DNA of 64,000 nucleotides, taken from NCBI RefSeq assembly GCF_053078305.1, contig NZ_CP166879.1; one strand, written 5' to 3'. The translations under genes and the position numbers were made by a program. The notes under the pieces were generated by a model. That model saw nothing but the letters and a program-made list of their open reading frames with translations, was not told where the DNA came from and ran no database searches. Below are positions 1 to 64,000 of the stretch, piece after piece. Each line of letters opens with the position of its first letter. Positions within the stretch are counted from its first letter, which is position 1.

Positions 1-319
1 GGATGATATTGGCGTTGTCCGGCACTTTAATACCGATGGCATCTTCGATGGCGTAAACCGAAGCCAGGGCGTGTACGCCAGTACAGACGCCGCAGATACG
101 TTCAACGAACGCCCACGCATCGCGCGGGTCGCGCCCTTGCAGGATGATCTCCAGCCCGCGAAACATCGTGCCGCAGGAGACGGCATTGGTGATCACATTC
201 TGATCGTTAATATTCACTTCGCAGCGCATGTGGCCTTCAATGCGCGTAATCGGGTCGACCACCAGGCGGCGTCCGGCATTATTGATGGTGTATCCCTGAG
301 TTTCGTACTGAGTGCTCAT
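1..319 (-). CDS. hyaB: Hydrogenase-1 large subunit, N-terminal part (runs off window)
   Basis: Reverse translation from ATG at 319-317 gives [30 protein letters not shown]..., matching HyaB; ATG overlaps hyaA stop. Confidence 0.9.
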
Positions 320-1434
320 GCCTGTTTATCCTCATTGCCTGGCTGATGTTCGGTTTCTGTAGGTTGCTGGTTATGACGTCTGCGCTGGTCAACGGCGCTG
401 GCGACTGCGTGCACACCAACAGCCGCTGCCACCACGCCAAGCGCGGTTAAACCGACGGTATCGGCGGTGGAATGAGTACCCATTTGCGGAATATCGACCA
501 CGCGGCTGTAGAACGAACCGCGATCCCAGAAACCATTTTCCGCACAGCCCAGGCAGCCGTGACCAGACTGGATTGGGAAAGAAACGCCATCATTCCAGCG
601 TGTGGAGGAACAGGCGTTATAGGTGGTAGGCCCTTTGCAGCCCATTTTGTACAGGCAATAACCTTTGCGGGCAGCGTCATCATCCCAACTCTGGACGAAC
701 TCTCCGGCGTCGAAGTGAGCGCGGCGATAGCATTTATCGTGGATACGCTGACCATAAAACATCAGTGGACGACCCATTCTGTCGACATCTGGCAAGCGAT
801 CAAAGGTCACCATGTAAGTAATGATGGCGCTCATCACATCCGGGATCGGCGGGCAGCCAGGTACTTTGATAATGGGTTTGTCGGTGATGACTTTGTCGAT
901 AGGCGTTGCCTGTGTCGGATTGGGTCGCGCGGCCTGCACGCAGCCCCAGGACGCGCAGGTTCCCCAGGCGATAATCGCGCTGGCTCCGGCAGCGGCACGT
1001 TTGAGTTTCTCAATAAACGGTCGTCCGCTGCTGATACAGAACATCCCCTGCTCGCCCAGCGGCGGATTACCTTCTACTGCGAGGATATATTTGCCATTGT
1101 ATTGCGTGATGATGTCTTCAAAGACTTCTTCCGCCTGGGTTCCGGCGGCAGCCATCAAAGTATCATCGTAATCGAGGGAAATCAGGGAAAGGATGACGTC
1201 CTTTGCCAGCGGGTGAGCGGAGCGGATAAAAGATTCGGTACAGCAGGTGCATTCCAGACCGTGGATCCATACCACTGGAATGCGGGGTTTATTCTCCAGC
1301 GCCCAGGCAATCTTTGGTGCCATTCCCGCGCCTAATCCCAGCGACGTGGCAGCCAGACTACAATATTTGAGAAAGCTGCGCCGGGTAACGCCCTGACGCC
1401 GCATGGCCTGGTAAAATGTTTCCTCGTTATTCAT
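316..1434 (-). CDS. hyaA: Hydrogenase-1 small subunit; ORF-track entry extends upstream from a TTG, real start is the ATG at 1434
   Basis: [30 protein letters not shown]... Tat signal and Cys-rich Fe-S motifs; K-12 synteny with serT. Confidence 0.9.
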
Positions 1435-1859
1435 ATCGCACGTCTCTCCTCCTTGCGACACCGGCAGGACACCGGGCGCACATGGTCGGCAAGCGACGTC
1501 CCTGTAGCAAGGCAAACCATCGCTTCACGTGAGATGCTGAAAACGAAAGCTCATCCTTCTGCACTGGCGCACGTCGCCAGAAAGTAATGTTAATAAAGCG
1601 TAGTGAAACTTTTGCACAAAACAATACAAACTGTGTGGATTTATCTTTTAGCGATAAAAATGGACCTATTTTTCTTTTTGCCGGGCGGTGGGATGTTTAG
1701 CCTGTTGCTAAACGAGTAAAAGAGAAGGAATTCATGGTGATGAAATGATCAATCTGCTGTTATTTCACGCTATCAATGCACTTTTGGCTGTTTTTCAGGC
1801 AAACAAACAAATTAGGGGTTTACACGCCGCATCGGGATGTTTATAGTGCGCGTCATTCC

Positions 1860-1947
1860 GGAAGTGTGGCCGAGCGGTTGAAGGCACCGGTCTTGAAAAC
1901 CGGCGACCCGAAAGGGTTCCAGAGTTCGAATCTCTGCGCTTCCGCCA
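1860..1947 (+). tRNA. serT: tRNA-Ser (anticodon UGA), intact; 3' 60 nt is the attL core
   Basis: GGAAGTGTGGCCGAGCGGTTGAAGG...CGCTTCCGCCA, long variable arm, anticodon loop cTTGAAAa. Confidence 0.9.
1888..1947 (+). repeat. attL core: 60-bp direct repeat, identical to 51881-51940
   Basis: Exact 60-nt match read directly in sequence; mismatch immediately upstream (1887 c vs 51880 t). Confidence 0.85.
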
Positions 1948-1953
1948 AACAAT

Positions 1954-1987
1954 CAAGGGGTTACCAAATGGTAGCCCCTTTCCTTTT
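1954..1987 (+). terminator. Rho-independent terminator after serT (prophage-side copy)
   Basis: Hairpin aggggttacc/ggtagcccct followed by T-tract. Confidence 0.6.
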
Positions 1988-2087
1988 TTTGCTCTTAGTA
2001 TACACTTGGTATACTAATTGGTATATTTAGCTCAATACACACTAGGTACATTGTTCTCTTTACGATTTATCGCTATACCGATGAATT

Positions 2088-2417
2088 ATGAATAACCCCA
2101 ATCCATGCATGACGTGTGGTGCCTGTTGTGCATTTTTCCGCGTCTCTTTTTACTGGGCAGAAGCTGACGATGCTGGCGGAAAGGTTCCGGTCAGTCTCAC
2201 TGAGCAAATATCCCCCTTTCATCGCTGTATGCGCGGCACCAGTCAGAAAAATCCCCGATGTGTCGCTCTGGCGGGAACTCCGGGTAAAAACGCATATTGC
2301 TCTGTTTACAAAAACCGTCCGTCCACGTGCCGGGAATTCGCAATGTCCGGAGAAAATGGCATCGCAAATGAAGCATGCAACCGCGCCCGGGCAAAATACG
2401 GACTTCCGGAAATCTGA
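2088..2417 (+). CDS. YkgJ-like Cys-rich protein (UPF0153, putative Fe-S or zinc binding); moron at prophage left end
   Basis: [31 protein letters not shown]... CxxCxxCC motif; opposite strand to tail genes; hairpin terminator at ~2540-2565. Confidence 0.55.
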
Positions 2418-2580
2418 AAAATCATCCATATCAACAGGATGCACGAAAAATGAGAGTTCCATCACTTCCGGAATTAACTTTTCCGTGGCACTATTTACTC
2501 GGCATAGTGTATATCTTCACAATAATGACATAATCAACGCAGTTCATGGGGGAGGTGATGGTCCCCCATCTTTTTGTCTG

Positions 2581-3252
2581 TTATTCCTGTGCCCAGCCAA
2601 CCCTGTATGCCAGGATCTCATCCGCACTGCTCAGCGATTCCAGGTCCTTCTTCATGGTGCGCTGGCGAATGTGGATTTCCATCCCTTTGGTGAACATCGC
2701 CTGCTCTGCCGCTTCACTCAGCGCAATAAGCTCTTCTGCTGTCACCGGCACATCATTGTTTTCCGCATCCGTCCAGAAAAACGCCTCCGGCAGTTTCCCC
2801 GATTTCGCTGCCGCCACCGACGGCTCAAGACGCGTCTGCGTTGACTTCCCGTAGTCCCATTTACGCCCATTGTGCTCAAACGTGTAGTTCGCCGCTTCCA
2901 TCGCATTACGCCAGGCGTTAATTTCATCGCCCTTCATCCCTCGCGCTTTCTCCGCGGTCAGCAGGTCCGTGATTTTCTCCCCGTCAAAACCCCAGCGCCC
3001 CGAGATGTCAGCTTTGCGGTTTTCTTCCGTATCCGCCACCTCCACCACACTCTGGCCCACTGGCCACAGAACTGATGCCACCCTGCTGATGCCGGTAATG
3101 ACTCCGGCACTGTTATAAACCACCTTCAGCGTCTCTGCTGAAAATAACGACTGACACTCATACCAGTCCTGACCATCCTCTGATTTCAGGTACATCGCAC
3201 CCGGCACATCCGGATTTTCCGGCGTGTATTGTCTGAAATTCTTTATGTGCAT
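2581..3252 (-). CDS. tfa: Tail fiber assembly protein (Tfa-like)
   Basis: Position immediately downstream of side tail fiber; size and composition typical of lambdoid Tfa. Confidence 0.65.
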   Translation of the reverse strand: MHIKNFRQYTPENPDVPGAMYLKSEDGQDWYECQSLFSAETLKVVYNSAGVITGISRVASVLWPVGQSVVEVADTEENRKADISGRWGFDGEKITDLLTAEKARGMKGDEINAWRNAMEAANYTFEHNGRKWDYGKSTQTRLEPSVAAAKSGKLPEAFFWTDAENNDVPVTAEELIALSEAAEQAMFTKGMEIHIRQRTMKKDLESLSSADEILAYRVGWAQE

Positions 3253-3293
3253 CTGTAAGTCCTCCCGGTTACATGTCTGAAAGATGATGCGCT

Positions 3294-5012
3294 TTATAAT
3301 GGAAAATACTCAAACCCCGAAGCTCCTGACGACACATACTCACCCACGCTGACTGTACGCCACTGAGAACCATCAAATGTCACCTGAAGCGGCCTGTAAG
3401 AAACCGATATCACACCATCTGCTCCTCTACTTTTCAGACCAGTAATCACAGCTCCTATACTCAGGCTTATTGACAGAAAACCAGAGCTCTCTTCTGCTCT
3501 GTAAGTCTGTTCATTACCCAGCCTGATACCCACAACCCGGCTCTTCCCGTCTGATGCCCCGGGCGGCCCCATCGGCCCGGTTTCTCCACGCTCACCTCTG
3601 GGACCGGGGTCGCCTTTCTCCCCTTTCGGTCCCTGCGCTCCCCGCGGACCAGCGGGGCCTGTTGCTCCCGTTTCACCTTTCGGACCCTGTGCTCCGGGGT
3701 CACCTTTCTCTCCTTTCGGACCGGGAACACCACCTCCTGCTGCAGCCTCTTCTGCCTTTGTTTTCGCTTCATTTGCCACATCCATTGCCGCCTTCACGGC
3801 CTTCGGCGTGGCTGCCTTTGTTTCGTCATTACTGCCAGTATCACTGCTTAACTGCACCACACCTTTCTGCGTCGTGCTGGCATCCCGCTGGCTGACCGTA
3901 TCCGGTTTGTTTTTTGTGCTGTAATCCACCCGCCAGTGGAAATACCGTGTGTCGCCGTAAACCGTACAGGTACAGACCGTGCCATTAATAAACCCCGTTG
4001 CACCGTATTCGCCAATGGTGACCCGGACTATGGCAGCCTCATACGTTCCCATCACCTCAATGACACAGCCACCCAGATTGAGTTTTCCCGGTCCGACATC
4101 CGTGATGACTTTATTCATTGACGCAAGCAGTGATGCCTTCATCATCCAGTAAGGCTGGTCAAATGCCCCTTTTTCTTTCAGCCAGGCAACAAACTCGCGT
4201 GTTTTCCATTCACCGGCCCCCGTATGAATGTCCCGCCCGTATACTCTGGCTGCTCCCACGGTGTTCAGAAACTTCACCTTATCCGGGATATCATCACCGT
4301 TTTTCGCTTTCTCCAGGCATCCGTCCGCTTTGTCCATTGCCGCTTTCACCGCTTTCGGCGTGGCTGCCTTCGTTTCATCATCACTGTCCGTTGCGCTGCT
4401 TAACTGCACAATTCCCTTCTGTGCCGTCGTCGCATCCGGCCCTCCCGGCTCGCCTTTTTCGCCCTTCTCTCCCCGTTCACCTTTCACACCCTGAAGCCCC
4501 TGTGGTCCTGTCTCACCACGCTCACCCTTTGGCCCCCGCTCGCCGGTATCGCCTTTTGGCCCGGGAATACCCTGCGGCCCGGTGTCCCCCTTATCCCCCT
4601 TCGGTCCCCGCGCATTCTCTGCCCGTTTCTTCGCTTCCTCTGCACTCGCCGCTGACGCTTCCGCACGTTTCAGGATTTCCGCTGCCACCGCTTCCAGCTC
4701 TGCAAGGGCTTTCGGGTAATACTGTGCGTCTTCCAGGTCCATCAGAAATTTATTCAGCGTTCCCGGTGCAGAATCCGCCTTCACCAGAATGTCACCCACA
4801 TATGACGGCGCGTACCCTTCCGTGTTCAGCGTCACCCGGTACAACCCCGGCTCAACATCCATACTGTAACTGCCGGTTTCCCCCGGCTGACCATACGCCA
4901 CCGTGGTGACAATCACCATCTCCGTTGTGCGGCGCGCTTTCAGCTCTATCGTGCATCCCGGTACTGGTTTTCCCGTACCATCCTTCAGCACACCCGATAT
5001 TCTGACTGTCAT
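3294..5012 (-). CDS. stf: Side tail fiber protein with collagen-like G-x-x repeats
   Basis: Two blocks of [13 protein letters not shown]... repeats; conserved [10 protein letters not shown] motif twice; follows J. Confidence 0.75.
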
Positions 5013-5154
5013 GGATTTCCCCCATAAAAAAACCGCAGTACCGGTTTCCCGGCCTGCGGTAAAATTTGTGGTTTGTTGGTGTTAAAACGGTGCCATCCGG
5101 CTGACCACCCTCAGCAACCGGTCGGCGGGGGATATTCTCCCCCGCCACGGTTTC

Positions 5155-5295
5155 TTACTGCTTACACTGTAAGAACGCCGCAATCTCCGCGCCCGCTATC
5201 CGGAACCGGAACTCGCACAGTGAACTGTGGGTGATCCAGATAATGAGCACTACCGTGATACAAATCACGGTGGTTTTTAACGGTTTTTGCGACAT
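5155..5295 (-). CDS. hok: Hok/Gef-family type I toxin (46 aa), not in ORF track
   Basis: Own translation: MSQKPLKTTVICITVVLIIWITHSSLCEFRFRIAGAEIAAFLQCKQ; TM helix plus LCE-R-R...AAF signature; AAGGAG RBS 9 nt upstream. Confidence 0.6.
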   Translation of the reverse strand: MSQKPLKTTVICITVVLIIWITHSSLCEFRFRIAGAEIAAFLQCKQ

Positions 5296-5493
5296 AAACG
5301 CTTGCTCCTTTTACGGAGAGGCGCTAACCTTCAATTTGCTGAAGATCGAAAGTCAGGCCTCGGGTTAAACATGAATGTTTGTCCGGGGCCTTCGTCTTTC
5401 CGGCCTTCAGGTGTTCCCTCCGGCCATCAGCCAAAGGCACCCGCGCATACTGTACGGTTTTTGTCTCCTTCCGGCAATCCCGGGGCGCGATGT

Positions 5494-8400
5494 TCAACTG
5501 ATGCCGATCCCCGCCGTGGATTTTTTCATGACCACAACCAGTAAATCACTGATGTATGTTGTCGGCGTCCAGTGGTTCACCCCGTTCGACCACACATTAA
5601 ACGTCAGGGTCACATGACCCCGTCCTGCTGGCATATCAATGACGGACGAAAACACCCGGGTGACATCCGTTGCCGGCTGATGAAAAATTACCCTTCCGTT
5701 CATCTGCACCTGTAACTGACACGTGGAATACCATGTTGAAGTGTGATCTTTGCTGGACTGGTGCTCATGTCTCGCCCCCCGGAACAGCACCGGTGGAATG
5801 ATAATCTGCCGGTCGAAGCCCTGGTCATCGTAAACCGTGACGGTTATCGTGCCACTGGCATAACTGTTATTCCGGGGAAAGGCTTTCCCCACCGTCTTCA
5901 CCAGATCGCCTTCAATCTGGTTCGCAGACAGTTTCCCTCTGATGACACAGTTCTCGTTAATGGTGACATTATTGAGCGTGCCGCTATTCGCTGTGACAGC
6001 TCCACTGATGTCCGCATTGCGGGCCGTCAGCCTGCCCTCCGGCGTCAGGGAGAACGTCGGGGGATTGCCGGACGAGGTGATGCTCACTGCAAACAGTCGC
6101 TTCAGGAACACATCGTTCATGAACAGCTGATTCCCCTGCGCCACAAACAGCGGCGTGGTGTTGCCGTTCTCCGGGTTAATCATCGCGATACGGTCCGCCT
6201 GCAGCAGAATATTGCTCAGGGGCTGGCCATCAGCATCCTCAATCCCCGCACCTATACCGGCAACATACGGAATGCCGTTTTTCGTTTTCTGCACCTTCAG
6301 CATATACAGCGCAGCCAGGTCGTTATTTGTGTCTGTCTGCACCCGCTGTATCTGCTGTATGGTGGCACTCTGGTCTTCCAGGGTTTTACTGACCGTCTGC
6401 GTGATTTCATTGCGGGTTTCGGTGATGGTGGTCTTCATCTCCGCCATCTCATCGTCAAGCTGGCTGTTATCAATCAGCTCCCACATCCCCTGTGCCAGAT
6501 GTGTCTTCCCGATTTCTCCTCTGAAAAAGTCCAGATACCCTTCCGCATCATTGCTCGCCCGGCCACTGGCTTCCACAAACGCAGATTTCCCCACCAGGTT
6601 GACGCTGCGCACATAAAACCAGAAATCCTTCCCCGGCTTGATGTGCGGGCCGGAGACGCTCCACTGGCTGCCTGTCCCCAGATAACGGGCAGAGGTTTCC
6701 ACCTGAGATGTGTCTGCGATTTTTGCCTCCGAGAACCAGAACTCAAACTGTACCGTCGGGTCATACACCGCCAGCACCGGTACTGCTGTTATCTGATAAT
6801 ACCCCGGCGTCAGCTCAATGCTGGCCGGTGCTGCAGGCGCATTAATCCGGAACGCGGTGGTGGCAGGTTCGCCCTGCTGGCCGTAGCTGTTTATCGCCCT
6901 GACCGTCAGGGTGTATTCCCCCAGAGGCAGGCCACTGAAACGGTGCTCCGTGTCGGCAGTGATGGCGGTGGTCACCAGGCGGCTGTTTTCACCGTTTCCG
7001 CTGGTCAGGCGCAGACTGAAGCGCACGCCCTTCACCACCCGCGGCGTGTCCCATTTCGCCAGCGCCAGATACTGGCCGTCTGAGGCACTCACCTCCACCG
7101 TGAGGTGCTGCACTGCCGGCGGGATAACGCTGTTCAGTGAACCGGACAGCGGCTCAAAGCGAGCCCCGTTATCCACAATGGCTTCTTTTTCCGGTACGTG
7201 CTGCACTGCCGTGATGGCAAAAGTGCCGTCCGTGTTTTCCCGGATGGAAACACAGCGGAACAGGCGACGACGCAGTGACGGCAGGGAGAGTCCCCACACA
7301 CCGTATGTCTCCACGCCATCCGGCAGGGCGCTGACCTGTATCCGGTCCGGCGCGGGGTGTGCAGTGATGTCCACGCGCACCGGCTTACCGCTGCCGTTAA
7401 TCAGGTTCACCGTCGATGTCCCTGCTTCCGGCAGTGTCACCTCACGGTCCAGCGTCAGTGTGCGGCTGGCGGCATCAATGGACAGGATGCGTCCGCCGGT
7501 CAGGGTCCCGGCATAGTCGTTATCACAGATTTCAATGATGTCACCGGGCGTATGCCGCAGCCCCTGTGACCCGAGCGTGAAATCCACCGTCTGCGTTTCC
7601 AGCAGTTCGGTCTTTATCACCCACAGTCCGGCACGGTGGGCCTGACCGCGGCTGGTACAGCCAAACGCATCCATCTTCAGCAGGTTGCGTCCGTAGCGCA
7701 GGATGGCGTCCGGGTCTTCCACCAGTTCCGTGGAGGTCTGCCAGCCGTTCTGCGGGTCGGTGTAATTCACCTCCACCGCCGTGTGCCGGTCCTTCAGGGC
7801 ACTGAAGCTGTAGCGGAACCCCACGCCGTTATCATCCACCACCACATCGCTGTTGGTGTACGGCCACACCACATCCGACGGACGGTCCTGAACGAACGTC
7901 AGCGTCTGGCCGTTCCATACCGGCATACAGCGCATCGCCGAGCAGAAATCCCCCAGGACATCCCACACCTTACGCTGCTGTGACAGGTACGCATTGAAAG
8001 TCATCCGCGGCTCTGTTCCCCCGAAACCATCCGGGACCGTCTGGTCGCAGTACTGCCCGATGGCATACAGTGCCCACTTGTCCACATCCGCGGCCCCCAG
8101 GCGTTTTCCCATGCCGTAGCGCGGGTGGGTCAGCATGTCCCACAGGCACCAGGCCGGGTTATTGCTGTATGCCGGTTTCAGACTCCCGTCCCAGATACCG
8201 CTGTAGGTGCGTTTTTCCGGGTCATAGTTTGACGGCACCTGAATGATGCGACCACGGATATGGTAGTTCACCGTCAGCTGCTGGCCACCAAACTGCTCCG
8301 CATCCACCTGCAGCCCCACAATGGCCGTGTTCGGGTAGCACTGTTTCACATCGATGATTTCGGTGTATGACGACCACAGCGTTCTGTTCTGCAGCTGGTC

Positions 8401-8970
8401 CGTGGTGCTGTCCGCCGTCTCCCTGACCATCCGGATGTTAAAGGGGCGCTCAGGGAGATTATTCAGAATCACAGACGTCAGGTACTGCGAGGTGGTCTTG
8501 CCGTTAATGGTGATATCCTTCTCCGTCACCCAGTGCCCGTTACGCTCAAGCTGAATCAGCAGGCGGACAGAAGAGGGATTACGGTCACCCTTTGAGGTGG
8601 TCTCCACCAGTGACTGCACCCCGAAGGTGACCCGCAGACGGTCAATGTTCGCTGACGTGATGGTGCGCGTCACCGGCTTTGCCTTCGTCACCTCCACGCC
8701 CAGTGCGGTTTCTGCCCCGGAGGACTCAAAGCCTTCCGGCGGTGTCTGCTCCTGCTCCCCGGCGCGCCAGACGGCGGTCACACCGTGTATCACGGGATTA
8801 CCGTCCGTGTCCGTCAGCGGGGTTTTGTTCACCAGAATACTCTGCAGTCCCTTCACCGGACCTTCCACCGGTCCCTCACCAATGGCATCAATCACGCTCA
8901 TCATCTGCGTGGATTTGAGATTGTCCTTCGCCTCACGCGGTGTGTGCCCCTTGCCGCCCCCTTTACCCAC
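5494..8970 (-). CDS. J: Tail tip / host specificity protein J; likely GTG start at 8970 (track ORF extends to 9021)
   Basis: (V)[21 protein letters not shown]... collinear with lambda J throughout; AGGAGA RBS before GTG. Confidence 0.9.
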
Positions 8971-9211
8971 TCTGCCCCCCTCTCCTGTCTGATGTCTGAA
9001 TCTGTTTATGCCCAAAAACAACAGGCACCCCGGAGGGTGCCTGTGTCATGACGGAATAAAATTTCTGAAATTCTTCACATTTCCGGCAATTGCCTGTAGC
9101 CGCAATAATGACGCTGCGTTACTTTTTTGATGCCTGAAAAATAACTCCATAAAGTTAATCTTCATCGTTCTCTCCCGCAGCTCCACTAACTCTGCGGGAT
9201 TTTTTTTATTT

Positions 9212-9892
9212 TTATCCCCGCCCGATAACCACCACTTTCCCGTCTCCGCCCTCATCACGGGTGCTGATGTCCTGGGATATCCGTCGTGAACCAACCAGCA
9301 TTTCACCGTAAGGCACCGGCATCGGGTTACCCTGGGCAATCATGTTGTCCAGTGACGAAAAATACGTGTTCTGTTTACCGTTATCCGTACTTTTATACTC
9401 CGGCGTCTTTGCCTTCGGGGCCAGCATCTGAGCCACACCACCCAGTATCATGCTGGCACCCAGTGAGAACAGCATCGTGGTGGCAGTCAGCCCTCCGGCA
9501 CTCAGGGCTGCGCCCCATGCCGCCAGTGTTGCACCACCAGTGAAAAATGACCCGACAATCGCTGCAACCCCCAGCACCACCTGAAAAACACCATTTCCCC
9601 CGGCTCCGGCCAGCCGCGGTACAATATGAATCACGGCCCTCCCGCTCAGTGGCTCATGAAGACGGGCATACACCGCCTCCGGCGCGGTATCCTCACCGGC
9701 AATACGTATCTGATACCAGCCTTCGTTCATCTGACCGCGGAATCCCGGCACCTGCAGCGACAGGGCACGGATGGCCTCCGCTGCCGTGTTCACATACAGG
9801 CTGATGCGGCGACCAAATCGTTGTAAATCCCCGTGAAGGCAGATGCGGACCAGTGGCGGTGACGCCAGACAGAATGCGTTCGTCGTTGCCAT
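9212..9892 (-). CDS. I: Tail assembly protein I
   Basis: MATTNAFCLASPPLVRICLHGDLQRFGRR... matches lambda I. Confidence 0.85.
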   Translation of the reverse strand: MATTNAFCLASPPLVRICLHGDLQRFGRRISLYVNTAAEAIRALSLQVPGFRGQMNEGWYQIRIAGEDTAPEAVYARLHEPLSGRAVIHIVPRLAGAGGNGVFQVVLGVAAIVGSFFTGGATLAAWGAALSAGGLTATTMLFSLGASMILGGVAQMLAPKAKTPEYKSTDNGKQNTYFSSLDNMIAQGNPMPVPYGEMLVGSRRISQDISTRDEGGDGKVVVIGRG

Positions 9893-10533
9893 TTTTCAGA
9901 ATACCTCTCCCGTTTACTCAGTTGTTCAGGTATATGGTGAAGCAGTTCACCGTTGCCACAGTAAATGGCGGCATGATTCGGCACCGATGCGCCAAAGCAG
10001 CACAGCAGGATATCGCCCGCCTGTGCACAGGACGGAGACACCCGGTAAAAGCCGTTGTCCGCCAGGTTGTCCAGGTACAGGTTCTGGCCGTTGTGCCACC
10101 AGTCATCCTCACGCACAAAATCCGGCAGCGTTATCCCCGCCAGATGGTAAGCATCCCGGAACAGGGTGTAACAGTCCGTCACACCGTGTTCAAAGCGCCG
10201 TCCGGTCAGGTGCGGCACACAGCGGAACCGGTGAATTTCACCCCGGCAGACCAGCCACCAGGGCAGGGCACTCTTTATCTGCAGCCGCCGGTCCGCCTCG
10301 CTCAGCCAGGGCAGACCACCGGGATGACTGTGGACCAGCGCCACAATCTCCCCCTGCATCTGTGCCTGCAGCCAGTCTTCCGGTGTAATACGAAAATACG
10401 CCTCCGGCTCTGCGGAGATATTCACGCAGGGCTGGTACCGTTCGCCCTCCGGGGTGCTTATCACGAAGCCGCACGACTCCGCGGGCGCACATCGCCGGGC
10501 ATGCGCCAGAATCGCTGATTCAGTCTGTGTCAT
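9790..10533 (-). CDS. K: Tail assembly protein K (NlpC/P60-like); start trimmed to ATG at 10533
   Basis: MTQTESAILAHARRCAPAESCGF... matches lambda K; track ORF has 87 extra N-terminal codons. Confidence 0.85.
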   Translation of the reverse strand: MTQTESAILAHARRCAPAESCGFVISTPEGERYQPCVNISAEPEAYFRITPEDWLQAQMQGEIVALVHSHPGGLPWLSEADRRLQIKSALPWWLVCRGEIHRFRCVPHLTGRRFEHGVTDCYTLFRDAYHLAGITLPDFVREDDWWHNGQNLYLDNLADNGFYRVSPSCAQAGDILLCCFGASVPNHAAIYCGNGELLHHIPEQLSKRERYSEKWQRRTHSVWRHRHWSASAFTGIYNDLVAASACM

Positions 10534-10543
10534 AAACCGGGAT

Positions 10544-11242
10544 TTACTGCGAAAGTTTGTTAATGGAAAGGAAACCGCCAAAATTGACCGCCATGCCGCG
10601 CATCTCACACCCGCGCATGCATTTACTGCATCTGTCCTTCCGGATATCCGTGGTGGGGTTGTCGAACTCATCCGCCACTGCCGGACCGTTATACCCGCAC
10701 TCATCGCCCCGGTAATCCCACATACAGGTGTTCGCCAGCATGATGCGACCGGGAAACAGCGCACCGTCCGTCTCCGTCGGTGTCGCCAGCACAAACGAGG
10801 CCGTCATGGCCGTCAGCGCTGACATCTGCTCCACCACCCACCGGTCCGTCAGCTCCTGCTCCGGGTCGGCCTCAGGATTGCCTGCCACAAAGTTCACCGC
10901 ATCCAGAAAACGCGCATACACCCGGCGGCGGACCACCGTGGCACCCACCAGGCTCTGCAAATCCTCCGCCATCCCGGTGACAAGGCCGAACAGATTGGAC
11001 ACCGTCAGCGACGGGCGGGCACTGCTGCCCTTTCCGTTCATCTCAAAGCCACTCCCCTCAATCGGGTACGCCTGATATTCACGCCCCTGCCAGGTCACCG
11101 GCTCCCCTTTTTCATTCAGCTCATTGCAGAAAAAATACCGCTCACCGCCCTGCACCGTCAGGTCGATTTCCCAGAGCACCACCCGCGGTGACTGCTCTGA
11201 CTTAACCGACTCGTTCAGGCTTGCTTCGTGAATATCCTGCAT
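10544..11242 (-). CDS. L: Minor tail protein L
   Basis: MQDIHEASLNESVKSEQSPRVVLWEIDLT... matches lambda L. Confidence 0.85.
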   Translation of the reverse strand: MQDIHEASLNESVKSEQSPRVVLWEIDLTVQGGERYFFCNELNEKGEPVTWQGREYQAYPIEGSGFEMNGKGSSARPSLTVSNLFGLVTGMAEDLQSLVGATVVRRRVYARFLDAVNFVAGNPEADPEQELTDRWVVEQMSALTAMTASFVLATPTETDGALFPGRIMLANTCMWDYRGDECGYNGPAVADEFDNPTTDIRKDRCSKCMRGCEMRGMAVNFGGFLSINKLSQ

Positions 11243-11571
11243 CAGTTCACCACCTGCTTAAACTCCGCGCTGAACTCAACGCGCAACATCCCGACCCGCG
11301 CAGACCACCCGGCACAGGTCACCTTTATCTGCCGGTATGCATAGGGTGGCTTCCACAAAAATGCCTTCCAGCCCCCGTGCTCTGCCAGGAACGCTTCCAG
11401 ATGCCGGGCCTCCTCCCGGCTCACGGAAAGCATCACCCGGTATGTTTTCAGGTCAGCATTCAGCCCTGCCGCCATACGCTGTGAGTACCCGTCACCAAAA
11501 CGCACTTCACGCACCGATGGCTGCGAGTTCACCTCCATATCCGGCTTCACTTTCCAGCGAAAGGTTTTCAT
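11242..11571 (-). CDS. M: Minor tail protein M
   Basis: MKTFRWKVKPDMEVNSQPSVREVRFGDGYSQR... matches lambda M. Confidence 0.85.
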   Translation of the reverse strand: MKTFRWKVKPDMEVNSQPSVREVRFGDGYSQRMAAGLNADLKTYRVMLSVSREEARHLEAFLAEHGGWKAFLWKPPYAYRQIKVTCAGWSARVGMLRVEFSAEFKQVVN

Positions 11572-14180
11572 CGCCCGCTCCCTGATAACATACCGCCATC
11601 ACGCAACTGCAGCCGGAGTTCATCCTGCGCCCCCTTACGGGCCATGTCATACACCGCCTTCATCAGCTGCGGCCCCGCCTGTCCGTTGATACCGTCGTTC
11701 TGAATCACCACGTGATTGTTCTGATTAAAATTAATACCTTCCGCCCGCCGCATCTGCGCCGGACTTCCGGCACCACCCACATACCCCCCTTCCGCATAGC
11801 CGCGCATCAGACGGTAAAGATTCCCCACGCCAATCCGGCTGGTTGCCTCCTTCGTGAAGACAAACTCCCCGCGGTGAACTATCCCCGCAGGCTCATATTT
11901 GCCGCCCGTCCCCGTAAATCCTCCGGTCGCGAAATGGGAGTTCGCCGCCGCAGCCTGAATGGCCGTCCCCGTGGAAGCGGATGCGCCACCACCGAAAGCA
12001 CCACCAATGGCGCTGCCGATACTCCCGACAATCCCCACCATCGCCTGCTTCAGAAAAATCTCTGTCAGCATGGAGAGCACGGAACGGGTGAATCCCCGCC
12101 AGTTCTGTTCGCTGCCGGTCAGCATCGCTGCCATATTCTGTGCAATACCGTCAAAGGTCTGCGTGGCCGCGCTTTTCACCTGCGAAAAACTGTCCGTCGC
12201 ACTTTCCGCCCACTCGCCCCAGCCGGACTTCATCCCGGCCATCCAGCTTCCACGAAGCTGCTCCTCTGCAGACCAGGTGTTCTTCAGTGCAGATGTGGCC
12301 TTCGCCAGCGCAGCCGGATTATCACCGTACACGTCACGAAGGCGCTGCTCTTCCGACTCCCGCTGCGCCTGACGGTCGGTGAGGCCGCGGGCTTTTGCGC
12401 TGATGGCGGCCTGCTTCGCGCTCTGCTGCTGTTCAAACCGCGCCGCCTGCTGTGCCAGCTCATTCAGCCGTTTCTGGTGTTCAACCTTGTCGCCCAGGTC
12501 AGCCAGCTGGCGTTTGTACTCCAGCGTCTCTTTCTCATGGGCCAGCAGGGATTTTTCCTGCCCGGATAACTGTCGTTTCGTGGCGGCCTCTTTCAGGACC
12601 GCATACTGACTTTCCGCCTTCCATAAATCACGGCGCTGCCGGCTGATTCTCTCATTCGCACCGCTGTGTTTTTCCAGCGTCCTGAGCTCAGCTTCAAGGG
12701 CAAGCAGAGCCTCTCTTGCCTGCTCCTCTTCCCTCTCCCCGGCAGAGCGCGTTTTCGGTGATGTATGCTTTTTACCTGTCAGCTCTTCAGCCAGACGGCT
12801 GACGGCTTCCTGCTGCCCCGGACCTTTGCTGACGCCTGTTGCACGCGAACGGTTGATGTACCCCATTTCCCCCTGGCGTATACGCGCATCCCGTTCCGCA
12901 ATGGATTTTCTCAGCGCCAGTTCATCGCGTTTTGTCTTCTCAATAAATACGCGGTTCTCTTCTGCCAGTTCACCAAACAACGCACCAACGCCGGGCACAT
13001 TCTTTGTCGTTTCCCAGGCTGACTGAATAAATTCAGCCAGCGCCAGATCCCCCTGCACAAGCAGCAGCTTCACCTGTTCAACGGTTCCTGCCACCACGTC
13101 AGTGATCAGACTGAGTGCCCCCAGTGTATGATCACCTATCCATGCCCATGCGTCAGAAGTCCAGGTTTTAACATCGTCCCAGATTTTTTCCACCGGCGTG
13201 GCCGCTTTATCAAGTTGCTCCAGACGTGCATTCATGACATCCGCAAACAGGGACATCGCCTCCGTTACCGCAGCCTGTTTACCTTTCGTGCGCTCAAGCT
13301 CATCAATATGGCGTAACTGGGAAACGCTCAGGAAGTTATACTGCTGATTCAGGGAGGCCAGCGCCTTCACCGGATCAGCTGCAATCCCTTCAAAGGCTTT
13401 TTCCACCTTCCCGGCATCGTCCCCCACCGTCTGCAGCCATCTCTGAGAGGTTTCCCCCATGATCCGTAGCTGCCCGGCGGTATATTTCCCGCTTTCTGCC
13501 AGACGGGCCAGATTTTCTGCCGCCTGTCTGATACCACCACCGGCTTCATCGCTGATCACCCCGGCCATTTTCCACAATTCTGCCGTTGTGGTGGCAGCCG
13601 CCCCTCCGGTCAGGGTCAGTGAACGCAACAAGGCCCGGTCAGCCTGCTCTGCCTGCCAGGCAGCGGCAGCAAGCGCGGCCAGTACGGCAACCCCGCCACC
13701 TGCCGCCACACGGGCCACCGACATAAATCGTCCCAGTTCACCGGCATTCCGGGCATTTTCAGCCAGTGCATTTGCCGTATCTGACAGCGAATCCTCTGAT
13801 GATTCAGAGGCATCCCTGATCCCGAGAAGTTCCTCCTTCAGCAGGGTAAGCAGGCTGAGCGGTCCACCGAATGAATCGCTGATCTGCCCCCCCTGCTGCA
13901 GCATGATAAGGAAGGGATTCTGACCACCGGCAAGCTGAGTGACAATATCCGTGAACTGTGCGGGCAGTGTGCGCATGGCAGCCTTATACTGTCCGACTGA
14001 TATCCCGGCTTTTTGTGCAGCCAGCGCCTGTCGGCTCAGCCCCTGTTCAACAGTACTGGCGGTTTTTCTGGCATCCGCCTCCAGACTGGAAAAATGGCGG
14101 CGTACCCGGGCCATCTGTTCATCAAACCGGGCCGCATCCAGACTCAAATCAATAACAAGATCACCCGCTGGCTGGGACAT
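11568..14180 (-). CDS. H: Tail tape measure protein H
   Basis: 870 aa, coiled-coil rich, Gly-rich C-terminal region; position between GT and M. Confidence 0.85.
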   Translation of the reverse strand: MSQPAGDLVIDLSLDAARFDEQMARVRRHFSSLEADARKTASTVEQGLSRQALAAQKAGISVGQYKAAMRTLPAQFTDIVTQLAGGQNPFLIMLQQGGQISDSFGGPLSLLTLLKEELLGIRDASESSEDSLSDTANALAENARNAGELGRFMSVARVAAGGGVAVLAALAAAAWQAEQADRALLRSLTLTGGAAATTTAELWKMAGVISDEAGGGIRQAAENLARLAESGKYTAGQLRIMGETSQRWLQTVGDDAGKVEKAFEGIAADPVKALASLNQQYNFLSVSQLRHIDELERTKGKQAAVTEAMSLFADVMNARLEQLDKAATPVEKIWDDVKTWTSDAWAWIGDHTLGALSLITDVVAGTVEQVKLLLVQGDLALAEFIQSAWETTKNVPGVGALFGELAEENRVFIEKTKRDELALRKSIAERDARIRQGEMGYINRSRATGVSKGPGQQEAVSRLAEELTGKKHTSPKTRSAGEREEEQAREALLALEAELRTLEKHSGANERISRQRRDLWKAESQYAVLKEAATKRQLSGQEKSLLAHEKETLEYKRQLADLGDKVEHQKRLNELAQQAARFEQQQSAKQAAISAKARGLTDRQAQRESEEQRLRDVYGDNPAALAKATSALKNTWSAEEQLRGSWMAGMKSGWGEWAESATDSFSQVKSAATQTFDGIAQNMAAMLTGSEQNWRGFTRSVLSMLTEIFLKQAMVGIVGSIGSAIGGAFGGGASASTGTAIQAAAANSHFATGGFTGTGGKYEPAGIVHRGEFVFTKEATSRIGVGNLYRLMRGYAEGGYVGGAGSPAQMRRAEGINFNQNNHVVIQNDGINGQAGPQLMKAVYDMARKGAQDELRLQLRDGGMLSGSGR

Positions 14181-15023
14181 ATCTCACACCTCCGGAAATC
14201 CCCGCTGAAGCCATCATTAATGCAACATCATCTTCGCTGACATCCACCACATCCGCAGAAGGTGAAATATCGCCCCCACCCACCCCACAGAACCGGACGC
14301 CTCCGGCAACTCCTGCCGCTTTCTGCATCAGCATGTCTTCCTCGTCCGGCATCTCCGTCTGCTCTTCCTCACACGCTGGCGCAAGCAGACTGAAATCCGC
14401 CGGATGCATATCCGGATCGCCAAAAAACAGGCTGAGTACGGCGTACATCAGCCCGGAAAAATGAGCGTCCAGTTGGGTATCCTGAAAATAATGCGTGCAG
14501 TAAAAACGTCGCCAGTCGGCATATTCGGTGGATGTCATCCCGGCAAGCATGGCGCGCCAGTCGGGTCTCCCCATCTCTCGCGCCAGTTTCAGGACAAAGT
14601 TCAGCTCGCCTTCGAATGCTTTTTTGATGTTACCGGCTCAGTCGCTTCTGCTTTCCCGGTTTGTTCAGGATCGGCATCGTGCCGGTTATCCAGCATACCT
14701 GAAAGATAAAGCACCCGGTTCGTTGCCTGATTCAGTGCATCAGCAGGCCATCCCAGCATCACTTCACGGCGGATCTGCTGCATCTCTGTCTCCGGAGAGG
14801 CCAGAGTGCCTTTGAGGGAATGGGAATGCCATAGCGACATCGCCACAAGCAGGGATGCCGTTTCCAGATATCGCTGGTTAATGTGCACGACATCATGCTT
14901 CGTTGTCCCCTGTTGTTCTGCGTCTGAAACAAACTTCATATAATCAAACCGCTGCAGCGCGGACAGCTCCGACAGCGTGACGGACACACCGTTATATTCA
15001 AATTGTTCTGTTTTCAGGAACAT
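14161..15023 (-). CDS. GT: G-T fusion tail assembly chaperone made by programmed -1 frameshift near 14619-14625
   Basis: Slippery heptamer A_AAA_AAG near G 3' end; -1 frame continues AFEGELNFVLKLAREMGRPDW... into ORF 14161-14574. Confidence 0.75.
14601..15023 (-). CDS. G: Tail assembly chaperone G; start trimmed to ATG at 15023
   Basis: MFLKTEQFEYNGVSVTLSELSALQRF... matches lambda G; 140 aa. Confidence 0.85.
   Translation of the reverse strand: MFLKTEQFEYNGVSVTLSELSALQRFDYMKFVSDAEQQGTTKHDVVHINQRYLETASLLVAMSLWHSHSLKGTLASPETEMQQIRREVMLGWPADALNQATNRVLYLSGMLDNRHDADPEQTGKAEATEPVTSKKHSKAS
14619..14625 (-). promoter_or_regulatory. Programmed -1 ribosomal frameshift slippery site
   Basis: + strand ctttttt = minus-strand A AAA AAG, 5 codons before G stop. 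Confidence 0.75.
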
Positions 15024-15039
15024 GCTTGATCTCCTCCCC

Positions 15040-15789
15040 TCAGCCCGCAGCGCCATCCGTGACGGTGATCTCCGCCACCGCCGCAAACTCACCGTTGCCG
15101 GTGACAACAGGGATCTGCGCTTTACCTGCCGCAACACCTTTCACGGTGATCGTGTTCCCTTTCACGGTAATGGTGGCGAAATTCTGATTTGCCGACGTTG
15201 CGCGGAATGTTTTATCCGTTGCGCCTTCCGGCTGAACGGCCACAGTCAGGGTGGTGCTCTGACCTTTTGCCACATTCCCCGTTAGTGGCGTCACGGTAAT
15301 ACCGGTGACCGGTGTGATTTCTCCCCGATCCTCCGCCAGCGACGGACGACCAATATTGGTGATTTTTACCGTACGGGTAATCACTTCTTTGGCAGTCACC
15401 GCTTTACCAATGGCGCTGACCCAGCCACGAAACACATCCACCGTGCCATTCGGAAAACGGATTTTATAGGCCCGGACATCGCCGCTTTCAAACCAGCCTA
15501 TAAGCCCTTTCTGGCCTTCCTCTCCCGGCTTCCAGGCCAGCGTAAAACTGGTATCACCGGCAGATTTCTGCCCCTGCCCGGTGGATACCCAGTCAGCATC
15601 CTCATCATCCAGATAGTTATCATCGTAGGATTCCGCCGTCATCTCGCCGGGGGTCAGATCCTTCACCTTCGCCAGTCGCTGCCAGTCATCGTCTGACAAC
15701 GGGTTTGCATAAGCATCAGCCTTGCCGTTGTAAACCCACAGTGTGGTACCGGAACCTTTCACCGGCTCAAGAGGATTTGGTGTTGCCAT
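15040..15789 (-). CDS. V: Major tail protein V
   Basis: [33 protein letters not shown]... matches lambda V incl. C-terminal Ig-like region. Confidence 0.9.
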
Positions 15790-15796
15790 ATCGTCC

Positions 15797-16192
15797 TCAC
15801 ATCTCGTATGTAATGGAATAAGTCAGATCCGCAGAGCTCCATAACGCCATATCGTCATCACGACGATACTCATAGCCCTGCGTAACCATCGTGGTAATCA
15901 TGCCTGCCAGTGCAGGGATCTCCGCCATCGCCGGGTAAATCCGGCTTTCCATCCACTGATCAAGCTCTGAATCCGGTACCTGTGCCGGTAAAAACACCTC
16001 AATATGCAGTGTGGCCCGCCAGGTATCAGCATCCAGCTCTTCACCGGTATACTCTGCATCCGTCAGATAAACCGCGACCGCCGGAAAATCCGCCTCCTCA
16101 AAAACAGCGGGGCGACCATCAAACAGCGTCGCCCCGGTGTCATGCTTCTCCAGTGCATCCAGTACGGCTGCACGGATATCAGTATGTTTCAT
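15797..16192 (-). CDS. U: Tail terminator protein U
   Basis: 131 aa, position between Z and V. Confidence 0.8.
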
Positions 16193-16767
16193 CGTTTTAT
16201 CGCAATCCTCAGTTGTTGTTTCAGCGCGTATGCCAGTTCTTCTGGCAGGCGTTCACGCCGGATACGTTCAATATTCTGTTTAAATGCTGTGGTCAGCGGC
16301 ACCGCCATCGGGATTTTCACCACATCAATGGGGTAACGGTTTTTCCCGGCCACACGCTGCATGACATGCCACCGCCCATTTTTCAGTTGCTGAATAAACG
16401 CGCCGGGAATGCGACGGTTACCCACCACAAGCACACTGCCGCCACCTTTCAGGGATGAACGCTGCCCCTTTTTACGTCGCCTTCGTCGGGACAGAACAAC
16501 CCGCGCATTACCCAGCCTGATTACGGGCAAATCCCCCCGGTTAACTTTGATTCTGACCTGCGGATTTTTAACCGTGGCCCTTTTCAGCCTGGCTCTTTCC
16601 TTTACCAGTTTCCGGCGTACCTTTGTCTCACGGGCAACCTGTGACGCCGACTGATTTATTGCCGTTGTGGCCACACGGTTAATGGCCATTGCTGAAGCAG
16701 CAGGAATGGCGTTTTTACGAACCCGGCTCAGATTGTCAATCGCCTGATCAAGTCCTTTTATCACCAT
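16189..16767 (-). CDS. Z: Tail completion protein Z
   Basis: MVIKGLDQAIDNLSRVRKNAIPAASAMAINRV... matches lambda Z. Confidence 0.85.
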   Translation of the reverse strand: MVIKGLDQAIDNLSRVRKNAIPAASAMAINRVATTAINQSASQVARETKVRRKLVKERARLKRATVKNPQVRIKVNRGDLPVIRLGNARVVLSRRRRRKKGQRSSLKGGGSVLVVGNRRIPGAFIQQLKNGRWHVMQRVAGKNRYPIDVVKIPMAVPLTTAFKQNIERIRRERLPEELAYALKQQLRIAIKR

Positions 16768-16782
16768 AATTTCACCCTGCGT

Positions 16783-17136
16783 TTATCGTCGCCGGTTAAC
16801 TGCGGGTGGTTGCCCACGGTTGAGCCAGAGATAACAGCTGCCCCCGTCATCCGGAGAAACACGATCCACCCAGAACATCTCGCCGTTAATGGTCAGCGTG
16901 TCACCACGCCGCACAGCACGCACCGTATCCGTCCGCACAAATAATGACGGGCTGCTTCCTTCAATACGGACCCCGCCACCGGCAAAACCCAGCGACTCCG
17001 GATCGTCAAAAACCCCCTGAACTTCGCCGCCACGCTGTGCACCGGAGGTGAACTGCGCACGGATCCCCATCACTTCAACGATCGTACTGTCCACCCCGGC
17101 GAGGGCAGCATCAAAGGCATTCTGAAAATCACGCAT
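16783..17136 (-). CDS. FII: Head-tail joining protein FII
   Basis: C-terminal ...WVDRVSPDDGGSCYLWLNRGQPPAVNRRR matches lambda FII. Confidence 0.85.
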   Translation of the reverse strand: MRDFQNAFDAALAGVDSTIVEVMGIRAQFTSGAQRGGEVQGVFDDPESLGFAGGGVRIEGSSPSLFVRTDTVRAVRRGDTLTINGEMFWVDRVSPDDGGSCYLWLNRGQPPAVNRRR

Positions 17137-17512
17137 ATTCAGCCGTTCCGTGCTGTATCATGGCCGTTGCCAGTGATGATGGCACCAGAACACGCATACC
17201 CCGTAACGCCAGCTCAACGGGACGACCTGTCTCCGGGCAATACCCCATTACTTGCAGGCACTTCCGTACCCGGACGGCTTTAACATCATCCGGAGAATCC
17301 GTGTTGTTCAACTGCTCACCATCGTCTGTGTCATTTTGATCAGACCCGCTCTCATCAGAGTGCATAATGCCCTCCCGGGAAGCTGCAAGCTCCTCTTCCC
17401 ACTCAGACACACGCAGAGCAATATCCGCAGCACTCCCCGACATATCCACCTCGCGCCCCAGCAGACCAGCCAGTTGACGAAGACGATTCAGGTTTTCTTC
17501 TTTTGTTGCCAT
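17129..17512 (-). CDS. FI: DNA packaging protein FI-like; start trimmed to ATG at 17512
   Basis: MATKEENLNRLRQLAGLLGREVDMSGS...; position between E and FII; acidic middle. Confidence 0.7.
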   Translation of the reverse strand: MATKEENLNRLRQLAGLLGREVDMSGSAADIALRVSEWEEELAASREGIMHSDESGSDQNDTDDGEQLNNTDSPDDVKAVRVRKCLQVMGYCPETGRPVELALRGMRVLVPSSLATAMIQHGTAEYA

Positions 17513-17563
17513 CTCAGCCCCCTGTGAAAAAAGACACGGGGGCATTTCGCCCCCGCTCCCGGA

Positions 17564-18592
17564 TTATTTCACCTGTACCACCACAAACTCATCCGGATCC
17601 GGCAGCACCATCAGCGGCGCGGACTGCGTCATGGTGAATTCACGGGCCGGATCGCCCACGGTCATCCAGTGTTTCGGATAACGGGAAGAGGCCACCACAC
17701 CTTCGGACAACGCCTGCGCATCCTGAATGGCACCATAGCAACGGATGCCCTCCGCTGACGTATTTCCCAGGACCAGCGTGCCCTCCGGCAGATAACGTTT
17801 TTCGGTACCGTCCTCTGCCACATAAGACGTTTTCGCCACCACAATGGCCAGATCGCCGTAATACCCCTTGAAGGACACCACTGCGCCCAGATCTTTCACT
17901 GCCGTTTCGAGTTGTGAATTTGAGCCGCGACGGGTATCCAGTTTTTCGCGGAACAGCTTAAAGCCATTCAGCAGACGCCAGACCGTACCGTCCATAATGG
18001 CGATATTCACAAGACCGCTGGCCTGATCGCAGTAGAGGTCAATATCATGCGTCGGATCAAACGTATCACGGTCCTGCTCAGACCATTTTTTACCGTCAGC
18101 CTGCTCAATGTTATTTCCTTCAGAGCGCCCGAAATCCACCTCGACAGTATCAAACTGCTCCCCTTCCATGGTGTATTTGCCATACAGCACGGCATTCACC
18201 GCCTGCATTTCCTCCACCTGGACAATGGCATGCTCTTCCTGTTTGAGGTTATCAGTGATGATACGCAGACGACGGTAGGCCGGGTCGTTCAGTTGCGCCG
18301 GATCTTCACCGGGAAGGCGCTCCACCGCCTGCTGGTAATTAAATTCGTGTTTCGGCTTGACGTAGCCCGGACGCAACACGCGGGTTTCACCACCACGATG
18401 ACGCAGCACTTTTCCTTCAACAACCGGGGAGACATAGGCTGCCACCGGCGTTTTTCCGGTAATTTTGTCCAGCATCACCTCTTCGGTGTGGAAATTCACC
18501 GTACGGCGGAAAAACAGTTCCAGAAACAGCGCACGAAATTTCACTTTTTGTTCGGTATAACCGAGTAACTGGCGGGTCGTAAACAATCCCAT
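17564..18592 (-). CDS. E: Major capsid protein E
   Basis: ...GYVKPKHE...AYRRLRII...KLDTRRGSNS...DPAREFTM... collinear with lambda E. Confidence 0.9.
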   Translation of the reverse strand: MGLFTTRQLLGYTEQKVKFRALFLELFFRRTVNFHTEEVMLDKITGKTPVAAYVSPVVEGKVLRHRGGETRVLRPGYVKPKHEFNYQQAVERLPGEDPAQLNDPAYRRLRIITDNLKQEEHAIVQVEEMQAVNAVLYGKYTMEGEQFDTVEVDFGRSEGNNIEQADGKKWSEQDRDTFDPTHDIDLYCDQASGLVNIAIMDGTVWRLLNGFKLFREKLDTRRGSNSQLETAVKDLGAVVSFKGYYGDLAIVVAKTSYVAEDGTEKRYLPEGTLVLGNTSAEGIRCYGAIQDAQALSEGVVASSRYPKHWMTVGDPAREFTMTQSAPLMVLPDPDEFVVVQVK

Positions 18593-18649
18593 AAATCAGT
18601 TCCTTTCATTCAGAAATCAGTCAGGCCAACGCGGTGGCCTGATAACGTG

Positions 18650-18997
18650 TTACGGCAGCGCCGCGTGACTCAGGGCTGTGCCGACAAAGGCGTTGGCCTT
18701 TTTGTGTTCATCCACACTTTCAGGCCAGCGGATTGCCTCCGTCGCAAAGGTCCCCGACTTGTAATACGTCAGCACCGTCTCTGTGCCTTCAAGCGGCAGT
18801 ACCAGTATGCCAGCCGCACTACCGGCTTTCTGTCCGTCCCAGACCACCAGTTTCCCGCTGGCTTCATCCAGCATCAGGGGCGTCAGTGCCGGTGTTGCCT
18901 GAGAAATCCCGCTGCTGCCTGTGGCGGTATGAGCCGGATCATTACCGGCAAAAATACGTACTTCTGCACGTTGTTCAGTGATGGTTTTCGTTACCAT
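18650..18997 (-). CDS. D: Head decoration protein D
   Basis: ...NDPAHTAT...TPLMLD...YKSGTF... matches lambda D. Confidence 0.85.
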   Translation of the reverse strand: MVTKTITEQRAEVRIFAGNDPAHTATGSSGISQATPALTPLMLDEASGKLVVWDGQKAGSAAGILVLPLEGTETVLTYYKSGTFATEAIRWPESVDEHKKANAFVGTALSHAALP

Positions 18998-19033
18998 ATT
19001 GTAAAAACCTCATATTGATGGTCAGCACTGACT

Positions 19034-20539
19034 TCATGGCATGGCCATGAGCATTTTCACGTCCGCATCACCGTCTGCCGACGTCTGTGACACGCCACCC
19101 TGCACGGCTGCCGGTGAATGGTTCGCCATGATGCGTTCAAACATGGCGGTTGTGGATGCAGAAACCGGTTCTGCTTTATCCGGCGATGAGGACAGAATGT
19201 CGCGGGCAGCCTCCACCGTCATTCCGGGAAACGCCGCCAGTTTTTCAGCCTGCGCCTCAGCCCCTTTTGCCTCATCCAGAGCCATAATCTGATCACGGAG
19301 TGAGGGTCCGGCATCCGCCTGCGGTGAAGCCGCCAGGATCGGGCGGGCTTTTTCCACCGTCATATCCGGCATCGCCGCCAGCGTTGCCGCCAGTTGTTCA
19401 CGACCTTTAGCTTCTTCACACGCCATAATGCGATCGGCTTCACTCTGCGCGGATGCCACCGGCTGCTGCGGTGCTGCCGCGGCCAGAATCGCCCGGGCCT
19501 GTTCAACGCTCATGCCCTGTTGTCCTGCCAGCATCGTGGCAAGCTGTTCACGTCCTTTCGCTTCCTGACACGTCAGGATCCCCATCACTCGCTGGTTCTC
19601 CTGCGCGGCGGCTTCCGTTGCAGTTAATTGCGGCATAGTGCCTCCTGTATCATGTGTGTTCAGCGCCGCAGCCATCACGCTGATGGCATCCGACGCATTG
19701 ATTAATTCATCCGCCAGCCCGGCCTCAATACCGGACTGACCTTCAAAAACGGCAGCCTCTGTCCCCGTGACAGCTTCCACAGACAGCCCCGTATACATCG
19801 CCACTTTTTCGGCAAACATCCGGTGCGCCGCATCAATCCGCTGCTGCATGTCCTGGCGAACCTCTGACGGCAACGCTTCAAACTGATTGCCATCCACCTT
19901 ATGCGCCCCGGCATAAATCAGCGTGATATCCACTCCGGCCTGCGCCAGATGACCGGCATAGCTGACATGGCCCATCATCACGCCAATGGAGCCGATACGG
20001 GATGTCTGGGTAACCAGCCGTCGGGAGCAGGCCGACGCCAGCAGCATGGCCGCAGAACAGGCCGTGTCATTACACAGTGCCCAGACCGGCTTCTGCTGCC
20101 GGAGGCGGTAAATCATGTCAGCGCAGTCAAACGCACCGGCGGCCTGCCCGCCCGGACTGTCAATATCCAGCAGTACGCCCCGGACAGAGGTGTCCGCCAT
20201 TGCCTGCTGAAGACAGGCAACAATGCCGTCATAGCCTGTCATTCCGGAAAATGGCCGCATACCACCCAGCCGGTGCACCAGCGTGCCGGTCACCGGCAGT
20301 ACCGCAATACCGTTCACCACCCGGTAAACACGGGCCGGTCGTTTACCTCCGGCCATGTACTCGTCCGTTTCAGCCAGCATCCCGGGAGCATCAAGCTGTA
20401 CCTGCTGTTGTGGTAACGAAAGACTTGCTGCCCCCATCTCGCGCCCCAGCGCGCAAAAGAAAACCCGCGCATAGGCGGGCTCCAGAAGCAGCGGTTCATT
20501 GAATGCTGCGGCAATAATGTGTGAAAGATTACGTCTCAC
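19034..20539 (-). CDS. C: Head maturation protease / scaffold (C, Nu3-like C-terminus) with three tandem ~40-aa repeats
   Basis: 501 aa; position between portal and D; repeated (Q/E)EAKGREQLA...M(S/T)VE(Q/K)AR(A/P)ILAA units. Confidence 0.8.
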   Translation of the reverse strand: MRRNLSHIIAAAFNEPLLLEPAYARVFFCALGREMGAASLSLPQQQVQLDAPGMLAETDEYMAGGKRPARVYRVVNGIAVLPVTGTLVHRLGGMRPFSGMTGYDGIVACLQQAMADTSVRGVLLDIDSPGGQAAGAFDCADMIYRLRQQKPVWALCNDTACSAAMLLASACSRRLVTQTSRIGSIGVMMGHVSYAGHLAQAGVDITLIYAGAHKVDGNQFEALPSEVRQDMQQRIDAAHRMFAEKVAMYTGLSVEAVTGTEAAVFEGQSGIEAGLADELINASDAISVMAAALNTHDTGGTMPQLTATEAAAQENQRVMGILTCQEAKGREQLATMLAGQQGMSVEQARAILAAAAPQQPVASAQSEADRIMACEEAKGREQLAATLAAMPDMTVEKARPILAASPQADAGPSLRDQIMALDEAKGAEAQAEKLAAFPGMTVEAARDILSSSPDKAEPVSASTTAMFERIMANHSPAAVQGGVSQTSADGDADVKMLMAMP

Positions 20540-22121
20540 GTGGTGTTGTCTCCTCTTCCGGCCTGCGGCTCTCCGCTATCTGCTGCTGATACGCCTGCGC
20601 TATCCACACCGGACGTGAGAGTCCGGCTTTTTCCCGCTCTGCGGATTCCCTGACCTGCTGGCGGAAAATGTCCTGATAATCCTCACCCATCAGCGCCAGC
20701 TCTTTCTCATACGTGCTCAGTCCGGAATCAATACGCATCACCGATTCCTGGACCTCCTTGAGCCCGTCAATGGCCATTCTTCCGGCACCAATCCACTCTG
20801 CCCGTGACCAGGCTGATCGCGCCTGATAAAAATCAAAACGTGCCCGTGGCGGACGGATAATCCCCCGAAGAAGTGCCTCTTCCAGCCAGCAGGAAAACAT
20901 CTGCGTGGCCAGCCGGGCCGCAATAAATTTTCGTCGTCCCATAAAATAGCGCCACGACTCATTGGCAGAGGCGCGGGCACTTGAATAACTGACCTTCGAG
21001 TAATCACGGGACAACTGTTCGTAGGAAACGCCAAGACCGGCGGCGATATACCGCAGCAGCGCCTGTTCAAGCGCCGAAAATCCATTGTCTGAATCCTGCG
21101 CGGTCTGCAGTTTCAGATCATCACCGGGGAAAAGGTGCGGAATTTTGACACCACCCAGCGTCACGTGATTCGTGTCATACCAGCTGGAGAACTTCTCCAG
21201 AATATTAATGAGCGGATTATCCTGCTGACCCTGTGGTGCCCCCGCGATATATTCAAAGGCCTTTTCGGTATCAAGTTCACTTTCAATCGTCGCTGCATAC
21301 ATCGCCTTCACTATGGCCGACTGAAGCTGTGTTGCCTGCAGGGAATCGAGCATCTTCAGCCGTTCCATGACGCTGTAAAACTGATTGGCCCCACGGGTCT
21401 GCCCGTCCTCCACCGGCTCGAAAATATGCAGCATGGCCGGACGCCCGGTGGGAAGTTCACGCGGGATCCGTTCCCATCGTCCACTTCCGGAGAACGGAAA
21501 ATCATCCTCACAGATATGGTACGCAACGGCACGGCCATATCGATCGACCTCCACACCGGCACGCAGAAAACGGTTCCCCATACCGTGTCCTGGCGTGTCC
21601 ACCCGTTTCGGACTCACGGCTTTAAAACGCGTGCGGAATAACTGCGTGGTTTCCGTATCCCAGACCGGCTGCACAAAGATTTCGCCGTTAAAGGCATGAA
21701 CGCCCACACCTTCACGGATAAATTCCGTGAACGTGCGTTTCCCTTCCACGTCGATCTCGCCAAACATCCCTTCTGCGTATTCCGACCAGGCCGCCTCCAC
21801 CTCATCGACAAAACTTTTTGCCGCAGTCTCCCGCATCCCCAGCCAGCGCCAGTTCGGACGGTAGCTGATAAGAAACATATGCCCGACAATATGATCCTTA
21901 TGCAGGGCCACCGCATTAGCCGCTATCCCGTTATTGCGTACCAGATCATCTGCACGGGCATTCCCCAGACGCAACGCGGGCAGCAGGGCCGCATCGGCAC
22001 TCTGCGCCGGTGGCAACCACTCCGCCATTTGCCCGCCAAATCCTGCACCGCCCCCGTGGTAGCTGAGACTCTCCCGAAGCGGAACGCCGTTCACATCAAT
22101 CAGGACAGGCGTTCGTTTCAT
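20529..22121 (-). CDS. B: Portal protein B
   Basis: 530 aa, position and conserved blocks as lambda B. Confidence 0.85.
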   Translation of the reverse strand: MKRTPVLIDVNGVPLRESLSYHGGGAGFGGQMAEWLPPAQSADAALLPALRLGNARADDLVRNNGIAANAVALHKDHIVGHMFLISYRPNWRWLGMRETAAKSFVDEVEAAWSEYAEGMFGEIDVEGKRTFTEFIREGVGVHAFNGEIFVQPVWDTETTQLFRTRFKAVSPKRVDTPGHGMGNRFLRAGVEVDRYGRAVAYHICEDDFPFSGSGRWERIPRELPTGRPAMLHIFEPVEDGQTRGANQFYSVMERLKMLDSLQATQLQSAIVKAMYAATIESELDTEKAFEYIAGAPQGQQDNPLINILEKFSSWYDTNHVTLGGVKIPHLFPGDDLKLQTAQDSDNGFSALEQALLRYIAAGLGVSYEQLSRDYSKVSYSSARASANESWRYFMGRRKFIAARLATQMFSCWLEEALLRGIIRPPRARFDFYQARSAWSRAEWIGAGRMAIDGLKEVQESVMRIDSGLSTYEKELALMGEDYQDIFRQQVRESAEREKAGLSRPVWIAQAYQQQIAESRRPEEETTPRET

Positions 22122-22324
22122 AACCTCACTCCCAGCGGACGACGGCGACGGCGGGTTGTCCCCAGTACCGACTCCGCATCATTGATCGCACGGTTAAGCT
22201 CATCCAGAGAAGCCGCCGTATATTCAATTCTGCGACCATCTTTCTGGACAGACACCACCCGTTTACCGGTTAATAAATCAAGGCGCGCCTGACGCAGCGC
22301 CTGCAGTTCAGCGACTGTAACCAT
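22118..22324 (-). CDS. W: Head-tail connector W
   Basis: 68 aa, ...LTGKRVVSVQKDGRRIEYTAASL... matches lambda W. Confidence 0.8.
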   Translation of the reverse strand: MVTVAELQALRQARLDLLTGKRVVSVQKDGRRIEYTAASLDELNRAINDAESVLGTTRRRRRPLGVRL

Positions 22325-24236
22325 TCACTCCTCCGGACAGCTTCGCTGCCAGTTCTTTCAGGGTTGGCCGGGTCGTCTCTTCTTCCCGGGATTTTGCCAG
22401 TACAGCCAGATCAAGCTGCCAGCGTTGCACGGACACACGTAATGCCGCGTAGGCATACACCAGGCAGTCCAGCGCTTCGTTACGCCGCTTTTTGTTATCC
22501 CACAGCAGACGCATCTTTCCTTTTTCCCACTTCTCCACCAGTTCTTCCGCCACCAGTTGCTGCGCCTCTGTCTGCGAAAAAATCTCCGGATCATCAGGAA
22601 AACGGATGGCATACGACGTGGCTTCATCCGCAGGCGTGGGATCGGCTTTCATACGGGCATAGAGAATTTCTTTTGCGGTGTCTGTCCCCACTTCACACAG
22701 ATACACGCCCCGCTGATTGCGGGTTTTTGGCATGGTGATCACCGGCTTGCCATAGACAGATGCGCCTTTTACCGGCAGCACCCGGAAAACACCGTGTTTT
22801 TTTGATCTCTGATAAACAATTTCACCATCGATCCCCCCGGTGTCCCAGCAGACACGGGAAATGGTCATTTCGGTACCGTCTGCATGGCGGTATTTTTTGT
22901 TGATCGCCGCATCCACACGTAACAGCGTCTCTTCCTCATCAGGACGCCCCATAATGATGATTTTATCCACCAGAAAGGCTTCCTCTCCCGGAGCCCATCC
23001 CCAGACATACATCTCAAAACGGTTACGCTGCGAGTCAATGCCCGCCGTCAGATAAACCACCCGGGCAGGCACCGCTGCCGTGTAATGCACGACCTTATCC
23101 ATCAGCACCTGGTGATCGAGTTTTTCGCCCACGGCCTCTTCCCAGGTCTCGCCCAGCGTGGTGTTCACAAAAGTTTTCAGGCCGTTGGGATCTTTCAGTG
23201 CATCCAGCCAGTCATAGACTATCTGTACCCAGGTGGTGAACGGACTGTACGCCGTCCAGATATGGAAAGTGATGGAGCGCGGCGGCGGAATTTCATTACC
23301 CGCAGCGCTGAAAAACGTCAGGCCGTCACGGGTCCACATGCCCGTGTTTTCACAGATCCACCGCCCGTTGCTCTGGTCAAGCTCAGACTGATGGATCACG
23401 CAGCCATGATGTTCACAGAGATAGAAAACGCTTTCGGGGCTGTCCTTCTCCCATTTAAGGCCAAAAGGCGTGGACTCATCGCCAAATTTCAGATACTGCT
23501 CCTCCCCACAGTGCGGGCAGGGCACATAAAAACGCATGAAATGCGCCGACTCGTTGGCCGCTTTTTCGATCTGGCAGGAGCCTTTTATTTTTGGCGTCGA
23601 GCCGCGAATGGATTTTGGCCATACCGAGCCCTCAATACGCTTATCCCCCAGCAGGGTTGGCGAGCCCTCTTTTTCGACATCCGGCTCGAACGAGGAAAGT
23701 TCGTCATAGCAGACCACGTCCACGGATTTTTCACGGTAGTTTTTTGCTGCCGCACCACCCAGGCACCAGAAGCCCACCCCCGATGAAAAGCGTTTCAGCG
23801 TGAGAGTATTGTCACGATGTTTACGACCCAGCCACGGGGAAAGATCTTTCAGGCATGGCACGTCCCGAATCGTCGCCTCCACGTGAGACTTCATAAAATC
23901 TTCAGCGGCAGAATCCGTGGGCTGAAAAAGCAGACTGTTTCGGGATTTATGCTCAATAAAATACCCGACCACCCCCAGCAACATCTTTGTATAGCCAACA
24001 CGGGCAGATTTAATCAGATTAACAGTGCGGATCTGATCATTCCCCATGCTGTTCATGATGGCGATCTGGAATGGCAGCGTTTTCCATTCTCCGTCACCGT
24101 ATGAGGAGTCTTTAGGCAAATAATAATTTTGATCAGCCCATTCAACTGCCGTCATCGGTACAACTCTGACCAGAGGCTGCAGCGCAACCGAAACGGCAGC
24201 CATCATATTATTCAGTTGTTGCTCTGATATATTCAT
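22308..24236 (-). CDS. A: Terminase large subunit A; start trimmed to ATG at 24236
   Basis: MNISEQQ...TAVEWADQNYYLPK...GSVWPKSIRGSTPK...CPHCGEEQYLKFGD... collinear with lambda A. Confidence 0.9.
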   Translation of the reverse strand: MNISEQQLNNMMAAVSVALQPLVRVVPMTAVEWADQNYYLPKDSSYGDGEWKTLPFQIAIMNSMGNDQIRTVNLIKSARVGYTKMLLGVVGYFIEHKSRNSLLFQPTDSAAEDFMKSHVEATIRDVPCLKDLSPWLGRKHRDNTLTLKRFSSGVGFWCLGGAAAKNYREKSVDVVCYDELSSFEPDVEKEGSPTLLGDKRIEGSVWPKSIRGSTPKIKGSCQIEKAANESAHFMRFYVPCPHCGEEQYLKFGDESTPFGLKWEKDSPESVFYLCEHHGCVIHQSELDQSNGRWICENTGMWTRDGLTFFSAAGNEIPPPRSITFHIWTAYSPFTTWVQIVYDWLDALKDPNGLKTFVNTTLGETWEEAVGEKLDHQVLMDKVVHYTAAVPARVVYLTAGIDSQRNRFEMYVWGWAPGEEAFLVDKIIIMGRPDEEETLLRVDAAINKKYRHADGTEMTISRVCWDTGGIDGEIVYQRSKKHGVFRVLPVKGASVYGKPVITMPKTRNQRGVYLCEVGTDTAKEILYARMKADPTPADEATSYAIRFPDDPEIFSQTEAQQLVAEELVEKWEKGKMRLLWDNKKRRNEALDCLVYAYAALRVSVQRWQLDLAVLAKSREEETTRPTLKELAAKLSGGVNGYSR

Positions 24237-24714
24237 CGAGTAAATCCGGTAATTTATCCCCTGCCCGCGCACACTGATTTGCGCCCTTTGCAATAAGGGT
24301 TTTCAGATGGTCAATATGACGTGGCGTTAAATCCGGGAACTGTCGCTGCATGGATAACGGAATGGAATCAAGCGTACTGGACAATGCCATCGCCAGTTTG
24401 CTGAGGGCGAAAACGCAGAAGTCTGAATCGATGAGCTTACCTTCGGTTACCTGATTTTTAAGTTTTTGAGCTACAGCCTGTTCTTCTGTCAGTTCAGCTC
24501 TGGCCCGAAGCAGCCTTTCCTCCAGTTCTCCTCCGTCATCAGGTGTTCTCTGATTGTGTTGTCGCCGCTCGCGATCTATCTCCAGTACAGTTTTAACGTC
24601 ATATAAAACTTCCCTCCCCCGACGTTCAACAGGAGGAACGCCCCATTTATCAAATGCCTGAACAGAGATACCGATGGAGGAGGCCATATCACTTTTATTC
24701 AATAAAAAGGCCAT
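24208..24714 (-). CDS. nu1: Terminase small subunit Nu1; start trimmed to ATG at 24714
   Basis: ...VLYD...LPLSMQRQFPDLTPRHIDHLK... matches lambda Nu1 C-terminal half; immediately downstream of cos. Confidence 0.8.
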   Translation of the reverse strand: MAFLLNKSDMASSIGISVQAFDKWGVPPVERRGREVLYDVKTVLEIDRERRQHNQRTPDDGGELEERLLRARAELTEEQAVAQKLKNQVTEGKLIDSDFCVFALSKLAMALSSTLDSIPLSMQRQFPDLTPRHIDHLKTLIAKGANQCARAGDKLPDLLDEYIRATTE

Positions 24715-24930
24715 CTCCTCTCCATAAGTCATCGATAAAAAGCGAAACAACAACCATGTGTTTTTGCAAAACCATTTGATATCATTGACATTTTTCGCAT
24801 TGACGACATCAAAACACATCGTAAGGTTGTTGTATTGATTTTATTTTCACCTTACTTATCAAGTAGATATACCAAACAATTAAACAACAACCACCCCCTC
24901 AAAAAATCTCATAAATAGTGAAAACGCGCG

Positions 24931-24942
24931 AGGTCGCCGCCC
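24931..24942 (-). other. cosN cohesive-end sequence (GGGCGGCGACCT on minus strand)
   Basis: rc of 24911-24942 = GGGCGGCGACCTCGCGCGTTTTCACTATTTAT, near-identical to the lambda left end. Confidence 0.85.
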
Positions 24943-25201
24943 CGTAACGGGTCCATATGCCGGAAAGGACCCGAGAAAATGATAATGATTATCAGTTGCA
25001 ACAAAATCCAGTTTCTTCCACCATCGCACCGGACCAGCGACCATGAGGGGACAACGCCGCGCTCCGTTAACGCGGTAAACCCCGGTGTGTATCGTTTTTG
25101 ATTATCCCCGCACACTCGCGCAGAGGAGTCTCCCTGTCGGGCTGCGGTCTCTGTTAATGCAGGAATACGGCGACAATACCGCGCATGGATAATAAGGTCG
25201 C

Positions 25202-25426
25202 TCAACACACTGGCTGTAATGCAGCCGATACCATGCGGCATTTAGCTGCATTCATCGTACACTCAACGGTTAGCTCTTCATTCGTGGCATTCACCTGAAA
25301 GGTCCGGGAGTGTAATTGCGTACATTTACCACTGAACGAACCTTCAACAAGAACACGACCACACTGCAAAATACGGAACGGAATTGTTCCCTGAAAAGGC
25401 TTTACGGTTACCAGTAATTTCTTCAT
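25202..25426 (-). CDS. Hypothetical 74-aa protein between Rz and cos
   Basis: MKKLLVTVKPFQGTIPFRILQCGRV...; GGAG RBS 5 nt upstream of ATG at 25426. Confidence 0.4.
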   Translation of the reverse strand: MKKLLVTVKPFQGTIPFRILQCGRVLVEGSFSGKCTQLHSRTFQVNATNEELTVECTMNAAKCRMVSAALQPVC

Positions 25427-25449
25427 GCATTCTCCGGATAACAAAAATA

Positions 25450-25917
25450 CTAGTTAATACACTGAGTGCGGATATATTCCTTCGCCCCTTCCAGCTGCTT
25501 CTGCATTGTCATCAACCGTTCTCTGAGGATGAAATAATCCCGTTCAGCGGTGTCTGCCAGTCGGGGGCCGGTTGCATTATCCACGCCGGAGGTGGTGGGG
25601 GCTTCACGCACGGAGCCTGGACAGGTGGCTTTAACCCGCAGGCGCTTACGACCAGCGGCAACATCAGCACGCAGAGTTTCATTTTCAGCTCTCGCATCGG
25701 CTAATTCCCTCGAGTATTTAGCATCGAGCGCAGCAACATCGCGCTGGCGCTGCTGCATATCAGTAATGGTTGCGTTTGCCAGCTCCAGCTCTCTGGCTTT
25801 TTTATCGCGCTGCGCTTTGTAGGTGATGGCGTTATCGCGGTAATGATTCAGCCCCAGACTAAGCGCACCACAGGCCACCAGCAGGACAATAATCACCACA
25901 CACAGAACACGGTTCAT
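25450..25917 (-). CDS. Rz: i-spanin Rz
   Basis: ...[45 protein letters not shown]... matches lambda Rz. Confidence 0.9.
25512..25697 (-). CDS. Rz1: o-spanin Rz1 lipoprotein, embedded in +1 frame of Rz
   Basis: ...[27 protein letters not shown]... matches lambda Rz1; lipobox VSAC. Confidence 0.85.
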
Positions 25918-26849
25918 ATCACCACCATTTCACTGTTTTCTTTTTCCAGACGTTTTTTTGCAACAGCGAAATACCGGTCATCCTTTTCTATTCCGGTAAA
26001 CCGTCTCCCCGTCCGGATACATGCAACACCTGTTGAACCACTCCCCATAGTAAAATCCAGTACCCTGTCGCCAGGGTTGCTGTACGTCTGAATCAGCTCT
26101 TCCAGTAATGCAACTGGCTTCTGGGTCGGATGCCATCGCTCCCGCTCCCGCGCGTACTCCAGAATATTTGCGCGGTATTTTTTCCCCTGAGGGAGATTAA
26201 AAACCACAGTGCCGTAACCGGAATTCACTTTGCACATTTCTTCATATGTCATGAAACCCGGCATACGGTCGATACCAAAGCGTTTAATTAACTCGTTGTA
26301 CGTATCCTGTGAGCAGAGGGAAAACTGGACTGTGTTCACGCGAAAAAAATGCTCTGCCCGACAGTGCCCCAGTGTTTTGTTAACTTCCTTGTCTGTCCTG
26401 TGGCCAATGAAAGAAAGGATATTTCGGGCGTACTCCCTCAGCGGGTGGTTTTTCTCACTGTCATATTTTTTCCGGAAAACAACGATATCCTCGAATAAAG
26501 ATACAGGTGCTTTTTTTACTGAAAGCGGGTTGGGGAAATGCTCCTTCTTCCACACCATACGATATAAAAACGGCAGGTTTTTATCCGCCAGAGTAATCAT
26601 CGTGCTTGTATGCGGCTCCTGGCTGAACATGACCAGCACACCGCCCACCCTCAGCAGTCGTTCGCACTGTGTGAAAATATCTTCAGGATTTAAGGCATCG
26701 TCCCATGCTGTCGTACTCTTATCCCATGTACGGAGTGTAAGCCCTTTAATGGTTCCATACGGCGGGTCACATAAAACCAGGTCAACACTTCCCGGTAGTA
26801 ATGAAGGCATAACATCAAGACAGTCACCGGAATACAGTACACATTTCAT
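25914..26849 (-). CDS. DNA methyltransferase, beta-class (DPPY, N6-adenine or N4-cytosine); stop overlaps Rz start
   Basis: [10 protein letters not shown] near N-terminus; HPTQKP and FTMGSGSTG (SAM-binding) near C-terminus; ATGA overlap with Rz. Confidence 0.75.
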
Positions 26850-26856
26850 GTTTCTG

Positions 26857-26988
26857 TCACCCCACCAGCCCTGACAGAGTTAAGACGCGCCAGGCAGTGG
26901 AAAAGCAAATAGCAACCAGCATTAGTGAAAATGAAATGCCGACGATTACACAGAGGATCTTCGCCAGCATTATGAGTTTGTCTGACAT
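26857..26988 (-). CDS. Small single-pass membrane peptide (43 aa)
   Basis: MSDKLIMLAKILCVIVGISFSLMLVAICF...; GGGAGG RBS; ends 5 nt before the MTase start. Confidence 0.45.
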   Translation of the reverse strand: MSDKLIMLAKILCVIVGISFSLMLVAICFSTAWRVLTLSGLVG

Positions 26989-27002
26989 GTTTAATCCTCC
27001 CT

Positions 27003-27185
27003 TCACGATTTCAACGCAATGACCAGTTTTGCCAGCCCATACAGCATCGGAGACACAGCGATACCGACCGCCACCCACTTAATAGCAAAAGCCAGTGCTC
27101 TGCTGATGTCATCAGTTACTGGCGCTTTCAGTTCAAGGCCGTTTTTCATAGTCAACCTCAACAGAATTCGTTTATACTTTTCCAT
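27003..27185 (-). CDS. Small membrane protein (60 aa from ATG 27185; track ORF uses GTG at 27218)
   Basis: MEKYKRILLRLTMKNGLELKAPV...IKWVAVGIAVSPMLYGLAKLVIALKS; GGGAG RBS; C-terminal TM helix. Confidence 0.45.
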   Translation of the reverse strand: MEKYKRILLRLTMKNGLELKAPVTDDISRALAFAIKWVAVGIAVSPMLYGLAKLVIALKS

Positions 27186-27227
27186 GTTCTCCCTTGCCTT
27201 ATCCAAGGTCAGAAACACAAAACCCCG

Positions 27228-27256
27228 CTTGCTGCCAACAAACGGGGTTTTTACTT
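27228..27256. terminator. Bidirectional hairpin terminator between endolysin and downstream insert
   Basis: aaaaccccg...cggggttttt with A-run and T-run flanks. Confidence 0.5.
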
Positions 27257-27341
27257 TTATTCACTTACATTTTGCCAGTTCGCAGGATTTCGTGTTATCC
27301 GTCCATGTAAGCAAACCTCATTTTTCAGCAAAATATTCTGC

Positions 27342-27875
27342 TTATCTGTCGATTTCCCAGCACGCCAGCGCGCTCTCCTGGTCTCTCCGGGATACCTGAC
27401 CGTAACAGTTATTTGAGCGAATACGGCAGTCTCTGCCACCGTCCTTAATCCACCAGCGAATCGCCTCACACGCTCCCCTGCGATCGCCTGCATTAATTCG
27501 TTTATAAAACGTCGACGGGAAACACTTACCTGGGCCAATGTTGTAAGGACAGAATGACGCGATCCCCGCTTTCTGGGGTTCAGTCAGTGGCACTTTGATG
27601 TTTTTCGCCACCCATGCCAGCGCCTTATCACGTTCAATGGCGTTAACCTGGTCGCATTTTTCCTTCGACAGCTTCATGCCAGGGACGACAGGCTTACCAT
27701 CCACCCGGGTGGCACCACGGCAGATGGTCCAGATACCCGCACCATCACGGTATGCCGTGCTGTGGTTACCTTCTTTTTCGTCAAGAAACTGGTCGAGGAT
27801 TTCAGGCGCAGGCGCACCTGCGGCAATCAGCGCCAGAACAGCAGCTGACAGGCCGTATTTGATTTTTGCGTTCAT
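27342..27875 (-). CDS. R: SAR endolysin (phage lysozyme with N-terminal signal-anchor-release domain)
   Basis: N-terminal weakly hydrophobic Gly/Ala-rich TM (LSAAVLALIAAGAPAPE) then lysozyme-like body; pinholin partner upstream. Confidence 0.8.
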   Translation of the reverse strand: MNAKIKYGLSAAVLALIAAGAPAPEILDQFLDEKEGNHSTAYRDGAGIWTICRGATRVDGKPVVPGMKLSKEKCDQVNAIERDKALAWVAKNIKVPLTEPQKAGIASFCPYNIGPGKCFPSTFYKRINAGDRRGACEAIRWWIKDGGRDCRIRSNNCYGQVSRRDQESALACWEIDR

Positions 27876-27911
27876 GTATATATTAAATATTCAGCCGCTG
27901 TCCCTGGCCCA

Positions 27912-28898
27912 CTAAATACGCACTTTAAGATAAGTCAGCCCCGGCTGGATCCAGCCATCAGGCTCTTTCTTAAAGGGTGGCGTATTGAAATCACAAAGAA
28001 GAGCCTCCCGCACCGCAGCATCCCTGTCTGCACCACTGGCAAGTGCTTCAATCTCTGCCGCCAGCTGCAGATATCCCATGCAGCGACCAATGCGCTTCAT
28101 CAGCCCCTGTTTTTTATTGTTCTTCAGGTAATCAATGGCAAATTCAATGAGCGTCTCACTGTGCTGGTGCGATGGCGGTGTTACTTTTCCATTTTCTGAT
28201 ATGGTGATTTTCCCGTCATCACCGGATACAACAAAGGATGGCCGGTTACACTCCCGTTCCTGGTTTTTGTCCGACACAGGCACAGTAAAATCACTTTCAT
28301 GCCCGTTTTTACGACAGTCCTCGCCACGTACCGCAGCAAATACCGACAAGGCATACTCCTTTGCTCTCGCTTCATAGTCGCTGAATGTTGTTTTCGGATC
28401 GTAGTCTTCCCTGTACATAACCGACAGAACTTCCTCATGATCAATATGAACACTGACCACGCTGCCTATTCTTTTGGTCAGCACAAGACGAGAATCTTCC
28501 CCGACTTTCACTCCTGGTGTCACACGTGCCGGAAGCTCCACATTAACCATCGCGCTCTGCACATCATCAGGCGCATTTTTTACCGGTTCGTTGACCTTTT
28601 CACGCCCCGGGTAAGTGGCGATTTTTTCCGGCATTGTCCATGAAGAAATATTCTGAAAGCCACATCGCGCAGTCCCTTCGCGTAATCCGAGAGCCGCATC
28701 CATGAAAAACTGCTTCGCCTGTTTTTTCGCCTCAGCTTCGTAAAATTCCAGCGTGGCACCTTCAGTACGGTCAAGACTAATCGCCACATATGGCGACAAC
28801 AACGACGGCTGACCGGCAATTTCCAGTGCCACCGTAACAGTTATCTTATCCGGGTAATGATTTATCCCTTTTACAACCAGTTCATATTTGTTATTCAT
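27912..28898 (-). CDS. Unknown 328-aa protein inserted between holin and endolysin
   Basis: MNNKYELVVKGINHYPDKITVTVALEIAG...; GGGGAGAG RBS; start 5 nt after S stop; no TM or signal peptide; no motif I can assign. Confidence 0.7.
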   Translation of the reverse strand: MNNKYELVVKGINHYPDKITVTVALEIAGQPSLLSPYVAISLDRTEGATLEFYEAEAKKQAKQFFMDAALGLREGTARCGFQNISSWTMPEKIATYPGREKVNEPVKNAPDDVQSAMVNVELPARVTPGVKVGEDSRLVLTKRIGSVVSVHIDHEEVLSVMYREDYDPKTTFSDYEARAKEYALSVFAAVRGEDCRKNGHESDFTVPVSDKNQERECNRPSFVVSGDDGKITISENGKVTPPSHQHSETLIEFAIDYLKNNKKQGLMKRIGRCMGYLQLAAEIEALASGADRDAAVREALLCDFNTPPFKKEPDGWIQPGLTYLKVRI

Positions 28899-28902
28899 CG
28901 CT

Positions 28903-29118
28903 TTACTCTCCCCGGGCCGCCTTACGCCGGTCTTCTCTGATTTTAAAATACAGGTTCGTCAGGTATGTCAGCAGACCAAACAGCAGACTCCCCAGCACGC
29001 CTATTGCCGCCCACTGAGACGGGGAAACCCTGTCCAGCAACTGCAGGAACCAGTAGCCCGTTCCCACCGCTGACGTGGTGTATGACACACCTGTTGTGAT
29101 TTTTTCCATCTGGTACAT
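28903..29118 (-). CDS. S: Class II pinholin (phage 21 S-like), dual-start motif MYQMEK
   Basis: ...[51 protein letters not shown] matches S21; GGGAGACGGGG RBS. Confidence 0.85.
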
Positions 29119-29194
29119 ACCCCGTCTCCCGCAATCCGGAAGCTCACAACAATATAAAGACCACCGGCACACACCGATGGTCCCTTGCGCATGC

Positions 29195-29440
29195 TTACAT
29201 CATCATGTCGCTGTCAGGTGTGGGTTCACCGCCATCTGAAGCACTCCCCTCACCCGCAATGCCTTCCGGCTCCGGAACTGCCGGTGCGCCCAGCAGTTCA
29301 TCCAGAATGGCATCCACTTCTGCATCAAGACGCGCCTCAAGGTTCTGGCGGAGTTTCTGTTTCAGTGCGCTCAGGACTTCTTCAGAGCGCAGGACTTCCT
29401 TCACTGCCTCTGCAGTGACCAGGGATGTAATTTCTGACAT
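29195..29440 (-). CDS. Hypothetical acidic 81-aa protein
   Basis: [30 protein letters not shown]... from internal ATG of track ORF 29195-29614. Confidence 0.4.
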
Positions 29441-29480
29441 GGGATTTTCTCGTCGAAAGGTGTGATTAAGAAAGTTGCAG

Positions 29481-29660
29481 CTAAATGAGCGGCTCTTCGG
29501 GTTTGCTTCCGGCTGACTGACTGGCGCTGATTTTCTCTGCGGCCCTTTTATCAATCTGCCTGCGCCAGAAATCGCGCACTGCCCTGTACCCACCCGAAAG
29601 AAGATACAGCACACAGACCGCCGTACAGAAGTACAGCATCACCTGATGAATAAATGTCAT
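29481..29660 (-). CDS. Hypothetical small membrane protein (59 aa), not in ORF track
   Basis: Own translation MTFIHQVMLYFCTAVCVLYLLSGGYRAVRDFWRRQIDKRAAEKISASQSAGSKPEEPLI. Confidence 0.4.
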   Translation of the reverse strand: MTFIHQVMLYFCTAVCVLYLLSGGYRAVRDFWRRQIDKRAAEKISASQSAGSKPEEPLI

Positions 29661-29798
29661 AATTTCTTACCGTTATGGTTGACAATAAAAACTGTTTTCA
29701 TTTAAAAAACAACCGATGTACGAAAGCATCTTTTCTTTACATTCTCCATTGGGATTACCTCCGCCAGCTTCCATTCCTGCCGCTGGCGGCTTTTTTTA

Positions 29799-31766
29799 TC
29801 ATGCCGCGACGTCCGCGTTGTTCACTTCCACCTTCACACTGTCAATCAGCAGCGTATATGCCGCCGCCTTTGATATGTCTGTCAGTTGCAGTTTGTCCGC
29901 CGACCCTGATGCCGGAGATTTCACCAGTGTGAACGGTGTACCCCGTTTCTCATCCAGTACCGGCATCACCTGAATGCTGTTGTTTCCGGCAAACTCAAAA
30001 GCCAGTGTGTGCCATCCGTTATCAAAGACCCCGAACGTATCCAGCTTCGCATTCTGCTTCTTGTGGTACATCGCGTTCAGGTTCGTCGCATCCGTCTGCA
30101 GGAAGAAGGACATCAGCATGTCGTTGCCTTCCTCTGACAGCGTCACTCCCTCCGGCAGGGACGGCAACTGCCAGTAAATACCCAGGGCAAACTGATTCGG
30201 CACCAGTGCGCCCGGCACCTTAAACCGCACGCTCACACGTCCGCCTTTCTTCAGCAACTCTGCTCCCTGCCCGGCGGCATCATGCTCCAGAAACCAGATG
30301 TGGCTTTCCGGTTTGTTCAGTTGCAGGGCCTTACCACCGGTGGCACCCTCATCACTGACCACAGCCTCAGCGATGTTTTTATCAACACTGTCTCCGCTCG
30401 CCGGTTTGTGATAATAGCGCCAGCCCTGTGATGCCAGGTCTTCACCGGACGCCAGCAGACTCATCAGGGTTCGGTTACTGACCGGGGCTTCCGGCTCTCT
30501 CTCCGGGCCTTCACCGGAAGGTCCGGTGGGCTTCACCGTATCAGGCTGTTTTCCGGTAATGAATTCAGCGGTTCTCCCGGCATGCACCAGAATCGCCGTT
30601 GCCAGACGGTCGGAAATAATCCCACGGCGTGCCCAGGTGCTGAAATGGCTGGCCCTGTCCACAGATGTCCAGGTCTTCTGGTCATTACGCCACTTTGAAC
30701 CGTAATAACCGACGGCTTCCAGGTCCGGGTCTTCTGCCGGGTCATTGGTCTGCACATTCGCACCATTCTCATCCGTCATTAACGGTACAAAGAAAATGTT
30801 CTGCGACTCCTTACCCTTATACCCTCCGTATACTGATGCATACCCTTCCGCATGACGCTGCTTCCAGAAATACGTTGTGTCCCCGCAAATCCACGGTACC
30901 GTTGATGCGCTGCCTCCTGTGCACTGTGATGCCTGACCGGCAAGGTCCGTTCTGAACTGATTCACCATCGCACTAAACAGCCCCGGATGCTGCGCATGCG
31001 TCCCCACTGCCGCATCACCTTCTCCCTGCATCCACACCACCGCAAGCAGACGGTTTTTCGGGTTCTTCGCCAGTGCGGCTTTAGTCCGGCTCACCAAATC
31101 CTGATACAGCGGCTTACCCACACCCCAGCGCAGTGAATTTTCCGATGCACCGGCTGATTCGCTGTATGTGCCGTCTGCACCCGTTGTGAATGCCGAAGCA
31201 CCACGGCAGCACGGAACCAGCAAAATGCCCGCATTCGCCGGTATAAACGGCAGCAGTTTTTTGGCGATATGCAGCCCCTGCCCCACGGTTCCGTACTGCC
31301 CCTTTGACAGGTCCGCTTTCGGATGGTTAAGACGGCTCATGTCCTGCACATCATGCAGACAATGGTCCGCCGGAATAATGTCGTTATACTTACAGGCGGC
31401 ACCGCCCGGTGTCACCGTACTGCGACGCGCCAGCTGCTTAATACGCGGGTCCGGACGGTCATATGTCTCCGGCAGCGGAAGGCCTTCACCATACGACATG
31501 CCGTTTGACTGCCCCGCCAGAACAACAACAAAGTAATACTCCGGTTCGCTGGTGGCGCTGATAACTGTGCCTTCTCCATCCGACGGCTTCACCACCACAG
31601 GTGTGGTGACATCACCTTCCGCCGCAATAGCCTGCATCAGGGTATAAGGCGTGATGGCCACCGGACTGCCAAATGGCTGCCACCCCTCCTTCAGTTTTTG
31701 AGTCAGTCGCTCCGCAAGGTCTGACGGCGACGCCGCCCTGACCACGTCATAGTGTTTAAATGCCAT
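29799..31766 (-). CDS. nanS-p: NanS-p-like sialate O-acetylesterase (DUF1737 N-terminus + SASA/SGNH domain)
   Basis: VVLAGQSNGMSYG catalytic-Ser motif; 655 aa; occupies the position seen downstream of stx in Stx phages. Confidence 0.7.
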   Translation of the reverse strand: MAFKHYDVVRAASPSDLAERLTQKLKEGWQPFGSPVAITPYTLMQAIAAEGDVTTPVVVKPSDGEGTVISATSEPEYYFVVVLAGQSNGMSYGEGLPLPETYDRPDPRIKQLARRSTVTPGGAACKYNDIIPADHCLHDVQDMSRLNHPKADLSKGQYGTVGQGLHIAKKLLPFIPANAGILLVPCCRGASAFTTGADGTYSESAGASENSLRWGVGKPLYQDLVSRTKAALAKNPKNRLLAVVWMQGEGDAAVGTHAQHPGLFSAMVNQFRTDLAGQASQCTGGSASTVPWICGDTTYFWKQRHAEGYASVYGGYKGKESQNIFFVPLMTDENGANVQTNDPAEDPDLEAVGYYGSKWRNDQKTWTSVDRASHFSTWARRGIISDRLATAILVHAGRTAEFITGKQPDTVKPTGPSGEGPEREPEAPVSNRTLMSLLASGEDLASQGWRYYHKPASGDSVDKNIAEAVVSDEGATGGKALQLNKPESHIWFLEHDAAGQGAELLKKGGRVSVRFKVPGALVPNQFALGIYWQLPSLPEGVTLSEEGNDMLMSFFLQTDATNLNAMYHKKQNAKLDTFGVFDNGWHTLAFEFAGNNSIQVMPVLDEKRGTPFTLVKSPASGSADKLQLTDISKAAAYTLLIDSVKVEVNNADVAA

Positions 31767-31963
31767 GAATCCTCCCGGTCGGGATAATGTTGTGAGTCAG
31801 ATAAGGGGCGGGCTGAAGTCCGGAAGTTACAGGACAATGGCAGGAGGAAGACTACAGCCCGCAATACGAAAAAGGCCGCGCAGTTGCGCAGAGTGATTAC
31901 TGTCGGGTATTATTCGCCAGCTGAAAAATTGATTACTTCACGTTTTGTTGTTTATTCCTTGCT

Positions 31964-31993
31964 GCCCGCATCTCACCATGCGGGCTTTTTTTA
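31964..31993 (+). terminator. Rho-independent terminator on + strand
   Basis: cccgcat-ctcacc-atgcggg hairpin followed by cttttttta. Confidence 0.5.
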
Positions 31994-32000
31994 TCCATAA

Positions 32001-32238
32001 GAAAGCCCCTCCGGAGAGGGGCTGGAGTAGCGCTATGTACCGTTCATTACATGATGCCGGGTGCCTCCCGGTGAGTTCAGCCCGGTGCCACCGAACCCGC
32101 GTCATTCTCGCTAACGATCATCAGAGACCATTCCGTACACCAGCCGCCCCTCCGCACAGGGGGATTCATCATGCAGAAATTTTTTAACAAATTCTCAGTC
32201 GGGAAGACAACCTTCAACTGACTGAATTGTGAGCAACA
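32001..32238. repeat. Structured repeat unit 1 (~238 bp), diverged copy of unit at 32489-32723
   Basis: Shared blocks: gcccctccggagaggggc hairpin, gccgggtgcctcccggtgagttcag, cccctccgcacagggggattca-ATG, ttttaacaaa, ctgaattgtgag. Confidence 0.7.
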
Positions 32239-32488
32239 TAGCATTTAACGGGGAACCTGTTTTCTGCAGTAAAAAGGCCCACCGGAGCGGACGGGCCTGG
32301 AAGGATAGCGGTCATGTGATGCCGGTTTCCCGGTAACTCAGCACCGGTATCTGAGTCAACGTTTTCTCTACTGGGTCATTTCCGATACGCCCTGCCTGCT
32401 GACAGGCTTTCATCACATCTGAAAATATAGCACCCTGACTGATACTGTAGTACCCAAGGTTCCAGAAACTGTGATGTATCCGGCACAG

Positions 32489-32723
32489 AAAAGCCCCTCC
32501 GGAGAGGGGCTGACGCTGCGTATCTGTATCATCATGCGCATGGTGCCGGGTGCCTCCCGGTGAGTTCAGTATCAGCACCTGAACCCGCACAGAAAGGATA
32601 AGGGATGTAACCAAACACCTGTCGCTGATATGCCCCTCCGCTCAGGGGGATTCACCATGCCAGTTTCTTTTAACAAACTCCCCGCAAATCAGACAACTGT
32701 CAACCGTCTGAATTGTGAGACAT
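32489..32723. repeat. Structured repeat unit 2 (~235 bp)
   Basis: Same block order as unit 1; hairpins preserved by compensatory changes (ccgcaca vs ccgctca loop). Confidence 0.7.
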
Positions 32724-32789
32724 TTAAAATTTTCGGGGCAACAGGAAGACAATCATCACGACACCGGCAACCAGCGACCGGCACCAGAT

Positions 32790-33725
32790 TTAACGTATGT
32801 GCACACAACCTGAACCGGCATCAAAAAACAAACCGTGCACTGACAGAAAACGGGAAACCTCCGTCCGCTGATCATCACTCATTAAGGACCACACAAAGGC
32901 GTTATGCTCATCTTCAAGTTTCCGTCTTCTTGTTTGCCTTACAAGCAACTCAGCCGTCACCTGTACAATGTCAATGACCACCTTCTCTTCAGCAATGTAC
33001 GGCCTGTTCCAGTTCTCTGTGTTAATCTTCTCCGTCACCGGCGCTGACTTTTTGCAAGTTTCCCCATTAAACCCGACGCCATAAACAACAACATCATCGC
33101 TTTGCTTTTCGTTATCAATAATGACGAATAATACAGAAACCGATGTATCAGCGAACCCGCCTGAAATCTGAACCAACTCAACAACGCGGTTGCCAAAATA
33201 CTGACGCATTGCCAGCTCACCACGCCTGTAACCAACCCCGGGAAAGCACAAAAAAAATGAAAATCTTGCCTTCATACTCGCCAGAACATAAAACGCGTCA
33301 TCCAGAACACCGGAGGTCTTTTTATAAGGCATCATCGCTGAAATCTTCTCCCTGATATCCGCGCTCTGTGCTTTGTACTGTAGCGAAAAAGGCGGATTCA
33401 TGATGACACAATCGAACGTGTCCGTGTCACTGACATCATCTATGGCGTTGAAGAAATTTTCATTGACCGTCTTCACTGTGGCATCCGGAAAGTTATCCGG
33501 GATATGCAACAACGGAGAGGCCTGTATATCCACAGCATACAGACTTCCCACCGTGAGAAACTGCTCCAGTTGCCCGGAGCCACACGCACCATCAAAAATA
33601 CTCAGGGGCAGATCACCACAATATTCCCGCACTTTTTCAGCGACAAACCGACGCAAAGGAACGGACGTGATGTACTCTGCGTATTTTCTGGCGACTTCGC
33701 GATTATTGGATTCCTGAAAAACCAT
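32790..33725 (-). CDS. Putative N6-adenine DNA methyltransferase, gamma-class-like (motif I before NPPF)
   Basis: IFDGACGSGQL (SAM-binding) then VIMNPPF; 311 aa, too small for a separate target-recognition domain; lies at stx-equivalent locus. Confidence 0.6.
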   Translation of the reverse strand: MVFQESNNREVARKYAEYITSVPLRRFVAEKVREYCGDLPLSIFDGACGSGQLEQFLTVGSLYAVDIQASPLLHIPDNFPDATVKTVNENFFNAIDDVSDTDTFDCVIMNPPFSLQYKAQSADIREKISAMMPYKKTSGVLDDAFYVLASMKARFSFFLCFPGVGYRRGELAMRQYFGNRVVELVQISGGFADTSVSVLFVIIDNEKQSDDVVVYGVGFNGETCKKSAPVTEKINTENWNRPYIAEEKVVIDIVQVTAELLVRQTRRRKLEDEHNAFVWSLMSDDQRTEVSRFLSVHGLFFDAGSGCVHIR

Positions 33726-33810
33726 TTGTGAAAGGCTCTGTGGTTGATATGCGCCGGGCGTGGCACGGAGACAAAAAAGGCCCGCAAAAGCGAGCCTGGG
33801 AAAATAAGTG

Positions 33811-33887
33811 TGGCGCGTTGTACTGGATTCGAACCAGTGACCGATTGCTTAGAAGGCAATTGCTCTGTCCGACTGAGCTAACAACGC
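33811..33887 (-). tRNA. argO: tRNA-Arg (anticodon UCU), argO-like
   Basis: Cloverleaf folded by hand: acceptor GCGTTGT/ACAACGC, anticodon loop CTTCTAA, T-loop GGTTCGAATCC, CCA end. Confidence 0.75.
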
Positions 33888-33900
33888 ATGATGCTGATAA

Positions 33901-33977
33901 TGGACCGCCATCGGGGACTTGAACCCCGCGCAGCCAGCTTCGAAGGCTGGCGCTCTGTCCCGATGAGCTAATGGCGG
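33901..33977 (-). tRNA. argN: tRNA-Arg (anticodon UCG as read), argN-like
   Basis: Acceptor CCGCCAT/ATGGCGG, anticodon loop CTTCGAA, T-arm CGGGGTTCAAGTCCCCG. Confidence 0.65.
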
Positions 33978-33986
33978 TATGTGATA

Positions 33987-34062
33987 TGGTGGCCCTTGCT
34001 GGATTTGAACCAGCGACCTGGCGATTATGAGTCGCTCGCTCTCACCACTGAGCTAAAGGGCC
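33987..34062 (-). tRNA. ileZ: tRNA with CAU anticodon, ileX-like (tRNA-Ile2 via lysidine, or Met)
   Basis: GGCCCTTTAGCTCAGTGGTGAGAGC...CTCATAA...GGTTCAAATCC...CCA; close to E. coli ileX. Confidence 0.75.
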
Positions 34063-34102
34063 GGGTGCAGGATAATAACGGTACGTAACTAATCCTGCAA
34101 TA

Positions 34103-35161
34103 TCATCCGTTCTGACTGGCTAAATCCTGAACTTCCCTGACCGTCTGCTCAAAACGTTCAGTCTCCAGCTCAACGCCAGTTGCACGACGCCCCAGCGCCA
34201 TCGCGGCTTTGACTGTCGAACCCGACCCCATGAAAAAATCTGCAACCAGGTCCCCCGGACGACTGCTCGCGCTGATTATCTGCTGCAGCATTTCTGCCGG
34301 TTTTTCGCACGGATGTTTCCCGGGATAGTACTGCACCGGTTTATGCGTCCACACATCCGTGTACGGCACCTGCGCCGTCACACCGAAATACCGCCGCAGA
34401 TGCTTATATTCACTCTGCAGTTCCGCATACTGCCGGTTCAGTGAAGTATATGTCTCCAGCAGCTGGTGGTGGGGCTTTTCCAGTTCACCCCGCTGATGCT
34501 TCTCTTCTGCCACCCGGGCAAACAGCGCCTGTAATTTCAGATAATCACTTTCGTTCGGCAGCTGCCACTGACTGGCACTGAACCAGTGCGACACCATGTT
34601 TTTCTTTCCTGTGGCATCCACTATCTGTTTTGCCGTTATCCCCAGGGCAGCGCGCGCATCACGAAAGTAAGCAATCAGCGGGGCCATCACATGCTGTTTC
34701 AGTGCCCTGCCCTTCGCCTCATACCCGGCATCTTTCGGACGATACGGCCCCTGATAATGTTCCGCGAACAGAATGCGCTCTGTGGCGGGGAAATACGCCC
34801 GCAGGCTTTCCTTGTTGCACCCGTTCCAGCGTCCGGACGGCTTTGCCCAGATGATATGGTTCAGCACACTGAAGCGTTCACGCATCATGATTTCAATGTC
34901 AGACGCCAGGCGATGACCACAGAACAGGTAAAGACTTCCGGCAGGTTTCAGCACCCGCCAGAACTGCGCCAGACACTGGTCCAGCCACTTCAGGTAATCA
35001 TCGTCGCCCTTCCACTGGTTATCCCAGCCCTCGGGCTTCACTTTAAAGTATGGCGGGTCTGTGACTATCAGATCGACAGAGTTTTCCGGTAAGGTCTGGA
35101 TAAATTCCAGGCAATCAGCGTTGATTAACTCACAACTGGATATTTTTACAGTATTAAGCAT
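34103..35161 (-). CDS. DNA methyltransferase, beta-class (DPPY ... FxGxG), 352 aa
   Basis: DLIVTDPPYF near N-terminus; DFFMGSGSTV near C-terminus. Confidence 0.75.
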   Translation of the reverse strand: MLNTVKISSCELINADCLEFIQTLPENSVDLIVTDPPYFKVKPEGWDNQWKGDDDYLKWLDQCLAQFWRVLKPAGSLYLFCGHRLASDIEIMMRERFSVLNHIIWAKPSGRWNGCNKESLRAYFPATERILFAEHYQGPYRPKDAGYEAKGRALKQHVMAPLIAYFRDARAALGITAKQIVDATGKKNMVSHWFSASQWQLPNESDYLKLQALFARVAEEKHQRGELEKPHHQLLETYTSLNRQYAELQSEYKHLRRYFGVTAQVPYTDVWTHKPVQYYPGKHPCEKPAEMLQQIISASSRPGDLVADFFMGSGSTVKAAMALGRRATGVELETERFEQTVREVQDLASQNG

Positions 35162-35311
35162 GGATCATTAAGCCTGTCTCTGATAGGCTCATTCTGCTTT
35201 TGCGCAAAGCAGTGGGCCTGAGGTTTGCTTGTGACCCCAACGCATGAGCAGATGGCTGGTGAGTGCCCCTAACACCCACCAGCCGCCCATTTACCACAAA
35301 TAAAAAAGCCT

Positions 35312-35509
35312 TCAGGACTGAAGGCGTCTGTAACAACCGAACTGATAGTCTGCCAGACCCGCCATAACAAGCTGGGTCAGTATTAACTGACAGCGTTCGC
35401 GTGAAAGGTAAGTATTCTGCGCAATCTCCCCGACTGTCGCCGGTTCGGTGACGCTTAATTCATTAAACACCACTCTGGCGGTTTCGGTCATATCCTGCTG
35501 TTTCAGCAT
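35312..35509 (-). CDS. Hypothetical small protein (65 aa); start uncertain
   Basis: MLKQQDMTETARVVFNELSVTEPATVGEIAQNTYLSRERCQLIL...; longer track ORF crosses a terminator hairpin so N-terminal extension rejected. Confidence 0.3.
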   Translation of the reverse strand: MLKQQDMTETARVVFNELSVTEPATVGEIAQNTYLSRERCQLILTQLVMAGLADYQFGCYRRLQS

Positions 35510-35632
35510 GTCTTTTTCCCTTTTCCGGTTAACGTGACACACCAATAACTCTTGTCGAAAAAGCCAGCAAGCTGAAAGACCCGTATTCGCAACCACCAGC
35601 GCGTTTACTGTACTGACGCGATTTTCGGACAT

Positions 35633-35660
35633 AAAAAAACCACCTGGCGGTGGTTTTTTC
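35633..35660 (-). terminator. tR'-like rho-independent terminator downstream of Q
   Basis: aaaaaaaccacctggcggtggttttttt palindromic hairpin with flanking A/T runs. Confidence 0.55.
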
Positions 35661-35720
35661 TTACTTTGCCATCGCGTACAAAATCGGCAAAATATCAGAT
35701 TTATACGAAACATACGCGAT

Positions 35721-36410
35721 TTAATTGACTTTTGCAATATCTCGTCGTGAAAAGGTCGCTTTTTGTTGCGCTCTTATTTTCACGGAGCAAATCAAGGATT
35801 CTCTATCGAGGCGCTTAAAAATATCGCACATCTCACGCCAGTAGTTCGCATAATTATGGCTCCAGTTATCAGGCTTAACTCCACACAGTCTGGCAAGCTC
35901 CTGTCTCTGGTAGACCTCACACCCGGTAACCCATCCTCTGACATCCTGTGCCGCCAGCCAGATCAACTTCTTCACACGCTCCAGCGTTTTCACTGCAATT
36001 TTTCTGGTACCAGACTGAGTTTTAAATTCATTCCACACCCACTGCGTTATCGCGATCTGATGCTCCCAGCAAATGTTTCCGCCATAACACCACAACAACC
36101 ACGCCTTCTGATGTTCTTCCAGTTCCAGAAGGGCACGCCGCCACGATGATGTTGCAAACTCAACAGGACTGACCAGCGCAATTGATGAGCCTTTCGCCAG
36201 TGATTGTTTACCCGGGATTGGGGGATTATCCCGCGTGATCATTTTTCCGGTTACCTCATCGCGGTAACGAATTTTTTTGCGTCTGTAACGCCCTGTATCG
36301 AACAGGGCATTTTCCTGCCAGGCTTCCAGTTGACCTTTTGTCGCCCCACTGAGATCCGCAGTGGCAATCATGAGTTGCTCACGAACAAACTGTAAATACT
36401 GGTTATTCAT
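35721..36410 (-). CDS. Q: Late antiterminator Q-like protein
   Basis: Position directly upstream of terminator and late genes, downstream of rusA; ~230 aa as Qin-type Q proteins. Confidence 0.55.
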   Translation of the reverse strand: MNNQYLQFVREQLMIATADLSGATKGQLEAWQENALFDTGRYRRKKIRYRDEVTGKMITRDNPPIPGKQSLAKGSSIALVSPVEFATSSWRRALLELEEHQKAWLLWCYGGNICWEHQIAITQWVWNEFKTQSGTRKIAVKTLERVKKLIWLAAQDVRGWVTGCEVYQRQELARLCGVKPDNWSHNYANYWREMCDIFKRLDRESLICSVKIRAQQKATFSRRDIAKVN

Positions 36411-36766
36411 GCACACCCCACCTCTGTAATTTTTATCTCCAGCCGTCCACCAGATACTGGCTTGCCACGTACAATATTGATTTCATCAAACTGCTCGTCA
36501 TCAATAAGCACTCCCGCATGCGTCAGCGCATCCAGCGGTGCTTTCAGAATATTGTCCAGGTCACGACGACGCTTATCCGGTGGCTCTGCAATAATTTTTA
36601 TTGCCAGCCGTCCGGACAGGCTTAATTTCAGCCGCTGCTGGCGAACAATAAGCGCCACTGCACGGCGATAACGCTCCCCGGCTTTTGATACAAAATATGT
36701 GCTGCCACGGCGTCGCCAGTAAGTGTTCACCGTCGGCGGGTAAGGTAAAACCAAATCTATGAGCAT
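36407..36766 (-). CDS. rusA: Holliday junction resolvase RusA
   Basis: ...PYPPTVNTYWRR...KRRRDLDNILKAPLDALTHAGVLIDDEQ...GGRLEIKITE matches RusA. Confidence 0.85.
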   Translation of the reverse strand: MLIDLVLPYPPTVNTYWRRRGSTYFVSKAGERYRRAVALIVRQQRLKLSLSGRLAIKIIAEPPDKRRRDLDNILKAPLDALTHAGVLIDDEQFDEINIVRGKPVSGGRLEIKITEVGCA

Positions 36767-36778
36767 CAGTCACCTCTT

Positions 36779-37861
36779 TTACCCGAGCACGCCAGTCGCA
36801 AAGGCGTGATCAAGAAAACGAAAAATTAACTCAATCTGAGAGCCGTACTTTTTCTCAAACTCCAGCGGGTCTGCATGAAGTTCGTTGTGGTGCTCCCGGC
36901 ACAACGGTAGCGTGAAAATATCGTGGGCCTTTGTCCCCATTCCCCCCTGACCATGACCAATCAGGTGATGCGGATCGTCAGCAGGCTTACCACAACACGC
37001 ACACGGCTGTGTCTTTACCCAGCGCGTGTATTTCTCATTAACCCAACGGCGACGTTTAGGCCGCCTCATGAACGATTCAGGAGACTCCGGATCAACGGCG
37101 ATACTGACAACCGTTTTTTTCTGTGGTGGATTTTGTTGCTGGTGGACGTGAAGTGGCAGCGCAATATTTTTTGTGCGCTGCTTCAGTATGCTGATGGCTG
37201 TCTGTTCTCCCGGTACGATGTCACTCTCACGGTATACGGAGCGGATTTTTTCCGCTGGTAATCCCAGCGAACGACGCGCTACTGCCTCAGGTAGTGCATC
37301 CACCACCTGATTGCAGGCCGCCCACCAGGATAATTCGGCCAGCGATAACTCCCTCTCCTGCGTGCCGCTTATTGCGTGACGGATGACGTCAATCATCCAG
37401 GCAACCAGATTCTGCTGAGCAAGTTGATCGAGTGATTCTGATGTCTGGTCGCGCAGCTGGTTGTCACAGTGCCAGCACAACACCATCGCGCCGGTACCGT
37501 AACGGTGAATGACGGTTTCGCTGTGATGATAATCGCCATGTGGCCACTGGCAGGATTTCACGTGACGTAATAACCAGTCAGACAGCGCACCAGCACCGCC
37601 AGCGGCACGAATCACCCGTTCATTGCTGAAAAATGGCAGTAATGATTTATCCTCAGCCAGCGGCTGGCAAACGACAGGAACAACCCCGGACGGCAAACTC
37701 CGCATGCTTTTGGGTTCCGGCTCCACCAGCACCCTGCCGCGATGAAAAACCGGCAGTAATTCGCGACCAGGCTTAATGACCACCAGGCCAAGTTCCGGGA
37801 CCAGAACAGGTCGAAGTAATACCCGCACATTATCTCCAGACACGCTGACGGTAGCAGGCAT
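36779..37861 (-). CDS. DUF968 (YdfU-like) nin-region protein
   Basis: 360 aa; C-terminal Cys/His cluster CACCGKPADDPHHL...CREHHNELH; position as Qin ydfU. Confidence 0.55.
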   Translation of the reverse strand: MPATVSVSGDNVRVLLRPVLVPELGLVVIKPGRELLPVFHRGRVLVEPEPKSMRSLPSGVVPVVCQPLAEDKSLLPFFSNERVIRAAGGAGALSDWLLRHVKSCQWPHGDYHHSETVIHRYGTGAMVLCWHCDNQLRDQTSESLDQLAQQNLVAWMIDVIRHAISGTQERELSLAELSWWAACNQVVDALPEAVARRSLGLPAEKIRSVYRESDIVPGEQTAISILKQRTKNIALPLHVHQQQNPPQKKTVVSIAVDPESPESFMRRPKRRRWVNEKYTRWVKTQPCACCGKPADDPHHLIGHGQGGMGTKAHDIFTLPLCREHHNELHADPLEFEKKYGSQIELIFRFLDHAFATGVLG

Positions 37862-38102
37862 TTGTTCGTGGCAGATGTGCGCGAACAGGAAGATATACAG
37901 AAACGGTCCAGGTCAGACGATCAACGTTCAGACTCCGCTCCACACGGACACCGCGACGCAGATACGCCTCTTGAAGCATATCTGCCTCATCGGTCGTACA
38001 GAACAGATAGTGAAACCAGCCATACTGAGGCGTACGAAAACGCCACCCCCGCTTAATTTCCGGGTCGGCTTCAGAATTGTGGGATTTTATGTGTTGTGTC
38101 AT
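37830..38102 (-). CDS. Hypothetical nin-region protein (90 aa)
   Basis: ORF with coding-like composition; no family recognised. Confidence 0.35.
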   Translation of the reverse strand: MTQHIKSHNSEADPEIKRGWRFRTPQYGWFHYLFCTTDEADMLQEAYLRRGVRVERSLNVDRLTWTVSVYLPVRAHLPRTNACYRQRVWR

Positions 38103-38172
38103 CGGATTCTCCGGTGACAGCAGGTGTCAGTTGTTCAGGCTGACGGCGCGAATTGTAAGTCAATACGCCTGG

Positions 38173-38205
38173 AATGTACAAACAGAAAACCCGTCAGTAA
38201 GACGG
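38173..38205 (-). terminator. Rho-independent terminator after YgiW-like gene
   Basis: Minus strand cccgtcttactgacggg followed by ttttctgtttg. Confidence 0.55.
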
Positions 38206-38224
38206 GCTTAGCAAGCCGGGACGG

Positions 38225-38569
38225 TTACTTTAATAATTTCAGTGCCTTTACATCAACTTCAACACTGCTCAGGTCTTTATCAATTTCACCCTCAATTCTT
38301 ACTTTGTCTTTCGGAGAAACATTCTGCCCGGCCCATACGCTGTCATCAATATCCGTGACAATTGTCCCGCTATTGTCACGAAACTCATAACGTTCATCAC
38401 CCACTTTTTTAATGATGCTCCCTTCAAGGATAACCCATGCATCATCCTTCAGTTCTTTTGCCTGCGCTACTGTTGAACGCTCTGCTTCAGGCCCCTGGAA
38501 ACCACCCTGCTGTGCAAAAACGCCAAAAGACACACCGGAAATAAGTGCTGCAATCAATACCTTTTTCAT
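38225..38569 (-). CDS. Periplasmic OB-fold protein, YgiW/YdeI (BOF) family; moron
   Basis: Signal peptide MKKVLIAALISGVSFGVFA; QGGFQGP...AKELKDDAWVILEGSIIKKVGDERYEFRDNSGTI... resembles YdeI/YgiW. Confidence 0.7.
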   Translation of the reverse strand: MKKVLIAALISGVSFGVFAQQGGFQGPEAERSTVAQAKELKDDAWVILEGSIIKKVGDERYEFRDNSGTIVTDIDDSVWAGQNVSPKDKVRIEGEIDKDLSSVEVDVKALKLLK

Positions 38570-38690
38570 TCATAGTCCTCTTTCAGAAATGAACATTCAA
38601 ACAGCATTTTCAGTATGGTAAAGCGCGGGTGCGTTGAGGATGCCTGACACATCAGAGGTGGCGAGGGATTTCTCCCTCGCCTGGTCACTC

Positions 38691-38846
38691 TTACTTCTCA
38701 GATTCGTAGTCTACGAAGACAGCAACCTCCGTCTGGCCGGTTCGGATTCGTACCTCGCAGAGGTCTTTCCTCGTTACCAGTGCCGTCACAACAACGGTAA
38801 TACAGATGACGATCAGGGCGATTAACATCGCCTTTTGCTGCTTCAT
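38691..38846 (-). CDS. hok: Hok-family type I toxin (51 aa)
   Basis: MKQQKAMLIALIVICITVVVTALVTRKDLCEVRIRTGQTEVAVFVDYESEK; track ORF extends upstream (mok-like reading frame). Confidence 0.8.
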   Translation of the reverse strand: MKQQKAMLIALIVICITVVVTALVTRKDLCEVRIRTGQTEVAVFVDYESEK

Positions 38847-39136
38847 AGCCTGCTTCTCCTTGCCTTTCGGCACGTAAGAGGCTAACCTACGTTTGTGAAG
38901 CATAGATTGGGCCTCAGATTAATGTTAAGCGTCCTGCAAGACGCGTAATGTTAACTGGGGCTTTTCTCTGTCTGCCTTACGGCGGCATGCCCGAGGCAGA
39001 CAGCCTCAAGCACCCGCAGCAATTCTACTTAACTCTTCTTTCCCCGCAAACCGTTTTTATCCCCAGCGGCAAATCGAATACACCACCAGCGCCACCGCCA
39101 TTGCAATACCAACATTTGAGAAGGCCTCAGGCCAGC

Positions 39137-39490
39137 TCATTGGCGCACCTCCTTCGGCGGTTCTGGTAGCGGCATCCAGTGTGTGGCTTCACACACGATA
39201 GGCGCACCGAAACACTGCGCATACTGGAAGTCACCCGTATTATCCAGGTTAAAACCTGTAAACTGTTCCCCCGTGCTGGACACAAACAGTTGTACATCAA
39301 CACCAACTGGCGGCATTCGCTCACTACAGCTTATCCAACCATCCGGAGTTACCGGAGAATTGCCAGCCTTGCACATGGCAATCTCCATGATTTCAACCAT
39401 ATCTCCTGGTGGAATTTTACAATGCTGACCAATATGCCTCTGCTGCCTGGCATATTCGAGGATGTGCTCCAGTTTGGTTCGATCAATCAT
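39137..39490 (-). CDS. Hypothetical nin-region protein (DUF551-like?)
   Basis: 117 aa, Cys-containing; family assignment from memory only. Confidence 0.35.
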   Translation of the reverse strand: MIDRTKLEHILEYARQQRHIGQHCKIPPGDMVEIMEIAMCKAGNSPVTPDGWISCSERMPPVGVDVQLFVSSTGEQFTGFNLDNTGDFQYAQCFGAPIVCEATHWMPLPEPPKEVRQ

Positions 39491-39855
39491 GATTTATCTC
39501 CATTAAGCATTGCAGCACGGCAATCGTTCCATCCTTCAGCATAATCACTATGCGCAAGAGGCCAACCTCTTATGTATTCACGCGGCGACTTATCAGGCAC
39601 TACCAGCGCTGGCGGGACGGCAAATAGATATCCGCCAAAGTCAGGAAGCTCTCCAATGGCCTGTACGAACTTTTGTTTGCCTACGTCAACTCCTAATGGG
39701 TAATGAGCTATAATCTTTGCCACTGGCTCTGCTTCCAGCGATGCCAGTGCGATAAGCGCCAGCTCACGAATTTCACCGCCGTCTATATCGTCAATGTCAT
39801 CGCGGCCAGAAATGTTAGCCAGCCATTGCAGTCGCTCTTTGGTAATAGTGGTCAT
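39487..39855 (-). CDS. Hypothetical protein
   Basis: 122 aa ORF, stop-start overlap with neighbours. Confidence 0.35.
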   Translation of the reverse strand: MTTITKERLQWLANISGRDDIDDIDGGEIRELALIALASLEAEPVAKIIAHYPLGVDVGKQKFVQAIGELPDFGGYLFAVPPALVVPDKSPREYIRGWPLAHSDYAEGWNDCRAAMLNGDKS

Positions 39856-39856
39856 C

Positions 39857-40201
39857 TCACTCTCCTTCTATGCGAATACCAGCAACAGTCAGTGCGGCAT
39901 TGACCTCATCAGCGTAGTAGTACGTTAATCCACTTGATGATTTAGCCAGCTTGAATGGTTCTGGTAACTTCACTATGCGGGACTCCTGCTCGTCGATACG
40001 CTGTTTTGCTTCCTCCAGTTCATCCAGCAAATCAGCGATAATATCCACTTCACGATGACGGATTTCACACTTAAACGCAGCCAAAGCTGCATCACAATCC
40101 TGCTCAGCGTTTGGACTGTCTGGTTTCTCCTGATACCACGCCAGCATCGACCGATAGTTTTGTGCTGCCTCACGCAATGCCTGATAGTCAATCTTGCTCA
40201 C
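39857..40201 (-). CDS. Ead/Ea22-like protein, short paralog; GTG start
   Basis: (V)SKIDYQALREAA...; AGGAGGCAACCA-GTG initiation region identical to the downstream paralog. Confidence 0.5.
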   Translation of the reverse strand: MSKIDYQALREAAQNYRSMLAWYQEKPDSPNAEQDCDAALAAFKCEIRHREVDIIADLLDELEEAKQRIDEQESRIVKLPEPFKLAKSSSGLTYYYADEVNAALTVAGIRIEGE

Positions 40202-40848
40202 TGGTTGCCTCCTTTGCGAAGCTGGGCAGCAAAGTCAACTAACCACTCAGTCATTTCAACCTTCCCTATCAGGTCTGAACCAGGGTGCATACAGCAATCA
40301 CTCTGCGCCGCTTTGAAATCCTTATACTCATATTCTTGGGCCACCAGATTTTTTGCAGCTTCTATAGCAGCATCCACCCCCAGCGCCCGCACTTCAGACA
40401 GGAAAGCATCGGTGGCTGGCATATTTCCTGTTGCCTTCATGGCCTCCAAAATAACCAGAACGCCATCTCTCCCAACCTCCTCGCAGATAACCTCGGTGTT
40501 GTCGCCAACAACATCGCAGAATGCCTGAACTGCTTTACGAGCAAGTGCATTCTCCGCCGCCAGCGCCACAAGATTAGCTTCCAGCTCGGCAATACGTTTG
40601 CTTTGGGCTTCCCGTTCATCCAGCAGTGCCTGTACTACTTCAGGGTTGAAAGCTGCAATAAATTCTGCGTTGTTCTCTGCATTTTTCTGGTCATCAAAGC
40701 CAGGCCATTTGATAATGTCTCCGCAACGTTCATCCCCCGGCGTATGCACCGCATATGTATCAGTGCCCGGCGAAATGAATGCGACCCATTCGCCCTGGGT
40801 TGCCAGTTTTGCTATCTCACGTAGCGTCTGATAATTAATTTTTCTCAC
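40198..40848 (-). CDS. Ead/Ea22-like protein; GTG start at 40848
   Basis: (V)RKINYQTLREIAKLATQGEW...; AGGAGG RBS 6 nt before GTG; coiled-coil middle. Confidence 0.5.
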   Translation of the reverse strand: MRKINYQTLREIAKLATQGEWVAFISPGTDTYAVHTPGDERCGDIIKWPGFDDQKNAENNAEFIAAFNPEVVQALLDEREAQSKRIAELEANLVALAAENALARKAVQAFCDVVGDNTEVICEEVGRDGVLVILEAMKATGNMPATDAFLSEVRALGVDAAIEAAKNLVAQEYEYKDFKAAQSDCCMHPGSDLIGKVEMTEWLVDFAAQLRKGGNQ

Positions 40849-41140
40849 TGGTTGCCTCCTGGAAAATAACCGCATGTCCCAGTTTCTCCGCCAGTGCCAG
40901 TTCTGCCTTAGCGCCTGCCGACCGCTGCCAGCCTTTCAGCATATAAACCGCATCCACACAACGAATCATTGCCATGCAAATATCCATGTACTGCGGCTGA
41001 GTCAGCCCGTCCGGAAGTACTGCCGGGTTTAAAACGGTATGCCCTTCCCGTTTCAGTGCTTCTTCCGCCCTGTGAAATGCCTCGCGGTTGAAATTTTCAT
41101 ATCCCGTCATTGGACCGGCGATATAAATGCTCACCCTCAC
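40835..41140 (-). CDS. DUF4406-like (nucleoside 2-deoxyribosyltransferase-like fold) protein
   Basis: MRVSIYIAGPMTGYENFNREAFHRAEEALKREGHTVLNPA... Confidence 0.5.
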   Translation of the reverse strand: MRVSIYIAGPMTGYENFNREAFHRAEEALKREGHTVLNPAVLPDGLTQPQYMDICMAMIRCVDAVYMLKGWQRSAGAKAELALAEKLGHAVIFQEATSEKN

Positions 41141-41391
41141 GCCTGAACCCTCCTGTCGAAATAAACGTAGTTATTCACTATGCGCAGCGGCATGCCTAAT
41201 TTTCTGGCAATTTCCCTTCTTTGCATGCCTCTCTGATGCAGTTGCCGCGCCAGCTCAATATCACGCTGAGAATATTTTGCTGACTGGTGATAATCACCCC
41301 GTAACATCATGCTGATACCCAGTTCCCGCGCTTTCGTCCTGACGGCTGACTCACTACGGCCAATCAGATAACCGATGCTTTCGACTCTCAT
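41137..41391 (-). CDS. Hypothetical HTH protein (84 aa from internal ATG)
   Basis: ...MQRREIARKLGMPLRIVNNYV... HTH-like segment; start uncertain. Confidence 0.3.
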   Translation of the reverse strand: MRVESIGYLIGRSESAVRTKARELGISMMLRGDYHQSAKYSQRDIELARQLHQRGMQRREIARKLGMPLRIVNNYVYFDRRVQA

Positions 41392-41450
41392 CGTTCCCGC
41401 ACACTGCCGGAGTATCAGGATTTCAGCCCAGCTCCACTTCTTCCAGCCAC

Positions 41451-42212
41451 TCACCGCTGCTGCCCTCTGGTGGCCGTAATATCCCGGAGAATATCCCTGT
41501 GTTTGTTCAGTTCCCGCAGCGCAGCACAGACTCGCTCCCACTTCTGAACATCACTTTTCGCCCTGCGCAGCGCCAGGTTTGCCCTGCACAGGGACAGAAA
41601 AATCAGCTCATCTGCTTGCGTTTCGGTAAACGATGGCAACGACTGCACAATGTCCGCCACTGTTTCTGTTTTAATATCTTCCTGTGTTGCAGATTCCTGT
41701 ACTGGTAACGCAACACCTGCTGGCTGAGGAAAGGCCTTACCATCATTTTCCGTTACCGGCACGGCTTTCGGCTCTGCTGGTAAATTATCGCCCGGCATGC
41801 AGTAACGAAATTTACCGTTCTGATTTACGCGTGCCAGGCGTCCCGTTGCGGTTACCACCGCCAACGTGGAAGCAACCTTGCGAATGCTAACACCGAACTT
41901 ATCCGCCAGTTCCTCACACGTTTTAGCCCCCTCCTGACCGATAAACTCAATCATCATGTCTGCGGTAACTTTTTGTTCGACCTCCCCGGTCAGCACATCC
42001 GGTACTTCAGACTGTGCTGGCTGCTCTTCGGTTACCCCGGATTCACCTTCGCCAGCCAGAAACCAGATGTGACCCGCTTTATCAACAACGCCATTTCTTT
42101 TGAGTTCCCACAGTTCGTTGAGAACCTCTTCACGACTGATATCAAGCCGCTCAGCCAGTCCAACAGAGCTGGCTTTTCCCATTGCTTTCAGTGCGTCAAA
42201 AACGGTTTCCAT
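41451..42212 (-). CDS. Hypothetical protein with N-terminal winged-helix-like region
   Basis: [43 protein letters not shown]... Confidence 0.4.
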
Positions 42213-42245
42213 TAAAATTTCCTCCTACAAAATCGCTTCTCAGAT

Positions 42246-42788
42246 TCAAATAAAACCAGCTGCCTTCCGGCGTTCGTATTCCTGTTTCAGCCGTTCAATT
42301 GGCGTTGGCCCTTGCGGGTGTTTCGCCCCTTCCAGTTGTCGTCGCACTGGCGGAACACTCATCCCGTTACCAACATGCTTTGCCCATTTCGTCAGTTGCC
42401 GTTCCGCAAGTCGTTTTAACTCACCCTGCGTCATCTGGCGCTCAATCCCTCTGGTACGCATTTCGAGGCAGATGTGGTACAGCACAGGCTGTGGCCACGG
42501 GTATTTATCACTCCCGTCGTATCGCCAGGATTCATTGCGCCAGCGCCGGTACTCTTCCATCACGGCATCCACCGTAAGACCAAATGGATTTGCCCCACTC
42601 TCCGAAATCAGCGCAACAAACTCAGCCAGGTCCGGGGGCCACGTTTCACCCGCCCGACAGCGGTCCATGCACTGACGGCAGACCTGCCGGATTTGCTGTT
42701 CAGTCATCGCACCAATCTGGGCAATCCAGAGCTTCGAAGGTGCGGCCCCGTTCTTCTGAGTCCAGCGGTTCGAATACACCTCCCCCAT
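42246..42788 (-). CDS. Replication protein P-like (helicase loader); start uncertain
   Basis: Blocks resembling lambda P C-terminal half (...EFVALI..., ...YPWPQPVLYHICL...); follows O-like gene. Confidence 0.5.
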   Translation of the reverse strand: MGEVYSNRWTQKNGAAPSKLWIAQIGAMTEQQIRQVCRQCMDRCRAGETWPPDLAEFVALISESGANPFGLTVDAVMEEYRRWRNESWRYDGSDKYPWPQPVLYHICLEMRTRGIERQMTQGELKRLAERQLTKWAKHVGNGMSVPPVRRQLEGAKHPQGPTPIERLKQEYERRKAAGFI

Positions 42789-43710
42789 AAGCTCCCACAG
42801 CTTCCAGGCCGTTTCCGTTGCTGATAAATCCGTTGTCACGTTCCCACTGTTCGCGTGCTGCCCGGATTTCCTGAACTGCCCGTGATGCCGTGCCACCTGA
42901 TGCTGCATGGCTTACCCCCTTGCTGACTGGTTTTACCTGTGCCCTGACGTGCTGCACGTGGCGGGCAAATTTCTGCTCCCACTGAACCTGCGTGAAAACC
43001 TTCCCCTCCGCCATCCAGTAATCCCGGAATGCGACAAGCTCAGCAGGTGTAAATTCCGGCTCAGGCAGAGCCATACCCCACACTGCTGCCCGTTGTCGAA
43101 AATCCGGCGACGGCTGCCAGACAGTGGTCATCGAAAATTTCCCGATCGGTTCGCTCAGGCCGTCCAGGTATTCAGGTTCGGCTGTCTGCAACGGCGCACC
43201 ATGCAACTCACTGGTCGGAATACTCTCGCGTTCACGCACGTTATGTGTGGGGTTTAATTCTTTTAGATCTGTATCTTTATTAGTTGCTTTTGTGTTTGCG
43301 TCATGTTCAAACACAACACCAACATTTGTTTGAACACCTGTTAAATCTCTCTCTTGTTTTGTTTGAACATATACTTCCTTTCTGCTTCTTCTGGCCTGAA
43401 CAGATGCTTTTCCGGCGGCTGATTTTTTGGTCAATTTTTCCCTGACTGATGCCAGATCTTCCTCAATCCGAAGATGCACCCATTCATCGCCGTTATCGCA
43501 AAAAAACTCACGCAAGGATGGTTCCACATCAGCCCATCGCTCGTTAGTCAGACGGGAAATTTTTGCCAGCCTGTTTTTAGGTATTGGTTTCCCTGTTTGC
43601 CAGTAATTGAACATCAGCAACAAATACGCACCGTGCTCCTCTGCGGACAAATGCATGGTGTCAGCCAGGTAATCAGCTATGTACAGTTGCATGTATGGTA
43701 ATGCGGCCAT
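42700..43710 (-). CDS. Replication initiation protein, O-like (DUF1376 N-terminus, DnaT-like C-terminus)
   Basis: MAALPYMQLYIADYLADTMHLSAEEHGAYLLLMFNYWQTGKPIP...; position after cro/cII-like genes. Confidence 0.55.
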   Translation of the reverse strand: MAALPYMQLYIADYLADTMHLSAEEHGAYLLLMFNYWQTGKPIPKNRLAKISRLTNERWADVEPSLREFFCDNGDEWVHLRIEEDLASVREKLTKKSAAGKASVQARRSRKEVYVQTKQERDLTGVQTNVGVVFEHDANTKATNKDTDLKELNPTHNVRERESIPTSELHGAPLQTAEPEYLDGLSEPIGKFSMTTVWQPSPDFRQRAAVWGMALPEPEFTPAELVAFRDYWMAEGKVFTQVQWEQKFARHVQHVRAQVKPVSKGVSHAASGGTASRAVQEIRAAREQWERDNGFISNGNGLEAVGAYGGGVFEPLDSEERGRTFEALDCPDWCDD

Positions 43711-43796
43711 AATTGCCTCATCTTGTGACGAACCATCCTCTGGTGATATTCTGTGATTCCCCAATCAACAGAATCAGCAGGGGGCTGGCATAAATA

Positions 43797-44234
43797 TCAA
43801 TGCACCACAACAGACTCGCCGGATGACCCGCCGTCGCTGAAATACGCTTTCCGGTAAACGGCCTGGACAGCATCATCATGTGCATCAATTGCCGTGCTCA
43901 ACGCTTCCTGCGCCGCCAGTAATGCACGGCGCTCAACAGTGTCAAAAATACTGAGGTGATAACGCAGTTCACGCGGAAGAACAGTCAGGATAGCCGGAAT
44001 TAGTGCCTGAATTTTTTCAACAGCATCAGGCGTATCCTTTTCAAGCCAGCGAAAAATATTTTGTATATTCAATCCAATACCCTCTGTCGTAGAGGTGTCA
44101 TGCATTGGTGGATAAGTCATTTCAAGCTCAAAATATGCTGTCGCTATATCATCAGCGATTTTTTTGCGCCCTACCCTCGGATAAAGCAGCCACGCATTCA
44201 TCGCCATGCGGATGTGCTCATGCTTGATTTTCAT
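43797..44234 (-). CDS. YdaT-like (CII-like regulator / toxin YdaT family)
   Basis: MKIKHEHI...ALIPAILTVLPRELRYHLSIFDTVERRALLAAQEALSTAIDAHDDAVQAVYRKAYF... resembles Rac YdaT. Confidence 0.6.
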   Translation of the reverse strand: MKIKHEHIRMAMNAWLLYPRVGRKKIADDIATAYFELEMTYPPMHDTSTTEGIGLNIQNIFRWLEKDTPDAVEKIQALIPAILTVLPRELRYHLSIFDTVERRALLAAQEALSTAIDAHDDAVQAVYRKAYFSDGGSSGESVVVH

Positions 44235-44491
44235 GAATCAACTCCCGCCGCTGCTTGTGCGTTAGCCTGATACTCAACAGGTAAACCATCGGTTGGATTA
44301 GGGTATTTATCAGGGCGCAATTCATGCGGAGTTACTCCCCAGTCAAGCGCCTCACATGCTGGTATAACCTCCTCCGCTGGCACTCGTTTTTTAAACCACC
44401 CACTTATGGTTTGCGGTGTTTTACCAAGACGACGCCCTAATTCTGATTGGCTCATTATTGACAGGATTTTCACTTGAGTACTTTTTTGCAT
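44231..44491 (-). CDS. Cro-like HTH protein (YdaS/DicC-type)
   Basis: ...SQSELGRRLGKTPQTISGWFKK... HTH; divergent from repressor gene. Confidence 0.6.
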   Translation of the reverse strand: MQKSTQVKILSIMSQSELGRRLGKTPQTISGWFKKRVPAEEVIPACEALDWGVTPHELRPDKYPNPTDGLPVEYQANAQAAAGVDS

Positions 44492-44611
44492 GTTTCCCTC
44501 CGAACTTTACGATGACACCGATGATTACAAATTTAAATTTAAATTTCAACTTCTATTTGTAATGCCACTTATCAATTTTTTCTGTAGGATCGCGGAACTA
44601 GTTTACGAGGG
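44492..44611. promoter_or_regulatory. Immunity-region intergenic spacer with candidate operators / divergent promoters
   Basis: Inverted repeat ttacaaat ... atttgtaa flanking aatttaaatttaaattt, between divergent repressor and cro-like genes. Confidence 0.4.
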
Positions 44612-45010
44612 GTGGTGATGATCTTTGTAAAACGCCTTCAGCAGGTGTTGCAGGAATTGAATATAAACCAGTCAGAGCTGGGAAGACGTCTTGGTGTAAA
44701 ACCCCAATCCGTGCAAGGTTGGTTGAAAGGCGTGATGCCAAGAATGGATAAACTGGAAAAATTAGCAGAGCTCTCACAACATCCCGTCCATTGGTTCTTT
44801 ATGGAAGAAGAAACTCTCGGCGATAAAATGGCTGTATCCAGTAATGACAACCAACCGCAACTTACAGAACAACAACGAAAAATCATATCGCTTTTAGATG
44901 AGTTACCTCAAAGCGACGCAGAGCAGATCATTCGTGATATGGAGCAAAAACGCGATTTCTATAAACGGAAACTTGAAGAGTTACTGCGGCAGAAAAACAA
45001 AACTGCCTGA
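44612..45010 (+). CDS. Immunity repressor, DicA/RacR-like (HTH only, no peptidase domain)
   Basis: ...LNINQSELGRRLGVKPQSVQGWLKG... HTH; C-terminal ...LTEQQRKIISLLDELPQSDAEQII... resembles DicA. Confidence 0.65.
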   Translation: MVMIFVKRLQQVLQELNINQSELGRRLGVKPQSVQGWLKGVMPRMDKLEKLAELSQHPVHWFFMEEETLGDKMAVSSNDNQPQLTEQQRKIISLLDELPQSDAEQIIRDMEQKRDFYKRKLEELLRQKNKTA

Positions 45011-45056
45011 TGCATTCCTTTTCTGGAACGAGCATCAGGCAAATGACTAGCAGATT

Positions 45057-45416
45057 TTATAATCCAACCAGGCTTTCCAGGGGGATACCAAATTGATTAT
45101 GAAGACGGCGAATCATTGGTAACGTAAGGCTTCTGGTACCATTCAACACCTCATAAACCCGATTTTTTTTCCCAATTGCGGGTTCCAAATCTTTCACAGT
45201 CAGCCCCTGCTGTTCCATGCGAAATCTTATAGCTTCAATTGGGGATGGTGGCTCAATGGGATAATGTTTTTTTTCATATTCCTCTATTAGCAAACACATC
45301 ACCTCAAAAAAATCCCCCTCAGGCGTGTCAATTTCGGGCTCATTGTCGAACATGGGTTCAACAGCACGCAACGCGGCTTCATAATCTTGCTCTGTACGAA
45401 TAGGTTTGATGTTCAT
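45057..45416 (-). CDS. higA: HigA-like antitoxin (C-terminal HTH)
   Basis: ...GLTVKDLEPAIGKKNRVYEVLNGTRSLTLPMIRRLHNQFGIPLESL...; downstream of and adjacent to toxin. Confidence 0.65.
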   Translation of the reverse strand: MNIKPIRTEQDYEAALRAVEPMFDNEPEIDTPEGDFFEVMCLLIEEYEKKHYPIEPPSPIEAIRFRMEQQGLTVKDLEPAIGKKNRVYEVLNGTRSLTLPMIRRLHNQFGIPLESLVGL

Positions 45417-45418
45417 GC

Positions 45419-45721
45419 TTACTCCAGTTCGATGGTATCAGCATCAATAGCATCGTATTCCTTGTGGTTTCCGATGAATTTAACAAATACCCATCCTCGC
45501 TGATACGCAATTGCAACAATTAAACGGTAATGATTACCTTTTATGTTGAATACCACGCGCCGGTTTTTCAATATACTGGCCGTTCGGTATTGTGCCTTAA
45601 TGTCTGCTGGGCTTTTCCAGTCAGCTTTTGCCGCCTCATCCACCCATGCCCTTAGCGGTTGTTCTGCATCAGGATTCTCCGCCCAAAAATCCCTGAGTGT
45701 TTTAACTGAGATAATCTTCAT
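45419..45721 (-). CDS. higB: HigB-like toxin (RelE/ParE fold); start trimmed to ATG at 45721
   Basis: MKIISVKTLRDFWAENPDAEQ...NIKGNHYRLIVAIAYQRGWVFVKFIGNHKEYD... Confidence 0.65.
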   Translation of the reverse strand: MKIISVKTLRDFWAENPDAEQPLRAWVDEAAKADWKSPADIKAQYRTASILKNRRVVFNIKGNHYRLIVAIAYQRGWVFVKFIGNHKEYDAIDADTIELE

Positions 45722-45995
45722 AACTGTATAGTAGTCCCATTTTGGGACTGATGCAACAGCTCGCAATTACAAATTTAATAATAAACATGTTGACCAGTTA
45801 AATTTTAATTTGTAAATTGTATCCATAAACCCACCCCGCCCCACAGAACGCAGGGCAATACTTCGAGTTACCCGGCAGTGGTCAGGGGTTAAGTAGCCAG
45901 CCTGAGGCGTATGAACATGACGGCGGGGATTACGTTTAACTATGCAGCAGGTTTTTTGTTCCGCTACCCCGGCGTTAAGGGGAAATGAGGTCAAC

Positions 45996-46148
45996 ATGGA
46001 TACGCTCAATCTTGGCAACAACGAATCTCTGGTATGCGGTGTGTTCCCTAACCAGGACGGCACGTTTACCGCGATGACGTATACCAAAAGTAAAAAGTTT
46101 AAAACCGAAGCTGGCGCGCGTCGCTGGTTAGCCAGAAACACTAACTGA
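45996..46148 (+). CDS. ydfA: YdfA/YdaF-like small protein (DUF1391)
   Basis: MDTLNLGNNESLVCGVFPNQDGTFTAMTYTKSKKFKTEAGARRWL...; GAGG RBS. Confidence 0.6.
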   Translation: MDTLNLGNNESLVCGVFPNQDGTFTAMTYTKSKKFKTEAGARRWLARNTN

Positions 46149-46412
46149 TTAGCACCAGTAAAAACAGGTTGCCACTGGTTAATTTACCCTGAAAAGTCAG
46201 GGCACAACAGAAAGCACACGGCGAAGGCGTCTTTTCCTTAGAAGGCTTGTCGTTAGATTTCTTCGACCGTGTGCTTCCGGTTGTGGCAATCCGCGAAATG
46301 GCGCGGCGGTAAATATGGCTGGGGGTTTTTATTTCTTTTCCCCTCATTGAGGACACCGGGTTGTCAGGTTGACCATATGCCTGAGTGACAACCCCGCCAC
46401 AACATCTCCATG

Positions 46413-46475
46413 TTTCAATGGCAGTGGTACCTTTGGCGGCATCAGTTTATTAGCTTTCTGATGTCCGCCCTTTTT
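46413..46475 (+). ncRNA. dicF: DicF-like sRNA (ftsZ translation inhibitor homolog)
   Basis: tttggcggcatcagttta...ctgatgtccgccc + T-tract; downstream aaagtgaattttgtgatg..gtgaatgcggct.agcgcacgcggaac recalled as matching the Qin dicF region. Confidence 0.5.
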
Positions 46476-46933
46476 AAAGTGAATTTTGTGATGCGGTGAA
46501 TGCGGCTAAGCGCACGCGGAACAGTTAAAACCGTAAAGTGGTCTTTTACGGGGCGTAACGGGCATACTTCTGTATTCCGGCGTTAATTGTTAACTGGTTA
46601 ACGTCACCTGGAGGCACCAGGCACTGCATCGACAAAGTTCACTTCGGTGATGAAAGGTAAGAGAAAATGTTGAATGTAGCTATTGAAAACCAGAACGGGT
46701 GGAATTATAGTGCACCTGCACCTCATAAAGCGGGTGCCGGGATTGCTACCCCGATGTTCATCATGGCGCATAACCGCGCTCAGGCGTTTTTTTTATGCGT
46801 AATGCACAGCCACATTCAGATTATGGTGGGGCGTGCAGGGCAGCCGCAAGGCTGGCCGGGTTCCATGATGACCGGTTGTAGCAACCCTGTGCGTCTCACC
46901 ACCCATGAGATTGCTACCTCCGGTGGTGAGTTA

Positions 46934-47518
46934 ATGAAATTCATCATGGAGGCTGCCATCATGGCTACTATCCCTGCCCTTTCTCACCCTGAAATTACTA
47001 TCGCCAATGGGCGTGCTGTTACATCCTCTTTAGCTGTTGCCGAGTATTTCCGGAAACCACACAAAGATGTACTGGCAAAAATTTCACGTCTAGACTGTTC
47101 AGCAGAATTCACTGAGCGAAATTTTTCGCCCAGTGAATATACCGACTCAACCGGGCGCAAACTCCCTATGTACCAAATCACCAAAAACGGCTTCGTTTTC
47201 CTGGTGATGGGCTTCACCGGCAAAAAAGCCGCTGCATTTAAAGAAGCCTACATCGCTGAGTTCGATCGCATGGAGAAAGAACTGCGCCAGAATAACGCCC
47301 CGTCTCCCGACAAAATGATTCACGGGGACGGACGTACCCTGGTTATCCGTCTCGACGAACACGGCAATATCAAATTCACTGAAACCGTTCCTGATGGTGC
47401 AATGGTCTGCACCCTGGATACCTTCCAGTTTTATCTGGAGAAACAAGGCTGGACTCTTGTAAACCGGAGCGCAATTAAAAATATGACTGTGGAGCAATTA
47501 CTAAAAATTCATTGTTGA
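46934..47518 (+). CDS. rha: Rha-family phage regulatory protein (start uncertain: 46934 or 46961)
   Basis: ...ITIANGRAVTSSLAVAEYFRKPHKDVLAKISRL...PMYQITKNGFVFLVMGFTGKKAAAFKEAYI... Rha domain. Confidence 0.65.
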   Translation: MKFIMEAAIMATIPALSHPEITIANGRAVTSSLAVAEYFRKPHKDVLAKISRLDCSAEFTERNFSPSEYTDSTGRKLPMYQITKNGFVFLVMGFTGKKAAAFKEAYIAEFDRMEKELRQNNAPSPDKMIHGDGRTLVIRLDEHGNIKFTETVPDGAMVCTLDTFQFYLEKQGWTLVNRSAIKNMTVEQLLKIHC

Positions 47519-47528
47519 GGACGCGATA

Positions 47529-47717
47529 ATGGAAACGTTATTACCAAACGTTAATACGTCTGAAGGGTGTTTTGATATTGGTATTCTGCTCAGTAACCGG
47601 GAGTTTACTGAAGATGCCATTAAGATGAGAAAATATGAGCCTTATCTTCTCAATGATAATTCCATACTCTCCAGAATTGCCCTTCTTAAACTTGGTATTT
47701 TCGGAGGGCAGCAGTGA
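47529..47717 (+). CDS. dicB: DicB-like cell-division inhibitor
   Basis: METLLPNVNTSEGCFDIGILLSNREFTEDAIKMRK... matches DicB N-terminus. Confidence 0.7.
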   Translation: METLLPNVNTSEGCFDIGILLSNREFTEDAIKMRKYEPYLLNDNSILSRIALLKLGIFGGQQ

Positions 47718-47902
47718 CTTCTGCATTTGCACTGGTGATGACGGTTTTTCTTATAACGGGTGAGCCACAGAATGTGATTACCGGAATTTATGCCAGTAAA
47801 GAATCATGCCTCCGTGCAAGAGACGAGCAAAAAATTTCTGGCGAATGCCTCCCGTTAAAAAAAGTATCGCTGTACCTGAATAACGAAATACCGGCTGGAT
47901 AA
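47714..47902 (+). CDS. ydfD: YdfD-like small membrane (lysis) protein; GTG start
   Basis: (M)TSAFALVMTVFLITGEP...EQKISGECLPLKKV...NEIPAG resembles Qin YdfD. Confidence 0.6.
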   Translation: MTSAFALVMTVFLITGEPQNVITGIYASKESCLRARDEQKISGECLPLKKVSLYLNNEIPAG

Positions 47903-47994
47903 TCCACCAGCCATATTAACGCCATACCCGTTGATTAAGCATGCCAGCAATGGCAGGGGTTCGTACAACCTTAAAATAGTTATGAGGTTTATCC

Positions 47995-50433
47995 ATGAGC
48001 ACTGATAAAGAAGAATTTTCGCTATATTGCGAAGCAAAAAATGACAAGGTCAGAAAACGCCTTGGGATTAAAGGAGGTTTTTACTGGACTACAGCAAAAA
48101 AATTATCTGTTGCCATCTCACGGTGCGTTGTTGCAATGGACGAGGCAGGCTACGACGCTGATGATTTCAAAAAACCTGTCCGCGTCCATTTCCCCGTTGT
48201 GAATGACCTTCCACCGGAAGGCGTGTTTGATACCGAATTCTGCAACCGCTATGAAAAAGGCGGGGAAGATGGCATCACAATGATATTTATAGCGCCTTCC
48301 CCCTCAGTTCAGGACAAACCAGCCAGCACTGACAATACCAACGTCAATGGCGAAGACATGGCTGAGATTGAGGATAATATGCTCCTGCCGATTTCCGGTC
48401 AGGAACTGCCCATTCGCTGGCTTGCGCAACATGGCAGCGAAAAACCGGTAACGCACGTTTCACGGGAAGAACTTCAGGCATTACATATCGCACGAGCTGA
48501 AGAACTGCCGGCTGTTACTGCCCTGGCTATTTCCCACAACACAAAGCTGCTCGACCCGCTGGAGATTCGCGACCTTCATAAACTGGTACGCGACACAGAC
48601 AAAGTTTTCCCTAATCCCGTTAATTCCAGTCTGGGGTTAATGACTGCTTTTTTCGAAGCATACCTGGACGCTGACTATACCGATCGAGGTCTGCTGACAA
48701 AAGAGTGGATGAAAGGAAATCGTGTTTCTCGCATCACCCGCACGGCTTCCGGTGCAAATGCCGGTGGCGGAAATAAAACCGATCGTAATCCTGACTTAGT
48801 ACACACCCTCGATACTCTGGATGTGGAGGCTGCAGCAGCCACACTTCCGATGGATTTTAATATTTATGAAATACCCGTGAGCGTTTATCGTCGCGCAAAA
48901 GAAATCGTCCTGAAAAAAGAAAGTCCGTTCAGGGAATGGTCCGCAGCACTTCGCGCAACCCCTGGTATCCTGGACTATTCCCGCGCAGCTATTTTTGCAC
49001 TTATCCGGAGCGCCCACCCTGAGTTTTATCACTACCCGGGACGCCTTCAGGGGTATATCAATGCCAACCTGACAGAAACTGATCACGAGAATCCCACAGC
49101 TGAAACGCTCATGGCTGCCCGGCATACACCGGAAAAAGATATCCTGGAAGAAATTAACGGCGGACTGGCTGCTGAGTGCAAAACAGAAGAAGAAAAAAAT
49201 GATGAAGAAAACCCGCAACCATCTGGCGCAATGGCAGATGAACAGGCAACGGCTGAAACAATGGCAGCGGATACAGTTGAACATCATCAGGACCCGCAGC
49301 CGCTGGATGACAAGTCACAGGTAAAAGTTACTGCTGAAGAAGTAAATAAAATTATGGAGGCAGCAGACATCAGTCGACCAGATGCCGACAAATTGCTTGC
49401 CGCTTCTCGTGGTGAGTTTGTTGAAGGGATTAGCGACCCGAATGATTCGAAATGGGTTAAGGGGATTGAAACCTGCGATTCTGTGAACCAGAACCAGCAA
49501 GAAACGGAACAGAACGGTCAGAAAGCGGAACAAAACAGCCCAAATGCGTTACAAAACGAGCCAGAAACGAAACAACCTGAACCAGTAGTGCAACAGGAAG
49601 AGGAAAAAGTTTGTACCGCATGCAATCAGACTGGTGGTGGTAACTGCCCTGATTGTGGCGCAGTGATGGGGGACGCAACCTACCAGGAGACATTCAACGA
49701 AGAAAGCCAGGATGAAGCCCGGGAAAAAGATCCGGAGGAAATGGAAAGTGCCGGACTCCCGAACAAGGAGTGCACCGAAGGCGATCAACATGCCAATGGC
49801 AATAATGAAACAGGCGAGACAGCAAATCCCTTAATTAAGGTGAACGGTCATCGTGAAATCACATCCACCAGCAGGTTATGGCACCATCTGATGATTGACC
49901 TTGAAACAATGGGCAAAAATCCTGACGCACCAATAGCCTCAATAGGCGCTGTATTTTTCGATCCACAAACCGGAGAGCAGGGGCCTGAATTCAGCAAAAT
50001 AATTGATATGGGTACATGTGGCGGCACTGTAGACATAAGCACCATCGAATGGTGGCTTCAACGCTCTGGCGAAGCCCGTGCCGCCATTTTAGCTGATCGA
50101 ATACCGCTTGATGATGCGCTTTTACAATTACGGGAATTTATAGACGAAAACTCCGGTGAGTTTTTTGTTCAGGTCTGGGGAAATGGAGCCAACTTCGACA
50201 ACGTGATTTTACGCCGTTCATATGAACGGCAGGAGATCCCCTGCCCGTGGCGTTACACCAATGATCGTGATGTAAGAACGATTGTTGCCCTGGGGCTGGT
50301 GATGGATTTCGATGCTCGAAGTGTCATCACATTTGAGGGTGAACGCCATAATGCCCTGCACGATGCGCGTTACCAGGCAAAATACGTTTCAGCTATCTGG
50401 CAAAAACTGTTCCCGAATCAGGCTGATTTTTAA
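47995..50433 (+). CDS. Large early-left protein: RecE-like N-terminal region + acidic linker + Cys4 zinc ribbon + C-terminal DEDDh 3'-5' exonuclease domain
   Basis: C-terminus MIDLETMG ... WGNGANFDN ... [10 protein letters not shown] (Exo I-III motifs); [16 protein letters not shown]; N-terminal blocks recalled as RecE-like. Confidence 0.6.
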
Positions 50434-50499
50434 TGTTCAACCCATATCGCCGCCCACAAGCTATAGTGGCGGCGGTCATGCTGTAAGGCACGTGACCAC

Positions 50500-50751
50500 A
50501 TGTACGAATTAACTCTATCGCCAGCAGAAATTCAAGAGATCACGAGATACGAACGGTATACAAAACAGCAACAACAGTTAAGGTTGCACGGTATCCCATT
50601 TGTACCCGGTCCTAAAAACGAACCAATAGTTCTTCGCAGTGATGTCCCGCGCGGACTGACTGCGATACCGAAAGTATCTGAACTGGTTTCTGCTGACCCC
50701 GATTTTGAGGCGCTGAACAATGGGAAGACCAAGAAAAAACAAAAAAGATAA
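50500..50751 (+). CDS. xis: Putative excisionase
   Basis: Small basic protein immediately upstream of and overlapping int. Confidence 0.5.
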   Translation: MYELTLSPAEIQEITRYERYTKQQQQLRLHGIPFVPGPKNEPIVLRSDVPRGLTAIPKVSELVSADPDFEALNNGKTKKKQKR

Positions 50752-51739
50752 TGCACTACCGCCACGTGTTAGATCGAATGGTTACAGTTACGTATGGAAA
50801 CCCGAAGGAAGCACAAAAACTATAGGGCTAGGAAGAGTGCGGGAAACCAGCATAGCTAAAGTCTGGCAGAATTATGAACTGGAAAAAGCAAAACGCCACA
50901 ACATAATGACCGTCGCTAAATTATGGCACATGTTTATGGATTCCCCCGCATTTACAGAACTGGCCCCCAGAACCCAAAAAGATTATCGGCAACATCAGAG
51001 GGCGTTACTGGCAGTCTTCGGAAAAGTACTGGCTGATAATGTAAAAATTGAGCAGGTAAGAATTTTCATGGATAAACGGGGGATTGAGAGCAAGACCCAG
51101 GCAAACCATGAACTGGCAAGTCTCAGTCGTGTATACGGGTGGGGATATGAGCGTGGATATGTGAAGAATAACCCATGCAAAGGAGTCAGGAAATTTACGC
51201 TTAAAGCCCGCACTGTTTACATCACAGATGAACAGTATGCGGCGATATATGCGGAAGCAATACCACAGTTACGCATTGCAATGGAGATATCCTATCTTTG
51301 TGCGGCAAGACTCGGTGATGTGCTCGAGCTGAAATGGCAGGATATTATGGATAAAGGAATCTACATTGAGCAAAACAAGACCGGCACCAAACAAATCAAG
51401 GAATGGTCTCCACGATTACGAACCGCGATCCAGTTAGCCAGAAATGTATCTTCAGGCACATGTGAATATGTGATCAACACAACCAAGGGCGGGAAGGTCA
51501 TAGCTAAAACGCTAAACAACTGGTGGAACCAGGCTAAACACGCAGCCGAGAAAAAATCCGGCGTCCCGTTTGGGTGCAATTTCCATGACATAAAAGCCAA
51601 AGGAATATCAGATTACGAAGGAAGCAGTCGCGACAAACAGATTTTCAGTGGACATAAAACAGAAAATCAGGTGTTGATTTATGATCGTAAAACAAAAATC
51701 ACGCCGACACTGGATTTGCCACTTGTGGTCAGCAAGTAG
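50720..51739 (+). CDS. int: Tyrosine integrase
   Basis: 339 aa; catalytic R (AARLGDV), H-x-x-K and terminal HKTENQVLIYDRK (Tyr) motifs; adjacent to attR. Confidence 0.85.
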   Translation: MGRPRKNKKDNALPPRVRSNGYSYVWKPEGSTKTIGLGRVRETSIAKVWQNYELEKAKRHNIMTVAKLWHMFMDSPAFTELAPRTQKDYRQHQRALLAVFGKVLADNVKIEQVRIFMDKRGIESKTQANHELASLSRVYGWGYERGYVKNNPCKGVRKFTLKARTVYITDEQYAAIYAEAIPQLRIAMEISYLCAARLGDVLELKWQDIMDKGIYIEQNKTGTKQIKEWSPRLRTAIQLARNVSSGTCEYVINTTKGGKVIAKTLNNWWNQAKHAAEKKSGVPFGCNFHDIKAKGISDYEGSSRDKQIFSGHKTENQVLIYDRKTKITPTLDLPLVVSK

Positions 51740-51880
51740 GCAACTCAGGAAATTTTCTGGCAAAAAAGACTTGGTATACTAACTCTGAAAGCTCCCTAAC
51801 AGCCTGATTTTTCTAGGTGTTAAGTTTGGTTAATTTTTCAGCTATTTTTCGTATTGCATTGATTTTTATTTATTTTTCAT

Positions 51881-51940
51881 CGGTCTTGAAAACCGGCGAC
51901 CCGAAAGGGTTCCAGAGTTCGAATCTCTGCGCTTCCGCCA
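51881..51940 (+). repeat. attR core: 60-bp direct repeat (displaced serT 3' fragment)
   Basis: Identical to 1888-1947. Confidence 0.85.
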
Positions 51941-51946
51941 GATAAG

Positions 51947-51985
51947 ATAAGGGGTTAGCTAAATGCTAACCCCTTTTTCTTTTGC
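51947..51985 (+). terminator. Rho-independent terminator (likely the original serT terminator)
   Basis: aggggttagc-taaat-gctaacccct perfect hairpin + T-tract. Confidence 0.6.
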
Positions 51986-52146
51986 CTGTCGAAATTCTCA
52001 GGGCGTTATATTTGCTTAATGACCTGATAATCCGCTGTTAAACCTGTTCCAGATCAAATGCGTAAAGATGGGTAAAACTTCTGGGTGCCCTTACGCATTA
52101 TCATTATGCTGCTTAATTAATTACATCTGTCATAGAGAGTGACTCA

Positions 52147-52806
52147 ATGGATCGTATTGTTAGTTCTTCACATGACCGTACATCACTGCTTAGCACCCAT
52201 AAGGTGCTGCGTAATACCTATTTTCTGCTGAGCCTGACGCTGGCCTTTTCGGCGATTACCGCAACTGCCAGTACGGTGCTGATGCTGCCATCTCCGGGTC
52301 TGATTCTGACGCTGGTGGGTATGTATGGTTTGATGTTCCTGACCTATAAAACGGCGAATAAGCCGACCGGGATTATCTCCGCATTCGCCTTTACCGGTTT
52401 TCTGGGTTATATCCTCGGACCAATTCTGAACACCTATCTGTCTGCCGGAATGGGTGACGTAATCGCTATGGCACTGGGCGGAACGGCGTTAGTGTTCTTC
52501 TGCTGCTCTGCATATGTGCTGACCACCCGCAAAGATATGTCGTTCCTCGGCGGTATGCTGATGGCGGGTATTGTGGTGGTGCTGATTGGTATGGTTGCTA
52601 ATATCTTCCTGCAACTGCCTGCTCTGCATCTGGCGATCAGCGCGGTCTTCATTTTGATCTCCTCTGGCGCTATTTTGTTTGAAACCAGCAACATCATTCA
52701 TGGCGGTGAAACGAACTATATTCGTGCCACGGTTAGCCTGTATGTTTCGCTGTACAACATCTTCGTCAGCCTGCTGAGCATTCTGGGCTTCGCCAGCCGC
52801 GATTAA
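52147..52806 (+). CDS. yccA: Inner-membrane protein YccA (BAX inhibitor-1 family, FtsH modulator)
   Basis: [34 protein letters not shown]... Confidence 0.9.
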
Positions 52807-52896
52807 TCTCACCCGCTAACACTTTCATAGCCTCGCTTTATGCGGGGCTTTGTTTTTTGTTACACTGCCGGCAGTCTGATTAAGGTAGTAATAATT

Positions 52897-53226
52897 ATGC
52901 TGATCTTCGAAGGTAAAGAGATAGAAACGGATACCGAAGGCTATCTCAAAGAAAGCAGCCAGTGGAGTGAGCCGCTGGCAGTGGTGATTGCAGAGAACGA
53001 AGGGATTTCGCTGTCGCCAGAACACTGGGAAGTGGTGCGTTTTGTGCGTGATTTCTATCTGGAATTTAATACGTCTCCGGCGATTCGTATGCTGGTAAAA
53101 GCGATGGCGAATAAATTTGGCGAAGAAAAAGGTAACAGCCGCTATTTATACCGACTGTTTCCGAAAGGTCCGGCTAAGCAAGCCACCAAAATTGCTGGCC
53201 TGCCAAAACCGGTAAAATGTATTTAA
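52897..53226 (+). CDS. tusE: Sulfurtransferase TusE
   Basis: [36 protein letters not shown]... Confidence 0.9.
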
Positions 53227-53501
53227 CGGATACGAAAATCGGTTAATTCACCCGAGGGATGATGCGGCTCGCTGAGCACCCGTTCTACACGCGCAGAACG
53301 CGGGCCGCCACTCTTTAACCACTGCATTAATTTTTCTACCTGCCCTTCTTCACCGCAAGCAACCACTTCCACGCTGCCATCGTCAAGATTTTTGGCGTAC
53401 CCGCTTAACCCGAGTTTTTTCGCTTCGTACTGCGTGGTATAGCGAAATCCTACGCCCTGAACTCGCCCGTAAACCCAGGCAATTATGCAGACTTTCGACA
53501 T
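53223..53501 (-). CDS. yccX: Acylphosphatase
   Basis: [32 protein letters not shown]...; start trimmed to ATG at 53501. Confidence 0.9.
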
Positions 53502-53595
53502 TGCTGCTCTCCTTATCCTTAATGGACGCGTTGCAAATCCATGGAAAACTCCGGACAATGACGCCCATTTCTTTGCATCGACAGAAAAGTAAATT

Positions 53596-54786
53596 ATGAG
53601 TGTACGTTTAGTGTTAGCCAAAGGGCGCGAAAAATCATTACTTCGTCGCCATCCGTGGGTCTTTTCCGGGGCCGTTGCCCGCATGGAAGGTAAAGCCAGC
53701 CTCGGTGAAACCATCGATATTGTTGATCATCAGGGAAAATGGTTAGCACGCGGCGCTTATTCGCCAGCTTCGCAAATCCGGGCGCGCGTCTGGACGTTTG
53801 ACCCGTCTGAGTCTATCGACATTGCTTTTTTTTCCCGCCGTTTGCAACAAGCACAAAAATGGCGTGACTGGCTGGCGCAAAAAGATGGCCTCGACAGCTA
53901 TCGTTTAATCGCCGGTGAATCTGATGGCCTGCCGGGTATTACTATCGATCGTTTCGGTAATTTTCTGGTGCTGCAACTGCTGAGTGCTGGGGCAGAGTAT
54001 CAGCGCGCGGCATTAATTAGTGCCCTGCAAACGCTGTACCCGGAATGTGCGATTTACGATCGCAGCGATGTTGCGGTACGTAAAAAAGAAGGGATGGAGC
54101 TGACCCAGGGCCCCGTCACCGGCGAGTTGCCGCCTGCCCTGCTGCCGATTGAAGAACACGGCATGAAGCTGCTGGTGGATATTCAGCACGGACACAAAAC
54201 GGGCTACTACCTGGACCAGCGTGATAGTCGCCTGGCTACCCGCCGCTACGTTGAAAATAAACGCGTACTGAACTGTTTCTCCTATACCGGTGGTTTCGCC
54301 GTATCGGCACTGATGGGCGGTTGCAGCCAGGTTGTCAGCGTTGATACCTCCCAGGAAGCGCTGGATATTGCACGGCAGAACGTTGAGCTGAACAAACTGG
54401 ATCTGAGCAAGGCGGAGTTTGTCCGTGATGATGTCTTTAAATTGCTGCGTACTTATCGCGATCGCGGTGAAAAATTTGACGTTATCGTGATGGACCCGCC
54501 GAAGTTTGTTGAGAATAAAAGCCAGTTGATGGGCGCGTGTCGTGGCTATAAAGACATCAACATGCTGGCGATTCAGTTGCTGAATGAAGGCGGTATTCTC
54601 CTGACTTTCTCCTGTTCCGGTCTGATGACCAGCGATTTATTTCAGAAAATCATCGCGGATGCCGCAATTGATGCCGGCCGTGATGTACAATTTATAGAGC
54701 AGTTCCGTCAGGCAGCCGATCATCCGGTGATCGCTACCTACCCGGAAGGGCTATATCTGAAAGGGTTTGCCTGTCGCGTCATGTAA
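53596..54786 (+). CDS. rlmI: 23S rRNA m5C1962 methyltransferase RlmI
   Basis: [27 protein letters not shown]...; 396 aa. Confidence 0.9.
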
Positions 54787-55161
<375 letters not shown>

Positions 55162-55205
55162 TCCCTGAACAAATCCCCGGAAGGTTTTTGCCTTCCGGGG
55201 ATTTT

Positions 55206-55619
55206 TTATTTGGCCAGGCCCAGGCGAGGGATCTCAATAGCCGGGCAGCGATCCATCACCACATTCAACCCGGCATCCCGTGCCAGTACTGCCGCTTGCT
55301 CATTAATCACCCCCAGTTGCATCCAGAGGGTTTTCGCGCCAATGGCAATAGCTTCCTGTGCCACGCCCCACGCCGCTTCTGAATTACGGAAAACATCGAC
55401 CATATCGACCTTTTCCGGAACGTCTGCCAGCGTGCCGTACCCCTGCTGGCCCAGCAGCGTTTTGCCGGCAACTTTTGGCGAAACCGGAATGACGTGATAC
55501 CCCTGGTCGAGTAGATATTTCATCACGCGATAGCTGGGACGATCGGGTTTGTCGCTTGCCCCCACCAGCGCAATGGTGTGAGTGGACGTTAAAATGCCTG
55601 CAATATCGGTTTCTTTCAT
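55206..55619 (-). CDS. yccU: CoA-binding protein YccU
   Basis: [41 protein letters not shown]... Confidence 0.9.
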
Positions 55620-55791
55620 TATTTCCTCCAGACTGTTTCACAAAGTGTACGACAAAGCCGACATGCCAACCATGCAGCTAATACGAATGAATGAGAGCAA
55701 AAGCGGGAAATATGTCTATATGTTAGTAAGTATGATTAAAGAAAAATTTTGACACATTATTATTCGGGCGGTCTTTTGACAGGAGCTACCT

Positions 55792-56454
55792 ATGAAAACC
55801 GGCATCGTGACCACCTTGATTGCATTATGTTTGCCGGTATCCGTTTTTGCCACCACGCTGCGGCTTTCAACCGATGTCGATCTTCTGGTACTCGACGGCA
55901 AGAAGGTCTCCAGCTCTCTGCTGCGCGGTGCGGACAGCATTGAACTGGATAATGGACCGCATCAGTTAGTGTTTCGCGTTGAGAAGACGATTCATCTTTC
56001 CAATAGTGAAGAACGGCTGTATATCTCCCCACCGCTGGTGGTCAGTTTTAATACCCAGCTCATCAACCAGGTCAATTTTCGCCTGCCTCGCCTGGAGAAT
56101 GAGCGGGAAGCTAACCATTTTGATGCCGCGCCGCGCCTTGAATTGTTGGATGGCGATGCGACGCCGATTCCGGTAAAGCTGGATATTCTCGCCATTACCT
56201 CAACGGCAAAAACGATTGATTATGAGGTCGAGGTTGAACGCTATAACAAATCCGCGAAACGCGCTTCACTACCGCAATTTGCCACGATGATGGCAGATGA
56301 CAGTACGCTGCTTTCGGGTGTTTCCGAGCTGGATGCTATTCCACCGCAGTCTCAGGTGCTCACAGAACAACGGCTGAAGTATTGGTTTAAACTGGCTGAC
56401 CCACAAACGCGAAATACTTTCCTGCAGTGGGCGGAAAAACAACCATCTTCCTGA
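55792..56454 (+). CDS. yccT: UPF0319 protein YccT
   Basis: [34 protein letters not shown]... Confidence 0.85.
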
Positions 56455-56549
56455 GATTTTTGTGCCTGTGCGCAGGCTTTTTCGGTCTTTAACTTGCAGC
56501 GATAAGTGCTTACAGTAATCTGTAGGAAAGTTAACTACGGATGTACATT

Positions 56550-57008
56550 ATGGAACTGACGACTCGCACTTTACCTGCGCGGAAACATATTGCGCTGGTG
56601 GCACACGATCACTGCAAACAAATGCTGATGAGCTGGGTGGAACGACATCAACCGTTACTGGAACAACACGTACTGTATGCAACAGGCACTACCGGTAACT
56701 TAATTTCTCGCGCGACCGGCATGAACGTCAACGCGATGTTGAGTGGCCCAATGGGGGGTGACCAGCAGGTTGGCGCATTGATCTCAGAAGGGAAAATTGA
56801 TGTATTGATTTTCTTCTGGGATCCACTAAATGCCGTGCCGCACGATCCTGACGTGAAAGCCTTGCTGCGTCTGGCGACGGTATGGAACATTCCGGTCGCC
56901 ACCAACGTGGCAACGGCAGACTTCATTATCCAGTCGCCGCATTTCAACGACGCGGTCGATATTCTGATCCCCGATTATCAGCGTTATCTCGCGGACCGTC
57001 TGAAGTAA
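56550..57008 (+). CDS. mgsA: Methylglyoxal synthase
   Basis: [34 protein letters not shown]... Confidence 0.9.
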
Positions 57009-57039
57009 TATTGCACAGGTGGCAAACGCCACCTGTTTC

Positions 57040-59094
57040 TTACGGTTTTCTCGCCACCGGCACATCCAGATTTTTCAGTATTTCCACAAAGGGAGAGGGA
57101 TTCTCTTTGTTAAACAGTGCCCATACCCGATGGCGTGCCCGGGTCAGCGCCACGTACATTAACCGCCGTTCTTCAGCGTCCGGGAAATCCTCAACCGGTG
57201 GCAGTAGCGCCTCTTCCATAATCGACTCCCGCGCCGCAGCCGGAAAACCATCACTTCCCTCCTGCAAGCCAACGATGATGACGTAATCCGCCTGTTGCCC
57301 TTTGCTGGCATGAATGGTCATAAAGTCGATTTGCAACTTCGGCCAGCGTGTTGCCGCTTTTTCCAGGCTGGCAGGCCTCATGTGATGGTAACGCGCCAGG
57401 ATCAGAATGCGCTCTTCCGGTTTGGCATAACCAGAGAGCTTATCCAGCAAAGCGTCAAGATGGCTCTCATCCAATAACGTGACGGCTTTTTTGTCTCCAT
57501 TGGTTAAGCTGTTTAGCGGCTTTTTCAGCTGGCCTGGGTTCTGCTGAATAAACCGGTTTGCCACCTCACCGATACGACTGTTAAAACGGTAAGTCGTGTC
57601 TAAATCGCAGCGATCGCCTTCACCAAAGTTTTCATGGAAAGCGGTGGTGAGCGACATTTGCGCACCGCTGAATCGGTAAATCGCCTGCCAGTCATCACCA
57701 ACGGCGAACAACGTCGTCTGACTGTTTTGCTTGCGTAATGCCGCTAACAACGCTGCCCGCTGCGGCGAGATATCCTGAAATTCATCAACCAGAATATGCT
57801 TCCACGGGCTGATAAAGCGACCTTTCTCCAGAATCACAATCGCCTGGTGAATAAGGCCCGAAAAATCGACAGCGTTTTCTGCCTTCAGCGCACCTTTCCA
57901 GGCTTTTAATAACGGAGCCATCAACTTGATACGTTTACTGAACAGATCGCGAATCTCTTCGGGTGCACTGGCAATCATTTCTGCCTGTGCACCACCGTGC
58001 ATCCGCATCAGACTTACCCAACGATCGAGGCGTGAGGCAAGACGACGCTGTAATTTTTCATCATCCCAGAAGTTACCTTCTGGCACTGACCACTGCATTT
58101 CTTCCGTCAGCCATTGCCGCCAGCCCTTCGCCTGCGCTTTCTTTTCGCTGCATTGCTTGCGCCACTCAGCAATAAAGAGTTCATGACGGGCAGCGGTATC
58201 ATTTTCCAGTTTGCTGACTATCGGAACTTTTTTGCTGCCCTGCTGAATAATATGCAGCGCCAGCGCATGAAACGTGCGTGCGGTAATGTCTTCGGTATGT
58301 AGCCGTTCGCGAATACGCTCGTCCATCTCTTCAGCGGCTTTGCGACCAAACGCCAGCAATAAAATTTGCTCAGGGGACGCTTCACCACGCGCCAGCAACC
58401 AGCCTGCACGGGCCACCAGCACCGACGTTTTTCCGCTTCCTGCACCTGCCAGCACTAACAGAGAATGCTCGCCATTAACGACTGCCCGGGCCTGCGCCGG
58501 ATTCAGCGGTGAAGACTCGACCTGGCGGAAAAAATCCGCATACTCGGTAAGCATGGCTTCGGTATACGCCTGGTTATGCTGCAACCGAGCGCTTTCAATA
58601 TCTTTCAACCAGGCCTGACATTTACGCCACGCCTCACGGCAGTTATCGAATTCTTCCAGTCGGTTAACCGGCAACGGCAACGCCGACAAAGCCTGGCGGA
58701 TTTGTTGCTGAACGCCAGAGGTTTGCTCACGCGTCAGCCATTTATTTTCTCCAGTGCGCGTGGCAATCAAATCCAGTTGCTGGCGTAAAACACCAGACGC
58801 AATTTCGCTCATCTCGCCACTCCACCGCCGCCAGTGAGCATCAAGATGATGGTAAAAACGCTGCGTCTCGCCCCATTCGGTGCCGTGCAAACGCACCACT
58901 TTTTCGTCCGGCAGTACAAATTCCAGCTCGCCCCATACCAGACCGCGCTTACAGTGAATCGCCAGTAATTGATTGAAAGGAATAAGGTATTCGTGGCGAT
59001 CGCCGGAGACTTTAATACCGGCATTGAGGATCACCGCCCGATCGTAAGGGTGCTGTGCCAGACGTTTTCCAAGCGTTGTCGCTTTCAGTTCCAT
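57040..59094 (-). CDS. helD: DNA helicase IV
   Basis: MELKATTLGKRLAQHPYDRAVILNAGIK...; Walker A LAGAGSGKTSVL; start trimmed to ATG at 59094. Confidence 0.9.
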   Translation of the reverse strand: MELKATTLGKRLAQHPYDRAVILNAGIKVSGDRHEYLIPFNQLLAIHCKRGLVWGELEFVLPDEKVVRLHGTEWGETQRFYHHLDAHWRRWSGEMSEIASGVLRQQLDLIATRTGENKWLTREQTSGVQQQIRQALSALPLPVNRLEEFDNCREAWRKCQAWLKDIESARLQHNQAYTEAMLTEYADFFRQVESSPLNPAQARAVVNGEHSLLVLAGAGSGKTSVLVARAGWLLARGEASPEQILLLAFGRKAAEEMDERIRERLHTEDITARTFHALALHIIQQGSKKVPIVSKLENDTAARHELFIAEWRKQCSEKKAQAKGWRQWLTEEMQWSVPEGNFWDDEKLQRRLASRLDRWVSLMRMHGGAQAEMIASAPEEIRDLFSKRIKLMAPLLKAWKGALKAENAVDFSGLIHQAIVILEKGRFISPWKHILVDEFQDISPQRAALLAALRKQNSQTTLFAVGDDWQAIYRFSGAQMSLTTAFHENFGEGDRCDLDTTYRFNSRIGEVANRFIQQNPGQLKKPLNSLTNGDKKAVTLLDESHLDALLDKLSGYAKPEERILILARYHHMRPASLEKAATRWPKLQIDFMTIHASKGQQADYVIIVGLQEGSDGFPAAARESIMEEALLPPVEDFPDAEERRLMYVALTRARHRVWALFNKENPSPFVEILKNLDVPVARKP

Positions 59095-59216
59095 GACTCT
59101 GTAGATCCACACGAAATTATTTCTTATCAGTGTAACCGTCAGAGAAAACGTGCTCCAGCCCAAAAAAACGTTACAATTGCCGCCCATTACTGAAAACCAC
59201 AGTAAAGCGAGGTTTT

Positions 59217-59663
59217 ATGCGTACCGTTTTGAACATTCTGAACTTTGTGCTTGGCGGATTTGCCACCACTCTGGGCTGGCTGTTGGCGACTCTGGTCAGT
59301 ATTGTGCTGATTTTTACCTTACCGCTGACACGATCCTGCTGGGAGATCACTAAACTGTCTCTGGTGCCTTATGGCAATGAAGCTATTCATGTCGATGAAC
59401 TGAACCCGGCTGGCAAAAATGTGCTGCTGAATACTGGCGGTACGGTATTGAATATTTTCTGGCTGATTTTCTTTGGCTGGTGGTTATGCCTGATGCACAT
59501 TGCAACGGGCATCGCACAATGTATTTCCATCATTGGCATTCCTGTCGGTATTGCGAACTTTAAAATTGCCGCTATTGCACTATGGCCGGTTGGTCGTCGC
59601 GTGGTATCGGTAGAAACAGCGCAAGCTGCGCGTGAAGCCAATGCACGTCGTCGTTTTGAATAA
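59217..59663 (+). CDS. yccF: Inner membrane protein YccF
   Basis: MRTVLNILNFVLGGFATTLGWLLATLVSIVLIF... Confidence 0.9.
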   Translation: MRTVLNILNFVLGGFATTLGWLLATLVSIVLIFTLPLTRSCWEITKLSLVPYGNEAIHVDELNPAGKNVLLNTGGTVLNIFWLIFFGWWLCLMHIATGIAQCISIIGIPVGIANFKIAAIALWPVGRRVVSVETAQAAREANARRRFE

Positions 59664-59672
59664 TCCACTAAT

Positions 59673-61835
59673 ATGGCCTTTATGCTAAGTCCTTTGCTCA
59701 AACGCTATACCTGGAACAGCGCCTGGCTGTATTACGCGCGTATTTTTATTGCGCTTTGTGGAACCACAGCGTTTCCGTGGTGGCTGGGTGATGTAAAACT
59801 GACGATTCCGCTAACGCTGGGGATGGTGGCAGCGGCGCTGACCGATCTCGATGACCGACTGGCGGGACGTTTGCGTAACCTCATCATTACGCTGTTCTGC
59901 TTTTTTATCGCCTCGGCCTCAGTAGAATTGCTGTTTCCCTGGCCCTGGCTATTTGCGATTGGCTTAACGCTCTCTACCAGCGGCTTCATTTTGCTCGGCG
60001 GTCTGGGTCAACGCTATGCAACAATTGCCTTCGGTGCATTGCTGATCGCTATTTACACTATGTTGGGAACATCACTGTATGAGCACTGGTATCAGCAGCC
60101 GATGTATCTGCTGGCCGGTGCCGTCTGGTACAACGTCCTGACACTTATTGGTCATCTGCTGTTCCCGGTCCGCCCGCTGCAGGACAACCTGGCGCGTTGC
60201 TATGAACAACTGGCGCGTTATCTTGAGCTCAAGTCGCGCATGTTTGATCCTGATATTGAAGATGAAAGCCAGGCACCGCTGTACGATTTGGCTCTCGCCA
60301 ACGGTCAGCTGATGGCGACATTGAATCAGACGAAACTCTCGCTGCTGACCCGCTTACGTGGCGATCGTGGTCAACGGGGAACGCGTCGCACGCTGCATTA
60401 TTACTTTGTCGCACAGGATATTCACGAGCGTGCCAGCTCTTCTCATATTCAGTATCAAACATTGCGTGAACATTTTCGCCACAGCGACGTGCTGTTCCGT
60501 TTTCAGCGGCTGATGTCGATGCAGGGCCAGGCGTGCCAGCAACTGTCACGCTGTATTTTGCTGCGTCAGCCTTATCAACATGATCCGCATTTTGAACGCG
60601 CTTTTACGCATATTGATGCTGCGCTGGAGCGGATGCGCGATAACGGCGCGCCTGCCGATTTACTCAAAACACTGGGATTTTTGCTGAACAATTTACGCGC
60701 CATTGATGCCCAACTGGCAACAATTGAATCAGAACAGGCCCAGGCACTGCCCCATAATAATGACGAAAATGAGCTCGCTGATGACAGCCCGCACGGATTG
60801 AGTGATATCTGGCTGCGTCTTAGCCGTCACTTCACGCCGGAATCCGCCCTCTTCCGTCATGCGGTAAGAATGTCGCTGGTGTTGTGCTTCGGCTACGCCA
60901 TCATTCAAATAACCGGAATGCATCACGGGTATTGGATCTTGCTGACAAGTTTGTTTGTCTGCCAGCCAAACTATAACGCCACGCGCCACCGCCTGAAGCT
61001 AAGGATTATTGGTACGCTGGTAGGTATCGCCATTGGCATTCCTGTGCTGTGGTTTGTGCCATCACTGGAAGGGCAGCTGGTGCTGCTGGTTATTACCGGC
61101 GTGCTCTTTTTTGCCTTCCGTAACGTGCAATACGCTCATGCAACGATGTTCATCACACTTTTGGTGCTACTGTGTTTTAACTTACTGGGTGAAGGTTTTG
61201 AAGTAGCGTTACCTCGCGTAATCGATACGCTGATTGGTTGTGCCATTGCGTGGGCGGCAGTGAGCTACATCTGGCCTGACTGGCAGTTTCGCAATCTGCC
61301 GCGCATGCTCGAACGCGCCACAGAGGCCAACTGTCGCTATCTCGATGCCATACTGGAGCAATACCATCAGGGGCGTGATAACCGTCTGGCGTATCGTATT
61401 GCCCGCCGCGATGCACACAACCGTGATGCTGAACTGGCGTCGGTGGTATCAAATATGTCCAGCGAACCGAACGTTACCCCGCAAATTCGCGAAGCCGCGT
61501 TTCGGTTGCTGTGCCTTAACCATACGTTTACCAGCTATATCTCAGCCCTCGGTGCTCACCGGGAGCAGTTAACTAATCCTGAAATTCTGGCATTTCTTGA
61601 TGACGCAGTTTGCTATGTTGATGACGCGTTACATCATCAACCTGCTGATGAAGAACGCGTCAATCAGGCATTAGCTGGCCTGAAACAACGGATGCAGCAA
61701 CTTGAACCACGGGCAGACAGCAAAGAACCTCTGGTCGTACAACAAGTTGGGTTATTGATTGCATTACTGCCTGAGATTGGTCGTCTGCAACGCCAGATTA
61801 CTCAAGTTCCGCAGGAAACTCCTGTTTCGGCGTAA
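59673..61835 (+). CDS. yccS: Inner membrane protein YccS (FUSC-like)
   Basis: 720 aa polytopic membrane protein; K-12 synteny. Confidence 0.9.
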   Translation: MAFMLSPLLKRYTWNSAWLYYARIFIALCGTTAFPWWLGDVKLTIPLTLGMVAAALTDLDDRLAGRLRNLIITLFCFFIASASVELLFPWPWLFAIGLTLSTSGFILLGGLGQRYATIAFGALLIAIYTMLGTSLYEHWYQQPMYLLAGAVWYNVLTLIGHLLFPVRPLQDNLARCYEQLARYLELKSRMFDPDIEDESQAPLYDLALANGQLMATLNQTKLSLLTRLRGDRGQRGTRRTLHYYFVAQDIHERASSSHIQYQTLREHFRHSDVLFRFQRLMSMQGQACQQLSRCILLRQPYQHDPHFERAFTHIDAALERMRDNGAPADLLKTLGFLLNNLRAIDAQLATIESEQAQALPHNNDENELADDSPHGLSDIWLRLSRHFTPESALFRHAVRMSLVLCFGYAIIQITGMHHGYWILLTSLFVCQPNYNATRHRLKLRIIGTLVGIAIGIPVLWFVPSLEGQLVLLVITGVLFFAFRNVQYAHATMFITLLVLLCFNLLGEGFEVALPRVIDTLIGCAIAWAAVSYIWPDWQFRNLPRMLERATEANCRYLDAILEQYHQGRDNRLAYRIARRDAHNRDAELASVVSNMSSEPNVTPQIREAAFRLLCLNHTFTSYISALGAHREQLTNPEILAFLDDAVCYVDDALHHQPADEERVNQALAGLKQRMQQLEPRADSKEPLVVQQVGLLIALLPEIGRLQRQITQVPQETPVSA

Positions 61836-62427
61836 GAGAGTCAGCCCATTCTGCAAGCTCCTGGCGGCGTGCCACCGGGAGCGCAGCTTCATGAATGCCG
61901 ATAATGGCACCTTCAAGCATAAACAGAATCTTTTCTGTCACCAGACTGTTTTGCTGCCGCAGTCGCAACCAACACATTTTTGCCCCAAGTATACGTAACG
62001 CCCGTACATCCTTAATCCCCACCTCCCCGAGAATCGCTTCCAGATGAAAAGACATATTGGGCAAATCTTTCAGTCTTTCCCGGGTATTGCGCGTGCTTTT
62101 CTCTTTCAGCGCTGCATCGAGAGAATATTTCGACAGACGCACCAGCTTCAGTTGATTTCGCCATAGACTTTCATCAACCCGATAGTAATTGAGGGTAACG
62201 GATCGGCCACACTTTTTATATGTCAGCCAGACAGGCGGATGTTTTACACAGTACTGTGCACTTTGCTCACAAGCCCGAAGATATAACTCACCATCAGAAA
62301 CCATCGCAAACACCGTGTCGTCAACGGTCAGGCTGTAACTACCAAACAATGATCGGTATTCAATTGTGCCCAACGTTGCCAGGTATTCTTGTGATTTATA
62401 GATCCGCTTATAGGAGAGGCTTTTCAT
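61798..62427 (-). CDS. sxy: Competence regulator Sxy/TfoX
   Basis: MKSLSYKRIYKSQEYLATLGTIEYRSLFGSYSLTVDDTVF... Confidence 0.9.
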   Translation of the reverse strand: MKSLSYKRIYKSQEYLATLGTIEYRSLFGSYSLTVDDTVFAMVSDGELYLRACEQSAQYCVKHPPVWLTYKKCGRSVTLNYYRVDESLWRNQLKLVRLSKYSLDAALKEKSTRNTRERLKDLPNMSFHLEAILGEVGIKDVRALRILGAKMCWLRLRQQNSLVTEKILFMLEGAIIGIHEAALPVARRQELAEWADSLTPKQEFPAELE

Positions 62428-62603
62428 AAAATTCCTTTTAAAATCATAACATAAAAGAATGATTCACATTAACGGATCCGTTAAATACGAAAATAGGCAA
62501 CTTATTCTTTAGGGGCAAGATTAATTTATGTTTTCCCGTCACCAACGACAAAATTTGCGAGGCTCTTTCCGAAAATAGGGTTGATCTTTGTCGTCACTGG
62601 ATG

Positions 62604-62623
62604 TACTGTACATCCATACAGTA
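62604..62623 (+). promoter_or_regulatory. LexA (SOS) box upstream of sulA
   Basis: TACTGTACATCCATACAGTA fits CTGT-N8-ACAG, 23 nt upstream of sulA ATG. Confidence 0.85.
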
Positions 62624-62645
62624 ACTCACAGGGGCTGGATTGATT

Positions 62646-63155
62646 ATGTACACTTCAGGCTATGCACATCGTTCTTCGTCGTTCTCATCCGCAGCAAGTA
62701 AAATTGCGCGTGTCTCTACGGAAAACACTACAGCCGGGCTTATCAGTGAAGTTGTCTATCGCGAAGATCAGCCCATGATGACGCAACTTCTACTGTTGCC
62801 ATTGTTACAGCAACTCGGTCAGCAATCGCGCTGGCAACTCTGGTTAACACCGCAACAAAAACTGAGTCGGGAATGGGTTCAGGCATCTGGGCTACCCTTA
62901 ACGAAAGTAATGCAGATTAGCCAGCTCCCCCCTTGCCACACTGTGGAGTCAATGGTTCGCGCTTTACGCACGGGCAATTACAGTGTGGTGATCGGTTGGT
63001 TGGCAGATGATTTGACTGAAGAAGAGCATGCTGAACTTGTTGATGCGGCAAATGAAGGTAACGCTATGGGGTTTATTATGCGTCCGGTAAGCGCATCCTC
63101 TCACGCAACGAGACAACTTTCCGGGCTAAAAATTCACTCTAATTTGTATCATTAA
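62646..63155 (+). CDS. sulA: SOS cell-division inhibitor SulA
   Basis: [38 protein letters not shown]... Confidence 0.9.
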
Positions 63156-63511
63156 GTAAATTTAGGATTAATCCTGGAACTTTTTTTGTCGTCCAGCCAA
63201 TGCTTTCAGTCGTGATTAATTTTCCTTGCGGAGGCTTGTCTGAAGCGGTTTCCGCGATTTTCTTCTGTAAATTGTCGCTGACAAAAAAGATTAAACATAC
63301 CTTATACAAGACTTTTTTTTCATATGCCTGACGGAGTTCACACTTGTAAGTTTTCAACTACGTTGTAGACTTTACATCGCCAGGGGTGCTCGGCATAAGC
63401 CGAAGATATCGGTAGAGTTAATATTGAGCAGATCCCCCGGTGAAGGATTTAACCGTGTTATCTCGTTGGAGATATTCATGGCGTATTTTGGATGATAACG
63501 AGGCGCAAAAA

Positions 63512-64000
63512 ATGAAAAAGACAGCTATCGCGATTGCAGTGGCACTGGCTGGTTTCGCTACCGTAGCGCAGGCCGCTCCGAAAGATAACACCTGGTACAC
63601 TGGTGCTAAACTGGGCTGGTCCCAGTACCATGACACTGGTTTTATTCCTAACAATGGTCCGACCCACGAAAACCAACTGGGTGCAGGTGCTTTTGGTGGT
63701 TACCAGGTTAACCCGTATGTTGGCTTTGAAATGGGTTACGACTGGTTAGGTCGTATGCCGTACAAAGGCGACAACATCAATGGCGCATACAAAGCTCAGG
63801 GCGTTCAGCTGACCGCTAAACTGGGTTACCCAATCACTGACGATCTGGACATCTACACTCGTCTGGGTGGTATGGTATGGCGTGCAGACACCAAGGCTAA
63901 CGTACCTGGTGGCGCATCCTTTAAAGACCACGACACCGGCGTTTCTCCGGTTTTCGCAGGTGGTGTTGAGTACGCGATCACTCCTGAAATCGCTACCCGT
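63512..64000 (+). CDS. ompA: Outer membrane protein A, N-terminal part (runs off window)
   Basis: [44 protein letters not shown]... Confidence 0.9.

Follow-up and report, generated by a model that had tools for sequence, protein, structure and literature searches.

A methyltransferase (MTase) gene, MTase-C, directly precedes Rz in the lysis cassette of a lambdoid prophage on contig NZ_CP166879.1 (assembly GCF_053078305.1), of which a window of 64,000 nucleotides was analyzed. We conclude that: i) MTase-C is a clean single-gene insertion between the stop codon of a 43-aa ORF (p43) and the Rz ATG; ii) the gene is intact and is predicted to encode an orphan DNA methyltransferase of the beta class; and iii) it is probably a late-expressed enzyme that modifies progeny DNA before packaging, carried as single-gene cargo before Rz. 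The features on which the analysis rests are collected in Table 1.

Table 1. Features of the lysis region and of the upstream part of the late operon (positions in the window).
Feature	Position	Strand	Basis
Rz (i-spanin)	25450..25917	minus	phrog_13, E = 2.3e-76
Rz1 (o-spanin lipoprotein), embedded in Rz	25512-25697	minus	ORF translation
ATGA junction, MTase-C TGA over Rz ATG	25914..25917	minus	sequence; same overlap in 9 of 12 contexts
MTase-C, predicted 311-aa orphan beta-class SAM-dependent DNA amino-methyltransferase, inserted cargo gene	25914..26849	minus	Pfam, PHROG, AF2/Foldseek, HHalign
p43, 43-aa ORF with one hydrophobic segment, ends ...SGLVG	26857..26988	minus	phrog_4906, E = 2.2e-24
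p60, 60-aa ORF, basic N-terminal segment then C-terminal hydrophobic segment	27003..27185	minus	phrog_1115, E = 1.4e-42
Intrinsic-terminator-like hairpin between R and p60, within late operon	27219..27251	minus	15 pairs, 3-nt loop
Endolysin R	27342..27875	minus	phrog_7, E = 2.8e-62; GH24 catalytic pattern E-x8-D-x5-T
Class II holin, first gene of lysis cassette	28903..29118	minus	translation; L001 homologue 98.6% identical
MTase-B, third orphan MTase (FDGACGSG then NPPF), same late operon	32790..33725	minus	phrog_6380, E = 1.5e-77
MTase-A, M.EcoGII orthologue, directly downstream of Q, same late operon	34103..35161	minus	94% identity over 348 aa
Q	35721-36416	minus	phrog_304

In the alignment with an MTase-less relative, ~930 bp replace a 7-nt spacer between the p43 stop and the Rz ATG, in agreement with the initial annotation, which had described the MTase as an insertion in the lysis cassette. 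The overlap of its stop codon with the Rz start, also reported there, is present as ATGA at 25917-25914, and an SD-like sequence for Rz is supplied by the final MTase-C codons (GGTGGTGAT). MTase-C has a weak SD of its own (GGTGGGG), and its GC content is 47%, vs 54% for R and Rz. The host cassette comprises a class II holin, an endolysin and Rz/Rz1. PGAP names the L001 holin homologue 'class II holin family protein', and by reading of its translation the holin appears to be of the phage-21 S type. The endolysin has an Ala/Gly-rich N-terminal segment, by which it is read as being of the SAR (signal-anchor-release) type.

The Pfam profile PF01555 (N6_N4_Mtase) aligns to MTase-C over its whole length (all 221 model positions; E = 1.9e-32), and phrog_67 is matched with E = 2.6e-70. 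DPPY occupies residues 28-31, and FTMGSGSTG, close to the C-terminus, residues 266-274; both are invariant in 15 homologues, and the alignment contains 84 invariant columns. The order of the motifs, with IV (DPPY) N-terminal, then the TRD, then motif I (FxGSGST) C-terminal, is that of the beta class, and together with the end-to-end Pfam match it confirms the 311-aa beta-class DPPY MTase proposed in the first reading. 'Dam-like' is a misnomer and was rejected, because Dam has the alpha order (I, TRD, IV). Neither Pfam nor NCBIfam gave a match to the Dam family, and the best NCBIfam matches were partial ones to CcrM and YhdJ, far under their cut-offs. The DPPY motif favours adenine as the target base, and the predicted product of MTase-C would most probably methylate N6-adenine. 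A Type II restriction-modification system was rejected because the neighbours of the gene are p43 and Rz, with no nuclease partner: no adjacent REase was found, and the interval has no other ORF of at least 35 aa with any family match.

When the AF2 model of MTase-C (pLDDT 79) was searched with Foldseek, the top 37 matches were all beta-class N6A or N4C MTases, the best being M.BceJIV, CcrM, M1.HpyAVI, MboIIA and RsrI (E ~1e-14 to 1e-15). The solved beta-class N6-adenine enzymes M1.HpyAVI (5hek/5hfj), CcrM (6pbd), M.BceJIV (8urk), M.RsrI and M.MboIIA share with MTase-C the Rossmann core and the motifs (hmmsearch E 5e-30 to 2e-17; Foldseek E ~1e-14, TM-score on target up to 0.8), but identity is ~20%, the match is confined to the core (TM-score on query ~0.5), and they have no counterpart of its central helical domain, which is modelled as four helices at residues 136-211 with pLDDT >90.

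The closest characterised relative is M.EcoGII (HHalign probability 99.7%, 30% identity, 294 columns including the central region), an adenine MTase from prophages of E. coli O104:H4 that is non-specific, being reported to act in any context, and has been described with a four-helix HTH target-recognition domain (PMC5778455, PMC11551740). Both are prophage-borne orphans with the same beta DPPY ... FxGSGST order, and in a sequence-based alignment the four modelled helices of MTase-C at 136-211 fall on that region of M.EcoGII. Identity between the two is, however, just 26-30%, so the relationship is not a close one (MTase-A reaches 94%); M.EcoGII has 349 aa vs 311, and MTase-C is without a charged two-helix linker of ~40 aa. 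Their addresses differ as well, the M.EcoGII type lying directly after Q and MTase-C between R and Rz, as do their frequencies (1916 genomes vs 11, see below). A tentative reading, which we think rather doubtful, is that MTase-C belongs to a distinct clade of compact, M.EcoGII-related enzymes with its home in the lysis cassette, chained to Rz and moving between lambdoid and P2-like prophages, and that relaxed or no specificity may apply to it, as it does to M.EcoGII. If true, a relaxed-specificity enzyme would give a broad 'last-minute' hypermethylation of the progeny that would be harmful in lysogens, which would explain the strictly late address. Low specificity would also extend the idea of prophage 'export-only' modification arsenals, and a compact enzyme of this kind could be a possible reagent.

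Of 5426 complete E. coli genomes, 11 carry the MTase-C gene. The order endolysin-MTase-Rz recurs in prophages of E. coli and Salmonella, in 12 distinct contexts with MTases 56-100% identical; the lambdoid ones among them differ in holin and terminase, and two are P2-like prophages of Salmonella. The expectation that methyltransferases are not normal components of a lysis cassette stands for E. coli prophages generally but not for this clade, which is habitually there. Other arrangements also occur: two adjoin lysis genes, namely holin-lysozyme-Rz-MTase-gpR in an Arsenophonus P2-like element and Q-HTH-MTase-holin in STEC308, and homologues from Firmicutes or virulent phages lie in early or packaging regions. 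A GTDB scan with the family-specific middle region, run on species representatives, which under-sample prophages, returned 8 loci, including Salmonella diarizonae (outside the lysis cassette) and Mesobacillus. When the whole MTase alignment was used to scan IMG/VR, most of the matches were relatives at 30-35% identity, because generic motifs were chosen as the query. Among isolated phages (50,697 records), no relative above 54% identity at a query coverage of at least 95% was present among the matches listed; six further records in the 60-80% identity band, with coverage not given, lie outside those matches. Literature searches gave nothing specific on an MTase gene placed between those for endolysin and spanin. 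The R-Rz interval also holds cargo in Stx-type prophages, in which the Ant antirepressor (P22_AR_N) lies between R and a p43-type peptide (Stx1a phages, L003 and L116). Ant differs from MTase-C in gene and function, and in being upstream of the peptide, whereas MTase-C is directly on Rz.

On the coding strand the hairpin at 27251-27219 has a dG of -21.1 kcal/mol (z = -3.5; 0 of 200 shuffles fold equally well) and is followed by a U-rich tail (UUUUGUGUUU). The opposite strand also folds (dG -14.3 kcal/mol, z = -2.0) and is followed by a U-rich tail, so that of the bidirectional terminator first described here the terminator-like hairpin is well supported and 'bidirectional' is plausible from the sequence. 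The hairpin is kept in the MTase-less relative L002. An Rfam scan of 24800-29400 gave no family at threshold; its one match, to rimP-leader, fell on the hairpin below threshold (E = 0.48) and was taken as chance. No promoter-like site was detected on the minus strand of 25000-29400 in a scan for the sigma-70 consensus only. Terminators within lambdoid late operons are known, and are thought to halt transcription that is not antiterminated (PMC8022706).

The timing of MTase-C expression, its substrate (phage DNA) and its protective role are inferred from the position of the gene. Since neither a promoter-like site nor a terminator belongs to the gene itself, and since it abuts Rz through ATGA, its only source of expression would be the late transcript antiterminated by Q, reading through the hairpin after R and into MTase-C. 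The gene would then be silent in the lysogen, and its product made at the same time as the proteins for lysis and packaging. It could methylate replicated phage DNA before encapsidation, and the progeny would be shielded from restriction on reaching the next host, an 'export-only' modification as proposed for M.EcoGII. P1 Dmt and Mu Mom are not known to be related to MTase-C in sequence or chemistry, or to be encoded between an endolysin and a spanin. The logic proposed for them is the same, namely lytic-only modification that protects or processes progeny DNA (PMC12707154). The MTase-C gene itself is unsurprising, because of what is recognised of such genes. Orphan MTases that are carried by phages and silent in the lysogen are a recognised anti-restriction strategy. 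What is new is that this MTase clade keeps its place 5' of Rz in temperate phages of unrelated types, and that M.EcoGII itself is the nearest characterised relative of the inserted gene.

Prophage MTases can change host methylomes, and the low GC content of MTase-C relative to its flanks is moron-like. Lysogenic conversion, in which MTase-C would be active in the lysogen and either re-program host expression or guard the chromosome within a defence system, has nevertheless a small chance of being correct: there is a strong terminator-like hairpin upstream and no promoter-like site on the MTase-C strand, the gene lies with lysis genes on both sides, its stop overlapping the start of one, and neither a cognate nuclease nor any further defence partner accompanies it, PADLOC returning generic MTase models only. 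Slightly less probable still is that methylation serves the cycle of the phage itself rather than anti-restriction, through late timing or through marking of the packaging site as with P1 Dmt/Dam at pac. P1 needs adenine methylation at pac (PMC12707154), and here the terminase genes lie ~1 kb downstream of MTase-C and would be co-expressed with it. Against this, thousands of near-identical lysis/terminase regions are without MTase-C, so it cannot be essential, and the clade is found with unrelated terminase types (Nu1/GpA, Terminase_6N and P2).

The conserved address could also reflect hitch-hiking with Rz in the exchange of lysis cassettes, and not selection for late expression. In its neutral form, MTase-C would bring the phage no benefit, and would persist through its physical lock to Rz and spread by recombination of the cassette. 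The gene is rare in E. coli, and within the P2-like prophages the Rz beside the MTase is lambdoid-type and coupled to it by ATGA. Neutrality is nonetheless as improbable as a role in the phage cycle, given that none of the 12 endolysin-MTase-Rz contexts has a disrupted ORF, that the only split copy is that of STEC308, which is in another context, and that the catalytic motifs are all invariant. Pairwise dN/dS is 0.13-0.29 over 56-91% identity, where dS is unsaturated (it is saturated in the deepest pairs), and shows the gene to be under purifying selection. Late modification of progeny DNA remains the reading that we favour.

The two ORFs between the hairpin and MTase-C had been described as single-TM peptides of 60 and 43 aa. 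Each has one hydrophobic segment, with a best 19-residue Kyte-Doolittle hydropathy of 1.90 for p60 and 2.86 for p43. p60 has an ATG start, the SD AGGGAG and an N-flank net charge of +4; the SD of p43 is GGGAGG. Their pairwise dN/dS (0.08-0.46 for p60, 0.05-0.46 for p43), which points to purifying selection, and their PHROG matches indicate that they are more than chance ORFs. Both PHROG families are of unknown function, and neither peptide has a match in NCBIfam, in PADLOC or in Pfam, even at E ≤ 10 (DUF2730 and the holin families included), so that no family match speaks for the antiholin, exclusion or toxin roles first suggested for them. PADLOC gave no match for a 328-aa ORF or a 74-aa ORF either. 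Homologues of p60 are confined to Escherichia and Salmonella, bar one partial entry labelled Pseudomonas aeruginosa, and all are unnamed.

The hairpin, p60 and p43 occur at a cut-off of at least 80% coverage in 1031 of the 5426 complete E. coli genomes (about a fifth), vs 11 with the MTase, which makes the peptides ordinary inhabitants of the stretch between R and Rz; they are also found in O157:H7 prophages, and p43 occurs without the MTase in L002. A survey of gene content from R to Rz in related prophages, as proposed in the initial annotation, revealed no fixed link between MTase and peptides: in the 12 contexts the peptides are upstream of the MTase in 7, downstream in 2 (L008, L111) and absent from 3 (L106, L121, L122). 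The types beside the MTase vary by locus (SGLVG-, RWW- and AIKG-ending), and p60 is frameshifted in the MTase-bearing STEC genome L001 and, as the same allele, in the IMG/VR prophage contigs L012 and L013. Tight packing of the ORFs behind the hairpin (the p43-MTase gap is 7 nt) and the small hydrophobic-peptide ORF just upstream of the MTase in those 7 contexts would suit one functional module of p60, p43 and MTase, be it membrane-tethered methylation, a protective MTase joined to a toxin or exclusion pair, or a late protective system of a novel kind, but this distribution largely refutes the compact three-gene module first envisaged, and we regard it as very improbable.

p60 and p43 are, as far as can be told from their sequences and distribution, membrane-peptide genes in their own right, under selection, native to the R-Rz interval and independent of MTase-C. 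In Mu, the small protein gp25 'releasin' (DUF2730), tethered to the membrane and encoded near a SAR endolysin, controls the release of that endolysin (PMC9239132); its likeness to p60 and p43 is one of analogy only. Our guess, held with low confidence, is that they modulate endolysin release or spanin action. Arrays of 0-3 tail-anchored peptides with RWW, AIKG or SGLVG ends between endolysin and Rz may represent an unrecognised class of lysis regulators. Being common, under purifying selection and uncharacterised, p60 and p43 offer a concrete target for lysis laboratories.

Two further MTase genes lie upstream in the same late operon. MTase-A, compared with the M.EcoGII sequence as printed in the supplement of PMC11551740, was found in 1916 of the 5426 E. 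coli genomes, always after Q. One more adenine MTase in this operon looks redundant, unless modification by M.EcoGII falls short of completeness or the substrate of MTase-C differs. Three tRNA genes (33811-34062) follow, with MTase-B downstream of them, near which no REase-like ORF was found. A single late operon that stacks three orphan MTases, one of them an M.EcoGII orthologue, is a new observation.

In the lysis-cassette region every gene is on the minus strand, and the small ORFs, the methyltransferase (MTase) gene, the hairpin and the ATGA overlap described in the initial annotation were all confirmed in the window. The N-terminus of endolysin R, rich in Ala and Gly, is read as a predicted signal-anchor-release (SAR) domain. 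The hairpin (coding strand ΔG -21.1 kcal/mol, z=-3.5) carries a U-rich tail 3′ on each of the two strands, and is kept in MTase-less relatives. The 328-aa ORF, presumably the 'first insertion' implied by that annotation, has relatives annotated as DUF1327/YdfR. Its length and content differ among relatives, with partial matches only (115 aa aligned in E. coli 2012EL-2448, L001, and 75 aa in the MTase-less relative L002, where the remnant is annotated as a partial pseudogene). The 74-aa ORF is conserved, with 93-100% identity in the relatives examined.

Features of Q and the late operon in transcription order
Feature	Coordinates	Strand	Remarks
Late antiterminator Q	36416-35721	minus	
MTase-A	35161-34103	minus	352-aa DPPY protein just after Q
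tRNA-Met/Arg/Arg	34062-33811	minus	
MTase-B	33725-32790	minus	311-aa NPPF protein, downstream of the three tRNA genes
Class II holin	29118-28903	minus	first cassette gene transcribed
328-aa ORF	28898-27912	minus	between holin and endolysin; phrog_1085, function unassigned
Endolysin R	27875-27342	minus	
Hairpin	27251-27219	minus	terminator-like; 15 pairs
p60	27185-27003	minus	60-aa ORF
p43	26988-26857	minus	43-aa ORF
MTase-C	26849-25914	minus	311-aa ORF
Rz	25917-25450	minus	i-spanin; stop of MTase-C and start of Rz overlap as ATGA
Rz1	25697-25512	minus	o-spanin, embedded in Rz
74-aa ORF	25426-25202	minus	directly 3′ of Rz; phrog_2571, function unassigned
Terminase small and large subunits	24819-22308	minus	

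MTase-C has a match to Pfam PF01555 along the entire model (E=1.9e-32) and one to phrog_67 (E=2.6e-70). Its motif order is beta-class: DPPY (residues 28-31) comes first, and FTMGSGSTG lies close to the C-terminus. Enzymes of known structure that are related to it are beta-class N6-adenine MTases (M1.HpyAVI, CcrM, M.BceJIV, RsrI and MboIIA), at ~20% identity over the core only. In the AF2 model (pLDDT 79) four helices form a confidently modelled central region (136-211). M.EcoGII, a non-specific adenine MTase of E. coli O104:H4 prophages, has been described as carrying a four-helix HTH domain for target recognition, as silent in the lysogen and as deleterious once expressed (PMC5778455, PMC11551740). 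Aligned with it, the MTase-C family matched over 294 columns including the central helices (30% identity, probability 99.7%). M.EcoGII has a charged linker, whereas MTase-C has none. By these comparisons MTase-C is a distant and compact relative of M.EcoGII, outside the M.EcoGII family.

A scan of the window for MTases revealed two besides MTase-C, both in the same late operon. MTase-A is 94% identical to M.EcoGII (sequence from the supplement of PMC11551740). It is present in 1916 of the 5426 complete E. coli genomes, and a nuclease partner was found for none of the three MTases in the window. In Stx phages, stx occupies the position of MTase-B after the tRNA genes. Together, 32790-36416 and MTase-C place three putative MTases in one late transcript.

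The surrounding DNA of a spread of MTase-C homologues was compared; the protein search had returned many, 55-91% identical and mostly from Salmonella. The order endolysin-MTase-Rz was observed in 12 distinct contexts: the window type; L003/L116, with an antirepressor (Ant) and a p43-type peptide upstream; L014, L007, L017 and L119 from E. coli or unassigned sources; the Salmonella lambdoid prophages L008, L106, L111 and L122, whose holins, Q proteins and terminases differ; and the Salmonella P2-like prophages L109 and L121, where it lies between the holin/endolysin genes and gpR/gpS. The ORF was intact in 12/12, with dN/dS of 0.13-0.29. In two further contexts the MTase adjoins lysis genes: STEC308 (Q-HTH-split MTase-holin) and an Arsenophonus P2-like element (holin-lysozyme-Rz-MTase-gpR; MTase 45% identical). 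Exceptions are Salmonella diarizonae L098, where the homologue adjoins a serine recombinase, phage vB_EcoM-ep3, where it follows the primase, and Firmicutes, whose homologues lie in early or packaging regions. Among the full-length hits listed from 50,697 isolated-phage records, none was >54% identical. We conclude that the MTase-C clade belongs to the lysis cassette; its conserved address on Rz and the stacking of three MTases in one operon are what is noteworthy here.

The prophage contig L010 (IMG/VR UViG_2617271340_000013) corresponds to the window (99.99% identity). A 6.9-kb lysis block that includes the MTase is common to L010 and another prophage of that genome, L011 (UViG_2617271340_000015), at 99.2% identity, which suggests recent exchange between co-resident prophages; beyond the block identity falls to 95% and the small terminase subunit is different. 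JNEC-KY202 carries the MTase-C gene in two copies. In L003 (2424-4941) MTase-Rz/Rz1 is followed by a ParD/ParE toxin-antitoxin pair and a second Ant-p43-Rz/Rz1 without MTase, so that the distal lysis cassette is duplicated in tandem around the toxin-antitoxin module. Lambdoid-type Rz/Rz1 and MTase replace the usual P2 lysA/lysB/lysC region in L109 (3036-7689) and L121 (2244-4397), and in L109 a 747-aa SASA-domain esterase is inserted before gpR. Modification and restriction genes are densely clustered in L111, with an EcoRI_methylase-like gene, a GmrSD/HNH (type IV restriction-like) gene and a Methylase_S fragment near the MTase homologue (1-1353 and 6478-6890).

Lambdoid lysis genes are transcribed from a single Q-antiterminated late promoter. 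Terminators inside the operon are thought to block transcription that is not antiterminated (PMC8022706). No promoter-like site (sigma-70 consensus) was found on the minus strand at 25000-29400, and no nuclease or other partner gene adjoins MTase-C. From these features and the terminator-like hairpin upstream we infer that, most likely, MTase-C would be produced solely during late lytic growth and would methylate progeny DNA before packaging, an 'export-only' anti-restriction function of the type reviewed in PMC12707154. Phage orphan MTases silent in lysogens are an already known kind, to which MTase-C would belong. A weakness of the export-only reading is that the resident M.EcoGII orthologue seems to make MTase-C redundant. 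Further, the address might be conserved through physical linkage to Rz and not by selection for timing. An epigenetic or defence role in the lysogen is unlikely for a gene with neither a promoter-like site on its strand in that span nor an adjacent partner. A role in packaging or phage development is quite improbable, since thousands of near-identical cassettes do without the gene, which is found with three terminase types. That MTase-C is a neutral hitch-hiker is just as doubtful, being at odds with purifying selection and the invariant motifs.

The ATGA overlap of MTase stop and Rz start occurs in 9/12 contexts, and the final MTase codons hold a GGTGG-type Shine-Dalgarno (SD) sequence for Rz. 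A peptide ending in RWW, when it precedes MTase or Rz, gives the junction ...TGGTGGTGA(Y)ATGA; its RWW codons (TGGTGGTGA) also act as the next gene's SD and stop. The window MTase-C ends in ...ATGGTGGTGATATGA, and in L008 the same string, in another frame, connects an RWW peptide with Rz. The R-Rz interval can thus be described as a chain of translationally abutted genes, each 3′ end giving the next initiation region. In P2-like prophages the Rz beside the MTase is lambdoid-type, which suggests that peptide, MTase and Rz/Rz1 are transferred together as one unit.

p60 and p43 have good SD sequences and one strongly hydrophobic segment apiece, match PHROG families without assigned function, and have dN/dS of 0.05-0.46 in comparisons with diverged homologues. 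By megablast against 5426 complete E. coli genomes, the whole R-to-Rz arrangement was found in only 7, and in many the query aligned as two pieces separated by a gap of MTase size. The MTase-C gene occurs in 11 (7 at >=99% identity, 1 at 78% and 3 at 68%), whereas the hairpin-p60-p43 segment occurs in 1031 at >=80% coverage, including O157:H7 strains. L002 has R, hairpin, p60, p43 and Rz without the MTase, and in a three-way alignment the MTase ORF exactly replaces a 7-nt spacer from the p43 stop to the Rz ATG. From distribution and alignment, the peptides are the usual occupants of the interval and the MTase a rare addition of one gene, with 47% GC versus 54% in R and Rz. The features in the initial annotation stand and its interpretation holds in part: its three-gene module, excluded by this distribution, is highly improbable, and the MTase alone was inserted. 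The peptides are common and under selection. An identical 2-bp (AG) insertion breaks p60 in L001 (4604-4788) and in the IMG/VR prophage contigs L012 and L013. For many database entries the match ends at residue 38 (residues 1-38, 100% identity), and a frameshifted allele thus seems widespread.

Of the 12 contexts, 7 have small peptides upstream of the MTase, 2 have them downstream and 3 have none. No family annotation was found for those of the window or of the relatives' arrays. In L003, L007, L008, L014, L017, L109, L111, L119 and the window (26857-27185), the endolysin-Rz stretch encodes arrays of 0-3 small single-TM peptides, placed before or after the MTase, and at least three C-terminal types recur (SGLVG, AIKG and RWW, the last as …AIRWW).

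Follow-up and report, generated by a model that had tools for sequence, protein, structure and literature searches.

The 64,000-nucleotide window analysed here (the whole stretch of contig NZ_CP166879.1, assembly GCF_053078305.1, that was studied) contains a lambdoid E. coli prophage of the Stx-phage type without stx, apparently complete, and three solitary methyltransferases encoded in its late region, MT1, MT2 and MT3, probably protect progeny DNA from restriction. Orphan methyltransferases of prophages that switch on late and coat the DNA of the progeny with m6A are a well-known counter to restriction; the trio is real but largely ordinary, a further and somewhat richer case of a known phenomenon. 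Its practical value lies in MT1 and MT2, two uncharacterised enzymes that can be cloned and tested cheaply. MT1 appeals as a methylase whose place in the lysis cassette is conserved, MT2 as a gamma-class methylase without a recognition domain.

The methyltransferase trio and its distribution

The preliminary description had claimed three methyltransferase ORFs of two classes. All three were intact, at exactly the coordinates listed below, on the minus (late) strand, and profiles and motif order placed MT1 and MT3 in the beta class, and MT2 has a gamma-class fold. The features of the region were as follows:

25450..25917, minus strand: Rz i-spanin gene with embedded Rz1 at 25512-25697 (PHROG 13, E 2.3e-76)
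25914..26849, minus strand: MT1, predicted beta-class DNA amino-methyltransferase of 311 aa, between endolysin and Rz
26857..26988, minus strand: 43-aa ORF, predicted to encode a membrane protein, that immediately precedes MT1 (PHROG 4906)
27342..27875, minus strand: endolysin R, the upstream edge of the MT1 slot (PHROG 7, E 2.8e-62)
31993-32203 and 32483-32689, minus strand: two copies of the sRNA STnc100 between MT2 and the esterase gene (Rfam RF02076; 164 and 135 bits, gathering score 47)
32790..33725, minus strand: MT2, predicted gamma-class-fold N6-adenine DNA methyltransferase of 311 aa without a target-recognition domain
33778..33797, minus strand: hairpin resembling a terminator, after tRNA-Arg and before the start of MT2, AGGCTCGCTTTTGCGGGCCTTTTTT
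33811..34062, minus strand: three phage tRNA genes between MT3 and MT2, with anticodon CAT (ileZ in relatives), Arg-TCG and Arg-TCT (ARAGORN, Rfam)
34103..35161, minus strand: MT3, beta-class N6-adenine DNA methyltransferase of 352 aa, M.EcoGII/M.EcoGI family (by PF01555 and identity)
35308..35325, minus strand: second terminator-like hairpin, between the 65-aa ORF and MT3, GCCTTCAGTCCTGAAGGC followed by a T-run
35312..35509, minus strand: conserved 65-aa ORF with weak winged-helix similarity, directly upstream of MT3 (PHROG 331)
35639..35651, minus strand: hairpin of an intrinsic terminator closely following Q, a candidate tR', AAAAAACCACCGCCAGGTGGTTTTTTT
35721..36416, minus strand: antiterminator Q, which precedes the three methyltransferase genes (ORF; homologues annotated)

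MT3 matched PF01555 (N6_N4_Mtase, E 2.9e-43, residues 29-340) and showed the motif order of the beta class, with motif IV (DPPY, 35-38) followed by the recognition domain and motif I (FFMGSGST, 309-316). It was 98% identical to the methyltransferase of phage 1720a-02, an enzyme named as a close relative of M.EcoGII (PMC5778455), 88% identical to L24 of phage P27, and about 94% identical (327 of 348 aligned residues the same) to an M.EcoGII sequence taken from Table S1 of PMC11551740 as machine-read text with a few errors. By sequence, MT3 is assigned to the M.EcoGII family, and those members that have been tested act on adenine in nearly any sequence context. The 65-aa ORF, which matched Pfam TrmB below significance (E 0.0027), also precedes the MT3-type gene in the related loci L001 and L002, in the Stx2a phage L006 and in phage P27. 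The M.EcoGII-type gene encodes the characterised non-specific m6A methylase that in Stx phages is placed between Q and the tRNA/stx locus.

MT1, MT2 and MT3 occurred together on one prophage in 2 of 5426 complete E. coli genomes. Three methyltransferases in one prophage had been called unusual; this combination is rare, but phages with several methylases are common. A fourth methyltransferase (e.g. an early-region Dam as in VT2-Sa-type phages) was absent among the ORFs of at least 90 aa.

If MT3 methylates nearly all adenines, extra adenine methyltransferases look redundant, and the trio might then be no more than a side effect of mosaic recombination between prophages of the lambdoid type. 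On that account co-occurrence is an unselected accident without joint function: the common late-region methylase, MT3, was there ancestrally, and MT1 and MT2 came in separately as interchangeable cargo. An MT3-type gene was found in 2027 of the 5426 genomes (37%) versus 8 for MT1 and 11 for MT2; most genomes with MT1 or MT2 had one without the other, and in several the coordinates placed the two on separate prophages of the same genome. The MT1 segment, 965 bp long, is cleanly inserted in the endolysin-Rz interval and stands out as a clean indel when compared with L002, homology breakpoints lie on both sides of MT2 in the comparison with the Stx2a phage, and the MT3 homologue of L002 is frameshifted. 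However, all three ORFs are intact here with their catalytic motifs kept, and the trio was found again in two other genomes at 97% identity. We consider an accidental trio somewhat unlikely; each enzyme may still be anti-restriction under it, and it is compatible with the protection of progeny DNA.

Control of the late genes

The Q homologues in L001 and L002 are annotated as 'bacteriophage antitermination protein Q'. The scan called a single promoter-like site on the late strand, within the RusA/Q coding region, and none directly upstream of MT1, MT2 or MT3. A pR' promoter between Q and the first terminator was not called by the consensus scan, and its presence is assumed by analogy with Stx phages. 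Because all three genes lie behind intrinsic terminators downstream of Q, Q-dependent late expression with methylation of progeny DNA is the best reading of the locus. From this position we infer that MT1, MT2 and MT3, the M.EcoGII-type enzyme included, would be silent behind the terminators in the lysogen and would appear only once late transcription is antiterminated by Q. Replicated phage DNA would then be methylated ahead of packaging, and the progeny genomes would resist restriction (types I, II and III and BREX-like systems) in the next host. The earlier suggestion of orphan, probably anti-restriction, methyltransferases expressed during lytic growth is supported. Literature searches on the methylome of virion DNA from induced Stx phage gave nothing relevant.

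Alternatively, at least one of the methyltransferases might be expressed in the lysogen and be of use to the host or prophage, through epigenetic regulation or as a 'molecular vaccine', instead of protecting the DNA of progeny phage. There is a precedent in M.EcoGIII, which is carried by a Stx phage together with a nuclease, is active in lysogens and changes the expression of many genes (PMC6602927), and on sequence alone terminator read-through is possible. This role is nevertheless very unlikely here: three terminator-like hairpins stand between Q and MT3/MT2, the scan gave none of the three genes a promoter-like site of its own, and MT1 is predicted to be translationally coupled to a lysis gene. 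Moreover, M.EcoGII had no activity in the lysogen and its constitutive expression was harmful (PMC5778455), and for M.EcoGI/M.EcoGII-type enzymes lysogens lacked a methylation signal and expression was toxic (PMC5778455, PMC4659465). There are documented cases of promiscuous m6A methyltransferases that prophages carry and that stay silent in the lysogen (PMC3526280, PMC3299994, PMC4659465), and these findings fit late, Q-dependent expression of the trio.

MT1 in the lysis cassette and MT2 in the stx slot

MT1 matched PF01555 (E 1.9e-32, residues 22-299), with the beta-class order of motif IV (DPPY, 28-31), recognition domain and motif I (FTMGSGST, 266-273), and its fold matched solved beta-class members. 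A helical insert of approximately 110 residues is its presumed recognition domain. MT1 was 26% identical to MT3 and 25-29% identical to the M.EcoGII family (25-26% by pairwise BLASTP, 29% in the alignment), which places it outside that family by identity; a general layout of the helical insert (PLxxY...G...H[WF]F...Q[WF]) is common to both. At 25-29% identity the properties of M.EcoGII cannot be transferred to MT1, which would methylate DNA at either N6-adenine or N4-cytosine.

The MT1 stop codon overlaps the Rz ATG by 4 bp (ATGA), and the same type of junction onto Rz was found in the related loci L011, L013 and L015. In Salmonella prophages of the lambdoid and P2-like kinds, homologues of MT1 keep the order endolysin-methyltransferase-Rz. 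It may be that the MT1 family belongs permanently to a mobile 'methyltransferase-Rz' lysis module with translational coupling to the spanin gene. The L001 counterpart of the 43-aa membrane ORF is annotated as a hypothetical protein. No relevant account of a methyltransferase inside a lysis cassette was found in the literature, and a search of 50,697 deposited phage genomes gave no close relative of either MT1 or MT2; the best matches for MT1/MT2 there reached 54% (vB_EcoM-ep3) and 43% (Streptococcus phage Javan169).

MT2 has the gamma-class motif order (X, I, IV with NPPF) and, in the predicted structure model, the gamma-class catalytic fold. The model consists of a core of approximately 240 residues, to which two helices and one small hairpin are added. 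Structurally it is a neighbour of HsdM and M.TaqI and not of Dam, and it contains no C-terminal target-recognition domain; there is no hsdS-like gene nearby. MT2 itself matched PF02384 weakly (E 0.0026), while most of its homologues carry precomputed PF02384 matches. The family is small and phage-borne, with some homologues from Pasteurellaceae, and its members are solitary in temperate phages, often adjoining other DNA methyltransferases. We interpret MT2 as a minimal gamma-class catalytic core, with DNA as its probable substrate. It is conceivable, though rather doubtful, that it represents a small phage-restricted lineage of minimal HsdM-core adenine methylases that, lacking any recognition domain, modify DNA almost or entirely regardless of sequence. 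If so, it would be a third structural route to non-specific m6A, after beta-class M.EcoGII and Dam-like Hia5. Non-specific adenine methylases are now useful reagents in chromatin footprinting and RNA work. Less likely, the C-terminal helices of MT2 borrow the host HsdS, and phage DNA would then be methylated at the host's type I sites.

A tRNA or rRNA methyltransferase, perhaps acting on the three phage tRNAs just upstream, was also considered for MT2. Its best single Pfam match was the mixed-substrate family MTS (PF05175, E 0.001), which includes rRNA and protein methyltransferases, it matched NCBIfam PrmC weakly, one homologue is called 'predicted RNA methylase' by JGI, and the gene adjoins tRNA genes. 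The fold ranking and the genomic context of the homologues both point away from RNA, and we regard an RNA substrate as highly improbable.

Some MT2 copies are labelled 'type I restriction-modification system subunit M' in RefSeq. We rejected this label for MT2: its score against NCBIfam TIGR00497 (HsdM) was 25.5 bits, far under the cut-off of 242.75, and neither hsdS nor hsdR is present in the window. No cognate restriction endonuclease gene was found adjoining any of the three methyltransferases, in agreement with the preliminary description, which had recognised no restriction partner; PADLOC gave zero matches for the tested neighbouring ORFs, and by PHROG and Pfam the neighbours belong to lysis, packaging, esterase or unknown-function families. 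A case for a restriction-modification or other defence system that includes one of the methyltransferases, its nuclease being an unrecognised neighbouring ORF, could be made from the RefSeq label and from neighbours without known function (the 65-aa ORF, small membrane ORFs and a DUF1327 protein of 328 aa among them), but the same neighbours are present in relatives without MT1 or MT2 and the homologues are solitary in other phages, which, with the PADLOC and HsdM results, leaves this extremely improbable and largely refuted already.

Comparison with known systems

M.EcoGII and M.EcoGI, which are 95% identical to each other, are prophage methyltransferases of E. coli O104:H4 C227-11 (Murray et al. 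2018, PMC5778455). MT3 shares with M.EcoGII the DPPY motif, the central helical recognition domain, FxGxG, the prophage location and the lack of a nuclease partner; it differs in length (352 aa versus 349 aa in M.EcoGII) and by a few substitutions, and its function is predicted. OS31 p25 of Serratia phage OS31 and p56 of Aeromonas phage ARM81ld, relaxed or non-specific adenine methyltransferases (PMC7556043), belong to the same family as MT3 but are more distant sequences from other hosts. They are tied to MT3 through P27 L24: L24 is 67% identical to OS31 p25, the relaxed specificity of which was established by experiment (PMC7556043). The OS31 gene is found immediately ahead of the lysis cassette. 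M.CsaIII and M.BceSVII are further promiscuous prophage methyltransferases (PMC3526280). Compared with the solved beta-class enzymes M.BceJIV, M.MboIIA, CcrM and M.RsrI, MT1 differs by its own helical insert.

Hia5, Hin1523 and Nme1821 (the M.HaeV family; Drozdz et al. 2012) are Dam-related, with DPPY as motif IV (PMC3299994). These orphan enzymes of prophages methylate adenine with almost no specificity, their recognition region is reduced, and an anti-restriction role was proposed for them (PMC3299994), the same concept as that proposed for MT2. The Pasteurellaceae homologues prompted us to consider MT2 as a Hia5/HaeV-type enzyme. This was rejected: Hia5 is Dam-like with DPPY, whereas MT2 carries NPPF in a core that is gamma-class and HsdM-like, so that, judged on the published description of the Hia5 family, the two are separate lineages. 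Unlike HsdM (e.g. of EcoR124 or EcoKI), MT2 lacks the HsdM N-terminal domain, is phage-borne and is solitary.

The gene order parallels that of the Stx2-converting phages (Stx2a_WGPS2, 933W type). In the Stx2a phage the order is methyltransferase, ileZ-argN-argO, stx2AB, esterase, holin, lysozyme and Rz, with a single STnc100 copy downstream of stxB, and the same tRNA trio stands upstream of stx2A in L006. The prophage likewise has methyltransferase, three tRNAs, cargo and an STnc100-like RNA in the same order and, further downstream, SASA esterase, holin, endolysin, cargo and Rz. MT1 and MT2 occupy two recognised cargo slots: the endolysin-Rz gap, which in L006 holds an annotated ant gene, and the stx2AB slot, filled here by MT2 and the second STnc100 copy. 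The presence of MT2 in the exact slot of the Shiga toxin genes of related phages shows that cargo is exchanged there.

Three methyltransferase ORFs and their neighbours

The preliminary description had placed three DNA methyltransferase genes of two classes on the late strand. This observation is genuine and the first reading was correct: all three ORFs are present exactly as described.

25914-26849, minus strand: MT1, ORF of 311 aa
32790-33725, minus strand: MT2, ORF of 311 aa
34103-35161, minus strand: MT3, ORF of 352 aa

MT1 (E 1.9e-32) and MT3 (E 2.9e-43) both matched Pfam PF01555 (N6_N4_Mtase) along the entire protein. The two are only 26% identical to each other and show the beta-class motif order, with DPPY close to the N-terminus and FxGxG close to the C-terminus. 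In MT2, motif I (FDGACGSGQ) precedes NPPF. Pfam and NCBIfam profile matches of MT2 were weak (MTS 1e-3, N6_Mtase 2.6e-3, hsdM 4.9e-6), and it matched PHROG 6380 ('DNA methyltransferase') at 1.5e-77. A scan of all ORFs of at least 90 aa in the window found [DNS]PP[YFWH] in these three only. Each protein is present as an exact sequence in public assemblies. In the nearest genomes MT1 and MT3 are annotated as 'DNA-methyltransferase' and MT2 as 'SAM-dependent DNA methyltransferase', sometimes 'type I R-M subunit M'.

The claim that the genes lack a recognisable restriction partner was borne out: seven neighbouring ORFs were compared with the PADLOC families, with no match. RusA, DUF968 and terminase belong to the usual lambdoid gene set. 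The C-terminal end of the DUF968 protein beside RusA (36779-37861, minus strand) is rich in Cys and His (CACCGKPADDPHHL...CREHHNELH) and resembles an HNH/zinc-finger nuclease motif; the gene is a standard one of the nin region, not a restriction partner, and gave no PADLOC hit. An ORF of 328 aa (27912-28898, minus strand) lies between the holin and endolysin genes. It begins with a DUF1327 domain (E 8e-32) and the rest belongs to PHROG 1085; this segment varies among related prophages.

The trio was also said to be unusual. This holds for the combination itself: of 5426 complete E. coli genomes, only FHI_NMBU_11 and JNEC-KY174 have it in a single prophage, and elsewhere MT1 and MT2 belong to separate prophages. 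It does not hold for the number of genes. Several methyltransferases in a single temperate phage are common (PMC5778455, discussion; PMC6602927), and we saw multiple genes in Javan169, 587AP2 and a metagenomic contig with three. The trio may reflect mosaic exchange of cargo.

MT3 and proposed late expression

MT3 is 98% identical to the methyltransferase of phage 1720a-02, which has been named as very similar to M.EcoGII (PMC5778455). Compared with the M.EcoGII sequence given in Table S1 of PMC11551740, it has 327 identical residues in an alignment of 348; this 94% is a floor, because the machine-read reference sequence contains a few obvious errors. MT3 is 88% identical to L24 of phage P27, which in turn is 67% identical to p25 of Serratia phage OS31, whose relaxed specificity was demonstrated by experiment and which is 58% identical to the non-specific ARM81ld p56 (PMC7556043). 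M.EcoGII methylates adenine in any context; the lysogen does not express it, and constitutive expression is harmful (PMC5778455); an ST131 homologue 99% identical to M.EcoGI was predicted from RT-PCR to be inactive under the conditions tested (PMC4659465). If MT3 is truly context-free, MT1 and MT2 may be redundant. MT3-type genes occur in 2027 of the 5426 genomes, with up to seven copies per genome; MT3 is therefore a very common, previously known gene.

Three hairpins and a small ORF lie between Q and MT2.

35651-35639, minus strand: perfect hairpin with T-run, downstream of Q
35312-35509, minus strand: conserved 65-aa ORF between the first two hairpins, weakly similar to winged-helix proteins (Pfam TrmB, E 0.0027)
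35325-35308, minus strand: second hairpin, after the 65-aa ORF and before MT3
33797-33778, minus strand: third hairpin, between the tRNAs and MT2

The promoter scan of the late strand (25000-36600) did not locate pR', and the sole promoter-like site was inside the RusA/Q coding region. In Stx phages, according to two papers (PMC7547250, PMC6266700), pR' transcription is terminated immediately downstream unless Q acts. Together with the hairpins and the lone promoter-like site, this makes it natural to infer that the trio would be expressed late and Q-dependently. The 65-aa ORF was always just upstream of an M.EcoGII-type gene (also at 13565-13762 in the related prophage L001, 10646-10843 in the Stx2a phage late region L006 and 5712-5909 in L016), and by analogy with the C proteins of R-M systems it might control the methylase.

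MT1 in the lysis cassette

The DPPY motif of MT1 favours N6-adenine over N4-cytosine as the target base. Compared with L002, a related prophage without the gene, MT1 is a clean insertion (25885-26849) in the gap between a small membrane ORF and the spanin gene Rz, and its stop overlaps the Rz start as ATGA (25914-25917). MT1 was present in 8 of 5426 complete E. coli genomes and its best match among deposited phages is 54%; homologues of 56-66% identity are abundant in Salmonella. In all four loci examined the homologue immediately precedes Rz and follows the endolysin gene, with an intervening 45-aa ORF in L013 and L015, and this position is kept in lambdoid (L011, L012, L013) and P2-like (L015) prophages. 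The ATGA junction (GCATGAACCG) was found in the three Salmonella loci read (L011, L013 and L015). This conserved overlap suggests that the methyltransferase and spanin genes may travel and be translated as a single module. Synteny was absent around a homologue of 54% identity on a metagenomic contig, which lies within a cluster of three methyltransferases. The conserved coupling of the MT1 family to Rz is worth pursuing.

The prophage and the stx position

The window contains a lambdoid prophage with its genes on the minus strand, in the order terminase, lysis genes, SASA esterase, tRNAs, Q, RusA, DUF968, replication genes, cII and repressor, followed by an antirepressor region, a RecE-like exonuclease and integrase.

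22308-24819, minus strand: terminase
35721-36416, minus strand: Q
50720-51739: integrase

A tRNA-Ser (TGA) lies close to the left end (1860-1947), and the ORF beyond the integrase gene near 51 kb (52147-52806) is presumably host yccA, which together suggest a prophage of about 50 kb integrated in the serT/yccA region. The late region (24800-36500) was intact in no complete RefSeq E. coli genome; the nearest showed only 95-97% identity over 79-85% of this 11.7-kb region. The sok antitoxin RNA was matched twice on the minus strand, at 38841-39015 (118 bits) and 5284-5442 (64 bits), implying that the prophage contains two toxin-antitoxin modules of the hok/sok type. An antirepressor/Rha-like ORF (46667-47518, PHROG 995) has matches to isrK and C4 antisense RNA (46718-46906, plus strand) at its 5' end, and its true start is probably downstream of them; the arrangement resembles the C4-controlled antirepressor unit of P1/P7, here within a lambdoid prophage. 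The tRNA at 33987-34062 (minus strand) is Met (CAT) according to ARAGORN and tRNA-Ile (ileZ) in the annotation of relatives, which would be consistent with the CAT anticodon type with lysidine modification.

The most probable activity of MT2 is N6-adenine methylation of DNA, and, as it has no recognition domain, relaxed specificity is plausible. Of the 5426 complete E. coli genomes, 11 carry its gene; in a search of 50,697 deposited phage genomes, matches did not exceed 43%. Of 1.84 billion representatives, 54 clusters match at E < 1e-30 and 517 at E < 1e-3, which makes this a small family; its members are 275-330 aa long and share an invariant core of some 240 residues, the C-terminus being variable. 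The homologues stand alone in temperate phages, namely on 46-kb phage contigs and, between DnaB and RusA, in a Providencia lambdoid prophage; those of Streptococcus phage Javan169 and of Mannheimia phage 587AP2 adjoin other DNA methyltransferases.

The 1 kb that separates MT2 from the esterase gene, apparently non-coding, is filled by two STnc100 sRNA copies (Rfam RF02076).

31993-32203, minus strand: STnc100, 164 bits
32483-32689, minus strand: STnc100, 135 bits

STnc100/PasD has been tied to the esterase-holin-lysozyme block (2026 preprint). Homology to the Stx2a phage runs from the Q-distal DNA through MT3 and the tRNAs, ends at 33762 and restarts only at the STnc100-like element (31997-32232). 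This gap puts MT2 and the second STnc100 copy in the place of stx2AB, and a minimal gamma-class enzyme in the stx slot is the other point worth pursuing. The gene order of Stx2a phages is as here: methyltransferase, ileZ-argN-argO, stx2A-stx2B, esterase, DUF1378, DUF826, holin, lysozyme, ant and Rz. The Stx2a phage has one STnc100 copy, downstream of stxB, whereas this prophage has two.

Follow-up and report, generated by a model that had tools for sequence, protein, structure and literature searches.

We report a 328-codon open reading frame (ORF) that separates the holin and endolysin genes of a lambdoid prophage in the window, the 64,000-nucleotide stretch of contig NZ_CP166879.1 analyzed here. 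The ORF is a real gene under purifying selection, not a chance ORF. Its product is a soluble protein of the YdfR/DUF1327 family and, as judged from profile and alignment matches, is an extended, rare mosaic of three modules (N, M, and C), not the prototype form of the family. It is a rare recombinant member of a known family, and the polymorphic slot that it occupies in the lysis cassette was known as well. Our best explanation, to which we give a probability of roughly 40%, is that this is an optional late-operon accessory gene (a "moron") whose product docks on RNase E and alters RNA turnover.

Gene and lysis cassette

The prophage is a non-Stx lambdoid prophage of Escherichia coli, and its late region lies on the minus strand of the window. 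The gene and its neighbors in the lysis cassette are as follows.

28903..29118, minus strand: class II S21-type holin with the dual-start motif MYQM (PHROG holin families 9876 and 20)
28906..28913, minus strand: Shine-Dalgarno sequence (SD) GGGGAGAG within the last holin codons (sequence read and junction comparison of 68 loci)
27912..28898, minus strand: ORF under study, 328 aa, 36.5 kDa, pI 5.7, ATG start (ORF list)
27876..27911, minus strand: 36-nt AT-rich, SD-less leader preceding the endolysin gene (junction comparison)
27342..27875, minus strand: SAR endolysin, R21-type lysozyme (phrog_7 endolysin, E 2.8e-62)

The holin is annotated as a "class II holin family protein" in orthologous loci. 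Read from the sequence, the holin TAA stop and the ATG of the ORF are separated by AGCG, a spacing of 4 nt. The ORF ends with TAG at 27912-27914, and the endolysin gene starts 36 nt further on. A preliminary description of this DNA, made from the letters alone, had placed a 328-aa ORF with a strong ribosome-binding site between the holin and the SAR endolysin. The ORF list and the sequence bear out its coordinates and spacing, and the ribosome-binding site is the SD at the 3′ end of the holin gene. The transcript that it proposed for the ORF and the lysis genes together is also supported. No promoter-like or terminator-like site was found on the minus strand between the holin start and the endolysin stop.

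The same description had reported neither a transmembrane segment nor a signal peptide in the product, and none was found. The maximum Kyte-Doolittle mean over 19 residues is 1.05, compared with 1.70 for the holin and 1.74 for the endolysin (at residue 9, in its N-terminal hydrophobic segment). The 328-aa protein likewise has no membrane segment, SAR domain, lipoprotein signal, or match to a PHROG of the lysis category. Rfam gave no RNA family within the lysis cassette, and no meaningful DNA repeats were found in 27300-29200.

The late region begins with a regulatory gene, from which the order runs down toward the lysis genes.

35721..36416, minus strand: Q-like antiterminator, first in the downstream order of the late region

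Below Q lie a methyltransferase gene, three tRNA genes, a further methyltransferase-like ORF, two copies of the small RNA (sRNA) STnc100, a NanS-p-type esterase gene (29799..31766), small DUF1378 and DUF826 ORFs, and the lysis genes. The names DUF1378 and DUF826 come from the PGAP annotation of orthologous loci; PHROGs assigns those ORFs no function. The tandem copies of the prophage sRNA STnc100 (Rfam RF02076; minus strand, 31993-32203 and 32483-32689; 164 and 135 bits) are upstream of the esterase gene, each with the same GC-rich hairpin at its end. A 2026 preprint describes STnc100 as related to the PasD sRNAs of Stx-type prophages. At the position that stxAB takes in Stx phages (32790-34062, minus strand), toxin genes are absent and a 311-aa methyltransferase-like ORF (phrog_6380) is found, downstream of a tRNA-Met, tRNA-Arg, tRNA-Arg cluster.

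The lysis cassette has a second break on the minus strand at 25450-27341, between the endolysin and the Rz spanin, which contains the following features.

27219-27251, minus strand: terminator-like hairpin after the endolysin gene
27003..27218 and 26857..27078, minus strand: two small membrane-protein ORFs
25914..26849, minus strand: DNA methyltransferase between R and Rz
25450..25917, minus strand: Rz spanin

A methyltransferase gene between the lysozyme and Rz genes is also present in two Salmonella loci (L096 and L098) and in E. coli JNEC-KY176.

Family membership and modules

Residues 1-74 of the protein match Pfam DUF1327 (PF07041; i-Evalue 8.2e-32, model positions 1-74 of 93). PHROG 1085, a family of unknown function, covers the whole protein (E 4.8e-115; residues 1-328 against positions 1-296 of the 296-position profile). 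The nearest protein cluster (P0001) is 96% identical and is named "DUF1327 domain-containing protein," and the N module is 43% identical to residues 1-74 of K-12 YdfR (E 8e-20). These matches overturn the preliminary view of an unknown gene with no assignable motif. The gene takes the DUF1327 position, directly 3′ of a class II holin gene and 5′ of a lysozyme gene in a lambdoid prophage. Its size departs from the prototype, a single domain of ~100-116 aa, as the product has 328 aa and two further modules.

The family alignment divides into three modules with variable linkers between them, placed in the window as follows.

28671..28898, minus strand: N module, aa 1-76, DUF1327 domain (Pfam PF07041, AlphaFold)
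28284..28562, minus strand: M module, aa ~113-205 (match to phrog_11851)
27915..28253, minus strand: C module, aa 216-328, an orphan domain

Residues G271, R272, P308, K310, W316, P319, and Y323 are invariant in the C module, and the M module is common to N-M proteins such as P0091. Among 180 relatives, the architectures are C-only (75), N-C (49), N-only (43), and N-M (5), with M-only (4), N-N (2), M-C (1), and N-M-C (1 cluster) being rarer. In a Rosetta-stone test for N and C, no N-only gene lay within 4 kb of the gene in C-only loci, so neither module obligately accompanies the other. As a test for internal repeats, the N module was compared with M and C by plain BLAST, with no significant result, and profile comparisons of N with C and of M with C gave nothing. 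The N and M profiles were matched by hhalign at a probability of 71% (E 3.6e-5, 46 columns); tentatively, M is possibly a diverged second DUF1327-like domain.

AlphaFold models the N domain confidently (pLDDT mostly 77-98) as three beta strands and a long helix. The C domain modeled alone (pLDDT 92.5, pTM 0.84) is a three-strand meander with four helices, and the M region is poorly modeled (pLDDT < 50). In the fold search that had been suggested earlier, Foldseek with the full model found nothing below E 0.28 in the PDB. Against AFDB50, Foldseek returned the family's own members only. A 79-sequence family profile found nothing meaningful among PDB sequences, and a Pfam scan with the C-module alignment found nothing; in PDB, Pfam, and AFDB, the C module has no relative outside its own family. 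NCBIfam contains no family for the ORF.

Polymorphism of the holin-endolysin slot

We compared 80 viral contigs that encode a holin 99-100% identical to that of the window; an endolysin gene was found downstream in 68 of them. In these 68 loci, the slot between the holin (S) and endolysin (R) genes is empty in 8, holds a DUF1327 gene in 50, holds a C-module-only gene in 8, and has other contents in 2. The inserts in the 60 occupied slots are 374-1445 nt long. Empty slots have the junction TAA GCTG ATG, and the DUF1327 genes of the 50 loci start 3-5 nt past the S stop. The SD at the S end, which the ORF uses in the window, is used by R where the slot is empty. Wherever the slot is occupied (loci L004-L083), the conserved AT-rich, SD-less type of leader precedes R, ending in ...TTTAATATATAC ATG in the window and in ...TTTAATATATCC ATG or ...TGATAAATATCC ATG in other occupied slots. 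Because an occupied slot costs R the SD at the S end, the amount of endolysin translated relative to holin probably depends on whether the slot is filled.

In K-12, the Qin prophage has the order essQ-ydfR-rrrQ, and in DLP12 essD and rrrD are adjacent. Among deposited phage genomes, this holin type is present in 434 and the DUF1327 domain in 100; the domain directly follows the holin wherever both coordinates are listed. A family member occupies the slot in H-19B, BP-4795, Stx2 phage 86, Stx2_95, and thousands of E. coli genomes. In the H-19B record (AF034975; L099 1497-1895), S and R are annotated and the 399-nt gap between them is not. The gap is 89% identical to the first 225 nt of the window gene and so holds a DUF1327 family member.

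The preliminary description had treated S and R as normally adjacent and the position of the ORF as unusual. Adjacency is indeed found in many deposited phages (the 434 with the holin as against the 100 with DUF1327) and is what we take to be the arrangement in phage 21 itself, but the DUF1327 insert is a common and long-catalogued alternative, and the same position is filled in Qin, H-19B, BP-4795, and Stx2 phage 86. Two states of the junction are common: S-R adjacency and a YdfR-family insert. The same description had raised the possibility that the ORF would prove to be conserved between S and R in 21-like phages under a known annotation. The family does lie between S and R in many 21-like prophages, but it carries no known lysis or structural annotation. 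A literature search for studies of genes at the S-R junction of lambdoid phages turned up nothing specific.

A survey of S and R homologs for the presence or absence of the gene, also proposed earlier, finds a YdfR-family gene frequently but in an optional slot. The gene is not always present with S and R, as seen in the 8 empty loci of the 68, in DLP12, and in the difference between 434 and 100 phage records. Relatives in Salmonella loci lie between Q and the holin gene, where S and R are adjacent, and two further relatives on metagenome contigs are upstream of the holin gene with S and R adjacent. These placements tie the family to the late operon and not to the S-R junction, and the Salmonella relatives make the protein unlikely to be a lysis component.

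Distribution, selection, and annotation

Of 5426 complete E. coli genomes, 1227 carry the N subtype of the window gene, at 3519 places in all and with up to 8 copies in one genome. The C module is found in 785 of the 5426 genomes and in 5 deposited phage records, which represent four phages. M-module DNA is found in 7 of the 5426 genomes; the N-M-C form is likewise found in 7 and is absent from deposited phage genomes. A search of 1.84 billion representative proteins returned 63 relatives, the named ones coming from E. coli, Shigella, and Salmonella.

Four further E. coli genomes have an intact copy of the ORF, each of precisely 328 codons, giving five copies with that of the window. Pairwise dN/dS values relative to the window copy are 0.22-0.28. 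The N and M modules, which make up the first two thirds of the gene, are nearly identical among copies (dS 0-0.08), and the C module has an omega of 0.20-0.25 at a dS of 0.2-0.45. A low dN/dS combined with a high dS confined to the C module is evidence of purifying selection accompanied by intragenic recombination.

In orthologous loci (L087 6303-7289; L088, L089, and L090), PGAP annotates only the first 225 nt, under the label [quoted passage not shown] and leaves the remaining 760 nt without annotation. These pseudogene flags on an intact 328-codon ORF are an annotation artifact. As PGAP systematically flags long variants as truncated pseudogenes, such variants are hidden from pangenome studies.

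The common N-C variants contain an A8 run (cctgAAAAAAAAcg) that reads A7 in some genomes (L091 2330-2345 versus L001 3530-3540), and the A7 version splits the 329-aa N-C gene into ORFs of 194 aa and 135 aa. The difference could reflect slippage-prone phase variation or sequencing error. The window gene is without the segment that contains the A8 run.

YdfR, RNase E, and the proposed role

The sole experimental data on the family are those of Göpel et al. (RNA Biol 2026, PMC13232886) on K-12 YdfR. YdfR residues 1-72, which constitute the DUF1327 domain, emerged from a two-hybrid library screen. Full-length YdfR interacted with Rne 1-597 and gave no signal with shorter constructs, and Strep-YdfR copurified FLAG-tagged Rne 1-598. 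YdfR eluates contained RNA, detected as DNase-resistant nucleic acid, for which the authors allow that a contaminant may be the RNA binder. Overexpression of YdfR was not toxic and changed few transcripts. The authors liken such binders to T4 Srd, which targets this half of RNase E as well; they cite Qi et al. (2015) for the binding of Srd to the N-terminal half of the enzyme and for its stimulation of host mRNA decay. A genetic screen, likewise as cited in PMC13232886, tied ydfR to envelope integrity.

The K-12 Qin protein (P76160) shares with the window protein the homologous N-terminal domain (43% over 74 residues), the place between a class II holin gene (essQ) and a lysozyme gene (rrrQ), and solubility. 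It has 103 aa, with DUF1327 and a short helix, whereas the 328-aa protein has M and C in addition. The demonstration of RNase E binding and of RNA copurification concerns K-12 YdfR only (PMC13232886). Stx2 phage 86 gp05 (268 aa) and a hypothetical protein of Stx2_95 (329 aa) belong to PHROG 1085, occupy the same slot, and contain the N and C modules. The middle of the Stx-phage YdfR-family proteins has a PEKRP...ITYKGKLPG block and a coiled-coil-like region, whereas the window protein has the M module.

The best explanation above may be set out as follows. The gene sits in a recombination-prone slot between holin and endolysin, shares the Q-dependent late transcript of the lysis genes, and takes its SD from the S end. 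Its product is a soluble cytoplasmic protein of three exchangeable modules. The N-terminal DUF1327 domain would dock on the catalytic N-terminal half of RNase E, as K-12 YdfR does, and M and C would contribute another binding or effector activity. RNA turnover would thereby be altered late in infection, and the protein would act outside the envelope-breaking machinery. The data here establish the family membership, the position and optional character of the slot, the mosaic of modules, the solubility, and the purifying selection; RNase E binding by the 328-aa protein, an effect on RNA decay, and roles for M and C are inferred.

The Pfam DUF1327 and PHROG 1085 matches, the 43% identity to YdfR, and the shared slot in Qin, H-19B, Stx2 phage 86, Stx2_95, and the 100 deposited phage genomes favor this explanation. 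So do the optional, hypervariable slot, the separate occurrence of the modules, the placement of relatives in Salmonella and other phages, the signs of purifying selection, and the YdfR experiments. Against it, RNase E binding is known for the 103-aa K-12 YdfR only, a protein 43% identical in the shared domain, and the fast shuffling of modules would also be expected of a defense or counter-defense gene. The small number of transcripts changed by YdfR, the lack of signal with the shorter Rne constructs, and the possible contaminant in the eluates count against it as well. The protein also has no structural or sequence likeness to the known RNase E regulators considered: the PDB sequence and fold searches gave no match, phiKZ Dip being the subject of a published structural study (PMC4980113), and the Pfam scan found no kinase domain such as that of the T7 gp0.7 kinase.

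Srd, a small soluble phage protein reported to bind RNase E in its catalytic half, is nonetheless the closest functional analogy for the proposed mechanism, the analogy being one by description. It is the product of an early gene of a virulent phage, whereas the gene here is a late gene of a temperate phage. Srd stimulates host mRNA decay, whereas YdfR overexpression has little effect on the transcriptome, both according to the account in PMC13232886. Other lambdoid accessory genes (ant between R and Rz, bor after Rz, and stx and nanS-p upstream of S) are likewise optional cargo at late-operon junctions and are expressed with the operon, and the methyltransferase gene between R and Rz in the window is a further insertion. 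The lambdoid accessory genes named here have known or assignable activities, unlike the YdfR family.

Alternative explanations

The 328-aa protein could instead be a defense, counter-defense, or superinfection-exclusion factor, with the S-R junction a hotspot for conflict genes and the swaps of N, M, and C the trace of an arms race. We consider this unlikely, and it would be compatible with RNase E as the target. The extreme polymorphism of the slot beside a nearly invariant holin speaks for it, as do the mosaic architecture with intragenic recombination (the contrast in dS between C and the other two modules), the multiple copies of the N subtype per genome, and the second insertion in the cassette, the DNA methyltransferase gene between R and Rz. 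However, PADLOC-DB 2.0, which covers known anti-phage defense proteins, gave 0 families at E values up to 1, and neither the Pfam scan of the C module nor the fold searches found a nuclease, toxin, or enzyme-like fold or a catalytic motif. Overproduction of the K-12 homolog is not toxic (PMC13232886), a result that also leaves the abortive-infection toxin of the preliminary description without support; as K-12 YdfR consists of the N domain only, its lack of toxicity has no bearing on M and C. Expression from the late operon would leave little protein in the lysogen, a poor fit to a prophage-encoded defense.

A regulator of lysis timing had also been put forward at the outset. As a cytoplasmic protein, it would bind the pinholin or antiholin tail or affect the supply of endolysin, and there is an analogy in the cytoplasmic T4 RIII protein, which supports lysis inhibition. 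The gene is flanked directly by S and R and uses the SD at the S end, which R loses when the slot is occupied; this loss probably alters the ratio of S to R expression. The link of ydfR to envelope integrity, from the screen cited in PMC13232886, points the same way, but the phenotype of a ydfR knockout could be polar on the downstream lysozyme gene rrrQ. We regard a timing role as improbable, given that the slot is empty in 8 of the 68 loci with the same holin, in DLP12, and in most deposited phages with the holin type, and that Salmonella and other phages encode relatives upstream of the holin. Moreover, the same S and R accompany slot contents that range from N-only to C-only, a variety that fits poorly with a specific partner in the cassette. 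It is very improbable indeed that the ORF is functionless debris, open by chance at a junction where prophages recombine. Although PGAP calls the orthologs truncated pseudogenes and related variants include frameshift-split versions, the PGAP flags are artifacts, the 328-codon frame is intact in all five copies at a low dN/dS, the C module keeps its low omega despite a dS of up to 0.45, and the N and C domains are predicted by AlphaFold to fold with high confidence.

Significance

YdfR-family genes are among the commonest unexplained genes of E. coli prophages and are expressed alongside the late genes of Shiga-toxin phages. A wider generalization of the RNase E reading, which we hold to be doubtful, would assign to DUF1327 the task of docking on RNase E; YdfR-family members would be modular late proteins in which this domain is joined to exchangeable effectors (M, C, and the coiled-coil-like middles). 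In that case, the holin-endolysin junction of enterobacterial lambdoid prophages would serve as a hypervariable hotspot whose products, shortly before lysis, reprogram RNA decay or act against RNA-based immunity. If the link to RNase E holds across the family, it would represent a strategy by which temperate phages control host RNA decay late in infection, and it would explain the variability of the S-R junction.

Follow-up and report, generated by a model that had tools for sequence, protein, structure and literature searches.

A methyltransferase in the moron slot of the late-gene control region of a lambda-like, stx-negative Escherichia coli prophage

The window, a stretch of 64,000 nucleotides from contig NZ_CP166879.1, contains a lambda-like prophage that is inserted in E. 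coli between serT and yccA. Every gene from Q through the structural genes is on the minus strand (Table 1). Following Q are an M.EcoGII-like beta-class methyltransferase gene, tRNA-Ile2(CAU), tRNA-Arg(UCG), and tRNA-Arg(UCU), and after the tRNAs come a gene for a 311-aa gamma-class methyltransferase, STnc100/EcOnc27-type sRNA genes (two full and one decayed), nanS-p, holin, and endolysin. An earlier note on this DNA had described Stx phage-like late architecture (Q, three tRNAs, nanS-p) without stx, and the gene identities and order bear this out. The toxin locus is indeed free of stx: tblastn with Stx2A and Stx2B queries finds none in the whole window (best match E=0.76), nor does the window contain a stx remnant. 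This is the late-gene control region, of ordinary type, of a stx-negative prophage and a tidy example of a cargo swap; the kind of system is not itself new.

The Q homologues of strains 2012EL-2448 and FHI_NMBU_11 bear the name 'bacteriophage antitermination protein Q', and PF06323 is also carried by locus L012, which is 99.96% identical. The Q gene falls outside the range 29799-34062 of the earlier note. At the candidate PR' no sigma-70 site on the minus strand came out of the consensus promoter scan; the candidate is suggested by a TATAAAT box, seen in the sequence at about 35699-35705, and by a structured short RNA, 35628-35700 folding at -25.7 kcal/mol (z=-4.7). The hairpin after Q, picked up by the terminator scan, is also a joining point, at which differing Q modules (loci L001 and L010) and the MazF-type insertion of 2012EL-2448 meet the common downstream block.

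Table 1. Features of the late region, in order of transcription from Q
Feature	Position	Strand	Evidence or remarks
Late antiterminator Q, PF06323-type	35721..36416	-	231-aa ORF, GTG start; phrog_304 'anti-termination protein Q-like' E=3e-104, full length
Candidate PR' region and short two-hairpin RNA ending in intrinsic terminator	35633..35728	-	hairpin 35639-35651 and U-run
Small conserved ORF, 106 aa	35312..35632	-	phrog_331 E=2e-47; 106-aa gene called at same place in L012
Terminator-like hairpin after 106-aa ORF	35308-35325	-	terminator scan
Beta-class DNA adenine methyltransferase, M.EcoGI/GII-like, 352 aa	34103..35161	-	motifs, PADLOC, PHROG
tRNA-Ile2 (CAU anticodon), ileZ-like	33987..34062	-	ARAGORN; Rfam 72.5 bits
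tRNA-Arg (UCG), argN-like	33901..33977	-	ARAGORN; Rfam 58.2 bits
tRNA-Arg (UCU), argO-like	33811..33887	-	ARAGORN; Rfam 71.7 bits
Terminator-like hairpin and T-run directly 3' of tRNAs	33778..33797	-	terminator scan
Cargo: orphan gamma-class N6-adenine DNA methyltransferase, 311 aa	32790..33725	-	occupies stx2AB position
STnc100-family sRNA gene, distal copy	32483..32689	-	Rfam RF02076 134.9 bits; own terminator 32492-32511 (terminator scan)
Decayed STnc100-like copy	32269..32442	-	Rfam 28.5 bits, under gathering score; aligned with full copies; terminator-like hairpin 32275-32298
STnc100-family sRNA gene, copy adjoining nanS-p	31993..32203	-	Rfam 164.2 bits
Convergent intrinsic terminator	31964..31985	+	terminator scan; fold z=-3.5
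nanS-p, prophage 9-O-acetyl sialate esterase, 655 aa	29799..31766	-	Pfam DUF1737+SASA+DUF6645
DUF1378	29481-29660	-	named from 96% nucleotide identity to annotated gene of 2012EL-2448
DUF826	29195-29440	-	named from 96% nucleotide identity to annotated gene of 2012EL-2448
Class II holin	28903-29118	-	phrog_9876, phrog_20
Endolysin	27342..27875	-	phrog_7 endolysin E=3e-62
Third late-operon methyltransferase, beta-class, 311 aa	25914..26849	-	phrog_67 E=3e-70; DPPY aa 28, xxGSG 267
Rz-type lysis gene	25450-25917	-	directly downstream of third methylase insertion

The 352-aa methylase ahead of the tRNAs has DPPY at aa 35-38 and then FxGxG at 310-314, and matches PADLOC MTase_II (E=3e-163) and phrog_67/6025. 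Its amino acid sequence is 98% identical to the methylase of phage 1720a-02, an enzyme whose strong similarity to the non-specific M.EcoGII has been noted (Murray et al. 2018, PMC5778455). M.EcoGI and M.EcoGII come from E. coli O104:H4 prophages; these non-specific adenine methylases are unexpressed in lysogens, their activity being presumed only after induction (PMC5778455).

The three tRNA genes are real, as had been proposed, being called by ARAGORN and by Rfam at 58.2-72.5 bits against a gathering score of 29. All three encode CCA, and in comparison with the Stx2 phage copies 75-76/76 (CAU), 74/77 (UCG), and 76/77 (UCU) bases agree; the CAU tRNA is base-identical to the PGAP-annotated tRNA-Ile of strains 2012EL-2448 and FHI_NMBU_11. 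Codon usage also agrees with the earlier expectation, with ATA, AGA, and AGG at 7.3, 9.4, and 7.6 per 1000 codons in the late genes versus 2.4, 2.4, and 1.0 in the flanking host genes. The hairpin 3' of the tRNAs is the final element common to Stx phages ahead of the cargo and is kept in alignment with Stx2a_14040, 1720a-02, and locus L006. The 61 bases 33730-33790 are found again in about 900 genomes.

On the other side of the cargo, the earlier note had seen a toxin locus occupied by a methyltransferase and non-coding repeats. Both are present, but the repeats turn out to be STnc100 sRNA genes, two of them well above the RF02076 gathering score of 47 and the third a relic. The copy adjoining nanS-p is the counterpart of the element downstream of stx2B, known from the literature as EcOnc27/sRNA103; Stx2a phage L001 has a homologous copy at 4469-4683. 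The plus-strand terminator is possibly the 3' end of a convergent sRNA, and AgvB and AsxR gave no match at E<=10. The NanS-p-type esterase upstream of the holin is intact. It matches NanS (3PT5, E=3.6e-118) and the NanS-p C-terminal domain (6YP6, E=9e-61), and retains the SASA catalytic motifs GQSN (85-88), QGE (247-249), and the His of SHFS (373-376). Farther along, the third methylase is missing from the corresponding point of 2012EL-2448 and is full-length in only 8/5426 genomes. Among complete genomes, only FHI_NMBU_11 and JNEC-KY174 have it in the cargo prophage, and FHI_NMBU_11 names it 'DNA-methyltransferase', adjoining 'lysis protein'.

What is the cargo? Motif I (FDGACGSG, aa 44-51) and motif IV (NPPF, 110-113) are both invariant in a 30-sequence family alignment, phrog_6380 'DNA methyltransferase' is matched at E=1.5e-77, and RefSeq already annotates a SAM-dependent DNA methyltransferase. 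The AF2 model has a mean pLDDT of 90, and of the PDB neighbours listed, 50/50 fall among the adenine DNA methylases or the methylase subunits of type I RM systems, including PacII M, M.BseCI, CamA, and HsdM (E about 1e-11). No restriction gene is next to it. Motifs and model point to an N6-adenine DNA methylase, for which DNA would be the substrate. Or, does the protein methylate RNA or protein, as do enzymes of the HemK/PrmC or RsmC type, in which the NPPF/Y motif is also present? The Pfam matches are weak (N6_Mtase E=0.003), the best being the 'MTS' small methyltransferase domain (E=0.001); there is a weak NCBIfam PrmC match (E=2e-4), a homologue is labelled 'predicted RNA methylase' by one source (JGI annotation), and M.EcoGII also accepts RNA in hybrids (PMC5778455). 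However, the structural neighbours and the PHROG label indicate DNA and the family is consistently phage-borne; we give an RNA or protein substrate hardly any credence. The protein has only about 100 residues past its catalytic core, and of the closest folds some have large recognition domains and others are subunits that need a separate specificity subunit. Target recognition by the cargo therefore lacks an explanation, which, like the weak Pfam matches and the RNA methylase label, counts against the reading that we prefer below.

Compared with Stx2a phage LC567818, window positions 33762-35657, comprising the beta-methylase, three tRNAs, and terminator hairpin, have 96% nucleotide identity. 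The likeness ends about 20-40 nt ahead of the cargo start codon and returns at a conserved box upstream of the STnc100 gene. These breakpoints flank the cargo, and therefore a methylase cassette of about 1 kb sits exactly at the stx2A-stx2B place. The cargo replacement suggested by the earlier note is thus seen as a cassette-level swap, the direction of which is not inferable. The alternative that it had offered, a toxin-negative relative of Stx phages, is apt for the late regulatory module only; elsewhere the phage has lambda/21/PhiR12-like structural genes and a mosaic early region (36-37% coverage at 83%).

Of 5426 complete E. coli genomes, 3317 have the framework, the median copy number being two; it is generic to lambdoid prophages rather than specific to Stx phages. 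Across its copies the slot contains stx2/stx2AB, TerB+DUF3927, IraM, IS elements, or nothing. As cargo the methylase is uncommon, with 11/5426 complete genomes having it. Carriers, with the cargo in the same slot, include E. coli 2012EL-2448, FHI_NMBU_11, JNEC-KY174, a further nine complete genomes, and draft GCA_000736735.1, the last being 99.96% identical to the window over 6.9 kb. In the complete-genome carriers the cargo methylase has 98.4-98.9% identity, and some carriers depart from the window in Q type, in having the beta-methylase frameshifted, or in an insertion, either IS1 or the MazF-type one after Q. Phages and prophages of Providencia, Mannheimia, Streptococcus, and Fusobacterium carry relatives of about 40-50% identity.

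Has a decayed Stx phage recently lost stx by replacement, as a one-off event in one lineage? The near-identity of the methylase-tRNA block to Stx2a phages would fit this, as would the carriers being mostly human STEC isolates. Yet no stx remnant is left, the structural and early modules are unlike those of Stx phages, and stx is missing from most framework copies in E. coli. Moreover, the 311-aa cargo protein recurs unchanged behind Q genes of three unrelated families (PF06323, DUF1133/PF06530, and PF03589), with junctions at window 35656 and 33980. Diverged cargo alleles also argue against recent stx loss; one of 78% aa identity likewise occupies the slot between tRNAs and nanS-p, with a different Q type upstream, and one of 61%, on a short contig, has only the upstream junction sequence in common with the window. 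Such a history seems very unlikely.

We favour a Q-controlled late operon with a moron slot, the methylase cargo of which would methylate phage DNA before packaging, and put the probability of this at roughly three in four. After induction, Q would render RNA polymerase from PR', just downstream of Q, terminator-resistant. The polymerase could then pass the string of intrinsic terminators and express the beta-class methylase, tRNAs, cargo, nanS-p, and lysis genes, in that order, with the tRNAs serving the rare codons AUA, CGA/CGG, and AGA/AGG. Between the last tRNA and nanS-p is the known moron insertion site, the stxAB place in Stx phages, which here holds the orphan gamma-class methylase and then two intact sRNA genes with their own terminators and the decayed copy. 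The cargo most likely methylates replicating phage DNA, perhaps jointly with the two other late-operon methylases, and the progeny would be shielded from restriction in the next host. Turnover of cargo may proceed by homologous recombination in the conserved flanks: the tRNA/terminator block, the sRNA/nanS-p block, and the hairpin after Q. The identities of the genes and their order are observed, as are the breakpoints, the distribution, and the intactness of the motifs; that the operon depends on Q and is silent in the lysogen, that DNA is the substrate, and that the role is anti-restriction are what we infer. Against this reading, the consensus scan did not pick out PR' itself, no obvious Shine-Dalgarno precedes the cargo ATG and, if the M.EcoGII-like enzyme is truly non-specific, the need for two further adenine methylases is not obvious.

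The cargo could instead be a lysogenic-conversion gene, expressed in the lysogen from a promoter of its own, that regulates the host epigenetically or contributes to superinfection exclusion and does not serve phage self-protection. [quoted passage not shown] However, the promoter scan found no sigma-70 consensus on the minus strand, which codes for the cargo, across 29600-36000, and the directly upstream terminator leaves only about 50 nt to the ATG. In lysogens M.EcoGI/GII, which are related prophage methylases, are silent, and the Providencia prophage homologues are in the nin region, amid phage replication and late-control genes. We regard lysogenic conversion as unlikely; the missing consensus, the upstream terminator, and the M.EcoGI/GII precedent together suggest that the cargo is expressed late and silent in the lysogen.

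The Stx2 phages with a late region of the 933W/Sp5 type (for example Stx2_14040, LC567818; 1720a-02, KF030445) share with this prophage the order of Q, small ORF, 352-aa methylase, three tRNAs, slot, STnc100 sRNA, nanS-p (80-83% identical), DUF1378, DUF826, holin, and endolysin. They carry stxA/stxB where this prophage has the gamma-class methylase, and one sRNA copy versus two and a half here; their Q type differs and their structural and early modules are unrelated. The PR'-proximal moron site, 'moron insertion site 3' of PR'', has already been described with its sRNAs, which form convergent pairs at the site (Tree et al. 2014, PMC4104026). In that work the non-Stx prophages of EHEC O157 Sakai (Sp3, Sp4, Sp9, Sp10, Sp11, Sp17) likewise have a cargo CDS downstream of Q/PR' and sRNA genes between cargo and a conserved esterase ORF, but here the cargo is another, the AgvB/AsxR anti-sRNA is undetected, and the sense sRNA is in tandem copies. 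Like M.EcoGI and M.EcoGII, the 352-aa gene is prophage-borne and beta-class (DPPY then FxGxG), the likeness running via the 1720a-02 enzyme, whereas the slot cargo is gamma class and not a member of that family. An analogous adenine-methylase cargo, in a syntenic late position, is provided by the hin1523, hia5, and nma1821 methylases that replace mom in Mu-like prophages (Drozdz et al. 2012, PMC3299994). In those Dam-like enzymes DPPY falls at about residue 194; the cargo here has motif I first, at 44, and then NPPF, at 110, and the Mu-like prophages differ from this one in phage type and slot.

The late region of this prophage has the gene order of an Stx-converting phage. Q, the methylases, the tRNAs, the slot, nanS-p and the lysis genes are all on the minus strand, and the late operon runs from high to low coordinates. 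Q lies upstream on the same strand and is followed by the tRNA trio, by one or more sRNA genes after the slot cargo, and then by nanS-p, holin, endolysin and Rz. The Stx-phage-type arrangement claimed in the earlier note is thus confirmed, and its interpretation of the cargo is supported. NCBIfam gave no family for Q, nanS-p or the holin, and PHROGs, Pfam and PDB were used in its place.

Features of the late region and the evidence for each
Feature	Coordinates	Strand	Evidence or remark
Q antiterminator	35721-36416	-	phrog_304, E=3e-104; homologues so named by PGAP
Terminator hairpins between Q and 352-aa methylase	35639-35651, 35308-35325	-	terminator scan
Small conserved ORF	35312-35632	-	phrog_331
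352-aa methylase, beta-class	34103-35161	-	beta-class motif order
tRNA CAT	33987-34062	-	ARAGORN; Rfam 72.5 bits (gathering 29)
tRNA-Arg TCG	33901-33977	-	ARAGORN; Rfam 58.2 bits (gathering 29)
tRNA-Arg TCT	33811-33887	-	ARAGORN; Rfam 71.7 bits (gathering 29)
Cargo methylase, 311 aa	32790-33725	-	downstream of the tRNA trio
STnc100 (RF02076), second full copy	32483-32689	-	Rfam 134.9 bits (gathering 47)
STnc100, decayed copy	32269-32442	-	Rfam 28.5 bits, below gathering 47
STnc100 (RF02076), copy adjoining nanS-p	31993-32203	-	Rfam 164.2 bits (gathering 47)
Intrinsic terminator, strong	31964-31985	+	converges on the nanS-p-side STnc100 copy
nanS-p	29799-31766	-	Pfam DUF1737+SASA+DUF6645
Third methylase, beta-class, 311 aa, GC 0.47	25914-26849	-	directly upstream of the Rz-type gene, start overlapped

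The toxin genes are absent, as had been claimed. Neither stxA nor stxB, both required for a Shiga-toxin-converting phage, was found when Stx2A and Stx2B were compared by tblastn with the whole 64-kb window (best E = 0.76). The place of stx2AB, between tRNA-Arg(UCU) and nanS-p, is filled by a methyltransferase as the earlier note stated, and the "non-coding repeats" of that note are in fact sRNA genes of the Rfam family STnc100.

All three tRNA genes proposed here are upheld by the tRNA search and by Rfam scores above gathering, and CCA is encoded in each. The trio is almost base-identical to that of the Stx2 phages. The description of the CAT tRNA as ileZ-like is right, because PGAP calls a base-identical gene tRNA-Ile in two related genomes. 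A rare-codon check found ATA, AGA and AGG to be commoner in the late genes (7.3, 9.4 and 7.6 per 1000 codons) than in the host flank genes (2.4, 2.4 and 1.0).

The nanS-p gene is intact, with complete domains and motifs, and esterase activity is predicted. Its product matches NanS (3PT5, E=3.6e-118), and its lectin-like C-terminal part matches the NanS-p domain 6YP6 (E=9e-61). The catalytic motifs of the esterase are present on alignment: GQSN at residues 85-88 (nucleophile), QGE at 247-249 and SHFS at 373-376 (catalytic His), corresponding to the SASA blocks defined as GQSN nucleophile, (H)QGE and catalytic His (SGNH review, PMC9487903). After nanS-p the order is DUF1378, DUF826, a class II holin, a 328-aa protein and the endolysin. 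The 328-aa ORF (27912-28898, minus strand, phrog_1085) stands between holin and endolysin, where the prophages of E. coli 2012EL-2448 and FHI_NMBU_11 have other small genes.

About 1 kb of non-coding DNA separates the cargo from nanS-p. Its two full STnc100 copies are approximately 72% alike, each with its own terminator at the end (32004-32023 in the copy adjoining nanS-p, 32492-32511 in the other). The copy on the nanS-p side is the counterpart of the element found downstream of stx2B in Stx2 phages (4469-4683 in Stx2a phage Stx2_14040). That element overlaps the Hfq-bound sRNA EcOnc27/sRNA103 (PMC12711010; PMC12370729) and is related to the PasD sRNAs (Zhu, Shabalina and Storz 2026 preprint). 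An anti-sRNA of the AgvB/AsxR type convergent to STnc100 was looked for with Rfam and not found; RF02702 and RF02703 gave no match at E<=1 in 31500-34200, nor at E<=10 in 31780-32010. The terminator hairpin alone was found on the plus strand, no Rfam family matched this element, and a convergent sRNA like those described by Tree et al. 2014 may end there.

The cargo is a predicted gamma-class N6-adenine DNA methylase; an enzyme of this class would transfer methyl groups to adenine N6 in DNA, at a defined recognition sequence. Motif I (FDGACGSG, aa 44-51) precedes motif IV (NPPF, aa 110-113), which is the gamma order, and both motifs are invariant in an alignment of 30 homologues. Pfam matches to the protein itself are weak (N6_Mtase E=0.0026, MTS E=0.001); PF02384 is precomputed on most of its homologues, and phrog_6380, "DNA methyltransferase", matches at E=1.5e-77. 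The fold search with the AlphaFold model (mean pLDDT 90) gave an unambiguous result for the predicted structure: the nearest solved structures are PacII M, M.BseCI, CamA and type I HsdM, and the structural neighbours listed are adenine DNA methylases or methylase subunits of type I RM systems. The Hia5/Hin1523 non-specific methylases are Dam-like, with DPPY at about residue 194 (PMC3299994); the cargo, in which NPPF stands at 110 and follows the gamma order, is not a member of this alpha-class family. No nuclease, specificity or partner gene adjoins the cargo, which is flanked by the tRNAs and the sRNA genes. Membership of the cargo in restriction-modification or another defence system was rejected, the PADLOC matches being weak, of methylase type alone (mad2 E=4e-7) and without partner genes. 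Because there is no adjacent nuclease or specificity gene and PADLOC finds no system, we regard the cargo as an orphan.

The cargo is poorer in GC than the prophage (0.468 against 0.526). Full-length copies occur in 11 of 5426 complete E. coli genomes, each time in the same slot. Among the carriers are the PacBio-sequenced strains 2012EL-2448, 2013C-3033 and 2015C-3121. A search of 50,697 phage records did not find it, although phages of Streptococcus, Mannheimia and Fusobacterium have 40-44% homologues. The protein is nonetheless not an obscure one: its 90% cluster comprises 212 sequences, of which one was seen on at least 1000 contigs, and every named member listed comes from E. coli. Across 6.9 kb the window and draft genome GCA_000736735.1 are 99.96% identical. 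The cargo is uncommon and uncharacterised, yet already annotated in public genomes. A 50% homologue occurs in Providencia rettgeri prophages (L003-L005), where its place is not after Q but within the nin region, with the replication genes on one side and RusA on the other, which indicates that the cargo family uses different phage slots in different genera.

Megablast of 29000-36500 found 389 phage records, mostly Stx-converting, at 54-61% coverage and approximately 90% identity. The boundaries of the cassette can be placed by comparison with Stx2a phage Stx2_14040 (LC567818). Window 33762-35657, with the 352-aa methylase, the tRNAs and a terminator hairpin at 33778-33797, is 96% identical to that phage. 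The likeness fades 20-40 nt ahead of the cargo start codon and sets in again at the conserved box 'TCACAATTCAG.C.GTTGA' ahead of the sRNA, with 80-83% identity from the box onward through nanS-p. As homology is lost and regained at these points, a cassette of approximately 1 kb with the methylase ORF alone replaces stx2A-stx2B; the window has a further 490 bp, made up of sRNA copies. The sequence 'CCTTTTTTRTMTCYGYGCC' was tried and rejected as a repeated recombination signal, since the window has it a single time and a match also arose in 21 of 100 shuffles.

Cargo replacement is thus borne out at the level of the cassette. The other possibility in the earlier note, a toxin-negative relative of the Stx phages, holds for the late control module only. 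As a whole the prophage was rejected as such a relative: its structural module is lambda/21/PhiR12-like (73% coverage, 92.5% identity), and its early region is mosaic, with at most 36-37% coverage at 83% against any phage record. The prophage lies between serT (tRNA-Ser(UGA), 1860-1947) and yccA in an ordinary E. coli chromosome. The right flank (52000-64000, including yccA, rlmI, helD and yccS) belongs to the E. coli core and reaches 99.9% identity with complete genomes. Within the nin region of the prophage, a hok/sok-type toxin-antitoxin locus is marked by a sok antitoxin RNA (38841-39015, minus strand, Rfam 117.7 bits).

Is the present slot the result of a single recent loss of stx? The patterns of turnover argue against this, and in the sequences compared they fit homologous recombination in conserved flanks. 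One and the same cargo protein follows antiterminators of three unrelated families: PF06323, which is the type in the window, DUF1133/PF06530 and PF03589. The junctions lie at window positions 35656, in the hairpin after Q, and 33980, immediately ahead of tRNA-Arg(UCG); the PF03589 version lacks the beta-methylase and tRNA-Ile2. Other Q modules are joined exactly at the hairpin, and a MazF/PemK-type toxin gene is inserted there in strain 2012EL-2448. An allele of the cargo with 78% aa identity keeps the Q-tRNA-methylase-nanS-p order without an sRNA copy, and one of 61% shares the upstream junction only. On the contig carrying the latter (L007 1-811, GCA_018047205.1) an extra KilA-N-like fragment lies upstream of the methylase, bracketed by two similar hairpin-plus-'TTTTATACC.GCGC' junctions. 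These junctions hint that morons stack at the slot site one after another.

How would the cargo be expressed? Just after Q a structured RNA of 60-70 nt is predicted, with two hairpins ending in a U-run (35628-35728, minus strand, z=-4.7). Since the promoter scan found no sigma-70 consensus on the coding strand, PR' is given as inferred, placed within the ~90 nt after Q by a TATAAAT box and this two-hairpin RNA. The same segment is a candidate both for the PR'-tR' unit and for a second point of insertion. The terminator scan found 16 intrinsic terminators against 6.5 expected, and these form a chain. After induction, Q-modified polymerase would read through them to express the methylases, tRNAs, nanS-p and lysis genes; Q-dependent read-through to the late genes after induction is established for Stx phages (PMC7547250). 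The main rival explanation, that the cargo is expressed in the lysogen as an epigenetic conversion gene, has the empty coding-strand promoter scan to reckon with, and we consider it improbable. Under Q control the cargo would instead methylate progeny DNA against restriction.

Two further methylases are present in the same operon. The 352-aa enzyme is 98% identical to that of the Stx2-type phage 1720a-02, which Murray et al. (PMC5778455) list as very similar to M.EcoGII, a non-specific adenine methylase that is silent in lysogens; it has the beta-class motif order, and its likeness to M.EcoGII is judged by way of the 1720a-02 enzyme. The third methylase is missing at the same point in 2012EL-2448. 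Full-length copies of it are limited to 8 of 5426 complete genomes, and six of these have the gamma-class cargo as well. Two of these six have both in one prophage, as in the window, and sometimes they are in different prophages of the same genome; carriers of the third methylase are mostly the same STEC strains as carriers of the cargo. The three enzymes might together form a layered, Q-switched "methylation armour", to which we give a probability of roughly 0.2. In that case the 311-aa gamma enzyme may be one of an uncharacterised family spread across phages, its recognition domain minimal and its specificity relaxed or unusual. If this were true, the stx slot would serve phage-benefiting as well as host-benefiting cargo, and the joint presence of the two uncommon methylase morons in the same STEC strains would suggest that they are selected together. 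The small gamma-class methylase family is flagged here as potentially of use, or of relevance, in phage anti-restriction.

The late-region architecture is well-described and very common. The block of methylase, tRNAs, slot and nanS-p matches 3317 of 5426 complete E. coli genomes, the median being two places per genome and the maximum 15. A spread sample showed the slot to contain stx2AB with or without iraM, TerB+DUF3927, DUF3927 with a hypothetical gene, iraM or IS elements, or to be empty. The stx site is medically important, and its occupants and exchange points therefore help to explain the movement of stx between phage backbones. The window is a clean example, with exact cassette boundaries, one cargo behind three Q modules and a varying STnc100 copy number. 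The sRNAs, tRNAs, nanS-p and architecture have all been described previously, and current understanding is unchanged. The slot was described earlier, in Sakai prophages Sp3, 4, 5, 9, 10, 11, 15 and 17, as the place 3' of PR' where morons insert and sRNAs flank them (Tree et al. 2014, PMC4104026), and the window has, as in that description, the sRNA gene(s) between the cargo and a conserved esterase ORF.
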